Shown here: in pieces, positions 1 through 64,000 of the stretch | Numbering within the stretch: position 1 is the stretch's first letter | How the letters are laid out: each line of letters begins with the position of its first letter | Position numbers and translations under genes: made by a program | The notes under the pieces: model-generated | The model's input: the letters and a program-made list of their open reading frames with translations, nothing else | What the model was told of the DNA's origin: nothing | Databases searched by the model: none | NCBI GenBank assembly: GCA_964016885.1 | Contig: OZ024743.1 | Location: forward strand, 286,192,001 to 286,256,000 | Source: Eledone cirrhosa | Taxonomy: Eukaryota | Direction: 5' to 3' | Length of the DNA: 64,000 nt

Positions 1-1
1 A

Positions 2-250
2 CAATACATAGGCCAGACCAAAAACAGCATCCGCCAACGCATGACTGTCCATAGATCCCAAATTAAAATACGGGAATACAGGAAAATACCACTGAGTGAA
101 CACATTGATACCTGTGCCGCCCAAAATCATCCCAACTTCAGAATATTTCCCCTCTACAAATTTAAAGATAATGCCACCCACACCGAGCGCATCAGCAAGG
201 AATCTTACTTTATTAACAAATACGGACCCCGTCTAAACACTTCTCCCTAA
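2..250 (+). mobile_element. Penelope-like element, C-terminal GIY-YIG endonuclease end (continues from before the window)
   Basis: Frame from nt 2 reads QYIGQTKNSIRQRMTVHRSQI...LSEHID...KESYFINKYGPRLN*. This has the YIG motif and the R, H, E and terminal N residues typical of PLE GIY-YIG domains. Confidence 0.8.
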
Positions 251-464
251 GACGAACCCACAACATACACACGTCAACATACATACCTACATCAGCATAC
301 ATCTCTACCTACATATAAACACAATGACATACGTAAACACACATGTTCTATGGTGCAACACAAATATACACAAATTTGCATACCTTTTGATGTCTATAGA
401 TATAAACGTGCCGACACACACACATACATAAACGCACACATGCATTGCACACTGATGGGCACAT

Positions 465-740
465 ACATATTTGTGCACAGGTATTCCAATACGGCAAGGC
501 CTAATGAATTCCCCTTGCAGTACGTACAATCTGGACACACTCCAGATACATATTTGTGCACAGGTATACAATTTCTGGACACACTCCAGAAACATGTGTA
601 CAATTTGTGCACAGGTATACAATTTGTGCACAGGTATACAATTTCTGGACACACTCCAGATACATATTTGTGCACAGGTATTCCAATACGGCAAGGCCTA
701 ATGGATCCCCCTTGCAGTACGTACAATCTGGACACACTCA
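465..740. repeat. Complex tandem repeat (~75-bp duplicated unit plus TTGTGCACAGGTATACAATTT sub-repeats)
   Basis: CATATTTGTGCACAGGTATTCCAATACGGCAAGGCCTAATG...CTGGACACACTC occurs at ~467 and ~664, with shorter sub-repeats between them. Confidence 0.85.
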
Positions 741-1088
741 CACACACCTTTTATACTATATATCATTTCACACCTTTTATTATTAAGGTTTTTGATGTTC
801 TATTGAGAGAATCGATTTTACTGAAAATATCGAATAATGTACACCATTTTACCAGTAATAAATACTGGTTGACCCACACACACTCACACACACACACACA
901 CACATACATATATATAGACACACACATACACACGTGTACATTAACATACAAAGAACCCCCCCCCCCACACACACACACTTCTCCGTATAAGACAAGAGGT
1001 GAAAAAATATCTTTTAACATGTTAAACTATCCCCCACACACTTACAGACACATTCGTACTGACCATCCCTCTACCACGAATTACTCTG

Positions 1089-1160
<72 letters not shown>

Positions 1161-1409
1161 TTGTTGTGAAAGACTTATTTCTCAGTCAGCCGACACAAAC
1201 CTACATTTGGCGCAAAATCAATTTTTTACATTCACATGATCTCTACCGACCAATCAAAATTATTTTGACCACAAGAATTTTTGCAACACGAATTGACGCA
1301 AAACTTATTTTAATACCGCTGGAGCCACTTTTTTTAACATAAAAACAGGTAGAATTCCCAAAACTAATCAGATCAGAGCAAACATCACGGACGCTCTATC
1401 TCAAAATTA

Positions 1410-1445
1410 TTTTTGAAAAGCATTAGAAATGCGCAACCGGTAAAA
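1410..1445 (+). ncRNA. Degenerate minimal type I hammerhead (U3-A8 core variant) in a PLE pLTR-like region
   Basis: TTT-TTGAAAA-GCAT tagaa ATGC-GCAAC-CG-GTA-AAA, with GAAAC mutated to GCAAC. Flanks 1320-1450 are homologous to 59170-59300 (minus). Confidence 0.55.
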
Positions 1446-1763
1446 ACCAAAACTCAATACTAACCAATACTATTACTAATTCTCACTTATTCCTAATTAA
1501 ACTATTTTTCACCGTGAACAATTTGTCAGCATTTTCTATTCCGTTTACCAATATATCATAACTTGTGTGTTACACCTCTATTCTTTTAAATATATATATA
1601 TTAGTAAGTAAGTTAATTTTTAATTTTTAAAATTTTCTTATTTTACGTCTTTCATATAATTGTTCTGCATCCCCCTGCATTGAACCACCTAGGTACTTTG
1701 ACATAACTTATATATTTACTAGTATTAGTGTACATCTGTACGCATATGTTGGTAGATGTATTA

Positions 1764-1867
<104 letters not shown>

Positions 1868-1878
1868 TATATACATAC

Positions 1879-1993
1879 CAGTGGCGAAGGGTAACCTGGA
1901 AAGCAGGGCATGCAGTCCAATCGCCATGGCGGAGAGTGGGGCTGTGCAGCCTTACCTCCCCCTACATGCGGTCAAAGCCGCATGTAGTGTTAT

Positions 1994-2037
<44 letters not shown>

Positions 2038-2414
2038 CTTTTTATGTATCTACGATTTAGTAAGCAGTCAAAATTCTGCTTGCCCCAAAGCTGTCGTGTG
2101 TTTGTGTGTATGTCTTTGTGTGTATGTATGTCTGTGTGTATGTGTTTGTGTGTATGTCTTTGTGTGTATGTATGTCTGTGTGTATGTGTTTGTGTGTATG
2201 TCTTTGTGTGTATGTATGTCTGTGTGTATGTGTTTGTGTGTATGTCTTTGTGTGTATGTATGTCTGTGTGTATGTGTTTGTGTGTATGTATGTCTGTGTG
2301 TTATCTTTTTATGTGTCTATACGTTTTAGTAAGCAGCCAAAATTCTGCTTGTTTCAACCGACGCAATTGATCAACTCAAGATTCTATAACGCATGCACGG
2401 ACCCTTTGCCCCTG
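1879..2414. mobile_element. Non-autonomous hAT-like element carrying a GT-rich minisatellite
   Basis: TIRs CAGTGGCGAAGGGT / ACCCTTTGCCCCTG (12/14 match). 8-bp TSD ATACATAC at 1871-1878 and 2415-2422. Confidence 0.65.
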
Positions 2415-2446
2415 ATACATACATACATATATATTTGGGGGATACC

Positions 2447-2493
<47 letters not shown>

Positions 2494-2496
<3 letters not shown>

Positions 2497-2670
2497 TGAA
2501 ATTCCGTTATAACGAAATTCACGGAATAAAAAAACAAAAAAACTCGATGTAACGAAAAATTCTTTATAACGAGACCAACCAAACACATCGAGCTTGTGGC
2601 CGGGGATTGCAAAAAAATTCGTTATACTAAAAATTCGTTATAATGGTATTCGTTATAACGGAATTTTACC
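2494..2670. mobile_element. pogo/Tigger-like MITE
   Basis: TIRs CAGTGAAATTCCGTTATAACGAA ... TTCGTTATAACGGAATTTTACCT, in a TA context, with internal TTCGTTATA repeats. Confidence 0.65.
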
Positions 2671-2677
2671 TACATAT

Positions 2678-2762
2678 ATAAAGGTTGTCCACCAAAAATT
2701 TATACACATATTTATTAGAATGCTGTTGAAGTGTGTATACATATTTTTGGGACACCCTGTAT
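2678..2762. mobile_element. Tc1/mariner-like MITE
   Basis: Right end reverse-complements to TACAGGGTGTCCCAAAAATATGTATACACA and matches the degenerate left end AAGGTTGTCCACCAAAAATTTATACACA. Confidence 0.55.
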
Positions 2763-3157
2763 ATATATATATTTTACTTGCTGTGTATTTCAGCATTTTT
2801 CTTTATTTTTTCCACATTTTATTTCGCTTATTTATTTTCCTCTTATTATTTATCGTCTCAATTCTCTTTCAAAATCAATAATACTCTCCCGTTTCTCTTT
2901 TATCTCCTCTCTCTATCTTCGTCTTTCTCAAAACTACTCTCTCTCTCTCATCCCATTTATACTATTTCTCTCCTCCTACCCACTTTTCTCTTATACCTCC
3001 TCATTTTTTCCTTCATAGAGACGAGAGCGGAGAAAACTGTTTTATATTTACTCTTTCTCATTTTTTCCTTCTCTTTGTCTCTATCTTTCTTTGAAACTTC
3101 TGTTCTTTCATCAAACGAGTCGTCGTCGCCGTCGCCGTCGCCGTCGTCGTCGTCGTC

Positions 3158-3408
3158 GACAGGACTCGCTGGAATGAGTGTTTGAAGACTCTGCTCCCAC
3201 TTCCCCCTCAGGAGGAGGAGGAGCTCGTCCTCCTCGTCCTCCTCCTCGTCCTCGTCCTCCTCCTCGTCCTCGTCCTCCTCCTCGTCCTCCTCCTCCTCCT
3301 CCCCATTCTCCTCCTCCTCCTCCTGAGGGGGAAGTGGGAGCAGAGTTCTCAAACACTCATTCCAGCGAGTCCTGTCACGAGCAACCGTCTCCAACTGACC
3401 CGGCTGTT
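3158..3408. mobile_element. Two RTE-like LINE 3' ends in inverted (tail-to-tail) orientation around a (TCC)/(TCG) tract
   Basis: 3158-3223 is the reverse complement of ~3311-3376. The minus frame reads QLETVARDRTRWNECLRTLLPLPPQEEE, homologous to 9959-10200. Confidence 0.7.
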
Positions 3409-4342
3409 CTTCTGTTCCTCTATCTCTGTTTTGTCTAAAGTAATCCAATCGGAACTCTTCATGTCTTATTTTAAAAAATATATATTATCCTCTCGTTTTC
3501 TCTCCACATTCTTCTCTCTTCTATTTTCACCAAAAGCACTCACAGAATCATCGTCATTGTCGTTTGCAGTCTTTCGAGTAACAGACAGCTTTGATGTTTA
3601 AAACAAAGAAAATAACTAGAAAACTTTAGAATCTAGGACGATCGATATTGATTGTCGTTGGCGTAACCATTGACAAAATTGCTATCATAATATGATAATG
3701 AAAGAGTTAATCCTTTCATTGCCATATTTCTGACCAGATATATTGCCTATCATTTGAAATTAACTTTGAAAATCAAAAAATTTGGAGGAATTTAGTAAAT
3801 ATTTTTTCTTATCATTTATTTCACTAGCTGTGTATGAATTTAAAAAGGTGCATAACAGAAAAAAAGTATGATACACTATTTACAAATAAAAAAATAAAAG
3901 TTCTTAGAAATGGAATGAAGTGGTTCATCAGGCTAGTGAGGCCATCGAGTAGGATTATAGTAAAAAAAAACTATCATCCTTTTCATAACAGCCTGAAATA
4001 TCAGAAAGCAGGTGTTTGGAAGATACCATAACGAAGTATTCTGAGATAAAATTTATGATGGACAGTTTTAGTTTAAATATGAGGAATTTAAAAAAGACAG
4101 AAACATGGTCGGTTTGGGGCGAGTTGATGTAGGGCTAGCCTAGGGTGTTAAATACCCAGACACCAGCTCTAGTAACCGGCCTGCTCTGTGGTAGAAAACA
4201 CTGAGTATGATCGATGACATGCACATGTAACAGGATTCCTTGAAAAGTTTGTTTTTTCTTATTCCTCCCAGAAGAATGAAATTTCCATGGTTTTGTGGAA
4301 AATTAGTTTGACTTCTGGCTTCAAGTGAATACTATCCTTCAG

Positions 4343-4648
4343 ACGCAGCATGGTCTAATGGCTAAGATTTCGCTTTGCAATCGTTAGGTCCCGGATTCGA
4401 TCCACTACGTGGCATCTTGGGAAAGTGTCATTTACATAGTTCGAGTAAAAGGAAATTGTTTGGAAGTCCGTCAGATGGACTGTACTTTTAATTCTAAATC
4501 CAAACATAGTCACATAATTTGTCAGGCTGAATCTCTCTGGTACACGTATCTGTGAAATCCTCAGCCACATACATGCTAATTTCATGACTAGGCTGTTCCG
4601 TTGATCAAACAAATGGAACACTCATCGTTGAAACGAACGGAGGTCCAT
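4343..4648 (+). mobile_element. tRNA-derived SINE with CORE-like central segment
   Basis: A-box-like TGGTCTAATGG, B-box-like GGATTCGATCC, then the CORE-like GTGGCATCTTGGGAAAGTGTC. Confidence 0.55.
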
Positions 4649-5049
4649 TGGAGTACATTATCCTAGCCGTTTCTTTGAAGACATTAGAGTATTCCTCTAC
4701 TAAATTTACCAACTGTGACCTGATTCAGGACATTTAAAAAAGACATTCTGAGTATGTATACATATATATTGTTATGAAATACGTGAAGTTGTATATCTGG
4801 CGACATATCGGTATCGTTATAAATAAACATTTAGAAAGCCTTCAGCTATGGATTTGAAAACTGATAGCATAGCGCAATCTAGCGTGTTCCAACAGAAGCA
4901 AAGTACGGGCAACCAGTGATGATGACGTCATCATTTCTGACTTTTGCTCGTTGCTGCTAATAAAAACACACGCTCCTGTTGGTTTTCACTTCAATTTATT
5001 ACAAATTTCCGGTTGGCTGGTTCAATAATCGGATGATTGTTTATTTATT

Positions 5050-5092
5050 GTCAAAGCTCTTTCGTCACACATTCTGTGACCTCCTCAGTGAC
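5050..5092 (-). ncRNA. Minimal type I hammerhead ribozyme motif (PLE-type)
   Basis: Minus strand: GTCA-CTGAGGA-G-GTCACA gaatg TGTGAC-GAAAG-AG-CTT-TGAC. Stem I is GTCA/TGAC and stem II is GTCACA/TGTGAC. Confidence 0.65.
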
Positions 5093-5514
5093 TGATTTGT
5101 TATTTTGTGTCTCTCCTTTGTTCTGACTTACATCATCTTGCTTTTGTATGTTGTGTGCTGTATACGAAGGTCACTGAATTTATTTCTGCAAGCTCCGGCC
5201 ACTACTCACTCAATGAGATAATAGGCTTGCGAGTGAGAAAATGCAAGTTATCATTCAGAGTGTACACAATAGTTAATTAGTAAGTAATGGTACTTCCATA
5301 TCAAATTCCTGGACGGATCTAGTTTCTGCGCAGCAATCTTTCTATATTAGTTATTAAAAGAGTTATATGCATAGAATTGCCTTATGTCAGCCGATATTGA
5401 TTATGCAGTTGGGACTGCAGCGCGTCTTCGAGCAGATTTGCAATATAAAATCGAGCAACCAATATATAATAGAAACGTTTAACTTACACAGGAAGCAAGT
5501 CAGCCAAACTGGAT

Positions 5515-5859
<345 letters not shown>

Positions 5860-5910
5860 TATATATATAATTTAGCGAAGGTATTTTATATATAAATATA
5901 TATATATATA

Positions 5911-6433
5911 AATACATAATCGGAGAAAGCTAATAGCGATACTACGGCCAAATTCCAACTCACTCAGGAAATACCTGAGTATATTCCTAATTAAACGTTC
6001 GGGGTGCTAACTAATTGTATTGTGTGGAAAATTGGCTGTATCATTCCATATGAGATATATCAAATATATCACTTCCCATACGACTCGTTTCATTATAAGA
6101 TTTCTACAAGTTGGTTGAAATTATACCAAATTATGTAGAAGCTTGTATAAGATCAACAGATACTTATTCAAGTGGGCTCTTATAATTCTTCAGTGGGTGC
6201 CCAATAATATTAATATTGATAACCAAATCAACATCAATATTTAGCGATAATCACCATCAGTGCTTGAGGGAGCTGCTAGGTTGTTAGTCCAGCAGTTCTA
6301 AAGAAAATCTCACACTGTCTCGAAAATAGGAGGAAGGAAACTACCGCCAAAAAAAACAATACATGCGCAGGTCATTGAACTCTGAAAAGAATTCAAGCCA
6401 CGTGCTAGAACTCAATTGGATATGAAAAAATAA

Positions 6434-6436
<3 letters not shown>
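5911..6436 (-). mobile_element. Hammerhead-bearing non-coding repeat (PLE pLTR or retrozyme-like), homologous to 55978-56530
   Basis: Co-linear similarity with 55978-56530 (e.g. GGGGTGCTAACTA, GTTTCATTATAAG, TATGTAGAAGC, GAACTCAATT). Flanked by (TA)n. Confidence 0.65.
6075..6197 (-). ncRNA. Intact type I hammerhead ribozyme with long branched stem II
   Basis: Minus strand: CCCA-CTGAAGA-ATTATAAG...CTTATAAT-GAAAC-GAGTC-GTA-TGGG. Stems I and II are perfect, there is an internal helix TTCTACA/TGTAGAA, and the cleavage triplet is GUA. Confidence 0.75.
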
Positions 6437-6491
<55 letters not shown>

Positions 6492-6499
<8 letters not shown>

Positions 6500-7168
6500 G
6501 GAAATCAGTAAAATCGAATCTCTGGCGGTTTGCAAGTAAATTCGGCCTACTTATATGAAGTGATGAGTTAGCAAAGCACTCGATAAGATAGGTCTCAGAG
6601 TTATAACATACGTTTAAATAGCTTGACAAATCGAACATTGTGATAGGCTAAACTAACACACAATATATACCAAAGGAACGATAGAACTAATCAGGTTGAG
6701 AAAAATACACCTGGACAAATCAAACGGACATACGTTTAAAGTGTTTCTCCGAATCCGAAATCAACTATCAGACTTACTTGAATGGCAAGATCGTGGTATT
6801 GGTGACTGAACAGAGGACTCAGTTTATCAACAGGTTTTCGTTCTGCTTAGAACCAGGAGTGATAAAATATGTTGCCGCTCGGATGGCTGCTAATCGAATC
6901 TATAGTTATCACGTGTTAATTCCGGCAAGGGAAATAACCCCCGGTTTTTGGCGGGTCAATTCAAATGCTAGCGAATGGAAATATTTTAATTTCCGCTAAT
7001 CATCATGATAAGCTCTCGACTAGATGTTATAAAACTAACACAAATAATTAACCAATCAACAGAATTTTCCAATTAAATTAATTGGTTAATTATTAAATCT
7101 AGGAGATTAATATAATTGGAAATCAGTAAAATCGAATCTCTGGCGGTTTGCAAGTAAATTCGGCCTAC
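6492..7168. mobile_element. Non-coding element with ~58-bp terminal direct repeat, inserted in (TA)n
   Basis: ATATAATTGGAAATCAGTAAAATCGAATCTCTGGCGGTTTGCAAGTAAATTCGGCCTAC occurs at ~6492-6550 and ~7110-7168. Confidence 0.6.
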
Positions 7169-7283
7169 ATATATATTTATATATAAAACACCTTCGCTAA
7201 ATTATCAGTCCCCTTCACCAATCAAGGAAAAAAAAAAAGAGGGCCCGTAATTCCCTGCATGCTTTTATTATATTTCAGCTGTT

Positions 7284-7498
7284 AGGGTAGAGGATTGGCA
7301 GTATCGATAGAGCGTCGGACATCATGCTTCGTGGTATAGAGTTACGACCCTTTACGTTCTGAGATCAAATACCGCCAAGGTTTGCTTTGCCTTTCATCCT
7401 TACGGGGTTGATAAAATAAAGTACCAGTCACGCGCTGGGGTCGATTTAATCGACATTCCCCTCCCCAAAATTGCTGGCTTTGTGCCTATATAAGAATC
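7284..7498 (+). mobile_element. tRNA-derived Nin/Deu-domain SINE
   Basis: A box TGGCAGTATCG, degenerate B box GAGATCAAATAC, and Nin/Deu-like GCCTTTCATCCTTACGGGGTTGATAAAATAAAGTACCAG. Confidence 0.8.
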
Positions 7499-7729
7499 CA
7501 GTATATTTCAGCTGTTGTTTTTGCTGCTGCCGCTGCTGCTACTGCTACTGCTACTACTACTACTAGATATATTTTTGAATCTTAATGTCTAATGGAATAT
7601 TGAGTGTAGTACTGAGTTGCAATATTGTTATTAGGTTTCAACTATCTAAGTACTAACTGAAGAAATCGTTATTAGGTTTCAACTGAACGTAAGTTCCTAC
7701 CACAGCTTTTATCGGTATTTCAATATATC

Positions 7730-8175
7730 CATACCCCTCGGTATGACGCAATGAATGACATCAGAAGAAGCCTTCACGCCACCGGTTTCCCATCACAACT
7801 GAAAGCTGCTGGCCTTGGCCGTGGTAACAGTAAGCACCCAGACGAGATAACTCTTTTCCCGTTCGAGGTGGGAGGGGGATAAATCTACATGCTGTGGAAC
7901 GTTCTCCTTTTCCAAACCTTGTCGCTTCAACCACAAACCTGAGCTCTGCTGCCCGTAACGCAGAGGAGCGGAAGATATCGAAATACCGGGGCTTGGCCGA
8001 CTGCTTCCTTTTTGTGCCTGTCATCGTCGAGACTTCCGGTGTTCTTGGTCCAGAAATTACCGCTTAACTTAGCGAAATCAAGGGGGCTACATGGTTGATG
8101 CAGAGGCTATTTTCCGTGACAATGCTTTTGTCATCTTGCCCACGGGGAAGCTGAGATATACTGCCTAACCAGAGG
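7730..8175 (+). pseudogene. CRE-clade non-LTR retrotransposon C-terminal RLE remnant
   Basis: Broken frames read PRYDAMNDIRRSL, GFPSQLKAAGLGRGNSKHPDEITLFPF and AARNAEERKISKYRGLADCFLFVPVIVETSGVLGPE. These match CRE-type RH..LND/RPDG/E..K..KY/VETLGPWG motifs. Confidence 0.7.
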
Positions 8176-8208
8176 TATAGAGTTTGCTTTTCCCTTCCAC
8201 CTTTCAGT

Positions 8209-8340
8209 GGAGGCACGTGACGTAATAGTAAGGGTGTTGGACATACGACCATAATGTCGTGGGTTCGATTCCTGGACTGTGTGTGTTGTGTTCTTTATTT
8301 CCCGTTGCTCCATTATACTCAGCTAAAAATGAATATCAAC
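8209..8340 (+). mobile_element. Degenerate tRNA-derived SINE fragment
   Basis: tRNA-like head GGAGGCACGTG...GGGTTCGATTCC (B box). Confidence 0.5.
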
Positions 8341-8739
8341 AATAGCTTGGAGTTTAACCCTGCAATATATGTGCGTGTGTGTATGTATGTGTCCCTTCTA
8401 AAGTCAAACAATCGAAGTAATAAAAAAAGCCGATTGTCTCAGTTGATCAGAACGTCAAACTAATACTGCGAATGCCGCACTTTCGATCTCAATACTTTTT
8501 TTTATTATTCTATTATCTACGTGTAGACATTCATGTTATGAGTTTGACTATCACTCAGATCGACTTTACTTTTATTAGGTGAACATATAACGAACTTGAA
8601 ATATTGTTATTTTAAACCTTAAATTGAATATAGCCTGACGTGAATCACTCTTTAAATGTTTCTTTATCGTTGTTTCAAATATCTAGTAACGTAATAAGGA
8701 CCCTTAATTAATAAATGAAACAAAATATATCCTGAACAC

Positions 8740-9605
8740 TATAGATCTTGCTTGCAGTCTGACCTGGACACAATGCAACAATGGATCTCAGACTGGCAAC
8801 TCAAGCTAGCTGTGGACAAGTGCACCACCATGCATTTTGGGAGTAAAAACCCAGCGTCCACATACTCCCTCCACAGCACTAATATCAAGAAGTCTTCTTG
8901 TGAACGTGACCTGGGCATTACGGTCAGCAGCGATTTGCGTTGGACGAGGCACGTCTCTAAAATTGTCAAGAGGGCCGAGGGTGTCTTAGCATCACTCAGC
9001 AAGACCTTTGTCAGCCGCTCTCCAGATATCTATTTAAGGCTGTATACAGCTATGGTGCGATCACACTTAGAATTTGCATCACCAGTCTGGAACCCCTATC
9101 TTGCTCAGGACATTGACCGCCTGGAAACTGTTCAGAGACGCGCAACCAAGCGAATACCCTCCATCAGGCATCTACCATACTCTGAGCGCCTTGCTTCCCT
9201 GGGCATGGATTCATTGAAGCTCCGACGCCTGGTAACTGACTTGGTAAACACCCACAAAATTGTTAACCATGTTGCCAACAACAACCCTGAGTACCTTTTT
9301 GATTTCCATGTGTCTAACACACGTGGACATGCCCACAAAGTAAGAAAACAGCACAGTTCCCATGACTTTCGGAAACATTTTTTCACGCTCAAAGTTGCTG
9401 AAGCATGGAACAAACTACCTGCATCAGTTGTTAGCTGTCGAGACACTGCATCCTTTAAGGCCTCCATGCTTCCCGAGATCCGCCAACACTACAGCTAACA
9501 CATACACACATGTACTTCCCTGACATTTGTGTATTATTCTATGTACTATATTGACGAGTTGTAGTGCACCTGAGCACTTTACACAATAATTTCATTATTA
9601 TTATA
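8740..9605 (+). mobile_element. 5'-truncated CR1-group LINE (RT C-terminus, 3' UTR, (ATT)n tail)
   Basis: ORF 8752-9498 has DLDTMQQW..DWQLKLAVDKC, ERDLGI, RSHLEFASPVWNPY, LETVQRRATK and TRGH..K. It ends in CATTATTATTAT. Confidence 0.85.
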
Positions 9606-9956
9606 ATAATCACCTGAGTGCAAGTCACTCAATAAAATCGTTTGTATCATGTTCTACTTTCAATTCGAATGAATACTGCCATTGCATTAATAATGTATAA
9701 AAAGACTAGTAACAGTGACTTACTAATACTCAGCTGATCGTAGGTTTATTACCATGTGTGCATTAACTTTCGATTATATTCTTACTAATATTTTTTGTTT
9801 TGTTTATTATTTAAGAACGTTACTAGTTTGGATCTCGCTGAGCTCAAATCTTTATTGTGGGAACATAATTCGATAGAGTGCGTAGCTCGGAGATTAGAGA
9901 GTAATTCCAGATAGAGCCGCTACTTCTCCTAATTAAGAGATCACAGCTCCGATACT

Positions 9957-10200
9957 ATGTGGAAGTGGTTAGAATGTCTCCGGAAAGAACCGCTGGGCAG
10001 ATTTTACGAGCAAAGCCAACAGGCAGGAGACCCAGTGGTGGAACTCGAGCAAGATGGTTTGATAACATACATGAGCTTGGCTGGTCTTGCTTGTGGATCC
10101 AGCTGGATCAATTGGAGACGGTTGCTTCTGATAGGACCCGCTGGTTGGTGTGTTTGAGGACTCTACACCCACGATCCTCCCAAGAAGAAGAAGAAAACAT
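9957..10200 (+). mobile_element. RTE-clade LINE 3' fragment
   Basis: Reads GRRPSGGTRARWFDNI...LETVASDRTRW and ends in a (GAA)n tail. Confidence 0.65.
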
Positions 10201-10224
10201 TAAATATACTTTGATCTTTACCTC

Positions 10225-10525
10225 CTTCTTGCTCTTGCTCGTTGGCACTGGGGTCATCCTAGGTCAGTGATCCCAGCAGCCACATCGTGAATAGAGCCGT
10301 GCCAGCCCCTCTACATCCTCCAAGGTGACGTCAAGCCTCTGGAGATCTTCCTTGATGACATCCAGCCATCTGGTGTGGTGCTTGCCGCGGGGCCTCTTCC
10401 AGCCTGTAGCTGCAGCGTCGAATCAGAGTTAAGGCCCTGGTAGGATGATCTGGTGACAGGAAGACGACGCGTCCGTATCAGCGCATGCGGCGGATGGCTG
10501 AGGCGGGAGGCTGCGGACTGATGCA
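10225..10525 (-). mobile_element. Second RTE-clade LINE 3' fragment
   Basis: A minus frame reads GWKRPRGKHHTRWLDVIKEDLQRLDVTLEDVEGLAR. Confidence 0.6.
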
Positions 10526-11217
10526 AAAACATTAAATTAAATATATTGTATTAAATCTCTGGTTAATTAATTTTTTTTTCATTTCTCAAATATATCAAGA
10601 ACTAAAAAATAAGGTCGTTATCTATCATGTATTTCTAAATGTTTGTATGTTCCATTTTTCTCGCCTAATGCTTTAAGCATATCTTCCTACTTCTCGTTAC
10701 GCTTTTATCGCCCCTCTTTCTTTTGTATGCTATCATTATTGTGCTTAATTAATGTTTTTACAACTTTGCCTCTTATTACAATTCTTTCTCTTATATTTTT
10801 ACTAACTTTTATTTTCACCCATACGCCTCTTTTCCTATCTTTCATTCTTTGTCTTTCCTGTCTATCTCTCCCATTCTATCTCTTATTCTTTTAGTTTCTC
10901 CTTAACAGTCAGTCTGTATGCATTGGTTTTCTTTCACTTAAAAGTGCATTTGTATTATTTCTTATATGGGCACAACGCCAGAAATTTTGTTAGGAGGGAA
11001 TAGTGGATTATATTGATCAGTATTAGACTGGTAACTGTTTTATCGACATCAGAAGGATAAAAAAACATTAACAGGGCCACGTAGAAGCTGTACTACAATT
11101 ACAATGTCTACTCCACTGGTACAGCCAAATCAATTGAAGTGCTGTCATGATTGTGTTCAGGATTGTTAATGATATAACGGTTAACTGATGATATAAAACT
11201 GGGATTCATTACAATTA

Positions 11218-11665
11218 ATAATTGTGACTTCTTATGACCCAAGGCCATCAATTATCCCAGTGCATTACTGGTACTTTATTACAGTTAATAATTGTTTCTA
11301 CTTTTAGCACAAGGCCACCAGTTATTACAGTGTATTACTGGTACTTTATTTTATCGACCCCGTAAGGATGAAAGGCAAAGTTAACATCGGTGGGATTTGA
11401 ACTCAGATCATAAAGGGACATAACTCTAAGCCGGAAAGCATGGCGTCCGACCCTCTACCGATACTGCCAATCCATAAATAATAATTGTTTCTACTTTTGG
11501 CACAAGGCCAGCAATTATCCCAGTACATTACTGGTCCTTTAATTTATCGACTCCATAAGGATGAAAGGCAAAGTTAACCTCGGAGGGATTTGAACTGAGA
11601 CCGTAAAAGGGGCGTAACTCTATGCTACAAAGCATAGCGTCCGACCCTCTACCGATTAATGCCAT
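11218..11665 (-). mobile_element. Tandem Nin/Deu SINE copies and fragments
   Basis: Repeated AATAATTGTTTCTACTTTT.GCACAAGGCC...TTATCGACCCCGTAAGGATGAAAGGCAAAG...TTTGAACTCAG. More decayed copies lie at ~10955-11065, 12355-12505 and 12565-12710. Confidence 0.8.
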
Positions 11666-12323
11666 TTATTTAGTTTCAAGTTTTACTCTTGGCCAGCTCT
11701 AATATCTGAATGTCTGGGTTACATCTGGGCATGCTGGTTTTCACACGTTATAGGATTTACCCCAAAACATTCCGGTTTCAATTTAACATTATTTAAAGAA
11801 CTAAAGTAGTTTTTAAAAAATGTTCAATAATAACTTCAGATTAATCATAACTATTTTCACTTACACTTAATCGTGGATTCTTATCTAATACGCATGAATT
11901 ATCTATATAACGTTTACACAATTGAATTATAGAGTATACTGTTCATATTGAATACATATTTGTAACAGTCTATTAGACGCCCTAATGCTATAAACATAAA
12001 TATTTATATACATTTGAATGTGTGTGTGTGTGTTTAGTTAAAGGAGGCGCGACCACTCTAGCGATTTCTCCAAATAGGATTGAAAAAACGTACTAGTGGT
12101 ATTTATTTTATCGCTCGTGTCACAGAAAGGAAAAGGCAAAGAAACGTAATTGTGATCTTCACCCTTGATGATTGCAGGTATCATTTTTATGAACATAGTA
12201 TGTATGAACACGTAACTCTTGATGGAGTCGTATGGGCGCCGTAGTGACATATGGTATGCCTTGGGAATATTAAATCTGACGAACTCGTCTCTTCTCAAGC
12301 TCTGAATACAGTCGATTTCTTCC

Positions 12324-12354
<31 letters not shown>

Positions 12355-14347
12355 TCAACCCCAGTACTGGACTGGTACTTTTTATCGACCTCGATTAAAA
12401 AACGGCAAAGTTAACATCAGCGGGTTTTGAACTCAGAACACAAAGAGCCAGAATTAATACCGCTAAGTATTCTAGCCGACGTTCTCATGATCAATTCGTT
12501 GCCCAGTATGAATATAACAATAACAAAATAATTAGAAGTAGTGTTGTTATATTTAAATCATTTTATGGCTAACTCACAGTTTTGTGGAGGGGGTAGGAGT
12601 CGATTAAATCAACTCCAGTACTTGACTGACTCGTACTTTATTTTGTCGACCCCGGCAGAATGAAAGGCAAAGTTGACCTCGGCAGGATTTGTCTAACGAC
12701 TCTGCCAACCACTCTATGATCAAAGTAAAATAATGCAAATTAAAAGTGAACTCCTAAAAATAGTCAGAGTATGATTACTTCTTCTGCAATGGTAATTTGC
12801 TTGGACATATCTATCTCAAAAGAATTCTGTAGGAGAAACATTCGATACACCCCAAAAGGTTATCCAAAGTTAAAAATATCTTGAATTAGATAATGGCACT
12901 GATAAAGAAACTAGCTTATCTTGAATGAACGAGCACTTTATCATTCCTTACTGTGAAGACTATGCATTTATCATTCAAGAGCAAGTAGTAGATATTAAAT
13001 ATCTCAGAGACATGCATATAGATTACCATGTTGACATGTATCTTGCTTGCCATGTTAAGATAACGGGTGTCAGCTTCGTCAAATTTGTGTGGAAGACGTA
13101 TACACATTAGTTCACTGTCACAACTCTCTAGCAAGTTATTGGAAACAGAATATACCAACCAGAGCTAGAATGTATGATATTTTCAACTATGATGATTAAA
13201 TATATCGGCAGAAAATTCTTACTAAAATAGACAAGATTTTTAGCTGAAGGTAGTGAAATGAAGAATGTCTCCGGCCAGGAGGTGGATAGCCTAAAACTAT
13301 TTTATAATTAAATTTATTGATGTAATGATACGTGCATCTAATTACGTCATCAGATGTTTATACTACTGCTTCGGATTACCAATTTCAACAGAATATGGAA
13401 TCATTCATGATGTGCCAGACCTTTCAAAAAAAGTTCAACTTTATATTAGAATAAACACAATCGAAAGAATCTTGCCGCTTAGTTACAAACCAACATTTTT
13501 TTCTGTTTAACTAAAGTTAAAAAAAAACAAACTAAACAAACTATTACAAGACGATGTATGTTTTAAACATACATATAGTATATTTTGGGATCCTGAGTTT
13601 TTTTAAAATGTTAATTCTGTAATTGGTATATTTGTACTTTCTTGTCAAACGGACACCAATATTGAAATTTACTCACCAGATACGAAGCGTTTAAAATAGA
13701 CTTATCACATGTATTCCACTACAGTGCAGCAATTGATTAGACTAACATACATACAACCCTATAATCAATTATACAGATACATATTGCATATATATAGTAT
13801 GCTGGTTCATATATATATATATACACACATTATCAACCGAACTTCTTATTTTTTTGCAGAAATATTTGGTTGGCATGTTTGATCGATGGCCGATGTGACC
13901 GTTAGTTGTTGTTGTGTGACTGGAGTAGGGAAAACGATTTTACAAACCGTTAGTATAAGCCAACAAGGAAACAAGACTGCTAATTTATATACTATAATGT
14001 GCTCATTAATATATTGATAATATATATAGAAGTCACAGAGGAGAGTATTTTCTTGGGATCTACATGTATTTGAATTGTAAGCAAAATATATTAGAGACAA
14101 ATAGAGACAAACTGAAGATGTGAATGTAAAGATGCAATACAAATATTGCCTTACATGTGGCATTTTTGCTAAGCTTCATGGCTTAGCAGTTAGCCAAAAT
14201 GACCAGCACTACTACAGGCAAATTCTGTTGTCGAGTTAGTATGACTTGCCTTATGCACCCCTTATGCATTATCACGCTGGTTACCTTTTTTAATTGTTTG
14301 AATAACCGGCATCATGAAACTCAGAATAACGATTCAAGAGGTTCTCA

Positions 14348-14760
14348 TAATTGTTTCTGATTTAATCACAAGGCGAACAATTTTGAGGGAGGGGAAAGTC
14401 AAATAAATCGACTTCAGTGCATTACAGGTGCTTTATTTTATCGACCCCGTAATGATGAAAGGCATTGTTAACCTCGGCGGGATTTGAACTCAGAACATAA
14501 ACGGCCATAACTCTATGCTGCAAAGCATGGTGTCTGACGCTCTACCGATACTGCCAAACTACCGCCCTTAATAATTGTTTCTACTTTAGGCGCAAGGCCA
14601 GCAATTACCCAGTGCATTACTGGTACTTTATTTTATCGACCCCGTAAGGATGAAAGGCAAAGTCAACCTCGGCGGGATTTGAACTCAGATCGTAAAGGGA
14701 CGTAACTATGCTGGAAAGCATGGCGTCCGACGCTCTACCGATACTGCCAAATCACCGCCC
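14348..14760 (-). mobile_element. Two tandem full-length Nin/Deu tRNA SINEs
   Basis: Copies at 14348-14567 and 14572-14760 with A/B boxes (TGGCAGTATCGG, GAGTTCAAATCC), a Nin domain and short (ATT)n tails. Confidence 0.85.
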
Positions 14761-14800
<40 letters not shown>

Positions 14801-15060
14801 TTTCTTTATTAACCACAAGGGTTTACATAAAGTAGACATTAAGGACAGTGCAGGACAATGCAGGACGGTACAAATGGGCATTTCTGCGTGTAAAAAAACA
14901 AAAACAGAGGATGTAACAAAAATAACAATGAAAATAACAATGAAAAATTCCCCAATAGGGGGGAGACTTCGGAGGGACATTTGTGGAGAAAGCCCAGTAA
15001 AAAGCCACAATGACCCTGACCACCAAGGCAAGTGCCCTCTCCCAGTTTTCCACCTTTAAT

Positions 15061-18000
15061 TTACAGATATATGCTCAGAGTAGGCCCATTCACTCGGGCC
15101 ATTCTTGCTTCTCTCACCCATCTTTCAACAAAATGCTGGGAAGAGAGCACTTCCCTCTCTACTCTGATTTTCCTTTTCAAATGAAATTTGAAAAAGTCAA
15201 TCAGAGCATCACCGAAGAGGTAAGTGCTCGTCTTCAGCCCTTTCAAACGTGTCCACCATACTATCTCTTTCGCCATGGCCACCAGGCAGATAAAAACTGC
15301 CTGCCCTTCCCGGCTAAAGGAGGAGGGCGGGGCAATCCTCACGATAGACTCAGATGATAGCTGGATCCGTCCTAAACGCGACAGCAGGTGTTCGACATAA
15401 ACCCACAAGTCAGCAATTTTCGGACACTGGACGAGTGCGTGCAGGACGGTTTCGTCGCCCTGCGCGCATCTCGGACATGCCCGGCTGACGGCACCTCCAT
15501 GCCTGTAGAGTTTATCCCGAACTGGCAAGGCTCCTCGGTAGCACTGCCAGGCCAGAGATTTCTGGAAGTTGTCCATAGGCCCCGGCCCGAAAGTTCTTCC
15601 GAAGAGATTGGCTAGTTGATTTTCGTCGACGCCTAGAGTTTCCCCAAGTACGTCGTCGCTCTTCCCCTCCACTAATCCTCTATAGAACGCCGAGGTGGAG
15701 TTTCCACCGATCACATTGCCCGATTGGTCGAGGGCTGTGAGCGCCTGAAGACATTCCAGTCTCCAGGCGCTCCCTCTCGGTCTTCGCTTGACCCAGGACT
15801 GCAGCTCCGTCAAGGAAACGAGCTGGGGAAAAACGCGTCTAGCAAACGGCGACCACACCTGATCACCGTCGAGGAAGAGGTGGAGATGTCGTAGCCTGAG
15901 CGCGTGCCTGCGCATCATCAGCCACGGCATGCCCAGCCCTCCACGTAGCGGGTGTTGACAACAGATGGACCGCCTGACCATCGGAGCACGTCCCTTCCAC
16001 AAAAAGCGAAAGAGCAAACGCTCCAGCGCAGTCAGGCGAGGCTTAGGACAAGGTACGACGGTTAGGCGGTAGCAGATGACAGACGCGATGTACGCGTTAG
16101 CCACCTCCGCTCGACCTTTCAGGGATAGCTTCCTCTCCGCCCATTTCTGGGTGAGAGAAGCCACCCTGCTCGTCACCTCGTCCCAGTTTTTGTCCGTCTG
16201 GAGGTCCGGACCGAACCAGACCCCTAGCAATTTAACCGGTCCGTCCGTCCAGCGCCCGACGACGCTGTTGGACGGCATGGACCTGCCTCTCCAGGTGCCG
16301 AGCTGCAGGCCCACTGACTTTTCCTGGTTGATCATTGCTCCTGTCACCGCTTCGTATTCTCTTAGTGTAGTGCCGATCGCCTCGATGTGTTTGGCGTTCG
16401 ACACCACTACGGTGACATCGTCCGCATATGCTGACACGGATCTTCCGCATCCTAGTTCGCGCGGGACTCCCCTCAACGTCTCCAGTTTGTGCAGTAATGG
16501 CTCGAGCGTCAATACGTACAAGAGGGACGAGAGGGGACATCCTTGGCGGACCGAGCGCATGATGTTGAACGGTTCCGACAGGTGACCGTTCACTCTCACC
16601 ACAGAGCAGATGTCACTGTGCATGGCAGCGATCCAGCCTCTGAAGACGGGCCCAAAGCCAGCCGCCCTCAGGACTGCCGCTAGGTAACGATGGTCGACCC
16701 TATCGAAAGCTTTCGACTGATCTAAATTGATCAAGGACCCACCCGTGCCAGGTTCCCTAGCTACCCTCTCTACGATGTATCGCATGAGGTGGAGGTTGTC
16801 GTGGATGGATCTGTCGGGAATGGCGCATGTCTGCGCCTCTCCCACCAGACCACCAACGACAAGCGCCAACCTCTTTGCTAGCACCTTGGCCAAAATCTTA
16901 AACTCTGTGTTTAGCAGAGTTATGGGCCGGAAATTGTCTATGTTATCCCCCTTGTTCGGATCCTTTCTCAGCAGTGCCACCGCTCCTCGGCTCACAGAAC
17001 TGGGAATTCTCCCGTTCTGTTGCCAGTTGCAGTAGACGTCCGCCAAGAGGCCTCCGAACAAGTCTGGCATCTGTACGTAAAGTTCATAGGGCAGACCATC
17101 CAAACCAGGCGATTTACCCCTTGTGCAGCCAGTCATTGCCTCCCTTACTTCAGCGGCTGTTATCGGCTTTTCGCAACACTTCGCCTCAGTGGCCGAGAGC
17201 CGCGGCAGTCCGTCGAGGTAGACACTAAAGTCCATCCCTCTACCCGGCCCCCCGCTGCCCCCGAACAGCTGAGCGAAGTGTCGCTGAAAAGCTTCACACA
17301 TTTGCCCGGGATCGAGTAGCATGCGCCCGTCGTGGTCCACCAAAGACCGGATCGTGGCTTTGTTGCCACGACGCGCCTCCGCCACTCGGGCCCATTGAAC
17401 GGCTTTCGTCCCCTCGTGTCTGAGAGCACGCACCCTAGCTCTGACAACGCAGCCTTCGTGCTTTGCATTGAAGAATTGGTCAAGGGCCAATTTCGCCGCA
17501 AGCACGTCGGTCGCAATGCCTTTGCTAAGCGCCTCGTCTAATTTTCTAACTAGTTCTCCCTCTGCTCTATTTTTCTCTATTGCTAAAGCCTTACTAAACC
17601 TAATCGATTCTATTCTAATCGCTCTTTTCAGAGCAAACCACCACTTGTTGTTGACGATGGCCCCCGTCAACGCCCGCTTAACTAGTTCGCTAATCCGGTC
17701 TCTGTAGGCCTTGCGCGCTGGTAAGGACGCGTTTAGCTTCCAGTAGCCGGGTCCTCGTCTATGAAGCCTATCTAAGTCAAGCACACAGATCACGAATTTG
17801 TGGTCCGTGTAGCTGACTATCTTGAATTGTGGACAGCCTATGCTAGACCTATCTATTTCCCTACAAAATACTCTATCTAGATATGATCTGGATGACCCTA
17901 TGCGGTTTGTCCAAGTCCACATTGGCACATTCGGGAAATCCAATCGGTACCTGTCAGACAGTTCAAAACGCCTGAGCAGGTTGGTGAGGCTCTTGCACCC

Positions 18001-18480
18001 TCCACCCCTATCCGCTAATCCCACACAGTCCCAGCGTGCATCTAAGATCCCGTTCCAGTCGCCCACTAACACTAAAGAGCGGGACGTTCCAAGAAAGGTC
18101 TCCAGACGCCGGAAGAAATCAGGCCGCCCTGCTCCTGTCGGGGCATAGACGGCCACTAGCCTGAAAGCTTGCCCGTCTCCGCTGGTCACGTCCAGCACCA
18201 CCAGCTTACCCTCTGGGTCCAGGAAGATGGCCCGTATGGCGAGATCCAAACCTCTCCGAAAAAGCACAGCAACTCCTCCACCCGATCCAGGACGGCTGGG
18301 AGATGCGTACACATCGTAGCCGCCGAAGATCGGTACGAAGGCCCGTGCTTCGGAGATTCTGGTCTCGCTGATGGCCACTACATCTATGTTTAGTGACCTG
18401 AGGTCGTTGAGCAGGTGACCCTGCTTCCATGACGACCCCAAGCCACGCGCATTTATGCTGCCTATTCTGAGTGAGGTCAT
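15061..18480 (-). CDS. ORF2p: APE endonuclease, reverse transcriptase and C-terminal zinc-binding domain (1139 aa)
   Basis: EN motifs SINARG, ISETR, VGDWN, YLDRVF, TDHK. RT motifs FRPITLLN, DQSKAFDRV, VRQGCPLS, YADD. C-terminal CPRC..H...C. Confidence 0.95.
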   Translation of the reverse strand: MTSLRIGSINARGLGSSWKQGHLLNDLRSLNIDVVAISETRISEARAFVPIFGGYDVYASPSRPGSGGGVAVLFRRGLDLAIRAIFLDPEGKLVVLDVTSGDGQAFRLVAVYAPTGAGRPDFFRRLETFLGTSRSLVLVGDWNGILDARWDCVGLADRGGGCKSLTNLLRRFELSDRYRLDFPNVPMWTWTNRIGSSRSYLDRVFCREIDRSSIGCPQFKIVSYTDHKFVICVLDLDRLHRRGPGYWKLNASLPARKAYRDRISELVKRALTGAIVNNKWWFALKRAIRIESIRFSKALAIEKNRAEGELVRKLDEALSKGIATDVLAAKLALDQFFNAKHEGCVVRARVRALRHEGTKAVQWARVAEARRGNKATIRSLVDHDGRMLLDPGQMCEAFQRHFAQLFGGSGGPGRGMDFSVYLDGLPRLSATEAKCCEKPITAAEVREAMTGCTRGKSPGLDGLPYELYVQMPDLFGGLLADVYCNWQQNGRIPSSVSRGAVALLRKDPNKGDNIDNFRPITLLNTEFKILAKVLAKRLALVVGGLVGEAQTCAIPDRSIHDNLHLMRYIVERVAREPGTGGSLINLDQSKAFDRVDHRYLAAVLRAAGFGPVFRGWIAAMHSDICSVVRVNGHLSEPFNIMRSVRQGCPLSSLLYVLTLEPLLHKLETLRGVPRELGCGRSVSAYADDVTVVVSNAKHIEAIGTTLREYEAVTGAMINQEKSVGLQLGTWRGRSMPSNSVVGRWTDGPVKLLGVWFGPDLQTDKNWDEVTSRVASLTQKWAERKLSLKGRAEVANAYIASVICYRLTVVPCPKPRLTALERLLFRFLWKGRAPMVRRSICCQHPLRGGLGMPWLMMRRHALRLRHLHLFLDGDQVWSPFARRVFPQLVSLTELQSWVKRRPRGSAWRLECLQALTALDQSGNVIGGNSTSAFYRGLVEGKSDDVLGETLGVDENQLANLFGRTFGPGPMDNFQKSLAWQCYRGALPVRDKLYRHGGAVSRACPRCAQGDETVLHALVQCPKIADLWVYVEHLLSRLGRIQLSSESIVRIAPPSSFSREGQAVFICLVAMAKEIVWWTRLKGLKTSTYLFGDALIDFFKFHLKRKIRVEREVLSSQHFVERWVREARMARVNGPTLSIYL

Positions 18481-18515
18481 GTTTAAAATAGAGTGGAAAA
18501 GATGGGAAAGACCAC

Positions 18516-20630
18516 TTACCGTACTTTTGGTAGAGGAGGGATGGTTTTTACATCCCTTTTCACTTGATCGTCTGGTGAAGGGACCGTTGAATCGTCCCTT
18601 CGGCTGGTCGTCGGCTCTTCTAAGAGAATGTCTGAGTATACTCTTCGATTGATGGTTCCTCCTAGGTCCCTGAAATCACCAACTGCGTTGGGGAATTTCG
18701 TTTTAGTGTTTGTGTATTGTTTCTGTGCTATTTTTAGCAGTCTTATGTTAGTTGGCGTTTTGATTGGTGCTGGTATTATGTAGTCCTGTTGTGAAATGTC
18801 TGTGTGTTCAATTATGTAAATCATTAGTTTCTTGTTGTGTGTATTTATTGCCGTGCATTTGTTTTTCTGGGGGTGGGGTGTGGTTCTGCTATTTTCTTGT
18901 CGTTGTTGCTGGGTGTGTGTGTTTTGTTGTTGTGTTTGCGATGTTGGTGCTTGTGGTGGTGGTGTTGAAGGTGTTGTTGGCGGTGGGGTTGTCGCCGGTG
19001 GTGATGGTGGTGCTAGTGTGGGTGGTGATGGTGTTGGTGTTGTTGCTGCTGTGGGTCTCTTTGCAGTAGACTTTACCCTTTTCTCATTTCTTTCCTCCCT
19101 TTTCAAAGGCGACGATGCGCTGCTTCTGCGTTTGTGCCTTCTTGCGACCTTTTGCCATCCCTCTCCCACCTCACACTCCATGTCTGATTCTGTGAGGTCG
19201 GGGAGGGGTACCAGCTCCACTCTTTCACTTGTTGTTGTTGGTGATGTTTGCACTGGAGTCTCTGTTGCAGCTGCATTTGGTATTGCTGTTGTTGTTGTTA
19301 ATATTTCCACTGCTGCTGCTGTTTTTGATTTCCGTGGCGTGGGTATGGGTGCCACGGACCTATCGTTCCTGGTTGCCGCTTGTCCTGTTGCTGGTAGCCG
19401 TGGAGCCGGATTCGGAAGGAGGGGGGTTTTCTCCTTTCTCAGGGTCTTCTCGTTGCAGAAGGCCCTGAGGTGAGTCTTCGATCCACAGCGAAAGCATTTC
19501 GGGCGTTTGCCCTCAACACTTATGGGCAGTTGAGTGCCGTTATCGAAGTCTATCACATCCGGGATAGCTTCGATGCACTCCTGGTTGGTTTGGATTAGCA
19601 TCTCAATGGAGGTGCCTACCCAATCTTCTCTTACTTTTTTCTGTACTTGCAGTACAGTTGTTTTGTCCTCGATTCCGACGAGGACAGACGCGGCCAGCCA
19701 AGAAGGGGCCATTCCGGGGGGGGGGGGGGGGGAGACGTGGGTCAGTTTGACCCTCACAATTTTTTGCCCGCAGTAGGAGGGCACCAACACCATTTCCTCG
19801 CTCCTTGGGGTCACTACTGATTGGGCCTTTGCCTCCTGGGGTGTGGCAAAAAGTACGTCTACGGTGGCATATTTTTTGCCTCGGGTGATGTGCGTTTTCC
19901 GCTGCCACACAGACCCCAAGGCTTTTTGTATCTGAGCCTCTGTGGCTCTTTCCACCCTACGGGATTTTGTACTTACTGTACGGTACGTGACCGTACAGTG
20001 CTGTTGGGTTTCGAAAAATTTTTCCGCTGCCTTGCAGATTGCTCGGTGTCCATTCTTTGTCACCATCTTCTTCGCTTCCTCTAATTCCTCATTTGTTATG
20101 AGGATTGTTTCCAAGTTTTTCGCAATGCCTGCAAATGAGATTGGTTTTTCTTTGCTGCTATTGTTGTTGTTGTCGTCAGAGCTGCTGGTACTTTTGTTGT
20201 TGCTGCAGGTACTACGACTACTGCCTCCGCCGCTGTTGCTGTGGTTGTTGTTGGTGTTGCTGCTGCTAATGCTGTTGTTGTTTATGCTGCTGGTGATGCT
20301 GTTGCGGCTGCTACTGTTGTTTTCATTGTCACTGTTGCTGTTGTTATTACGGCTGCTACTGCTATTATTCCTGACGTCAGACGAATGAACTGGGTTTTCG
20401 TATTTCCCGCACACCTGTTTCGTCGCTGTCGTCGTCGTCGTGGAGAAACCTTGCACGCTTTGCACGAGACTTTTCTTTTCTTTCGTCACTTGCGAAAGAG
20501 AAGGGAGGGAGAGAGACACATTTAAAGAAGGGAGGGAGAGAGACAATCTTCTCTCTGCTGTAGTGATGATTGAGGAAGAAGAAGACGGAATGAGTGGGAG
20601 TGACGTATGAAATTTCTTTTTCGTAGCCAT
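18516..20630 (-). CDS. ORF1p: low-complexity N-terminus, putative RRM-like region, single CCHC knuckle, Pro/Thr-rich tail (704 aa)
   Basis: CFRCGSKTHLRAFC (CX2CX4HX4C). Lies 35 bp upstream of ORF2. Confidence 0.88.
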   Translation of the reverse strand: MATKKKFHTSLPLIPSSSSSIITTAERRLSLSLPSLNVSLSLPSLSQVTKEKKSLVQSVQGFSTTTTTATKQVCGKYENPVHSSDVRNNSSSSRNNNSNSDNENNSSSRNSITSSINNNSISSSNTNNNHSNSGGGSSRSTCSNNKSTSSSDDNNNNSSKEKPISFAGIAKNLETILITNEELEEAKKMVTKNGHRAICKAAEKFFETQQHCTVTYRTVSTKSRRVERATEAQIQKALGSVWQRKTHITRGKKYATVDVLFATPQEAKAQSVVTPRSEEMVLVPSYCGQKIVRVKLTHVSPPPPPGMAPSWLAASVLVGIEDKTTVLQVQKKVREDWVGTSIEMLIQTNQECIEAIPDVIDFDNGTQLPISVEGKRPKCFRCGSKTHLRAFCNEKTLRKEKTPLLPNPAPRLPATGQAATRNDRSVAPIPTPRKSKTAAAVEILTTTTAIPNAAATETPVQTSPTTTSERVELVPLPDLTESDMECEVGEGWQKVARRHKRRSSASSPLKREERNEKRVKSTAKRPTAATTPTPSPPTLAPPSPPATTPPPTTPSTPPPQAPTSQTQQQNTHTQQQRQENSRTTPHPQKNKCTAINTHNKKLMIYIIEHTDISQQDYIIPAPIKTPTNIRLLKIAQKQYTNTKTKFPNAVGDFRDLGGTINRRVYSDILLEEPTTSRRDDSTVPSPDDQVKRDVKTIPPLPKVR

Positions 20631-21112
20631 GTTGTTTTTTTGTTTAAAATGAATATTGGGTACAAAACCCCAATAACTGGTTATTTAACCCCGAAGGGCC
20701 AAATAACGGACAGAAAGACCCCTCTCACGAGAAGGAGGGTGTCTTTATCAACAATTTGGTTCAAGTTTTAAACAATTTACAATTGTTTTAACGGTTAAAA
20801 ATTACTATACCTTACAGAGCCGAGCCTCCATCAACCATGGCATTCAATAATGATTTCTTTATTAACCACAAGGGTTTACATAAAGTAGACATTAAGGACA
20901 GTGCAGGACAATGCAGGACGGTACAAATGGGCATTTCTGCGTGTAAAAAAACAAAAATAGAGGATGTAACAAAATAACAATGAAAATAACAATGAAAAAT
21001 TCCCCAATAGGGGGGAGACTTCGGAGGGACATTTGTGGAGAAAGCCCAGTAAAAAGCCACAATGACCCTGACCACCAAGGCAAGTGCCCTCTCCCAGTTT
21101 TCCACCTTTAGT

Positions 21113-24100
21113 TTACAGATATATACTCAGAGTCGGCCCATTCACTCGGGCCATTCTTGCTTCTCTCACCCATCTTTCAACAAAATGCTGGGAAGAGAGC
21201 ACTTCCTTCTCTACTCTGATTTTCCTTTTCAAATGAAATTTGAAAAAGTCAATCAGAGCATCACCGAAGAGGTAAGTGCTCGTCTTCAGCCCTTTCAAAC
21301 GTGTCCACCATACTATCTCTTTCGCCATGGCCACCAGACAGATAAAAACTGCCTGCCCTTCCCGGCTAAAGGAGGAGGGCGGGGCAATCCTCACGATAGA
21401 CTCAGATGATAGCTGGATCCGTCCTAAACGCGACGGCAGGTGTTCGACATAAACCCACAAGTCAGCAATTTTCGGACACTGGACGAGTGCGTGCAGGACG
21501 GTTTCGTCGCCCTGCGCGCATCTCGGACATGCCCGGCTGACGGCACCTCCATGCCTGTAGAGTTTATCCCGAACTGGCAAGGCTCCTCGGTAGCACTGCC
21601 AGGCCAGAGATTTCTGGAAGTTGTCCATAGGCCCTGGCCCGAAGGTTCTTCCGAAGAGATTGGCTAGTTGATTTTCGTCGACGCCTAGAGTTTCCCCAAG
21701 TACGTCGTCGCTCTTCCCCTCCACTAATCCTCTATAGAACGCCGAGGTGGAGTTTCCACCGATCACATTGCCCGATTGGTCGAGGGCTGTGAGCGCCTGA
21801 AGACATTCCAGTCTCCAGGCGCTCCCTCTCGGTCTTCGCTTGACCCAGGACTGCAGCTCCGTCAAGGAAACGAGCTGGGGAAAAACGCGTCTAGCAAACG
21901 GCGACCACACCTGATCACCGTCGAGGAAGAGGTGGAGATGTCGTAGCCTGAGCGCGTGCCTGCGCATCATCAGCCACGGCATGCCCAGCCCTCCACGTAG
22001 CGGGTGTTGACAACAGATGGACCGCCTGACCATCGGAGCACGTCCCTTCCACAAAAAGCGAAAGAGCAAACGCTCCAGCGCAGTCAGGCGAGGCTTAGGA
22101 CAAGGTACGACGGTTAGGCGGTAGCAGATGACAGACGCGATGTACGCGTTAGCCACCTCCGCTCGACCTTTCAGGGATAGCTTCCTCTCCGCCCATTTCT
22201 GGGTGAGAGAAGCCACCCTGCTCGTCACCTCGTCCCAGTTTTTGTCCGTCTGGAGGTCCGGACCGAACCAGACCCCTAGCAATTTAACCGGTCCGTCCGT
22301 CCAGCGCCCGACGACGCTGTTGGACGGCATGGACCTGCCTCTCCAGGTGCCGAGCTGCAGGCCCACTGACTTTTCCTGGTTGATCATTGCTCCTGTCACC
22401 GCTTCGTATTCTCTTAGTGTAGTGCCGATCGCCTCGATGTGTTTGGCGTTCGACACCACTACGGTGACATCGTCCGCATATGCTGACACGGATCTTCCGC
22501 ATCCTAGTTCGCGCGGGACTCCCCTCAACGTCTCCAGTTTGTGCAGTAATGGCTCGAGAGTCAATACGTACAAGAGGGACGAGAGGGGACATCCTTGGCG
22601 GACCGAGCGCATGATGTTGAACGGTTCCGACAGGTGACCGTTCACTCTCACCACAGAGCAGATGTCGCTGTGCATGGCAGCGATCCAGCCTCTGAAGACG
22701 GGCCCAAAGCCAGCCGCCCTCAGGACTGCCGCTAGGTAACGATGGTCGACCCTATCGAAAGCTTTCGACTGATCTAAATTGATCAAGGACCCACCCGTGC
22801 CAGGTTCCCTAGCTACCCTCTCTACGATGTATCGCATGAGGTGGAGGTTGTCGTGGATGGATCTGTCGGGAATGGCGCATGTCTGCGCCTCTCCCACCAG
22901 ACCACCAACGACAAGCGCCAACCTCTTTGCTAGCACCTTGGCCAAAATCTTAAACTCTGTGTTTAGCAGAGTTATGGGCCGGAAATTGTCTATGTTATCC
23001 CCCTTGTTCGGATCCTTTCTCAGCAGTGCCACCGCTCCTCGGCTCACAGAACTGGGAATTCTCCCGTTCTGTTGCCAGTTGCAGTAGACGTCCGCCAAGA
23101 GGCCTCCGAACAAGTCTGGCATCTGTACGTAAAGTTCATAGGGCAGACCATCCAAACCAGGCGATTTACCCCTTGTGCAGCCAGTCATTGCCTCCCTTAC
23201 TTCAGCGGCTGTTATCGGCTTTTCGCAACACTTCGCCTCAGTGGCCGAGAGCCGCGGCAGTCCGTCGAGGTAGACACTAAAGTCCATCCCTCTACCCGGC
23301 CCCCCGCTGCCCCCGAACAGCTGAGCGAAGTGTCGCTGAAAAGCTTCACACATTTGCCCGGGATCGAGTAGCATGCGCCCGTCGTGGTCCACCAAAGACC
23401 GGATCGTGGCTTTGTTGCCACGACGCGCCTCCGCCACTCGGGCCCATTGAACGGCTTTCGTCCCCTCGTGTCTGAGAGCACGCACCCTAGCTCTGACAAC
23501 GCAGCCTTCGTGCTTTGCATTGAAGAATTGGTCAAGGGCCAATTTCGCCGCAAGCACGTCGGTCGCAATGCCTTTGCTAAGCGCCTCGTCTAATTTTCTA
23601 ACTAGTTCTCCCTCTGCTCTATTTTTCTCTATTGCTAAAGCCTTACTAAACCTAATCGATTCTATTCTAATCGCTCTTTTCAGAGCAAACCACCACTTGT
23701 TGTTGACGATGGCCCCCGTCAACGCCCGCTTAACTAGTTCGCTAATCCGGTCTCTGTAGGCCTTGCGCGCTGGTAAGGATGCGTTTAGCTTCCAGTAGCC
23801 GGGTCCTCGTCTATGAAGCCTATCTAAGTCAAGCACACAGATCACGAATTTGTGGTCCGTGTAGCTGACTATCTTGAATTGTGGACAGCCTATGCTAGAC
23901 CTATCTATTTCCCTACAAAATACTCTATCTAGATATGATCTGGATGACCCTATGCGGTTTGTCCAAGTCCACATTGGCACATTCGGGAAATCCAATCGGT
24001 ACCTGTCAGACAGTTCAAAACGCCTGAGCAGGTTGGTGAGGCTCTTGCACCCTCCACCCCTATCCGCTAATCCCACACAGTCCCAGCGTGCATCTAAGAT

Positions 24101-24532
24101 CCCGTTCCAGTCGCCCACTAACACTAAAGAGCGCGACGTTCCAAGAAAGGTCTCCAGACGCCGGAAGAAATCAGGCCGCCCTGCTCCTGTCGGGGCATAG
24201 ACGGCCACTAGCCTGAAAGCTTGCCCGTCTCCGCTGGTCACGTCCAGCACCACCAGCTTACCTTCTGGGTCCAGGAAGATGGCCCGTATGGCGAGATCCA
24301 AACCTCTCCGAAAAAGCACAGCAACTCCTCCACCCGATCCAGGACGGCTGGGAGATGCGTACACATCGTAGCCGCCGAAGATCGGTGCGAAGGCCCGTGC
24401 TTCGGAGATTCTGGTCTCGCTGATGGCCACTACATCTATGTTTAGTGACCTGAGGTCGTTGAGCAGGTGACCCTGCTTCCATGACGACCCCAAGCCACGC
24501 GCATTTATGCTGCCTATTCTGAGTGAGGTCAT
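21113..24532 (-). CDS. ORF2p (APE-RT), intact, 1139 aa
   Basis: Differs from copy 1 ORF2 at only a few residues (V/A, L/P, R/K seen). Confidence 0.95.
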   Translation of the reverse strand: MTSLRIGSINARGLGSSWKQGHLLNDLRSLNIDVVAISETRISEARAFAPIFGGYDVYASPSRPGSGGGVAVLFRRGLDLAIRAIFLDPEGKLVVLDVTSGDGQAFRLVAVYAPTGAGRPDFFRRLETFLGTSRSLVLVGDWNGILDARWDCVGLADRGGGCKSLTNLLRRFELSDRYRLDFPNVPMWTWTNRIGSSRSYLDRVFCREIDRSSIGCPQFKIVSYTDHKFVICVLDLDRLHRRGPGYWKLNASLPARKAYRDRISELVKRALTGAIVNNKWWFALKRAIRIESIRFSKALAIEKNRAEGELVRKLDEALSKGIATDVLAAKLALDQFFNAKHEGCVVRARVRALRHEGTKAVQWARVAEARRGNKATIRSLVDHDGRMLLDPGQMCEAFQRHFAQLFGGSGGPGRGMDFSVYLDGLPRLSATEAKCCEKPITAAEVREAMTGCTRGKSPGLDGLPYELYVQMPDLFGGLLADVYCNWQQNGRIPSSVSRGAVALLRKDPNKGDNIDNFRPITLLNTEFKILAKVLAKRLALVVGGLVGEAQTCAIPDRSIHDNLHLMRYIVERVAREPGTGGSLINLDQSKAFDRVDHRYLAAVLRAAGFGPVFRGWIAAMHSDICSVVRVNGHLSEPFNIMRSVRQGCPLSSLLYVLTLEPLLHKLETLRGVPRELGCGRSVSAYADDVTVVVSNAKHIEAIGTTLREYEAVTGAMINQEKSVGLQLGTWRGRSMPSNSVVGRWTDGPVKLLGVWFGPDLQTDKNWDEVTSRVASLTQKWAERKLSLKGRAEVANAYIASVICYRLTVVPCPKPRLTALERLLFRFLWKGRAPMVRRSICCQHPLRGGLGMPWLMMRRHALRLRHLHLFLDGDQVWSPFARRVFPQLVSLTELQSWVKRRPRGSAWRLECLQALTALDQSGNVIGGNSTSAFYRGLVEGKSDDVLGETLGVDENQLANLFGRTFGPGPMDNFQKSLAWQCYRGALPVRDKLYRHGGAVSRACPRCAQGDETVLHALVQCPKIADLWVYVEHLPSRLGRIQLSSESIVRIAPPSSFSREGQAVFICLVAMAKEIVWWTRLKGLKTSTYLFGDALIDFFKFHLKRKIRVEKEVLSSQHFVERWVREARMARVNGPTLSIYL

Positions 24533-24567
24533 GTTTAAAATAGAGTGGAAAAGATGGGAAAGACCAC

Positions 24568-26668
24568 TTACCGTATTTTTGGTAGAGGAGGGATGGTTTT
24601 TACATCCCTTTTCACTTGATCGTCTGGTGAAGGGACCGTTGAATCGTCCCTTCGGCTGGTCGTCGGCTCTTCTAAGAGAATGTCTGAATATACTCTTCGA
24701 TTAATGGTTCCTCCTAGGTCCCTGAAATCACCAACTGCGTTGGGGAATTTCGTTTTAATGTTTGTGTATTGTTTCTGTGCTATTTTTAGCAGTCTTATGT
24801 TAGTTGGCGTTTTGATTGGTGCTGGTATTATGTAGTCCTGTTGTGAAATGTCTGTGTGTTCAATTATGTAAGTCATTAGTTTCTTGTTGTGTGTGTTTAT
24901 TGCCGTGCATTTGTTTTTCTGGGGGTGGGGTGTGGTTCTGCTATTTTCTTGTCGTTGTTGCTGGGTGTGTGTGTTTTGTTGTTGTGTTTGCGATGTTGGT
25001 GCTTGTGGTGGTGGTGTTGAAGGTGTTGTTGGCGGTGGGGTTGTCGCCGGTGGTGATGGTGGTGCTGGTGTGGGTGGTGATGGTGTTGGTGGTGTTGCTG
25101 CTGTGGGTCTCTTTGCAGTAGACTTTACCCTTTTCTCATTTCTTTCCTCCCTTTTCAAAGGCGACGATGCGCTGCTTCTGCGTTTGTGCCTTCTTGAGAC
25201 CTTTTGCCATCCCTCTCCCACCTCACACTCCATGTCTGATTCTGTAAGGTCGGGGAGGGGTACCAGCTCCACTCTTTCACTTGTTGTTGTTGGTGATGTT
25301 TGCACTGGAGTCTCTGTTGCAGCTGCATTTGGTATTGCTGTTGTTGTTGTTAATATTTCCACTGCTGCTGCTGTCTTTGATTTCCGTGGAGTGGGTATGG
25401 GTGCCACGGACCTATCGTTCCTGGTTGCCGCTTGTCCTGTTGCTGGTAGCCGTGGAACCGGATTCGGGAGGAGGGGGGTTTTCTCCTTTCTCAGGGTCTT
25501 CTCGTTGCAGAAGGCCCTGAGGTGAGTCTTCGATCCACAGCGAAAGCATTTCGGGCGTTTGCCCTCAACACTTATGGGCAGTTGAGTGCCGTTATCGAAG
25601 TCTATCACATCCGGGATAGCTTCGATGCACTCCTGGTTGGTTTGGATTAGCATCTCAATGGAGGAGCCGACCCAATCTTCTCTTACTTTTTTCTGTACTT
25701 GCAGTACAGTTGTTTTGTCCTCGATTCCGACGAGGACAGACGCGGCCAGCCAAGAAGGGGTCATTCCGGGGGGGACGTGGGTCAGTTTGACCCTCACAAT
25801 TTTTTGCCCGCAGTAGGAGGGCACCAACACCATTTCCTCGCTCCTTAGGGTCACTACTGATTGGGCCTTTGCCTCCTGGGGTGTGGCAAAAAGTACGTCT
25901 ACGGTGGCGTATTTTTTTGCCTCGGGTGATGTGCGTTTTCCTCTGCCACACAGACCCCAAGGCTTTTTGTATTTGGGCCTCTGTGGCTCTTTCCACCCTA
26001 CGGGATTTTGTACTTACTGTACGGTACGTGACCGTACAGTGCTCTTGGGTTTCGAAAAAATTTTTCGCTGCCTTGCAGATTGCTCGGTGTCCGTTCTTTG
26101 TCACCATCTTCTTCGCTTCCTCTAATTCCTCATTTGTTATGAGGATTGTTTCCAGGTTTTTCGCAATACCTGCAAATGAGATTGGTTTTTCTCTGCTGTT
26201 GTTGTTGTCGTCAGAGCTGCTGGTACTTTTGTTGTTGCTGCAGGTACTACGACTACTGCCTCCGCCGCTGTTGCTGTGGTTGTTGTTGGTGTTGCTGCTG
26301 CTAATGCTGTTGTTGTTTATGCTGCTGGTGATGCTGTTGCGGCTGCTACTGTTGTTTTCATTGTCACTGTTGCTGTTGTTATTACGGCTGCTACTGCTAT
26401 TATTCCTGACGTCAGACGAATGAACTGGGTTTTCGTATTTCCCGCACACCTGTTTCGTCGCTGTCGTCGTCGTCGTGGAGAAACCTTGCACGCTTTGCAC
26501 GAGACTTTTCTTTTCTTTCGTCGCTTGCGAAAGAGAAGGTAGGGAGAGAGACACATTTAAAGAAGGGAGGGAGAGAGACAATCTTCTCTCTCCTGTAGTG
26601 ATGATTGAGGAAGAAGAAGACGGAATGAGTGGGAGTGACGTATGAAATTTTTTTTTTTTGGTAGCCAT
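24568..26668 (-). pseudogene. ORF1 of copy 2, split by +1 in a T homopolymer near 25912-25918
   Basis: ORFs 25655-26701 and 24568-25854 together reconstruct copy 1 ORF1. The indel could be a sequencing error. Confidence 0.8.
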
Positions 26669-26881
26669 GTTTTTTTGTTTAAAATGAAATTTTGGGTACA
26701 AAACCCCAATAACTGGCTATTTAACCCCGAAGGGCCAAATAACGGACAGAAAGACCCCTCTCACGAGGAGGAGGGTGTCTTTATCAACAATTTGGTTCAA
26801 GTTTTAAACAATTTACAATTGTTTTAACGGTTAAAAATTACTATACCTTACAGAGCCGAGCCTCCGTCAACCATGGCATTC

Positions 26882-26944
<63 letters not shown>

Positions 26945-29900
26945 TTCTTTATTAACCACAAGGGTTTACATAAAGTAGACATTAAGGACAGTGCAGGACA
27001 ATGCAGGACGGTACAAATGGGCATTTCTGCGTGTAAAAACAAAAACAGAGGATGTAACAAAAAATAACAATGAAAAATTCCCCAATAGGGGGGAGACTTC
27101 GGAGGGACATTTGTGGAGAAAGCCCAGTAAAAAGCCACAATGACCCTGACCACCAAGGCAAGTGCCCTCTCCCAGTTTTCCACCTTTAATTTACAGATAT
27201 ATAATCAGAGTAGGCCCATTCACTCGGGCCATTCTTGCTTCTCTCACCCATCTTTCAACAAAATGCGTTGAGAGAGCACTTCCCTCTCTACTCTGATTTT
27301 CCTTTTCAAATGAAATTTGAAAAAGTCAATCAGGGCATCACCGAAGAGGTAAGTGCTCGTCTTCAGCCCTTTCAAACGTGTCCACCATACTATCTCTTTC
27401 GCCATGGCCACCAGACAGATAAAAACTGCCTGCCCTTCCCGGCTAAAGGAGGAGGGCGGGGCAATCCTCACGATGGACTCAGATGATAGCCGGATCCGTC
27501 CTACACGCGACAGCAGGTGTTCGACATAAACCCACAAGTCAGCAATTTTCGGACACTGGACGAGTGCGTGCAGGACGGTTTCGTCGCCCTGCGCGCATCT
27601 CGGACATGCCCGGCTAACGGCACATCCATGCCTGTAGAGTTTATCCCGAACTGGCAAGGCTCCTCGGTAGCACTTCCAGGCCAGAGATTTCTGGAAGTTG
27701 TCCATAGGCCCCGGCCCGAAAGTTCTTCCGAAGAGATTGGCTAGTTGATTTTCGTCGACGCCTAGAGTTTCCCCAAGTACGTCGTCGCTCTTACCCTCCA
27801 CTAATCCTCTATAGAACGCCGAGGTGGAGTTTCCACCGATCACATTGCCCGATTGGTCGAGGGCTGTGAGCGCCTGAAGACATTCCAGTCTCCAGGCGCT
27901 CCCTCTCGGTCTTCGCTTGACCCAGGACTGCAGCTCCGTCAAGGAAACGAGCTGGGGAAATACGTGTCTAGCAAACGGCGACCACACTTGATCACCGTCG
28001 AGGAAGAGGTGGAGATGTCGTAGCCTGAGCGCGTGCATGCGCATCATCAGCCACGGCATGCCCAGCCCTCCACGTAGCGGGCGTTGACAACAGATGGACC
28101 GCCTGACCAAAAGGCGAAAGAGCAAACGCTCCAGCGCAGTCAGGCGAGGCTTAGGACAAGGTACGACAGTCAGGCGGTAGCAGATGACAGACGAGATGTA
28201 CGCGTTAGCCACCTCCGCTCGACCATTCAGTGATAGCTTCCTCTCCGCCCATTTCTGGGAGAGAGAAGTCACCCTGCTCGTCACCTCGTCCCAGTTTTTG
28301 TCCGTCTGGAGGTCCGGACCGAACCAGACCCCTAGCAATTTAACCGGTCCGTCCATCCAGCGTCCGACGACGCTGTTGGACGGCATGGACCTGCCTCTCC
28401 AGGTGCCGAGCTGCAAGCCCACTGACTTTTCCTGGTTGATCATTGCTCCTGTCACCGCTTCGTATTCTCTTAGTGTAGTGCCGATCGCCTCGATGTGTTT
28501 GGCGTTCGACACCACTACGGTGACATCGCCCGCATATGCTGACACGGATCTTCCGCATCCTAGTTCGTCTCCAGTTTGTGCAGTAATGGCTCGAGAGTCA
28601 ATTCGTACAAGAGGGACGAGAGGGGACATCCTTGGCGGACCGAGCGCATGATGTTGAACGGTGCATGGCAGCGATCCAGCCTCTGAAGACGGGCCCAAAG
28701 CCAGCCGCCCTCAGGACTGCCGCTAGGTAACGATGGTCGACCCTATCGAAAGCTTTCGACTTATCTAAATGATCAAGGACCCACTCGTGCCAGGTTCCCT
28801 AGCTACCCTCTCTACGATGTATCGCATGAGGTGGAGGTTGTCGTGGATGGATCTGTCGGGAATGGCGCATGTCTGCGCCTCTCCCACCAGACCACCAACG
28901 ACAAGCGCCAACCTCTTTGCTAGCACCTTGGCCAAAATCTTGAACTCTGTGTTTAGCAGAGTTATGGGCCTGAAATTATCTATGTTATCCCCCTTGTTCG
29001 GATCCTTTCTCAGCAGTGCCACCGCTCCTCGGCTCACAGAACTGGGAATTCTCCCGTTCTGTTGCCAGTTGCAGTAGACATCCGCCAAGAGGCCTCCGAA
29101 CAAGTCTGGCATCTGTACGTAAAGTTCATAGGGCAGACCATCCAAACCAGGCGATTTACCCCTTGTGCAGCCAGTCATTGCCTCCCTTACTTCAGCGGCT
29201 GTTATCGGCTTTTCGCAACACTCCGGCTCAGTGGCCGAGAGCCGCGGCAGTCCGTCGAGGTAGACACTAAAGTCCATCCCTCGACCCGGCCCACCGCTGC
29301 CCCCGAACAGCTGAGTGAAGTGTCGCTGAAAAGCTTCACACATTTGCCCGGGATCGAGTAGCATGCGCCCGTCGTGGTCCACCAAAGACCGGATCGTGGC
29401 TTTGTTGCCACGACGCGCCTCCGCCACTCGGGCCCATTGAACGGCTTTCGTCCCCTCGTGTCTGAGAGCACGCACCCTAGCTCTGACAACGCAGCCTTCG
29501 TGCTTTGCATTGAAGAATTGGTCAAGGGCCAATTTCGCCGCAAGCACGTCGGTCGCAATGCCTTTGCTAAGCGCCTCGTCTAATTTTCTAACTAGTTCTC
29601 CCTCTGCTCTATTTTTCTCTATTGCTAAAGCCTTACTAAACCTAATCGATTCTATTCTAATCGCTCTTTTCAGAGCAAACCACCACTTGTTGTTGACGAT
29701 GGCCCCCGTCAAGGCCCGCTTAACTAGTTCGCTAATCCGGTCTCTGTAGGCCTTGCGCGCTGGTAAGGACGCGTTTAGCTTCCAGTAGCCGGGTCCTCGT
29801 CTATGAAGCCTATCTAAGTCAAGCACACAAATCACGAATTTCTGGTCCGTGTAGCTGACTATCTTGAATTGTGGACAGCCTATGCTAGACCTATCTATTT

Positions 29901-32645
29901 CCCTACAAAATACTCTAATCTAGATATGATCTGGATGACCCTATACGATTTGTCCAAGTCCACATTGGCACATTCGGGAAATCCAATCGGTACCTGTCAG
30001 ACAGTTCAAAACGCCTGAGCAGGTTGGTGAGGCTCTTGCACACTCCTCCCCTATCCGCTAATCCCACACAGTCCCAGCGTGCATCTAAGATCCCGTTCCA
30101 ATCGCCCACTAATTCTAAAGAGCGGGACGTTCCAAGAAAGGTCTCCAGACGCCGGAAGAAATCAGGCCGCCCTGATCCTGTCGGGGCATAGACGGCCACT
30201 AGCCTGAAAGCTTGCCCGTCTCCGCTGGTCACGTCCAGCACCACCAACTTACCTTCTGGGTCCAGGAAGATGGCCCGTATGGCGAGATCCAAACCACTCC
30301 GAAAAAGCACAATAAATACTCCCCCCGATCCCAGACGGCTGGGAGATGCGTACACATCGTAGCCGCCGAAGATCGGTGCGAAGGCCCGTGCTTCGGAGAT
30401 TCTGGTCTCGCTGATGGCCACTACATCTATGTTTAGTGACCTGAGGTCGTTGAGCAGGTGGCCCTGCTTCCATGACGACCCCAAGCCACGCGCATTTATG
30501 CTGCCTATTCCGAGTGAGGTCATGTTGAAAAGGAGTGGAAAAGATGGGAAAGACCACTTACCTTACTTCTAGTAGAGGAAGGATGGTTTCTCCATCCTTT
30601 TCACAGCTTGTGGCCTCCTCAGGAAGGATGTCCTTATAAATCCTCCTGGAGAGTGCTTGTCAGAGGTCTCCGATGTCTTTGGGGGAATTTTTGTTTTAGT
30701 GTCGTGTACGTTTTCTGTGTGATGCGAGTGATTTGTATGTGTGGAGGTGGTGTGAACTTTTGGGGTGTTGTGTAGTCTTTTTCTGTGATGCTGGTGTTGT
30801 GTTGGATGTAGTGTAATAATTGGTTGTTGTTAAAATTTAATGCTGTGTGGTGTGTATCGTTTTGTTTTTGTGGTGTTGGTGATGGTGGTGTTGGGGTTAA
30901 TGATGGTGATGGTGTTGGTGTTTGGGGTGATGGGGTTGGTGATGCTGGTGTGGATGGTGGCATAGCTGTCCTAACTTTTTTGTTTGTTAGTTTATTTGTT
31001 TCCCCCTGTATTTTGTTTTTGGAGGGGGAAGGAAGCGGATTTTTTTCTTTTTGGGGTTCTTTTTCTTTTTTACTTTTTTCCTGATACAGTTTCCCACTCC
31101 TCGTCGTCACAATTTGTCTCCAGTTGCGATAGGTCGGGAGGTGGAAAATCCTCCACAGGCGTTGGTTTGGGTTGTGGCGTGGTGGATGGTGGAGGCGCTG
31201 GTGTTAGTTCTGGCGCGGTGGGTGGTGGTGGTGTTGGTTTTGCTACTGTTGCTGGGGTTGTTGCTGCTACAGTTGCTTCTGTTGTTGCTGCTACAGTTGT
31301 TGCTGCCATTTCTGCTGCTGGTGGTGTCGATGGTTGAGTCACTGGGGTGGGTAAGAGAGGTGACCTCAACTTTTTAGCCTGTGGGCACAAACGACACACC
31401 TAGGCCTTCTACCCTCGACGATTACGGTGAGGTGGCTGCCGTCAGTGAGGTCTATCACCTCTGGGATTTCCTCAATGCTTTTCTGATCCGCTTGGATCAG
31501 AAGCTTCATCCCAGATCCGGACCAGTTCTCCTGCTTTTCTTTTGTTACTTCGATTATTTTAGTGTTGGCCTCGATGCCGGCGAGGGAATTTCGATGGCCG
31601 GTGGAACGTGGGTCACCCTGATCTTCACGAGTCTCTGTCCACAATAGCTTGGAACGAGTGTGAAGTCGTCGCTTCTTAACGGGGCCATGGAGTGCTCTCT
31701 GGCCTCCTGTGGTGTTCCAAAGAACACGGCCACGGTTCCATATTTCTGCCCACGTCTGATGTGGGTTTTTTCGCCCACACATATCCCAAAGATTTTTGGA
31801 TTTGGGACTTGGATGCCCGTTCCACTCGGCGTGATTTTGTGTTAATCGTCCGATAAGACACGGTGCATAGGCGCCGATGCTCCATTTTATTAGGTGGGAG
31901 GGGGTGGGAGGGAGGGGGTGGGTGGGTGAGGCTGACTTTGTACCCATCTTTCTTTACCATTCTCTTGGCTTCATTTAATTCATCCTGAGTTACCTCGATT
32001 TTTTCGCTTATCTTGGCTGCTTTGGCAAACGACACATTTGCGGTGGTGTTGATGTTTTTGTTGTTCTTCTTATTGCTGTTGTTGCTGTTGTTGTTATTGT
32101 TATTTTTAGTTTCAGTTGTGGTGGAGGTGGTGGTGGTGTCAGTGGTGTTCGGCGTGGAAGAGTCGATTCTGGGTGAATTCATTTTGATGTCACGAGATAA
32201 TAATTTTTTTTTGGGGTTTCTGTTGTCGCTGTGGTGTTGGTGGTGGTGGTATCAGTGAAGTTCGTTGTTGTTTTTGACATTGTGGGGGTGGGGGTGGCGG
32301 CTTTAACACCTGCAGTTATTGGTAATGGCGGGAAATCCATGTCTTTATGCGGCAATTCTAAATAATTCAGACTGCTATTAATTATATTTTCAGTGGGAAC
32401 CATGGCAAGGCTTACAATGGTGTTGGTGTTGGTGGTGGTAGTGGAGGGGGTGTTGGTCTGTTAAAAACAGTAAATTTGTCGTCCATGTTTTTTTTCAAAG
32501 AAATATTTTGTTTGATAAATAAAAAGTTTAAGTCTTGGGCTCAAGGCCCCAATATTTTTTTGTGTCCTTTTCAGAAAGCAATATATGTGAACTTCTAAAT
32601 ACTTAACAACAAAAATTTTCCATAACTGGAAATCAATAGGTCACC
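26882..32645 (-). mobile_element. Tx1-like LINE copy 3, defective chimera (A-type 3' part, B-type ORF1/5' UTR)
   Basis: (AAT)n tail at 26882-26944. ORF2 (27190-30523) has deletions, frameshifts and YADD>YAGD. ORF1 is diverged from copies 1/2. Followed by (AAT)17 at 32646-32696. Confidence 0.88.
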
Positions 32646-32696
<51 letters not shown>

Positions 32697-33264
32697 TTGG
32701 AATCGCTCCCGTAAGTTTTTGATTTTTTACATATTTAAAACAATTGTGATAGAATAATTCTTATTACAAATGGAACGTAAGATATCAGTCTTAACTCTCA
32801 GGTAGTGGCAACGCATCACATTATGGCATAGGGCTCCAATATTTAATATTTAATTTTGTACCAGAAATTTTATAGTGAGAAAAGAAAATGGCTAGAAAAC
32901 AACAGCCAAATAACTTCACCACCATCACCACCACCACCGCCGCCGCCACCATCACCATCACCACTACCACAAAAAATCTAGCCAAATACAAACCAGCACC
33001 ATCCCTATAGTACTGCTGTCCCATCACCACCGCCACCACTGCATCATCGCTACCGCCACTATTCCCTCACTACTTAAGAGAGGGGTGGTGGTGCCGCTAC
33101 ACATGAACAGAAGCGAGGAAGGTATCAAAAGATATAAATAGACTGGGTTAGTGACTCGGTCAAACAGCTAACAACAACAACAACATCAAAATAATTATGT
33201 TGTTGTATCTCTAAACTCTCTCAAAATGTTTAGTTTAAACGATGTCAAATCTAAACTATAATAA

Positions 33265-33720
33265 AATTGTTTCTACAATAGGCACAAGGCCAGCAATTAT
33301 CCCCCAGTGTATTACTGGTACTTTATTTTATCGACCCCCGTTAGGATGAAAGGCAAAGTTAACCTCGACAGGATTTGAACTCAGAATGGCGTCCGACCCT
33401 CTACCGATACTGCCAATTCACCGCCCTTTGTCTAAACTATAATATAATAATAATAATTGTTTCTGCTTTTGGCACGGGGCCAGCAATTGTCCCGGTGTGT
33501 TGCAGGTGCTTTGTTGTGTTGGAAAGAAAAAAATAATTGTTTCTACTATTGGCACAAGGCTAGAAATTACTCAGTACATTACTGGTACTTTATTTTATCG
33601 ACCCCGTAAGGATGAAAGGCAAAGTTAACCTCGGCGGGATTTGAACTCAGAATGGCAAGGGCCGTAACTCTATGCGTCAAAGCATGGCGTCCGACCCTCT
33701 ACCGATACTGCCAATCCACC
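33265..33720 (-). mobile_element. Cluster of Nin/Deu SINE copies
   Basis: Copies at ~33265-33426, 33456-33520 (partial) and 33533-33720. Confidence 0.8.
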
Positions 33721-34019
33721 ACAGAAAAAAATAATGATAAGCAACAAGTCGACAAATTATAGAACAGAACACAGACAGAAGCAAACGCAACAACAAACAC
33801 AAATTTCAAAAGTTTTGAACACAACAACCCCTACTTCCCTTAGCAGCAGCAACAACAACACTAGTAACTGATGTTATTGGGCTTGTAAAACGAAAAACGC
33901 AAAGGAAAAAAACAAACAAACAAACAAAAACTAAGTCAGACATTCAAACATTACGATGACATTTATGTTTATTTTTGTTTTTTTAAGTTTTTATCTATTT
34001 ATTTGTTTATTTAATATGT

Positions 34020-37000
34020 TCGTTTAGCGTGATGGTGCCACGCTAAAATCACCGGTGGTTATGTCGAAAAGTGGAGACTGGAATGTCATGTGACAGACTC
34101 TCACCCAGCAGGTGCTCCCTGGTCCAGCAGCAGGGACCTAGCTGTCATCCAAATACTGCTGGTGTTGAAAGAAGGAAAAGAAGGAAAGGGACCAGAACCA
34201 ACTGGACGAAAGAATTGAATAGAACTGTTATGCAATGTTACCTGAAGGGTAACCCCAAGGAGAAAGGCTATAGGAAACGGATGCATAACATCTGGAACGA
34301 GATTGGTCTATTTAAATTAGATGAACAAAAATTGGCCGGGCAGGCTCGGGTAATAAGAACTAATGGGTGGATAAGCGAGCTGGAACTGGAGGAACTGAGC
34401 AGAGAGATTAGGTTGGAAATGGAGAGTGGAGTATGCCAGGCAAACGAGCCAGTGGGAAATGAAGGTGAAGAGGTTGAGAGAACGGAGGAAGCATCCGAAG
34501 CAGACAATGATCTGAATGCTGAAATAAATAATACCTGGAACAAAGATACGGCCATTGAGGAAATGAATGCTGACGGGCTAGGACAAGATTTGGTTGATAT
34601 TCTAAACTTAGTGGTAGATGAAATGAACAATGGTATTGGGAAACCTATGAACCTAAGATTTGTAGACAGGAAAAAGTTAAAAGAAACAACAGCTAAGGTA
34701 AACAAAATCATCCCATACCTTGAGGCGAGGAGCCTTCACCAGTGCAACAATATCCTTAAAGCAACAGCAAATGCGGTGAGGAAATTACTTAGCATAAAAG
34801 CGAGAGGAAACAACAAACAAGAAAGATCAGAACCTTGGTGGAAGAAACGACTGAATGGTCAAATCAGGGAAATGAGAAATGACATTGGAAAGCTTGAGTC
34901 CCTACTGAATGGGATACTAAAAAACATAGACACTAAAAATAGACTGGAAATAAAGTACAAAACTAGGAGGAAAAAGCTAAATATTATCATAGAGGAACTG
35001 AAGCAACGCATTGTAGCAAAGAGTGCAAAGATTAGGCCATACGAGAGCAGAGTCAGTCAGTATAGACAGAACTGTATGTTTGACAACAACCAGAAGATGT
35101 TGTTTGGACAGCTTGAAGGGAAAGAAAGAGGCAACGACTTGATCCCTGAGGCGGAACAAACTAAGACATTCTGGAGAGGAATATGCGAGCAGGATGTTAA
35201 ACATAATGATCAGGCAGTGTGAATTGAGACAGTACAAAAGGAGATTAGTGAACAGGCACACCAACAAACTGAATTGAGTATCACAGTTGAAACTCTTAAG
35301 GGGCAGGCCAAAAAACTAACCAACTGGAAATCACCAGGCCCAGATGGTGTGCAGGGGTATTGGATTAAAAATATAACATCCCTCCACCCGAAACTGACAA
35401 CCATGTTCAATGACTGCTTGATGTCAGGTGAGGTACCAGAGTGGTTGACAAAAGGTACCACAGTTCTGATAATGAAAGACTGAATCAAGGGTAATGATGT
35501 TACCAACTATAGACCTATCACATGTCTGTCCGTAATGTGGAAATTGTTAACAAGCATTGTGTCTGAGGAAATCTACCATCACCTCCACATAAACAACTTA
35601 TTACCGGACGAACAGAAAGGATGCCGAAAGAAGTCCCGTGGTACAAAGGACCAGTTACTTATTGATAAGATGGTAATGAGGAATTGCAAGAGGAGACACA
35701 CTGGTCTTGCCATGGGATGGATAGACTACAAAAAGGCATTCGACATGGTACCTCATTCTTGGATCACCAAAAGCCTAGAGATCTTCAAGGTGGCAGATAA
35801 CATCAGACAGTTGTTGAGCAAAAGTATGAAGTTAACATCAGCTGGAGAATCCTTGGGAGGCGTGAAGATCAAGAGAGGTATCTTCCAGGGAGATAGTCTT
35901 TCCCCTCTGTTGTTTGTCCTTGCCCTGATACCCCTGAACATTATACTCGGAAAAGTGAGAGCAGGATACAAGTTGGGAAAGGGAGAGCTTACCATCAATC
36001 ACCTCCTCTTCATGGACGATCTTAAGCTCTTCGGGAAGAGTGAGAAGGAGTTGTATGTGCTTGTTGACACTGTCCGTATTTTCAGCAATGATATATGTAT
36101 GCAATTTGGTATTAGTAAGCGTGGAGTCCTTGTGATGAAGAGGGGTAAATTGAGCAGAAGCAACGGAATCCAGGTACCAACAGGTGAGATGATAAAGGAA
36201 ATTGACACCGAAGAAGGATACAAATATTTAGGTGTTCTGGAGGCTGATGACATCAAGAACAAAAAAATGAAGGAATTGATAAGATCTGAATACATTCGGA
36301 GAGTAAGGAGCGTATTAAAATCACATCTGAACAGTAGGAATGCCATAAGTGCAGTAAATTCCCGAGCTGTGTCTATTATTAGGTACAGTGCGGGAATTCT
36401 GAGATGGAATGTTGCTGAACAAAAAGAAATGGATAGGAAGACTAGGAAGCTATTGACTATCTACAACATGTTCCACAAGAGGAGTGATGTCGATAGACTC
36501 TACTTAAGGAGATCTGAAGGTGGAAGAGGTCTTATCAGCATAGAGAACTGTGTTCAGATGGAGAAAAACAACTATACAAATACGTGACTGATAGTAGGGA
36601 GCCAATGCTCAGAATTGTACTGAAGGAGAGGACAATAGACCAGGGGATGTCCAAGGAGGAAATAACAAGGAGAAAGAGAAACCTTCATGAAAAATCTCTT
36701 CATAGTACCTTCTTTGAGAAAACTGAATTTAGAGATCCACAGATATGGAACTGGTTGAAAAGAGGAGACCTTAAAAAGGCTACAGAAGGAATGCTAATGG
36801 CTGCGCAAGAGCAGGCCCTCAAAACGAAGTGGGTGAAACACCATATTTACAAGGAGGAGGCTAGCCCACTGTGTAGGATCTGTGGAGAGAGAGATGAGAC
36901 TGTGGCTCACATTGTATCCGAGTGTAAACACCTAGCCCAGACTCACTATAAAGGCTGGAGACATGATGTGATGGGCAGGGTGATCCACTGGCACCTATGC

Positions 37001-37535
37001 AAAGTAAACAATTTACCACATTCTGAGAAGTGGTATGAGCATAAGCCACAGTCGGTGATAGAAAACGATCAGGTGAAGGTGCTGTGGGATTTTAGGATAC
37101 AGACGGACAAGAAACTGGAACACAATAGACCTGACCTGGTGGTTTTGGACAAAGAAAAAAGATCGTGCCTGATTGTGGATGTGGCCTGCCCATTCGACAC
37201 GAGTGTGCAAGAGAAGGAGAGGGAGAAAATTAACCGATACCAGGACTTAAAGTGGGAGGTAAAAAGGATTTGGAACTGCCATGAAGTCAAAGTGGTCCCG
37301 ATTGTCATAGACGCACTAGGTACTATCTCAAAAAGTTTCCCAGGATGGTTAAAGAAAATTGGTCCCGCCCCGCTTTTTGGAACACTTCAAAAGCATGTTT
37401 GCTGGGAACAGCAAGAACCCTCCGATACGTCCTGAATATCTGAGGCTGCAGGTAGTGGCTTGATATTCATTTCAACAAACTTTCCAGTTAACTAACATCA
37501 ATGACTGAGACTCAAAGAACAATAATAATAATAAT
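34020..37535 (+). mobile_element. R4/Dong-like non-LTR retrotransposon 1 (RT plus RLE), near full length, disrupted
   Basis: ORFs 34071-37435 contain [44 protein letters not shown]...H...C, RHD and RPD..VDVACP..EK. (AAT)n tail at 37521-37535. Confidence 0.9.
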
Positions 37536-37596
37536 GCTTTCTTTATTAACCACAAGGGTTTACACAAAGTAAAACATTAAGGACAATACAGGACAA
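37536..37596 (-). mobile_element. Severely 5'-truncated Tx1 (B-type 3' end)
   Basis: GCTTTCTTTATTAACCACAAGGGTTTACACAAAGTAAAACATTAAGGACAATACAGG is identical to 44385-44441. Confidence 0.8.
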
Positions 37597-40048
37597 ATGA
37601 AGAACAAATATGGGAAAATATAACAGTTGAACAGTTGCGTTTGGCTCTTAGAAAAACCAGCTAATGGAAATCACCAGGAAAAGACAAAATACCAAATTTT
37701 TGGATAAATGCCTTCACAGAGTCTTATGAGCTGTTAGCCCAACTTTACAATGAAATAGTTAAGGAGCCAGAAAAGATACCATCATGGCTAGTTAACGGCA
37801 TTACATTCCTGCTTCCGAAGAATGATGAGACAAACAATACCAAAAATTACAGACCGATAACTTGCTTGACCACAATGTATAAAATGTTAACATCAGTCCT
37901 AACTGAATATACATATGACCACCTGATAACAAATGACCTATTTTCTATTGAGCAGAAAGGGTGTAAACGAGGCTCATATGGCTGTAATGATCAGCTTTTG
38001 GTTAACAAAATGATACTGGAAGATTGTCATAATAGACACAAAAATTTATCAATTGCTTGGATAGATTATAAAAAAGCATTCGATAGTTTGCCACACAGTT
38101 GGATTGAAAAATGTTTAGAGATTTTCAAAATATCTCCCGCTGTCAGGAGGTTCCTGTCATTCAGTATGAAGACACTCCTTTTGAATAGTGAAAAAAATCA
38201 CTGGAAGCTGGAGAAGTTAATATTAATTGTGGAATTTTTCAGGGTGACTCTTTATCACCGCTTTTATTCTGCATCGCACTTATACCATTAAGTAAAATGC
38301 TCAATGAAACAAAACATGGATATAAAGTCTATGACAAAACCATTAATCACTTGTTCTACATGGATGACCTGAAACTATTTGCAAAAAATGATGAACAATT
38401 GTAAGGGCTATTATTCACTGTGGAGCAGTTCAGTGATAACATTAAAATGGAGTTTGGACTAGATAAATGCGCCAAAGCAACGTTTACCAGAGGAAAGCTG
38501 CTGAAAGGTTCAGACATTAATCTTGATCGGGGGAATGTGATAAGAGAACTTGATCAAGAGGAAACTTACAAATATCTAGGTGTTTGTGAAGGGGACGGAA
38601 TCAAGCACTCGACAATAAGGGAAAGGATAAGGAAGGAATGTTACCGCAGAGTAAGAGCAATCTTAAGAACGGAATTGAATGCAAGGAATAGGATCGATGC
38701 CATAAACACACTTGCCATACCAGTAGTAACCCACAGTTACAATGTCATGAACTGGTCAAGCACAGAGATCCGTAGGCTCGATACAAAAATTAGAAAATTC
38801 TTAACCATGCACAGAATGCATCACCCTAAGGCAGATACAGATAGAATATATCTCCCTAGGAAAGAAGGAGGACGTGGGTTAATCCAGTTAAGTATTGCGT
38901 TGAAAACTGCAACAATTGGATTATCTACATATCTAAGGGAATTACATGATTGGATGATCAAACTCGTTTTGAAACACGAAAGCATCAAAAGATCATACTC
39001 CATTACAAAAGATGCACAAAGATACAGTAATGGACTACACATTTCAGAAGTCCCATTTACTGCTGAAATGGAAAACACAGAAAAAGCAAAGCAGGTAAAA
39101 GTAACTGCAAAGAAAGAACTGCTACAGAAACTGGCTAAGAAATGGCAAGAAAAGCCTCTGTATGGAAGATACCCAGAAAGAGCTAACAATCCTGATGTTG
39201 ACAAAACTTTAACCCATCAGTGGTTGGCATACTCTGGACTGAAATCGGAGACTGAAGGACTGATTATATCAGAAAAGAGATCAGTGTCTGCCAAAAAAAA
39301 ATACCAAGCCAACATAATAAAAAATGGATGCAACCCATTATGCCGTGTATGTAAAAAACAACCAGAGACCATTGATCATATAATTTCAATGTGCAGTCCT
39401 ATAGCTCCAACCGAATACCTAAACAGGCATGACAGAGCTGCACAATACATACATTGGATAATGTGTAAGCATTTTGACCTGCCCCATCAAAAGAATTGGC
39501 GGGAGCATCAACCACCTCCCATACTTGAAAAAGATCACATCTCAATCTTGTGGAACTTTAGCATCCAAACAGACCGAAAAATAGATGCAAATAGACCTGA
39601 TATAATACTGAAGGACTTTAAAAAGAGGGTATGCCTGCTAATTGATATGTCTGTTCCAATAGACAAGAATGTATCTATAAAAACATTTGAAAAATTGAGC
39701 AAGTATAAGGAGCTGGAGATAGAAATTGTAAAAATGTGGAAATTGAGAACTAAAACAATACCAGTGGTTGTAGGCGCTCTAGGAATGACACCTAAGGGGT
39801 CTAATGATTACTTATCGCAAATCCCAGGAAACCCGCGTATAGAAATACAAAAGATAGTGCTAATGGGAACTGCCCATATACTAAGGAAGATTCTGTCAAT
39901 ATAAGTACATCACAAATCTAAACACCTAAAAATGCATGTGTGTGTATGTATGTTCTTTCTTGAACATGGCGGACCTTGTTGTCTCTTGAGGTCACTGGTT
40001 GTGACTTGGTGATAACTCGTATGAACATAAAGCAAGATAAATGCAACT

Positions 40049-40085
<37 letters not shown>
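37597..40085 (+). mobile_element. R4/Dong-like element 2, 5'-truncated and disrupted
   Basis: Motifs [35 protein letters not shown] and RPDII..LIDMSVP. (AAT)n tail at 40051-40085. Confidence 0.9.
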
Positions 40086-40086
<1 letters not shown>

Positions 40087-40273
40087 TGTTTCTACTTTTG
40101 GCACAAGGCCAGCAATTACCCAGTGCATTACTGGTACTTTATTTTATCGACCCCGTAAGAATGAAAGGCGAAGTTAACCTCGGCGGGATTTGAACTCAGA
40201 TCGTAAAGGGACGTAACTCTTTGCGTCAAAGCATGGCGTCCGACTCTCTACTGATACTGCCAATCCACCGCCC
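40084..40273 (-). mobile_element. Full-length Nin/Deu SINE between two (AAT)n tracts
   Basis: A/B boxes and Nin domain present. (AAT)n on both sides. Confidence 0.88.
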
Positions 40274-40278
40274 TCTAT

Positions 40279-43200
40279 AATAATAATAATAATGATTTCA
40301 TTTATTAACCACAAGGGCCGACATGTAGGGGACAATACAAATACAGGGACAGTGGGGGTTTACAATAAGGTCGAGTAAATAAAAGTGCACAATAGCAAGA
40401 CTAATTTAACAATGAAAATATAAAAATATAAAATAAATTCCCCGATAGGGGGTGGACTACCCTGGGGTGACTCGAGTACCCCACCAATCCTGAACCACCC
40501 TGCGCTTCTAGGGCACGCAGGGAGAGCACCCCTCTCCTCAAGTTAGCTAGCCTATAGGCGCATCGTCAGAGTAGGCCCATTCACACGAGCCATTCTCGCC
40601 ACATTCACCCACCTTTTAGCAAATGTACTGGGGGGCAGCACTTCTCTCTCCACCCTCACCTTCCTTTCCAGGTGAAACTTGAAGAAGTTAATGAGGGATT
40701 GGCCGAGGAGAAAAGTGTCTGTCTTCAGTCCTTTTAACCTGGTCCACCGTATAACCTCTTTCGCAACTGCCACCAGACAGAAGGCAATTTCCTGCTCTTC
40801 CTGACCTAAGGAAGGCGGTGGATCGATCTTCACTATGGACTCGGCCGATAGCCGGATTCGTTCCACACGCGACAGTAGCTGTTCGACATAACTCCACAAG
40901 TCAGTAATGCACGGACATTGGACAAGTGCGTGCAGAACGGTTTCGTCGTTCTGTGCGCATCTTGGGCAGGTCCGTCTGACAGCACTTCCGTGCCTGTAGA
41001 GTTTATCCCGAACCGGCAGTGCCCCCCGGTAGCACTGCAAAGCGAGGGATTTCTGGAAATTGTCCATCGTCCCCGGCTCAAAAGTCCTAAGGTACAGACT
41101 GGTCAGTTCGACTTGGTCGAGGCCCAAAGCTTCTCCGAGTGCGTCATCGCACTTGCCCACCACTAATCCTCTATAGAACTCGAGAGTGGAAGTTCCACTG
41201 ATCGCATTGCCCGTTTGGTAGAGGGCAGTGAGTGCCTGGCAACATTCCAGGTGCCAGTCACCCAGTCTTGGTCTCTTCTTGACCCAGGACTGCAGCTCAG
41301 TCAAAGAAATGAGCTGCGGACAGGCCCGTCTGATAAACGGCGACCACACCTGTTCACTGTTGAGGCAGAATATCTGGAGATGTCGCAGCCTCAACGCATG
41401 TCGGCGCATCATTAGCCACGGCATGCCCAGCCCTCCGCGTAGAGGGTGCTGGCAGCAGATAGATCGCCTCACCAACGGAACTTGTACTTTCCACAAGAAT
41501 TTGAAGAGGAGCCGTTCCAACTTGACGAGGCGCGGGCGGCGGCAAGGGACGACGGTCAGAAGGTAGTAGATGATGGATGCGATGTACGCATTCGCCACCT
41601 CCGCGCGACCTTTCAGTGATAGCTTCCTCCCAGCCCATTTTTGGGTGAGACTGGCTACTCTGCTCGTTACCTCGTCCCAATTCTTTTCCACCTGGAGGTC
41701 TGGTCCGAACCAAACCCCGAGCAACTTTACCGGTCCGTCCGCCCAGCGCCCCACGACGCTGTTGGACGGCATGGGCTTACCTCTCTAGGTTCCGAGCTGC
41801 AAGCCCACCAACTTTTCCTGGTTAAGTTTGGCTCCTGTCAACCTTTCATATTGCTTCAATAAGTTGCCGACCACCTCGATTTCTGAGGTGTTCGACACCA
41901 TCGCGGTGATGTCGTCCGCATAAGCCGACACAGCCTTTCCGCGTCCCGGTTCGAGCGGGATGCCCTGCAACAGCTCCAGCTTCCGCAGTAAAGGCTCGAG
42001 AGTCAATACGTACAGAAGGGAGGAGAGAGGGCAACCTTGACGGACCGATCGGGAGAGCCGAAATGGTCCGAGAGGTGGCCATTAACGTTGACCACCGAGC
42101 GTGTGCCGCTGTGCATTGCAGCGATCCAGCTTCTGAAGACAGGGCCGAAGCCAGCTGCTTTGAGGACAAACTCCAGATACCGATGGTCGACCCTATCGAA
42201 TGCTTTCGATTGATCTAAATTGATCAGTGCCCCACCGAAGCCAGGTTTACACCCTACCCTCTCTATGATGTATCGCATGAAGTGGAGATTGTCGCGTATG
42301 GACCTGGCTGGGATTGCGCAAGTTTGCGCCTCCCCAACCAAATCCTCGACGACAAGCGCCAATCTCTTTGCTAACACCTTGGCCAACATCTTAAACTCTG
42401 TGTTGAGCAGAGTTATGGGCCTGAAGTTGTCTAATGTATTCCTCTTGTTCTCGTCTTTCCTTATCAGCGTCACCACTCCCCTGCTCACAGAACTGGGAAT
42501 ACTCCCATTCTGCTGCCAGTTGCAGTAAAGGGCTTCGAGGAGATTGGAGAACAAGTCTGGCATATTTACGTAAAGCTCGTAGGGCAGACCATCCAAACCG
42601 GGTGACTTGCGCCTTATGCAGCCGACAAGGGCGTCCTGAATTTCGGCTGAAGTAATCGGCCTTTCGCAGCGCTCAGCGTCGACCGTCGAGATGCGCGGCA
42701 AGCCGTCAAGATAGGGACTGAAATCCGCTACTCTCTCTGACTCGCCACTCTCCCCGAACAACCGAGCAAAGTGCTAGCGAAAGGCCTCACACATCCGCTT
42801 GGAATCGCTTATCTCGTGTCCGTCTCGGTCCGCCAAAGACCGAATTGTGGTTTTATTACCACGCTGCGCGTCCGCCACGCGGGCCCATCGAACAGCTTTG
42901 GTTCCCTCGTTTCTCAGCGCACGCACCTTAGCTCTGACAATGAAACCTTCGTGTTCGCATTGAAGAAATGGTCTAATACCATTCTCGCCGCTAGCACGTC
43001 AGTTGCAATGCCACTACAAATAGCCTCGTCTAACTTATCTACCAGCTCCCCCTCCTTTCTATTTTTCTCTAACGCTATTTCTTTGCTGAACTCTATCGAA
43101 GTTACTCTAATCTCTCTTTTGAGAGCCCCCCACCATCTGTTGTTGATGATCCACCCTGTCAACTTTTGCTTAACTAAATTGTTGACTCGGTCCCTGTAAG

Positions 43201-44380
43201 CCTTACGTGCCGGAAATGACATGTTCAGCTTCCAGTAACCCGGTCCTAACCTACGCGTTTTATCTAGGTCGACCGTACAGATCACAAATTTATGATCTGA
43301 ATAGGTGACCATTTTAAAAAGTGGGCAGCCCACACTATTTCTATCTATTTTCCTAATGAAGATCCTGTCTATATACGATCTAGATGACCCCGGTTGGTCC
43401 ATGTCCACATTGGCACATTGGGGAAGTCTAGTCGATAACTGTCAGACAGTTGGAACTGGCTGAGTAGGTGCTTGAGGCTTTTGCACCCCCGCTCCTATCG
43501 GATACTCCCACACAGTCCCAGCGTGCGTCTAAAATGCCATTCCAGTCCCCCGCTAACAGTAAAGGGCGAGACGTACCCAGAAAGGTCTCCAGGCCCCTAA
43601 TGAAGTCCGTCGTCCGGCCCCTATAGGGGAGTAGACGGCCAGCAGTCTAAAGGCACCACCTTCGCTACTGCTCACATCCAAGACCACCAACTTACCATCC
43701 GGGTCCCGGAAGATCGACCTTACCTCGAGATTCAGTTCTTTCCTAAACAGCACTTCCCCCCCCCCTCCCGGTCTGCTAACAGATGCGAAGATCTGATAGT
43801 CGTCGAAAATGGGGGCTAGTGCGCGCGTGTCGGAAATTCTGGTCTCGCTGACCGCAATCACATCCATTTCCAGCGACCTCAGGTCGTTGAGCAGGCGACC
43901 CTGCTTCCAGGTTGACTCCAGGCCGCGAACATTTAAACTTCCTACTCTTAATATGGCCATATTGGTAAGCTAAGAGAGAGAGAGGGAAGGTTTACTTACC
44001 TCCCGGGGTCTTGTGAAGGTCGGGTTGTTCGATCTCCATGGTTGGTGGGGTTTCTTTTGGGAACCCCTTTAAAAGTCTTGATGTGGGTCTCACATTCGGG
44101 GTTCCCACGTCTTGAGGAAAGCTCTCTCGAATTTCTTTGAAGGAATTGAGTGACATTCGGACTAGAAACAAATCTTCTGGCATGCAAAATGTGCTCATTT
44201 CAAAAATCTCTCCCTCTGTTTGAATGTCCTCGCTTCGTGCTAAGAGGGCCATCAGTTTATCGTTGGCCCTTCTGACAAGCACGAAGTTTTTAACATTTTG
44301 TTGGTGTGGTTTTATTTGTTTTCGTTTTGGTGACTGTGGTGGTGATGGTTTTGGTGGTGTTGTTTCGGGTATGTCTGTGT
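40279..44380 (-). mobile_element. Tx1-like LINE subfamily C, 5'-truncated, frameshifted ORF2 (40552-43960) and ORF1 end
   Basis: Fragmented ORFs are homologous to ORF2 (GSLNVRG, VSETR, SDHK, DQSKAFD, YADD, CPRC). It has a distinct 3' UTR and an (AAT)5 tail. Confidence 0.9.
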
Positions 44381-46770
44381 TAATGCTTTCTTTATTAACC
44401 ACAAGGGTTTACACAAAGTAAAACATTAAGGACAATACAGGAAAATACAGGACGGAACAAATGGGCATTTCTGCGAGTAAAAAATAAAAACAGAGGATGT
44501 AACAAAAAAAGAAACAATGAAAAATTCAAAAATAGGGGGGAGACTTCCGAGGGGCATCCGTGGAGAAAGCCCATTTAAAAAGCCTCGGTGACCCTTGCGC
44601 GCTGTTAACGACGCGTTTAGCTTCCAGTAGCCGGGTCCCTGTCTATGAAGCCTATCTAAGTCAATCTCACAGATCACGAATTTGTGGTCCGTGTAGTCGA
44701 CTATTTTGAATTGTGGACAGCCTATGCTAGACCTATATATTTCCCTACAAAATACCCTATCTAGATATGATCTGGATGATCCGATGCGGTTTGTCCATGT
44801 CCACATTGGGAAATCCAGACGGTACCTATCAGACAGTTGAAACCGTCTGAGCAGGTTTGCGAGGCTTTTACACCCTCCTCCCCTATCCGCTAATCCCACA
44901 CAGTCCCAGCGTGCATCTAAGATACCGTTCCAGTCGCCCACTAACACTAAAGAGCGGGACGTTCCAAGAAAGATCTCCAGACGCCGGAAGAAATCAGGCC
45001 GCGCTGCTCCTGTCGGGGCATAGACGGCCACTAGGCTGATAGCTTGCCCGTCTCCGCTGGTCACGTCCAGCACCACCAACTTACCTTCTGGGTCCAGGAA
45101 GATGGCCCGTATGGCGAGATCCAAGCCTCTCTGAAAAAGCACAGCAACTCCTCCCCCAGATCCTGGACAGCTGGGAGATGCGTATATATCGTAGCCGCCG
45201 ATTTCTGTGTGATGCGAGTGATTTGTATGTGTGGGGATGGTGTGAATTTTTGGGGTGTTGTATAGTATTTTTCTGTGATGCTGGTGTTGTGTTGGATGTA
45301 GTGTAATAATTGGTTCTTGTTCAAATTTAATGCTGTGTAGTGTCTATCGTTTTGGTTGCTTTGTTTTGTTTGCGTTTGTTGTTGGTTTGTTTCTGTTTCG
45401 CTTGGTGCTTTTTGTGGTGTTGGTGATGGTGGTGTTGGGGTTAATGATGGTGTTGGTGTTTGTGGTGATGGGGCTGGTGATGCTGGTGTGGGTGGTGGCA
45501 TAGCTTTTTAACTTTTTTGTTAGTTTGTTTGTTTGTTTCGCCCTGCATTTTGTTTTTGGAGGACGAAGGAAGAGGATTTTTTCTTTTTTGGTTTCTTCTT
45601 TTTTTCTTTTTTCCTGATACAGTTTCCCCGTCGTCACAAACTGTTTCCAGTTGTGAAAGGTCGGGGGTGGAAAATCCTCCACAGGCGTTGGTTTTGGTTG
45701 TGGCGTGGTGGATGGTGGAGGCTCTGGTGCTAATTCTGGCGCGGTGGGTGGTGGTGGTGGTGTTGGTTTTGCTACTGTTGCTGCTACAGTTGCTGGGATT
45801 GTTGCAGCTACTGTTGCTGCTACAGTTGTTGCTGCCATTTCTGCTGCTGGTTTTGATGGTTGAGTCACTGGGGTGGGTAGGAGAGGTGGCCTCAACTTTT
45901 TAGCCTGAGAGCAGAAAGCCTTTAGGTGGGTTCCTTCGCCACAAACGACACACCTAGACCTTCTACCTTCAACGATTACGGTGAGGTGGCTGCCGTCATT
46001 GAGGTCTATCATCTCTGAAATTTCCTGTATGTTTTTTTGGTCCGCTTGGATCAGGAGCTCCATCCCAGATCCGGACCAGTTCTCCTGCTTTATTTTTATC
46101 ACCTCAATTACTTTTATGTCGGCCTTGATGTCGGCGAGGACGGCAGCCATTAGCTAGGGAATTTCTATGGCCGGCGGAACCTGGTCACCCTGATCCTTAC
46201 CAGCCTCTGACCACAATAGCTTGGGACGAGTGTGAACTCCTCACTTTTTAATGGGGCCATGGAGTGCTCTCTGGCTTCCTGTGGTGGTTCCAAAGAACAC
46301 ATCCACGGTTCCATATTTTTGCCCACGTCTGATATGGGGTTTTTGAGCCCACATATGTCCCACAGCTTTTTGTATCTGGGACTCGGATGCCCGTTCCACT
46401 CGGCGTGTTTTCATATTTATTTTGCGATATGATTGTGCGATATTCGCTTGGCTTCATTCAATTCTTCCTGGCTTACCTCAACCGTTTCGATTTTGTTTGC
46501 CGCTTTAGCAAACGACACATTTGGTTTTGCGCTGATGTTGATGTTGTTGTTGTTATTGTTATTGTTGCTGTTGTTGTTATTATTATTTTTGTTATTATTA
46601 TTTTTAGTTTCAGTTGTGGTGGTGGTGGTGGTGATGGTGGTGGTGGTGATGGTGGTGGTGTAAGTAGCGTTCGGCGTGGAAGGGTCGATTTTGGGAGAAT
46701 CCATTTCGATATCACGAGATAATAATTTATTTTTTTGTTTCAGTTGTTGCTGTGGTGGTGGTTGTTTTTT
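44381..46770 (-). mobile_element. Tx1 subfamily B internal-deletion derivative (ORF1, partial EN, 3' UTR; no RT)
   Basis: The 3' UTR joins EN sequence at ~44594 and EN joins ORF1 at ~45200. The knuckle CVVCGEGTHLKAFC is retained. Confidence 0.85.
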
Positions 46771-47697
46771 TTTAAATCATATAAGTTAACCATAGTCCGT
46801 GGCTCGGACGTCCTCCGGAACAGTCTGGTTAGGACTGATGACGAGGCCACGTGGCAAATTGAAATTGTAAGATTGACACCGGTCCATCGATTTATACCAC
46901 AGTGTATAGATCAGTGCAACAGAATATAAGAAGTTGGGGATATTGCCAGTGATAATAACCCCTGATACATTGATGCCATTGTAACACAATATGGGTGGTT
47001 TGAAAGTGTCGAAGGGACAAGAAATTACAAGTGGTCAAGTGGCAACAGTATGGAATTGCAAGTATTTATGACTTCTCAAAAGCACAATTTCATTCCAGAA
47101 CTATGTTCAATGGTAGACACAGAAATGTAACCAAGACTAGTAACACAGGGTAGAAAACGTAGCTGTTATGTGTGTAAGAAAAAGTCATTTGGGGGTTTTC
47201 TGTCAACAACAGCAGTAAAAATAGAACAAAATGAATAAATAAATAAATAAATAAACATTAGTAGAGACATAGACAAAAAGTCAGACATGCTGCTATCCAC
47301 AAAGTACCACCGGTCCAAGATCTATCATGTCTGTGGTGTGTTTGTGTGTGCATATGAGCATGCGCGTGTGATGTGTTAGAAATTACAATAAACAAAAGTA
47401 AAATTGTATCCAACTTTTCAGCATTTAATTCCCGTAAGAAAATTTCTGCTGAAGTGTTGCATCAAGTAGTGGAAAAGTACTTGAGTGATGTGAGTATTAA
47501 TAGTAAAAAAACTGCTTTGCCTTTACAATACTTCAAACCATTGTTGCATTAATAACTATTTCTATATGTTAATGAAATTAGATAGTCTAAACTTGATTTT
47601 CATAAAATGTATTTGTCACACTCCACGTTTAGCATGTTCTTATGTTACTGAATAATTAATTACATTCTACATTTAACTATATCTTAATAGAAACTTA

Positions 47698-47850
47698 AGG
47701 CGGCGAATTGTCAGAGTCGTTAGAACGTAGGATAGACTGCTTTACGATACTTGTTTCGGCTCTCTGAGTTCAAATCGCACCGAGGTCAACTTTGCCTTTT
47801 ATCTATTCGAGGTCAATAAAAAAAAGTACCAATTTAGTATTGGTATCGAT
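47698..47850 (+). mobile_element. Nin/Deu SINE (partial)
   Basis: GGCGGCGAATTG..., GAGTTCAAATC, CTTTGCCTTT..GGTCAATAAA. Confidence 0.7.
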
Positions 47851-48263
47851 TCTTCTTCTATATATCTTTCTTACTTCTATTCTTCTATTCTCTCACTCTC
47901 TCTATCCTTCTCTCAAAGAAATCTGATGTATTCCGATCTGGAGAATGCCATAGAAACGCCGTATGTCAATACGGTGCCCCTTAGGAGTTACGGGACCATA
48001 CATACAATAGAAACCTACAGCTGGTTATATAGGGCAGTTTTGTGAAGACAGCTCAACGCGGAAATATATAAAATGATTAACTATGTTAAGGAACCATTGA
48101 AAATGATTCACTTTTCAGTCACATAGTTAGCGAGCAATAACTATATATAAGGTATTCTTAGTGAGTAGGGTGCATAAACATGACCGTACAAACTCATGAA
48201 AAAACGACCGACTTATATACGAGCATATATATGAGGTAGCTGTGACATGATCACAGCTTAAAG

Positions 48264-49261
48264 CAGAGGTTCTCAGAGTAGGTGATCCCCTCCCCACTGC
48301 CCCGAAGGGCGTTGAGAAGGTCCTGAGGGCACTGGGGCTTAAGGGGGTGGTGGGGTGATAGTAGAGATGATATAATAGTATATTGAATATCAAATGATAG
48401 ATATTATATATAGATATAGTAAAATAAAAAATATCTAATGTTTATCTATACATAGTGTATATTATCTCTATATATAAAACTGAGGATGTGTGTGTGTGAG
48501 TTTGAATCCCTAAAACTAGAGAAGCACCCAACCGACTGTTTTCAAACTTTACACATGTAATACTTATGTTTCAGGGAGTGTTCTGAGCAAAAAAGAAATT
48601 CTAATTTTCAATGCCCTAGATACCGCATTAGGCAATTTAACGATCTCTCTCTATAATTCTTAGTCTTTCTCTTTTTAGATAGATACATACATATAACGTC
48701 GCGCCCTTATAATATCTGTCTGTATGTCTAGCTGTCTGCATTACGTCACTTCCTACAATTCGCTCTGCGTCCAGAACGCACCCTTATAATATCTGTCTGT
48801 ATGTCTAACTGTCTGCTGCCTCCGGTTATTCCGCCACCCTTGCTCAAGACAAATCTCACACTCATTCCCCAAACAGTTGGTAAGTGCACACAACTTCTCC
48901 CTCACGTTTTAAGCCACAGTGTTGCTTACTTACGTACCACCAGACCCTTACTTCTTTGCCAGCCGTGGTTGTGGCAATACTAAGCTTAGCTAAGGCGGTT
49001 ATATATTTCACAGTTCAAATCCCGCCGAGATTAACTTTGCCTTTTATCCTTACGGGGTCATAAAATAAAGTACCAGTAACGCATTGGGTTTATTGCTGGT
49101 CTTGTGCCAAAAGTAGAAACAATTATTTATTATATATAAATTTACGATTTTATTTATTATATATTTACAATTTGCGTGTAGGTAGGTCTCCCTGGAAATA
49201 GGGGTGAGGGTATTACGTGGCCGTGAGTGGGACGGTGGCGCCAAAAGTTTGAGAACCTTTG
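48264..49261. mobile_element. hAT (Charlie-like) non-autonomous element with nested insertions
   Basis: TIRs CAGAGGTTCTCA / TGAGAACCTTTG. Perfect 8-bp TSD GCTTAAAG at 48256-48263 and 49262-49269. Nested SINE fragment at 49012-49125. Confidence 0.8.
48467..48990 (+). mobile_element. Possible non-autonomous Helitron-like insert
   Basis: 5' end TCTATATATAAAACTGAGGA-(GT)n..CAACCGA..TTCAAACTTTACACA resembles Helitron-derived repeats. The 3' end is uncertain. Confidence 0.4.
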
Positions 49262-49593
49262 GCTTAAAGTATCACAGCAAGACTTGTGTAAATTTATTAT
49301 TCATAATTTCTTTCATATGCAACTCTATTATGGATAACGCGATGTTAGTGCCCGTCAGGTCTGCACTATATTCAAATGAGCATTACCAGCAGATGTTTTA
49401 TAAGCAATATATATAAGTGGTAGTTTATTTTAGTCTCAGTATCGAGTGAGTAAATGCCATTAGTTTCTGGTGTTCTCACGCGGCCACAGAGTAGCTGCGA
49501 CATGATTTCATTTTAAGGTATAATGCGTATGTTTAGTATAGATAAAGATATTGTATACACTTTCATATACGCCTTCCTCTCATCCTTTCTCCC

Positions 49594-49721
<128 letters not shown>

Positions 49722-50191
49722 ATATATACATACATACGTACACACACATATATATATATAGTAATACAGTACGAAGACTAGATTTGATAACTTCTTTAAT
49801 TACGCAATTAGCCATAATACATATTTCTGTGGTGAAATGGTTACGTCAAGATACCATGACGCAATCCATTAGACGTCGTCTTCGGATGGCCCATTAAGTA
49901 ATCTATGGACAAAAACCTACTCTTTACCACGCTAAACAACTGTAAAATTAATATCGTTTATAAACTCATATGGAGACAGGCCTTTAGAATAACAACATCA
50001 AACGCAGGTCTGTTTCCATATCAATACATTACTGTGCATTACAAATGGATAGGCCATCTGAAGCCGTCGTATCATAGATTACATCATGATATCATTTTAC
50101 CACAGAACTATTTCACCACATAAATACGTGTTTAAAGAAATTGCGTGTTTAAAGAAGCTATGAATATATAACAATCGTATTGTATTATTAA

Positions 50192-50360
50192 TGGATTGGC
50201 AGTATCGGTAGAGGGTCGGATGCCATGCTTTCCAGCATAGTTACGTCCCTTAACGATCTGAGTTCAAATCCCGCTGAGGTTGACTTTGTCTTTCATCCTT
50301 AAAGTACCAGTAATACACTGGGTAATTGCTGGCCTTGTGCCAAAAAGTAGAAACAATTAT
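50192..50360 (+). mobile_element. Nin/Deu SINE with internal deletion
   Basis: GGATTGGCAGTATCGG, GAGTTCAAATCC and the 3' end GGCCTTGTGCCAAAAAGTAGAAACAATTATT. Confidence 0.85.
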
Positions 50361-50908
50361 TAATGTATTTAACTCAGCCATGCGCTAAATATACGTTACC
50401 ATATAAAAATTGGTAGAATACGTTACCATATAAAAATTGGTAGAATAAACATAACGTCGAGTGTTTTTTTCTAATTATACAATGGTTTTGTTGATTAGAC
50501 ACAATCACAGCCCTAGCTACCAATTAGGAAACACTATATAACACACACACACGCATACATACATTTACACACACATACACTCATATATATATATATGTAA
50601 GAGAAAAGGCAGAGATATGAAAAGAAAGATAGAAGAGAGGAGAATTAGGATGAGAATGCAAGAAAAATGAAAGCTAGTAAAGGAGAGTGACAAAGAAACA
50701 ATGTGTGCGTCTATAGTAAGGAGAAGGAGAGGTAGTGGCGGTGGGGTGGTGACTAGAAAGAGAATTAGGATAATTGAGAGCTGATTATGAGGGTATTACA
50801 AATATTTTATGTTGAACTTTCAGTGACCTTTCTTGGGTGTAATAGTGGCCAAAGCTACATCTGAAACTTTAAATTAAATATCACGACTGATGACATGATA
50901 AGCCTACT

Positions 50909-52236
50909 TATGTATGTATGTATGTATGTATGTATGTATGTATGTATGTATGTATGTATGTATGTATGTATGTATGTATGTATGTATGTATGTATGTATG
51001 TATGTATGTATGTATGTATGTATGTATGTATGTATGTATGTATGTATGTATGTATGTATGTATGTATGTATGTATGTATGTATGTATGTATGTATGTATG
51101 TATGTATGTATGTATGTATGTATGTATGTATGTATGTATGTATGTATGTATGTATGTATGTATGTATGTATGTATGTATGTATGTATGTATGTATGTATG
51201 TATGTATGTATGTATGTATGTATGTATGTATGTATGTATGTATGTATGTATGTATGTATGTATGTATGTATGTATGTATGTATGTATGTATGTATGTATG
51301 TATGTATGTATGTATGTATGTATGTATGTATGTATGTATGTATGTATGTATGTATGTATGTATGTATGTATGTATGTATGTATGTATGTATGTATGTATG
51401 TATGTATGTATGTATGTATGTATGTATGTATGTATGTATGTATGTATGTATGTATGTATGTATGTATGTATGTATGTATGTATGTATGTATGTATGTATG
51501 TATGTATGTATGTATGTATGTATGTATGTATGTATGTATGTATGTATGTATGTATGTATGTATGTATGTATGTATGTATGTATGTATGTATGTATGTATG
51601 TATGTATGTATGTATGTATGTATGTATGTATGTATGTATGTATGTATGTATGTATGTATGTATGTATGTATGTATGTATGTATGTATGTATGTATGTATG
51701 TATGTATGTATGTATGTATGTATGTATGTATGTATGTATGTATGTATGTATGTATGTATGTATGTATGTATGTATGTATGTATGTATGTATGTATGTATG
51801 TATGTATGTATGTATGTATGTATGTATGTATGTATGTATGTATGTATGTATGTATGTATGTATGTATGTATGTATGTATGTATGTATGTATGTATGTATG
51901 TATGTATGTATGTATGTATGTATGTATGTATGTATGTATGTATGTATGTATGTATGTATGTATGTATGTATGTATGTATGTATGTATGTATGTATGTATG
52001 TATGTATGTATGTATGTATGTATGTATGTATGTATGTATGTATGTATGTATGTATGTATGTATGTATGTATGTATGTATGTATGTATGTATGTATGTATG
52101 TATGTATGTATGTATGTATGTATGTATGTATGTATGTATGTATGTATGTATGTATGTATGTATGTATGCATGCATGCATGCATGCATGCATGCATGCATG
52201 CATGCATGCATGCATGCATGCATGCATGCCTGCATG

Positions 52237-52292
<56 letters not shown>

Positions 52293-52345
52293 CATGCCTG
52301 CCTGCCTGCATGCCTGCCTGCCTGCCTGCCTGTCTGTCTGTCTGT
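50909..52345. repeat. Compound tetranucleotide microsatellite (TATG)n-(CATG)n-(CCTG)n-(TCTG)n
   Basis: About 1.26 kb of pure TATG, followed by stepwise motif changes. Confidence 0.97.
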
Positions 52346-52746
52346 CTCCCCCTTAGCCTTTGTCAAGGCAGAATTCTAGGAGAAGGAAAACTCTGATATA
52401 ACACCTGCAACCCTGATGGTATCCAATGATGTTGACTTGTTCTTCTTTTTGGTAAATATCATCTTGGTTAAGAGAGTGGGACTGGCTTTGTGCAGTGCCT
52501 TTGCTCACTATAAAAGCTTCATGGCACAGGCATTGCTTTATATCTGGAGATCTCTCTGCACTTGTCCTCACATGGTGCCATGGGCCCAGTACTATGTGTC
52601 AATAATTGTCACAAGTGTAGTGTTTGTACCAGAGTTTTCAAGTCGCTGGCTGGACTAAAAAGTCACACTCGTTCAGCGCATTGGTAGGGGTTCTCCTACA
52701 TGGATATAAAGTAGTGGCCGTACTCGAAAACGAGTTGGCAGCCACC

Positions 52747-55370
52747 ATGTATGTATGTATGTATGTATGTATGTATGTATTCTCTTTCTCTTAATTTTGA
52801 GTATATTTTTTTGACCGGCCACCTTCCTGGTGGCAAGGTTGTAAAAGAAAAGAAATTGTTATCCCTTGAATCGCAAGAATGTTTTGCAAATTTTGAAGGT
52901 GCCAGCTATCGCAGCCATTTGTAGACTATGAATTAGGGAGCTGCGCTTTTTGTCCGCAAATCCAAGTTCAGTCATACTTTGGTCCAAGCGGGTTGGTATA
53001 TAACCCGTAGCACCAATAATGATGGGTATGAAGCTAAAGGTGTATCTTGGATACTGGATTTGTAAACTCCTCATCAATGGTCCGTAGATGTCCTCCTTCT
53101 CCTGTATTTTTCTGACGTTTACATCAAGTGGGCAGCTGATCTCCACAACAGAACACGTTTTCAATGTGTGGTCCCAAACTACAATATCAGGCCGGTTGTG
53201 CTTTAATTTGGTGGCAGTTTTTATTTTCAGGTTCCACCAGTATTCCTTAGTGCCATCTGTCTCAATATATTCTTCCTCGTTTGTTGTTAATTTTGTTTTC
53301 TGAAGTGCGTTCCAGATGGTTCTAGCTATCCCATCGTGTCTCATGGGGAGGTAGTAGCGAGATGACATTCTTTCGCAGCTGGCAACAATGTGGCTTACAT
53401 CCTCGATCTTTGTTTTACATAGCCTACATTTATTGTCAGCTGCTGGCCCTCCTCTTTTGTGCAGCAGATATTTGGTAGGGAGTTCTTGTTCCTGTATTGC
53501 ATAGAGATATCCCTCAAGGTGTGATGTCATAAACTTGTCGGAACTCCATGCCAGGCTTTTTGAGTGGTTTATCCCCTCTATGGTCTGTGTTTTACGCCTC
53601 AAGTATCCATGCACAACTTTTTCTGTAAATTGGTCAATTTTTTTATCTTGTTTGAACATTGAATAGGATCTTCCGATTTCTCTGGGTGAGAGATTTATAT
53701 CAGGCTTTATTCCATATCTCTCCTCCAGATCAGTCGCTATTCTAATGATATTTCTTTTTTCATGGTCATAAACCTGGGCAAGATGGTTGCCAACCTTTTT
53801 CCTCTGTTGAAGGTGTTGCTTCAGTGTCACTATCCGGGTCTCATATGTTGTTAATATTGATTTTAGACCCCGGCCACCTTCCTTGCGTGAGAAGTATAGC
53901 CTATCCACATCACCATTGATGTTAAAGTTCCCAGTAACACTGAGAAGTTTTCGAGTTCTAACATCCATCTCACTTAGTTCTTGCAATGACCAGTTCAGTA
54001 GGCCAAATGTTGGCGTTAGAATTGGCACAGCATAAGTATTGTGGGCAATGTATTTGTTGTATGCTGACAGTTCTGATGACCATATTTTCTTTACTCTTCT
54101 GAGGTATACAGTTCTGGTTCTCTCCTTATTTATGGGTCCATCATATCTGACATTCTCATCCTGTCCAAGATATCTGTAGTTGTCACCTGACTGCAGAGGT
54201 TGTATTGTCAGGCCGTTCATCTCTAGATTTCTAGAGGAGGGCACAGCTCTTCCACGTTTTACTGCCAAATATGCACACTTGGACTCACCAAATTTCATTT
54301 TGATGTCGGTTGAAAATTGTGTAATGAGGTCCAATTGTTTCTTGATGTCATTGATATTTGGCCCATACAACTTCAGGTCATCAACAAAGAAAAGATGGGA
54401 GATACTTCTGGTCCCACTTCTTTGTCCACCTTGTTTCCTGAGTAGGTAAGATAGTGGATTCAGTGAGAGAACGAAGAGTAGCACTGACAAGCTATCACCC
54501 TGAAAGATGCCCTTCTGGTAATGTATCTTATCAGTCTTAACCTGCTCCTTCTCACCTCTAAGGATCAAACTGGTGTACCAGTTCTTGGTCAGGCGTTCAA
54601 CAGCAGCTACCAATGGTTGTGGGACTTTAGCTAACTGTAAAGCCTTAACAATCCACCCATGAGGTACACTATCAAATGCTTTTTGATAGTCCAGCCACAC
54701 GACAGTCATGTTTCTGCGATTCTTTGTTGTTTTTTCCTGAATCATTTTGTTAGTTAGTAGGTGATCTATGCAACCCCACACCTCCCTCTTTCCACCAGCT
54801 TGCTCAGGTGTTATGATGTTGTTGGTAGCACAGTGATCCTGTAAGAACAGGTTAAGGCACCCAGTATATAATTTATACATGATGTTTTGGCAGGCAATTG
54901 GGCAGTAATTTTTAGCAAGGGTGGTTTGGTTATTTTGGGGAATGAGGAGAGTAGAGGCAGTTGATAACCATCTGGGCAGTTCTTGTGTGCCCTTAATGGT
55001 TTCTGTAAACAGCCGTATGAGATCTTGCCGATAGAAAGTGAAATTCTTCAACCAGTATCCTGTAATGAGGTCTGGGCCTGGCGATTTCCTATTCGACATT
55101 TTCTGTAGAGCTGTTTCCAGTATTGACCCATCTATGTCATATTGTTTTGTCTGGACATGTTGGCAGTAGTCCTGTTCCAGTTCTTTTAGCCAATTAGCTT
55201 GTCTGTTGAATCCGTCATCCGTTTCCCATACAGATCTCCAGTAGCTCTCAACCTGTTCTTTTGAAGGGGTGTCATTTACAGAGATTGAGCTTTTGCCACC
55301 GAAGCTGCGATAAACTGATTTAGGATCTCTGGCAAACAATCTATTTAGCACTTGTCGTTTATGTGCTGTT
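52747..55370 (-). mobile_element. R4/Dong-like element 3, 5'-truncated, flanked by (TATG)n
   Basis: (TATG)n at 52747-52779 and 55371-55404, with an uninterrupted RT-RLE ORF between them. Confidence 0.88.
52859..55351 (-). CDS. RT plus CCHC plus restriction-like endonuclease (N-terminally truncated, 830 aa open frame)
   Basis: Motifs [35 protein letters not shown]...H...C, RHD and RPDIVV..VEISCP..EK. Confidence 0.85.
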   Translation of the reverse strand: MLNRLFARDPKSVYRSFGGKSSISVNDTPSKEQVESYWRSVWETDDGFNRQANWLKELEQDYCQHVQTKQYDIDGSILETALQKMSNRKSPGPDLITGYWLKNFTFYRQDLIRLFTETIKGTQELPRWLSTASTLLIPQNNQTTLAKNYCPIACQNIMYKLYTGCLNLFLQDHCATNNIITPEQAGGKREVWGCIDHLLTNKMIQEKTTKNRRNMTVVWLDYQKAFDSVPHGWIVKALQLAKVPQPLVAAVERLTKNWYTSLILRGEKEQVKTDKIHYQKGIFQGDSLSVLLFVLSLNPLSYLLRKQGGQRSGTRSISHLFFVDDLKLYGPNINDIKKQLDLITQFSTDIKMKFGESKCAYLAVKRGRAVPSSRNLEMNGLTIQPLQSGDNYRYLGQDENVRYDGPINKERTRTVYLRRVKKIWSSELSAYNKYIAHNTYAVPILTPTFGLLNWSLQELSEMDVRTRKLLSVTGNFNINGDVDRLYFSRKEGGRGLKSILTTYETRIVTLKQHLQQRKKVGNHLAQVYDHEKRNIIRIATDLEERYGIKPDINLSPREIGRSYSMFKQDKKIDQFTEKVVHGYLRRKTQTIEGINHSKSLAWSSDKFMTSHLEGYLYAIQEQELPTKYLLHKRGGPAADNKCRLCKTKIEDVSHIVASCERMSSRYYLPMRHDGIARTIWNALQKTKLTTNEEEYIETDGTKEYWWNLKIKTATKLKHNRPDIVVWDHTLKTCSVVEISCPLDVNVRKIQEKEDIYGPLMRSLQIQYPRYTFSFIPIIIGATGYIPTRLDQSMTELGFADKKRSSLIHSLQMAAIAGTFKICKTFLRFKG

Positions 55371-55573
55371 TATGTATGTATGTATGTATGTATGTATGTA
55401 TGTATAGTACAATCCGTCTAAAAGTTGGGCCGCCGGCAACTAATCCGGCAACACTACCAAGTTGGCTTAGGTGAGGTGGTTGATTTTTGGATACCCTGCG
55501 GGATGAAAAACAAAAACCAAATACAGGAGGGTCAACGGCCATCCAATAGTGTGTACATATTTAGAAGTTGTGT

Positions 55574-55637
<64 letters not shown>

Positions 55638-55647
55638 GAAAAAATTC

Positions 55648-56900
<1,253 letters not shown>

Positions 56901-57244
56901 TATATATATATATACACACACACATATACATACATACACATATATATACACACATACAAATGTACATATACACATACAAATGTACATATACATATATACA
57001 CATATATACATATATATATATATACATACATACATATATACATTAATGCATATATATATAGTTAGGGAAGCAGAAAATTGCTTATTGTGATCCAGTTCGT
57101 GGTTAAGAAAGCCAGTTTCATGGATGGTTTCAACGTACGGTTAGGGGTAACTCCACAAGTTTGTAAGAATTCCGTTCAATCTTGGAGTATAAAGTATAAA
57201 AGAGAAAACACAGGTAAGCATTAAAAAAAAGGATTTTATCCAGG

Positions 57245-57339
57245 TATTTACGACCGTTTCATTGGTAAGTGCAACCTTATATACTGCAAATAGCAGCCAC
57301 TCAATGATAATTGTTGTTCACGTCCAAATTTTCAAAATA
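57245..57339 (-). ncRNA. Type I hammerhead, U3-A8 core variant, extended stem II
   Basis: Minus strand: TATT-TTGAAAA-TTTGG...CCAAT-GAAAC-GGTC-GTA-AATA. Lies downstream of the PLE endonuclease remnant. Confidence 0.6.
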
Positions 57340-57975
57340 GTGAGTAAGTTACTCTTAAAAAAATTCTTAATATATAGAGGAAATCATTTTTTTGGAATTG
57401 TATTTACTAGTGTAGAGAGAGAGGAAGAGGAATTAGAAAGTGGAGGGACAAACGGAATAGTATAGAGAGAGAGGAAGGGGGAGAAGAATTAGGAAGTAGA
57501 GTGACAAATTGAGATGGTGGGAGGGGTAGAGGTGGAAGGATTCCTTGATCAGTTTTGATACGTAGACTTCATGTCGTCGATTTATAGTGTAGTGAGTTAA
57601 AGAGAATTAAATTGTTTATAGTGGGAGGGATGGAGAGAAAGAGAGAGAGAGACAGAGAGAGAGGGGGGAGAGATATAGAGATAAATATATATATATAAAA
57701 TAAAAATAAAAATAAAAATAAAGAAGGGGGGAGGGAGAAAGAAGAAAAGAAAAGATAGCCAAAAAGGGGAGAGAAGAAAGGAAGAAAACGAAAAGAAATA
57801 GAAAAGGAATGAAGGAGACGGAAGGGATATAGGTATTGATTTTTGTGGGTAATTAAAGGGGTTAGATACAATAAGAGGGTAGAAAGTCTAAGTATATGTA
57901 GTTTGTCAGGTGGTAGTAAGAGGTTAAGAGTTCGATTTGCACTTGTAGTGCGAAAACCTTTCTTTGAGTCTATGG

Positions 57976-58520
57976 TTAAAATAAATTGATCTTTTCGATT
58001 TTATTGTTGAGTAACTTATTCTTCGAACTCAAAATGTGGAACAGCTCAAGGTCACATAATCGACAGCTTCTCATACCACTCCGATATAGGAGCACGTTCG
58101 ATAATTTTTTCCACTTCAGGGTGTATTGAGGGTTACTTTCCCTCAGTTGCCAGGTCTTGTTTGCAAGGGTAGTTACATAACGATGCTGGGAATGTTTCAT
58201 TGCGTAACGGTGTGTATACCAACGAGCTTTAAATATATTCCCAGTCGCTTCGATATAAAACCACTTCTGGTTGTCTGATTCTACTATGCATTGGTAAACC
58301 AGGTTAGACTGCATACATTCATTATGTAATGGACAGGTTTCAGGTAGGTGGCAGTTACAATTCTTGTCATGGGCAATTTTGGCATTATTGGTGGGCTGCG
58401 ATGCCTGTACAAGTGTGTTACGTTTTGTTTGACTAATAGTGGGTGGTTGTGTATTAGATATTCTGTTGTGTTCAATGGTGATTGTATTGTTATAGTTATA
58501 AATTTGTGTTCTGGTGTTGT
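57976..58520 (-). pseudogene. Penelope-like GIY-YIG endonuclease remnant (CxCx5C / CxxC type)
   Basis: Reads CNCHLPETCPL..C..NLVYQC...FYIEATG..FKARW..H...TTLANK.W...CRLCDLE...LLN. Confidence 0.8.
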
Positions 58521-58747
58521 TATATATATATATATATATATATACCCACTCTACTACCCCAAGTATTGAGTACTTTGGTGCGTTATGGTCCACCTGGTTC
58601 CTTACCACATTGCCTTCGTTATATATATATATATATATATATATTATGAAGAGAGAAGAAACATTAGATATAATTAATAATAAGATATACCATACCTAAA
58701 CATTCATGTATATGTATGTGTCCGCATGTATCTGTGTGTTTCTATAT

Positions 58748-58789
<42 letters not shown>

Positions 58790-59069
58790 TGGAGTTAGAA
58801 GGCCAGAACAATGCAGGTATGGATATAGAATATAATTACAAATGCAAAAGATATTGCTGACCATTAGTCTTTTACCTTAAATTTATTTGAATATCCTTAA
58901 TTTTCGAGATAATAGATAATATCTCTTCTTCGGAGGGAAGTAAAGGGGTTAATCCAGTGTTCTAATTAGCTTGCCAAGTCATGCTCAGCATAGCTGTTGA
59001 GTGCTCTGAATAAGTTATAAACATCTATATTTATTTGTTGTATTTCCAACAAATTAAATATCCCTTCTA

Positions 59070-59775
<706 letters not shown>

Positions 59776-59781
59776 GCAACT

Positions 59782-59783
<2 letters not shown>

Positions 59784-59833
<50 letters not shown>

Positions 59834-62800
59834 TTTCTTTATTAACCACAAGGGTTTACATAAAGTAGACATTAAGGACAGTGCAGGACAATGCAGGACG
59901 GTACAAATAGGCATTTCTGCGTGTAAAAAAAAAACAAAAACAGAGGATGTAACAAAAATAACAATGAAAATAACAATGAAAAATTCCCCAATAGGGGGGA
60001 GACTTCGGAGGGACATTTGTGGAGAAAGCCCAGTAAAAAGCCACAATGACCCTGACCACCAAGGCAAGTGCCCTCTCCCAGTTTTCCACCTTTAGTTTAC
60101 AGATATATACTCAGAGTCGGCCCATTCACTCGGGCCATTCTTGCTTCTCTCACCCATCTTTCAACAAAATGCTGGGAAGAGAGCACTTCCCTCTCTACTC
60201 TGATTTTCCTTTTCAAATGAAATTTGAAAAAGTCAATCAGAGCATCACCGAAGAGGTAAGTGCTCGTCTTCAGCCCTTTCAAACGTGTCCACCATACTAT
60301 CTCTTTCGCCATGGCCACCAGACAGATAAAAACTGCCTGCCCTTCCCGGCTAAAGGAGGAGGGCGGGGCAATCCTCACGATAGACTCAGATGATAGCTGG
60401 ATCCGTCCTAAACGCGACAGCAGGTGTTCGACATAAACCCACAAGTCAGCAATTTTCGGACACTGGACGAGTGCGTGCAGGACGGTTTCGTCGCCCTGCG
60501 CGCATCTCGGACATGCCCGGCTGACGGCACCTCCATGCCTGTAGAGTTTATCCCGAACTGGCAAGGCTCCTCGGTAGCACTGCCAGGCCAGAGATTTCTG
60601 GAAGTTGTCCATAGGCCCCGGCCCGAAAGTTCTTCCGAAGAGATTGGCTAGTTGATTTTCGTCGACGCCTAGAGTTTCCCCAAGTACGTCGTCGCTCTTC
60701 CCCTCCACTAATCCTCTATAGAACGCCGAGGTGGAGTTTCCACCGATCACATTGCCCGATTGGTCGAGGGCTGTGAGCGCCTGAAGACATTCCAGTCTCC
60801 AGGCGCTCCCTCTCGGTCTTCGCTTGACCCAGGACTGCAGCTCCGTCAAGGAAACGAGCTGGGGAAAAACGCGTCTAGCAAACGGCGACCACACCTGATC
60901 ACCGTCGAGGAAGAGGTGGAGATGTCGTAGCCTGAGCGCGTGCCTGCGCATCATCAGCCACGGCATGCCCAGCCCTCCACGTAGCGGGTGTTGACAACAG
61001 ATGGACCGCCTGACCATCGGAGCACGTCCCTTCCACAAAAAGCGAAAGAGCAAACGCTCCAGCGCAGTCAGGCGAGGCTTAGGACAAGGTACGACGGTTA
61101 GGCGGTAGCAGATGACAGACGCGATGTACGCGTTAGCCACCTCCGCTCGACCTTTCAGGGATAGCTTCCTCTCCGCCCATTTCTGGGTGAGAGAAGCCAC
61201 CCTGCTCGTCACCTCGTCCCAGTTTTTGTCCGTCTGGAGGTCCGGACCGAACCAGACCCCTAGCAATTTAACCGGTCCGTCCGTCCAGCGCCCGACGACG
61301 CTGTTGGACGGCATGGACCTGCCTCTCCAGGTGCCGAGCTGCAGGCCCACTGACTTTTCCTGGTTGATCATTGCTCCTGTCACCGCTTCGTATTCTCTTA
61401 GTGTAGTGCCGATCGCCTCGATGTGTTTGGCGTTCGACACCACTACGGTGACATCGTCCGCATATGCTGACACGGATCTTCCGCATCCTAGTTCGCGCGG
61501 GACTCCCCTCAACGTCTCCAGTTTGTGCAGTAATGGCTCGAGAGTCAATACGTACAAGAGGGACGAGAGGGGACATCCTTGGCGGACCGAGCGCATGATG
61601 TTGAACGGTTCCGACAGGTGACCGTTCACTCTCACTACAGAGCAGATGTCGCTGTGCATGGCAGCGATCCAGCCTCTGAAGACGGGCCCAAAGCCAGCCG
61701 CCCTCAGGACTGCCGCTAGGTAACGATGGTCGACCCTATCGAAAGCTTTCGACTGATCTAAATTGATCAAGGACCCACCCGTGCCAGGTTCCCTAGCTAC
61801 CCTCTCTACGATGTATCGCATGAGGTGGAGGTTGTCGTGGATGGATCTGTCGGGAATGGCGCATGTCTGCGCCTCTCCCACCAGACCACCAACGACAAGC
61901 GCCAACCTCTTTGCTAGCACCTTGGCCAAAATCTTAAACTCTGTGTTTAGCAGAGTTATGGGCCGGAAATTGTCTATGTTATCCCCCTTGTTCGGATCCT
62001 TTCTCAGCAGTGCCACCGCTCCTTGGCTCACAGAACTGGGAATTCTCCCGTTCTGTTGCCAGTTGCAGTAGACGTCCGCCAAGAGGCCTCCGAACAAGTC
62101 TGGCATCTGTACGTAAAGTTCATAGGGCAGACCATCCAAACCAGGCGATTTACCCCTTGTGCAGCCAGTCATTGCCTCCCGTACTTCAGCGGCTGTTATC
62201 GGCTTTTCGCAACACTTCGCCTCAGTGGCCGAGAGCCGCGGCAGTCCGTCGAGGTAGACACTAAAGTCCATCCCTCTACCCGGCCCCCCGCTGCCACCGA
62301 ACAGCTGAGCGAAGTGTCGCTGAAAAGCTTCACACATTTGCCCGGGATCGAGTAGCATGCGCCCGTCGTGGTCCACCAAAGACCGGATCGTGGCTTTGTT
62401 GCCACGACGCGCCTCCGCCACTCGGGCCCATTGAACGGCTTTCGTCCCCTCGTGTCTGAGAGCACGCACCCTAGCTCTGACAACGCAGCCTTCGTGCTTT
62501 GCATTGAAGAATTGGTCAAGGGCCAATTTCGCCGCAAGCACGTCGGTTCAATGCCTTTGCTAAGCGCCTCGTCTAATTTTCTAACTAGTTCTCCCTCTGC
62601 TCTATTTTTCTCTATTGCTAAAGCCTTACTAAACCTAATCGATTCTATTCTAATCGCTCTTTTCAGAGCAAACCACCACTTGTTGTTGACGATGGCCCCC
62701 GTCAACGCCCGCTTAACTAGTTCGCTAATCCGGTCTCTGTAGGCCTTGCGCGCTGGTAAGGACGCGTTTAGCTTCCAGTAGCCGGGTCCTCGTCTATGAA

Positions 62801-64000
62801 GCCTATCTAAGTCAAGCACACAGATCACGAATTTGTGGTCCGTGTAGCTGACTATCTTGAATTGTGGACAGCCTATGCTAGACCTATCTATTTCCCTACA
62901 AAATACTCTATCTAGATATGATCTGGATGACCCAATGCGGTTTGTCCAAGTCCACATTGGCACATTCGGGAAATCCAATCGGTACCTGTCAGACAGTTCA
63001 AAACGCCTGAGCAGGTTGGTGAGGCTCTTGCACCCTCCACCCCTATCCGCTAATCCCACACAGTCCCAGCGTGCATCTAAGATCCCGTTCCAGTCGCCCA
63101 CTAACACTAAAGAGCGGGACGTTCCAAGAAAGGTCTCCAGACGCCGGAAGAAATCAGGCCACCCTGCTCCTGTCGGGGCATAGACGGCCACTAGCCTGAA
63201 AGCTTGCCCGTCTCCGCTGGTCACGTCCAGCACCACCAGCTTACCCTCTGGGTCCAGGAAGATGGCCCGTATGGCGAGATCCAAACCTCTCCGAAAAAGC
63301 ACAGCAACTCCTCCACCCGATCCAGGACGGCTGGGAGATGCGTACACATCGTAGCCGCCGAAGATCGGTGCGAAGGCCCGTGCTTCGGAGATTCTGGTCT
63401 CGCTGATGGCCACTACATCTATGTTTAGTGACCTGAGGTCGTTGAGCAGGTGACCCTGCTTCCATGACGACCCCAAGCCACGCGCATTTATGCTGCCTAT
63501 TCTGAGTGAGGTCATGTTTAAAATAGAGTGGAAAAGATGGGAAAGACCACTTACCGTACTTTTGGTAGAGGAGGGATGGTTTTTACATCCCTTTTCACTT
63601 GATCGTCTGGTGAAGGGACCGTTGAATCGTGCACTCCTGGTTGGTTTGGATTAGCATCTCAATGGAGGAGCCGACCCAATCTTCTCTTACTTTTTTCTGT
63701 ACTTGCAGTACAGTTGTTTTGTCCTCGATTCCGACGAGGACAGACGCGGCCAGCCAAGAAGGGGTCATTCCGGGGGGGGGGCGTGGGTCAGTTTGACCCT
63801 CACAATTTTTTGCCCGCAGTAGGAGGGCACCAACACCATTTCCTCGCTCCTTAGGGTCACTACTGATTGGGCCTTTGCCTCCTGGGGTGTGGCAAAAAGT
63901 ACGTCTACGGTGGCGTATTTTTTGCCTCGGGTGATGTGCGTTTTCCTCTGCCACACAGACCCCAAGGCTTTTTGTATTTGGGCCTCTGTGGCTCTTTCCA
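59784..64000 (-). mobile_element. Tx1-like LINE (subfamily A) running off the window, with an ORF2 frameshift at ~62547 and an ORF1 deletion at ~63630
   Basis: (AAT)16 tail. ORF2 is split into 62196-63515 and 60097-62541. The junction GAATCGT|GCACTCC removes about 1 kb of ORF1 relative to copy 1. Confidence 0.92.

Follow-up and report, generated by a model that had tools for sequence, protein, structure and literature searches.

The locus analyzed here, a 64-kb stretch of Eledone cirrhosa DNA (hereafter, the window), raises the question of how a hammerhead motif can accommodate a stem II of about 95 nt, what kind of element carries such a motif, and what a pairing between its leader and its second loop might do. 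The original prediction of an intact, large hammerhead at 6075..6203 was borne out, with the addition of the strand, which the prediction had not given. A type I hammerhead with an intact core (hereafter, copy A) lies on the minus strand at 6197-6075 and was the sole match to a strict hammerhead descriptor within the 64-kb window. It contains the core elements CUGANGA, GAAA, and NUH in type I order, with three helices around the core, of which stem III is only 3 bp in the monomer, a weakness absent from the prediction.

Read along the minus strand, copy A begins with a leader, UGGGC (6203-6199), which alignment and a cross-family pairing test identify as one strand of the predicted pseudoknot helix. 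The 5' strand of stem I, CCCA (6194..6197), pairs with UGGG at 6078-6075 and is followed by the catalytic core CUGAAGA (6187..6193), in which N7 is A, U, or C depending on the subfamily and the other positions are invariant. The 5' strand of stem II (6178..6186) forms nine Watson-Crick base pairs with 6100-6092. Enclosed by stem II are GCCCA (6173..6177), which is the predicted partner of the leader and the only long single strand of a four-way junction, hairpin IIa (6142..6172), and hairpin IIb (6102..6140), composed of a UUCUACA/UGUAGAA helix, an internal loop, and a short upper stem. The descriptor match defines the 3' strand of stem II together with the core GAA (6089..6100, with GAA at 6091-6089) and, at the far end, A17 (6079) with the 3' strand of stem I, UGGG (6075..6079). 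Between these lies stem III, ACG-agu-CGU (6080..6088, A15.1 to U16.1), near-palindromic and, judging from duplex energies, a predicted dimer interface. Cleavage is predicted between 6079 and 6078, at a GUA site. The GUA triplet had been called correctly for copy A, but it is a minority variant, as C17 is the family majority and GUC occurs in 28 of the 30 best copies.

These features do not fit the canonical metazoan type I layout (6-bp helix I, 4-bp helix II, conserved loop contacts, and G10.1-C11.1), stems I and II being 4 bp and 9 bp long. A scan of the window with Rfam returned 68 matches at E ≤ 5, none of them to a hammerhead family, probably because of the 95-nt insert. By its core and helices copy A is a type I hammerhead, of neither the canonical nor the minimal subtype, whose cleavage is predicted from sequence.

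The branching of stem II, which had been estimated at ~95 nt and measures exactly 95 nt as domain II, is backed by covariation. The 117 copies in the loci examined were sorted into subfamilies whose representatives are 65–92% identical, and 17 representatives were aligned. From this alignment RNAalifold recovered, unaided, the three hammerhead stems and a four-way junction bearing two hairpins, leaving GCCCA unpaired in the consensus. With the pseudoknot added, 95% of the 680 cells could pair, compared with 34–48% in slid-alignment controls, and 8 of the 40 pairs had two-sided changes: one in stem I, two in stem II, four in hairpin IIa (among nine counted pairs), and one in stem III. Because the alignment rows are related, these changes represent few independent events. 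Hairpin IIb was invariant, without covariation (six of its seven lower pairs do not change). The first stem II pair, A-U in copy A, is a U.U mismatch in 10 of the 17 rows and G-C in three. The domain II fold had z-scores of −3.3 in copy A and −4.0 in the subfamily B copy of the window.

The prediction had also pointed to a diverged homolog with the same architecture at 56161-56286. This copy lies on the minus strand within a subfamily B insertion (55972..56902) that comprises 1.3 monomers with a period of 712 nt, the upstream partial unit beginning inside the 3' half of a hammerhead. The layout of its hammerhead (56161..56286, 94-nt domain II, ACAAUUGU palindrome) is indeed the same, but its first stem II pair is U.U and its site is GUU, both of which are traits of its family (30 of 30 best copies). 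The complementarity of leader and loop II in both window copies and the TTCTACA/TGTAGAA helix are exactly as claimed; since that helix and the GGGC/GCCC core are identical in the two copies, no covariation can be drawn from those two. Covariation in stem I (CCCA/UGGG versus UCCA/UGGA) is real but confined to one pair, the outer one, which changes from C-G to U-A between subfamilies. As for the suggestion of an atypical large subclass, the motif is large and branched, but domains II across the hammerhead families in the loci examined range from 12 to about 104 nt. Long ones are common in this genome, so that the family of copy A stands out less as an isolated case than as an elaborate product of a local radiation. 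Another repeat family is represented on the minus strand near 5088 (L001, minus strand, 2633) by a small hammerhead whose domain II has 18 nt, and the pattern GAAACAATTGT followed by H and V occurs 51,996 times genome-wide against 906 for its control.

The element that carries the motif is very probably a retrozyme with a type I hammerhead. Copy A belongs to a 5'-truncated subfamily A insertion on the minus strand (5901..6439), which comprises 539 nt of a non-coding monomer of ~695 nt, is flanked on both sides by (TA)n, and is 95% identical to a tandem monomer at locus L018. It is a solo unit, 5% diverged, and may never be transcribed. The full unit has the anatomy of a non-LTR retrozyme, with one type I hammerhead per monomer, tandem arrangement, and no coding capacity: no open reading frame (ORF) of at least 150 amino acids was found in the copy A region and no long ORF in the unit. 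Neighboring pairs were spaced by tandem periods of 691–1009 nt in 14 of 16 cases, outside the 150–450 nt given for retrozyme monomers. The monomer has 34% GC, and its predicted circular fold had a z-score of −4.4 against 30 shuffles. A tRNA-derived SINE was ruled out, with no tRNA gene in any of four loci.

About 3,100 copies genome-wide carry the motif. In the 3.0-Gb genome, the 15-letter core-plus-stem pattern CTGANGANTTATAAG was counted 3,250 times and its reversed control 92 times, and of 26 matches sampled, 24 proved to be full hammerheads; together with the z-scores of the domain II fold, these results argue that the motif is not a product of chance. A covariance model of the copies, run on 52 sources, linked 24 strong clade members (at least 120 bits) and one partial member (70 bits), but the other long-arm families scored at most 21 bits and were not linked to the clade. 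In a metagenome scan, 97 sequences matched the 5' motif and none of them had the 3' arm, so no homolog outside the source genome was found.

The insertions end in a characteristic way. The end at about 5901 is sharp, with 28 of the 29 other best copies stopping at 5878-5905, and the opposite ends of those copies are ragged, from 6226 to 6498. Tandem copies read through the 3' end into the next unit, which makes it a fixed internal point of the monomer, ~178 nt downstream of the predicted cut. Contigs from three runs of one sample have the same 3' end joined to (TA)n, with C17, and are not independent support. Elsewhere in the window (5668-5862, 55634-55817, and 58543-58790) we observed a second small repeat inserted in (TA)n, with inverted arms, a GAAACGGC motif, and a hairpin at 5771-5834, which often adjoins the 3' end of the retrozyme. 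At loci L101-L114 and L096-L100 we saw young arrays of retrozymes whose monomers measure 457 nt and 523 nt; they reach eight units and include copies inverted head to head.

A fixed 3' end, a ragged 5' end, partial tandems, and a (TA)n target are the anatomy of Penelope-like elements (PLEs). The original prediction had compared the motif with PLE hammerheads, but a PLE host was not borne out: the unit has no ORF combining reverse transcriptase (RT) and GIY-YIG domains between repeats, as an autonomous PLE would, and the host is a non-coding retrozyme. Young ORFs of ~758 amino acids are abundant in the genome (99 of 99 scored matches at 92–100% identity) and give a weak GIY-YIG match below the Pfam cut-off; we take them to be Penelope-like from their motifs. 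The one autonomous family of this kind that we examined has a small hammerhead of its own, with a 12-nt domain II, and its 30 loci contained no retrozyme homology except for a retrozyme nested in L241. PLE ORFs beside the copies at L009, L012, L048, L066, and L080 were rejected as the element's own, as they differ from locus to locus; at L066 a long microsatellite lies between the PLE ORF and the retrozyme unit. The 836-amino-acid ORF beside the subfamily B copy (52859-55369, minus strand) was likewise rejected as a PLE partner, being a LINE fragment with RT and zf-RVT domains. Its C-terminal motif resembles a restriction-like endonuclease. Relatives of this fragment, 30–40% identical, lie at 35070-39793, and near-identical tandem LINE copies of ~6.05 kb with endonuclease, RT, and zf-RVT domains occupy 15061-32250, 40552-46153, and 60097-63650. 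By eye, a motif at about 5901-5920 in the window resembles a stretch downstream of an autonomous Penelope-like hammerhead (L246, minus strand, ~487-560), a possible signal for a common RT or endonuclease. Internal priming into AT-rich DNA has been demonstrated for an anole PLE (PMC11167929), and non-LTR retrozymes have been proposed to be non-autonomous PLE derivatives (10.64898/2026.07.22.740005).

The putative pseudoknot between leader and loop II was conserved across the clade. The flank of stem I and loop II are complementary over at least 4 bp, and the three central G-C pairs are intact in 17, 16, and 16 of the 17 rows. The outer pairs are each broken in four rows, however, making this the least well paired helix (88%). 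Within the 17-row clade alignment none of its five pairs had a two-sided compensatory change, although U-A to U-G and C-G to U-G changes were seen at its ends, so the prediction of a pseudoknot gained conservation but no covariation from the clade itself. GCCC is kept while stem I goes from CCCA/UGGG to UCCA/UGGA, so the loop strand follows the leader rather than stem I.

In a comparison across families, matched leaders and loops paired far better than swapped ones. The 397 hammerhead-like matches in 1.05 Mb of loci fell into 59 clusters. We left out six (coding or doubtful folds and one truncated leader) and a further 18 with domains II shorter than 26 nt, and in each of the remaining 35 families tested the final 12 bases of the leader against positions 7–18 of domain II. 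In the 13 families with an open domain II, that is, with an early unpaired strand, matched stacking energy was −7.9 against −5.2 ± 0.6 in 100,000 permutations (p = 1e-5), where the open class and the windows were picked after leads had been seen and only stacking energies were counted. The effect persisted after both window families and two sister families were dropped (n = 9, p = 5e-4) and over all 35 families (p = 6e-5). No effect was seen in the controls, which used the 3' strand (p = 0.54), the remaining 22 families (p = 0.24), or leader sequence further upstream. Pairing was weak in three of the 13 open families. The paired sequences vary from family to family (GGAAA/UUUCC, GAGAA/UUCUC, GCUC/GAGU, and GGGC/GCCC) and include a pyrimidine leader with a purine loop. 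This complementarity, with its null controls, indicates that the helix is probably real.

We propose that the 95-nt, four-way-junction domain II and a bracing pseudoknot of 4–5 bp belong to a retrozyme hammerhead that cuts as a dimer, a statement that we hold, as a whole, with moderate confidence. The leader and the free strand of the junction would form the pseudoknot, bracing stems I and II. In a transcript of tandem units, two motifs would pair through the palindromic stem III and then cut at GUC, and the resulting monomer of ~700 nt would circularize. A Penelope-like RT/endonuclease acting in trans might nick (TA)n and prime at the fixed internal site ~178 nt downstream of the cut; copying of a circle or an uncut multimer would yield partial tandems, and copying of cut linear RNA would yield short copies ending near the cut. 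Pseudoknots are reported to speed other hammerheads (PMC3088659).

The helix between the leader and GCCCA could instead be a switch or a folding trap, forming first during transcription, keeping the motif off to protect the monomer or circle, and opening or rearranging before the dimer cuts. We consider this rather unlikely; the cross-family complementarity does not separate a switch from a brace. The minimum-energy fold of copy A (−30.6) keeps the leader helix and loses the ribozyme fold, and the helix belongs to the inactive minimum-energy fold in both window copies and in the circular monomer. The register of stem lengths also appears tight. Stem I has 4–5 bp with a linker of 0–1 nt, i.e., 4–5 bp less than the 9-bp stem II, and in copy A stem I plus linker spans 5 nt against the 9 bp of stem II. 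Canonical stems I and II have 6 and 4 bp (PMC4209133), the reverse of the order in copy A, and the three-dimensional fit may be strained by this reversal. Against a switch, the helix takes no strand away from the active fold, both of its strands being free when copy A is constrained to the active nested fold (−27.5 without the pseudoknot), and it sits where known pseudoknots that activate hammerheads link stems I and II. Such pseudoknots are described as forming early and yet activating, and as obeying no simple rule in their length constraints (both PMC3088659), and there is a reported precedent for a 5-bp stem I and 6-bp stem II with a GCCR/YGGC pseudoknot (PMC7936874).

The proposal of a braced hammerhead that cuts as a dimer also draws on stem III. 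Its hairpin and self-duplex energies were +1.3 and −9.6 kcal/mol in subfamily A, +2.4 and −6.4 in B, and +2.4 and −10.0 in G, and a perfect stem III palindrome occurred in 28 of the 59 hammerhead clusters in the loci examined. With a stem III so weak and close to a palindrome, cutting probably depends on a dimer, as is implied for other hammerheads with a short palindromic helix III in reports on dimer-mode cutting (PMC4209133, PMC6765202). Traces that fit cleavage were sought in distinct 5' ends joined to (TA)n, counted by eye with copy numbers unnormalized per anchor, among 100 listed of 246 matches, 100 listed of 169, and all 53 for the control. Among the matches listed, 26 of 29 subfamily B/G ends lay at +2 to +10 after the cut, three at −15 to −1, and none at +1; for subfamily A, 12 of 19 listed ends lay at +1 to +8, three of them exactly at +1, and seven lay upstream. 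In a 26-nt control window placed farther downstream, 11 ends were counted over the same genome span (16 genome-wide). This pile-up fits copying of cut linear RNA, the cleavage itself being predicted, but microhomology to (TA)n or (GA)n, or stalling of RT at stem I, could yield the same pattern. One subfamily, which includes L217:1524-1667, has four nucleotides duplicated at the cut site, so that loop III contains a GACGTC palindrome; four of its 5' ends lie 5–7 nt before the cut.

That the hammerhead and its branched arm are real, but that the helix and hairpins serve binding of the helper RT or compaction of the circle while cleavage is weak or dispensable, strikes us as unlikely. Hairpin IIb is kept by sequence and not by covariation, as a protein site would be, and published work describes PLE hammerheads as poor cutters (PMC4209133), in vitro cutting by only one of nine Xenopus retrozyme dimers (10.64898/2026.07.22.740005), and an anole PLE for which hammerhead mutants had no effect on insertion in vitro and no RNA ends appeared at the cut site (PMC11167929). 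Set against these observations are a core that is invariant across subfamilies with 65–90% identity between representatives, a stem III palindrome that survives sequence changes, and the enrichment of 5' ends just past the cut. Least credible is that the complementarity within the clade is coincidental, the clade having started from a single ancestor whose leader happened to be rich in G and whose loop was rich in C. Such an origin would account for the invariance and accords with the lack of two-sided change, but unrelated families pair the same position with different sequences, controls are null, and adjacent unpaired positions vary.

Compared with known systems, the braced hammerhead proposed here would combine the dimer mode of retrozyme hammerheads with a pseudoknot of the Perreault type. 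Like metazoan non-LTR retrozymes (PMC7229834, 10.64898/2026.07.22.740005), the units here are tandem, low in GC, and devoid of coding capacity, contain a single type I hammerhead with a weak palindromic helix III, and co-occur with PLEs; an axolotl retrozyme family is also reported to have U.U at the base of helix II. The monomers are longer than the 150–450 bp of the first retrozyme report (PMC7229834) and, at 691–1009 nt, lie at or just above the top of a later range of 51–972 (10.64898/2026.07.22.740005). Known retrozymes have a hairpin helix II of ~4 bp and canonical contacts between loops 1 and 2, in contrast to the 95-nt branched domain II and predicted base-paired leader contact here, and the copies here, unlike theirs, are mostly solo or partial-tandem in (TA)n. 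PLE pLTR hammerheads share a helix I of 4–5 bp, a long helix II (7–8 bp there, 9 here), a small palindromic helix III, and the PLE-like insertion style (PMC4209133). They are described in the same source as minimal, without recognizable tertiary contacts, keeping G10.1-C11.1 and flanking an RT/GIY-YIG ORF. The unit described here, by contrast, lacks an ORF, and its hammerhead has a variable first pair and a loop II made up of three parts.

Pseudoknot hammerheads, including human C10orf118, likewise have a Watson-Crick helix of 4–6 bp from stem I to the stem II side; such pseudoknots occur in all three hammerhead types, in about 40% of the set studied, whose stem-length analysis left out highly repetitive type I motifs (PMC3088659). 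In our case, by contrast with the C10orf118 type, stem II has 9 bp and leads into a four-way junction that holds the partner strand. In toads and termites, HDV-like RNAs carry type III hammerheads that also have enlarged arms, a GCCR/YGGC pseudoknot, and a 5-bp stem I next to a longer, 6-bp stem II; in these, helix III is stable and the additional hairpin prolongs helix I instead of helix II (PMC7936874). A full-text search of mainly open-access literature, which covered main text and included PMC8557442, PMC7761336, PMC6962438, and PMC13725137, found neither among retrozymes nor among PLEs a hammerhead whose domain II is branched and ~95 nt long or that has such a pseudoknot. Within the text so covered, the combination of a branched domain II of ~95 nt with a leader pseudoknot in a retrozyme appears to be new, and since both the element class and the pseudoknot principle (PMC3088659) are known, the surprise is limited.

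The findings suggest that a large domain II can hide thousands of an animal genome's hammerheads from Rfam, and natural predicted hammerheads that tolerate a structured insert of ~100 nt could be useful in ribozyme design. We also raise, tentatively and with more doubt than confidence, the possibility that a large Penelope-associated class of hammerheads uses a pseudoknot from leader to loop II in an inverted register, with a stem I of 4–5 bp and a stem II of 7–9 bp. If so, the three-dimensional arrangement would be unlike the canonical one, domain II would be free to grow into a branched platform of ~100 nt, and both the poor cutting in vitro by trimmed PLE hammerheads and the escape of this class from Rfam and descriptor searches would be explained. 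PLE-type hammerheads have been characterized as weak, minimal motifs that lack tertiary contacts; for these, the retrozyme family described here supplies a concrete candidate contact.
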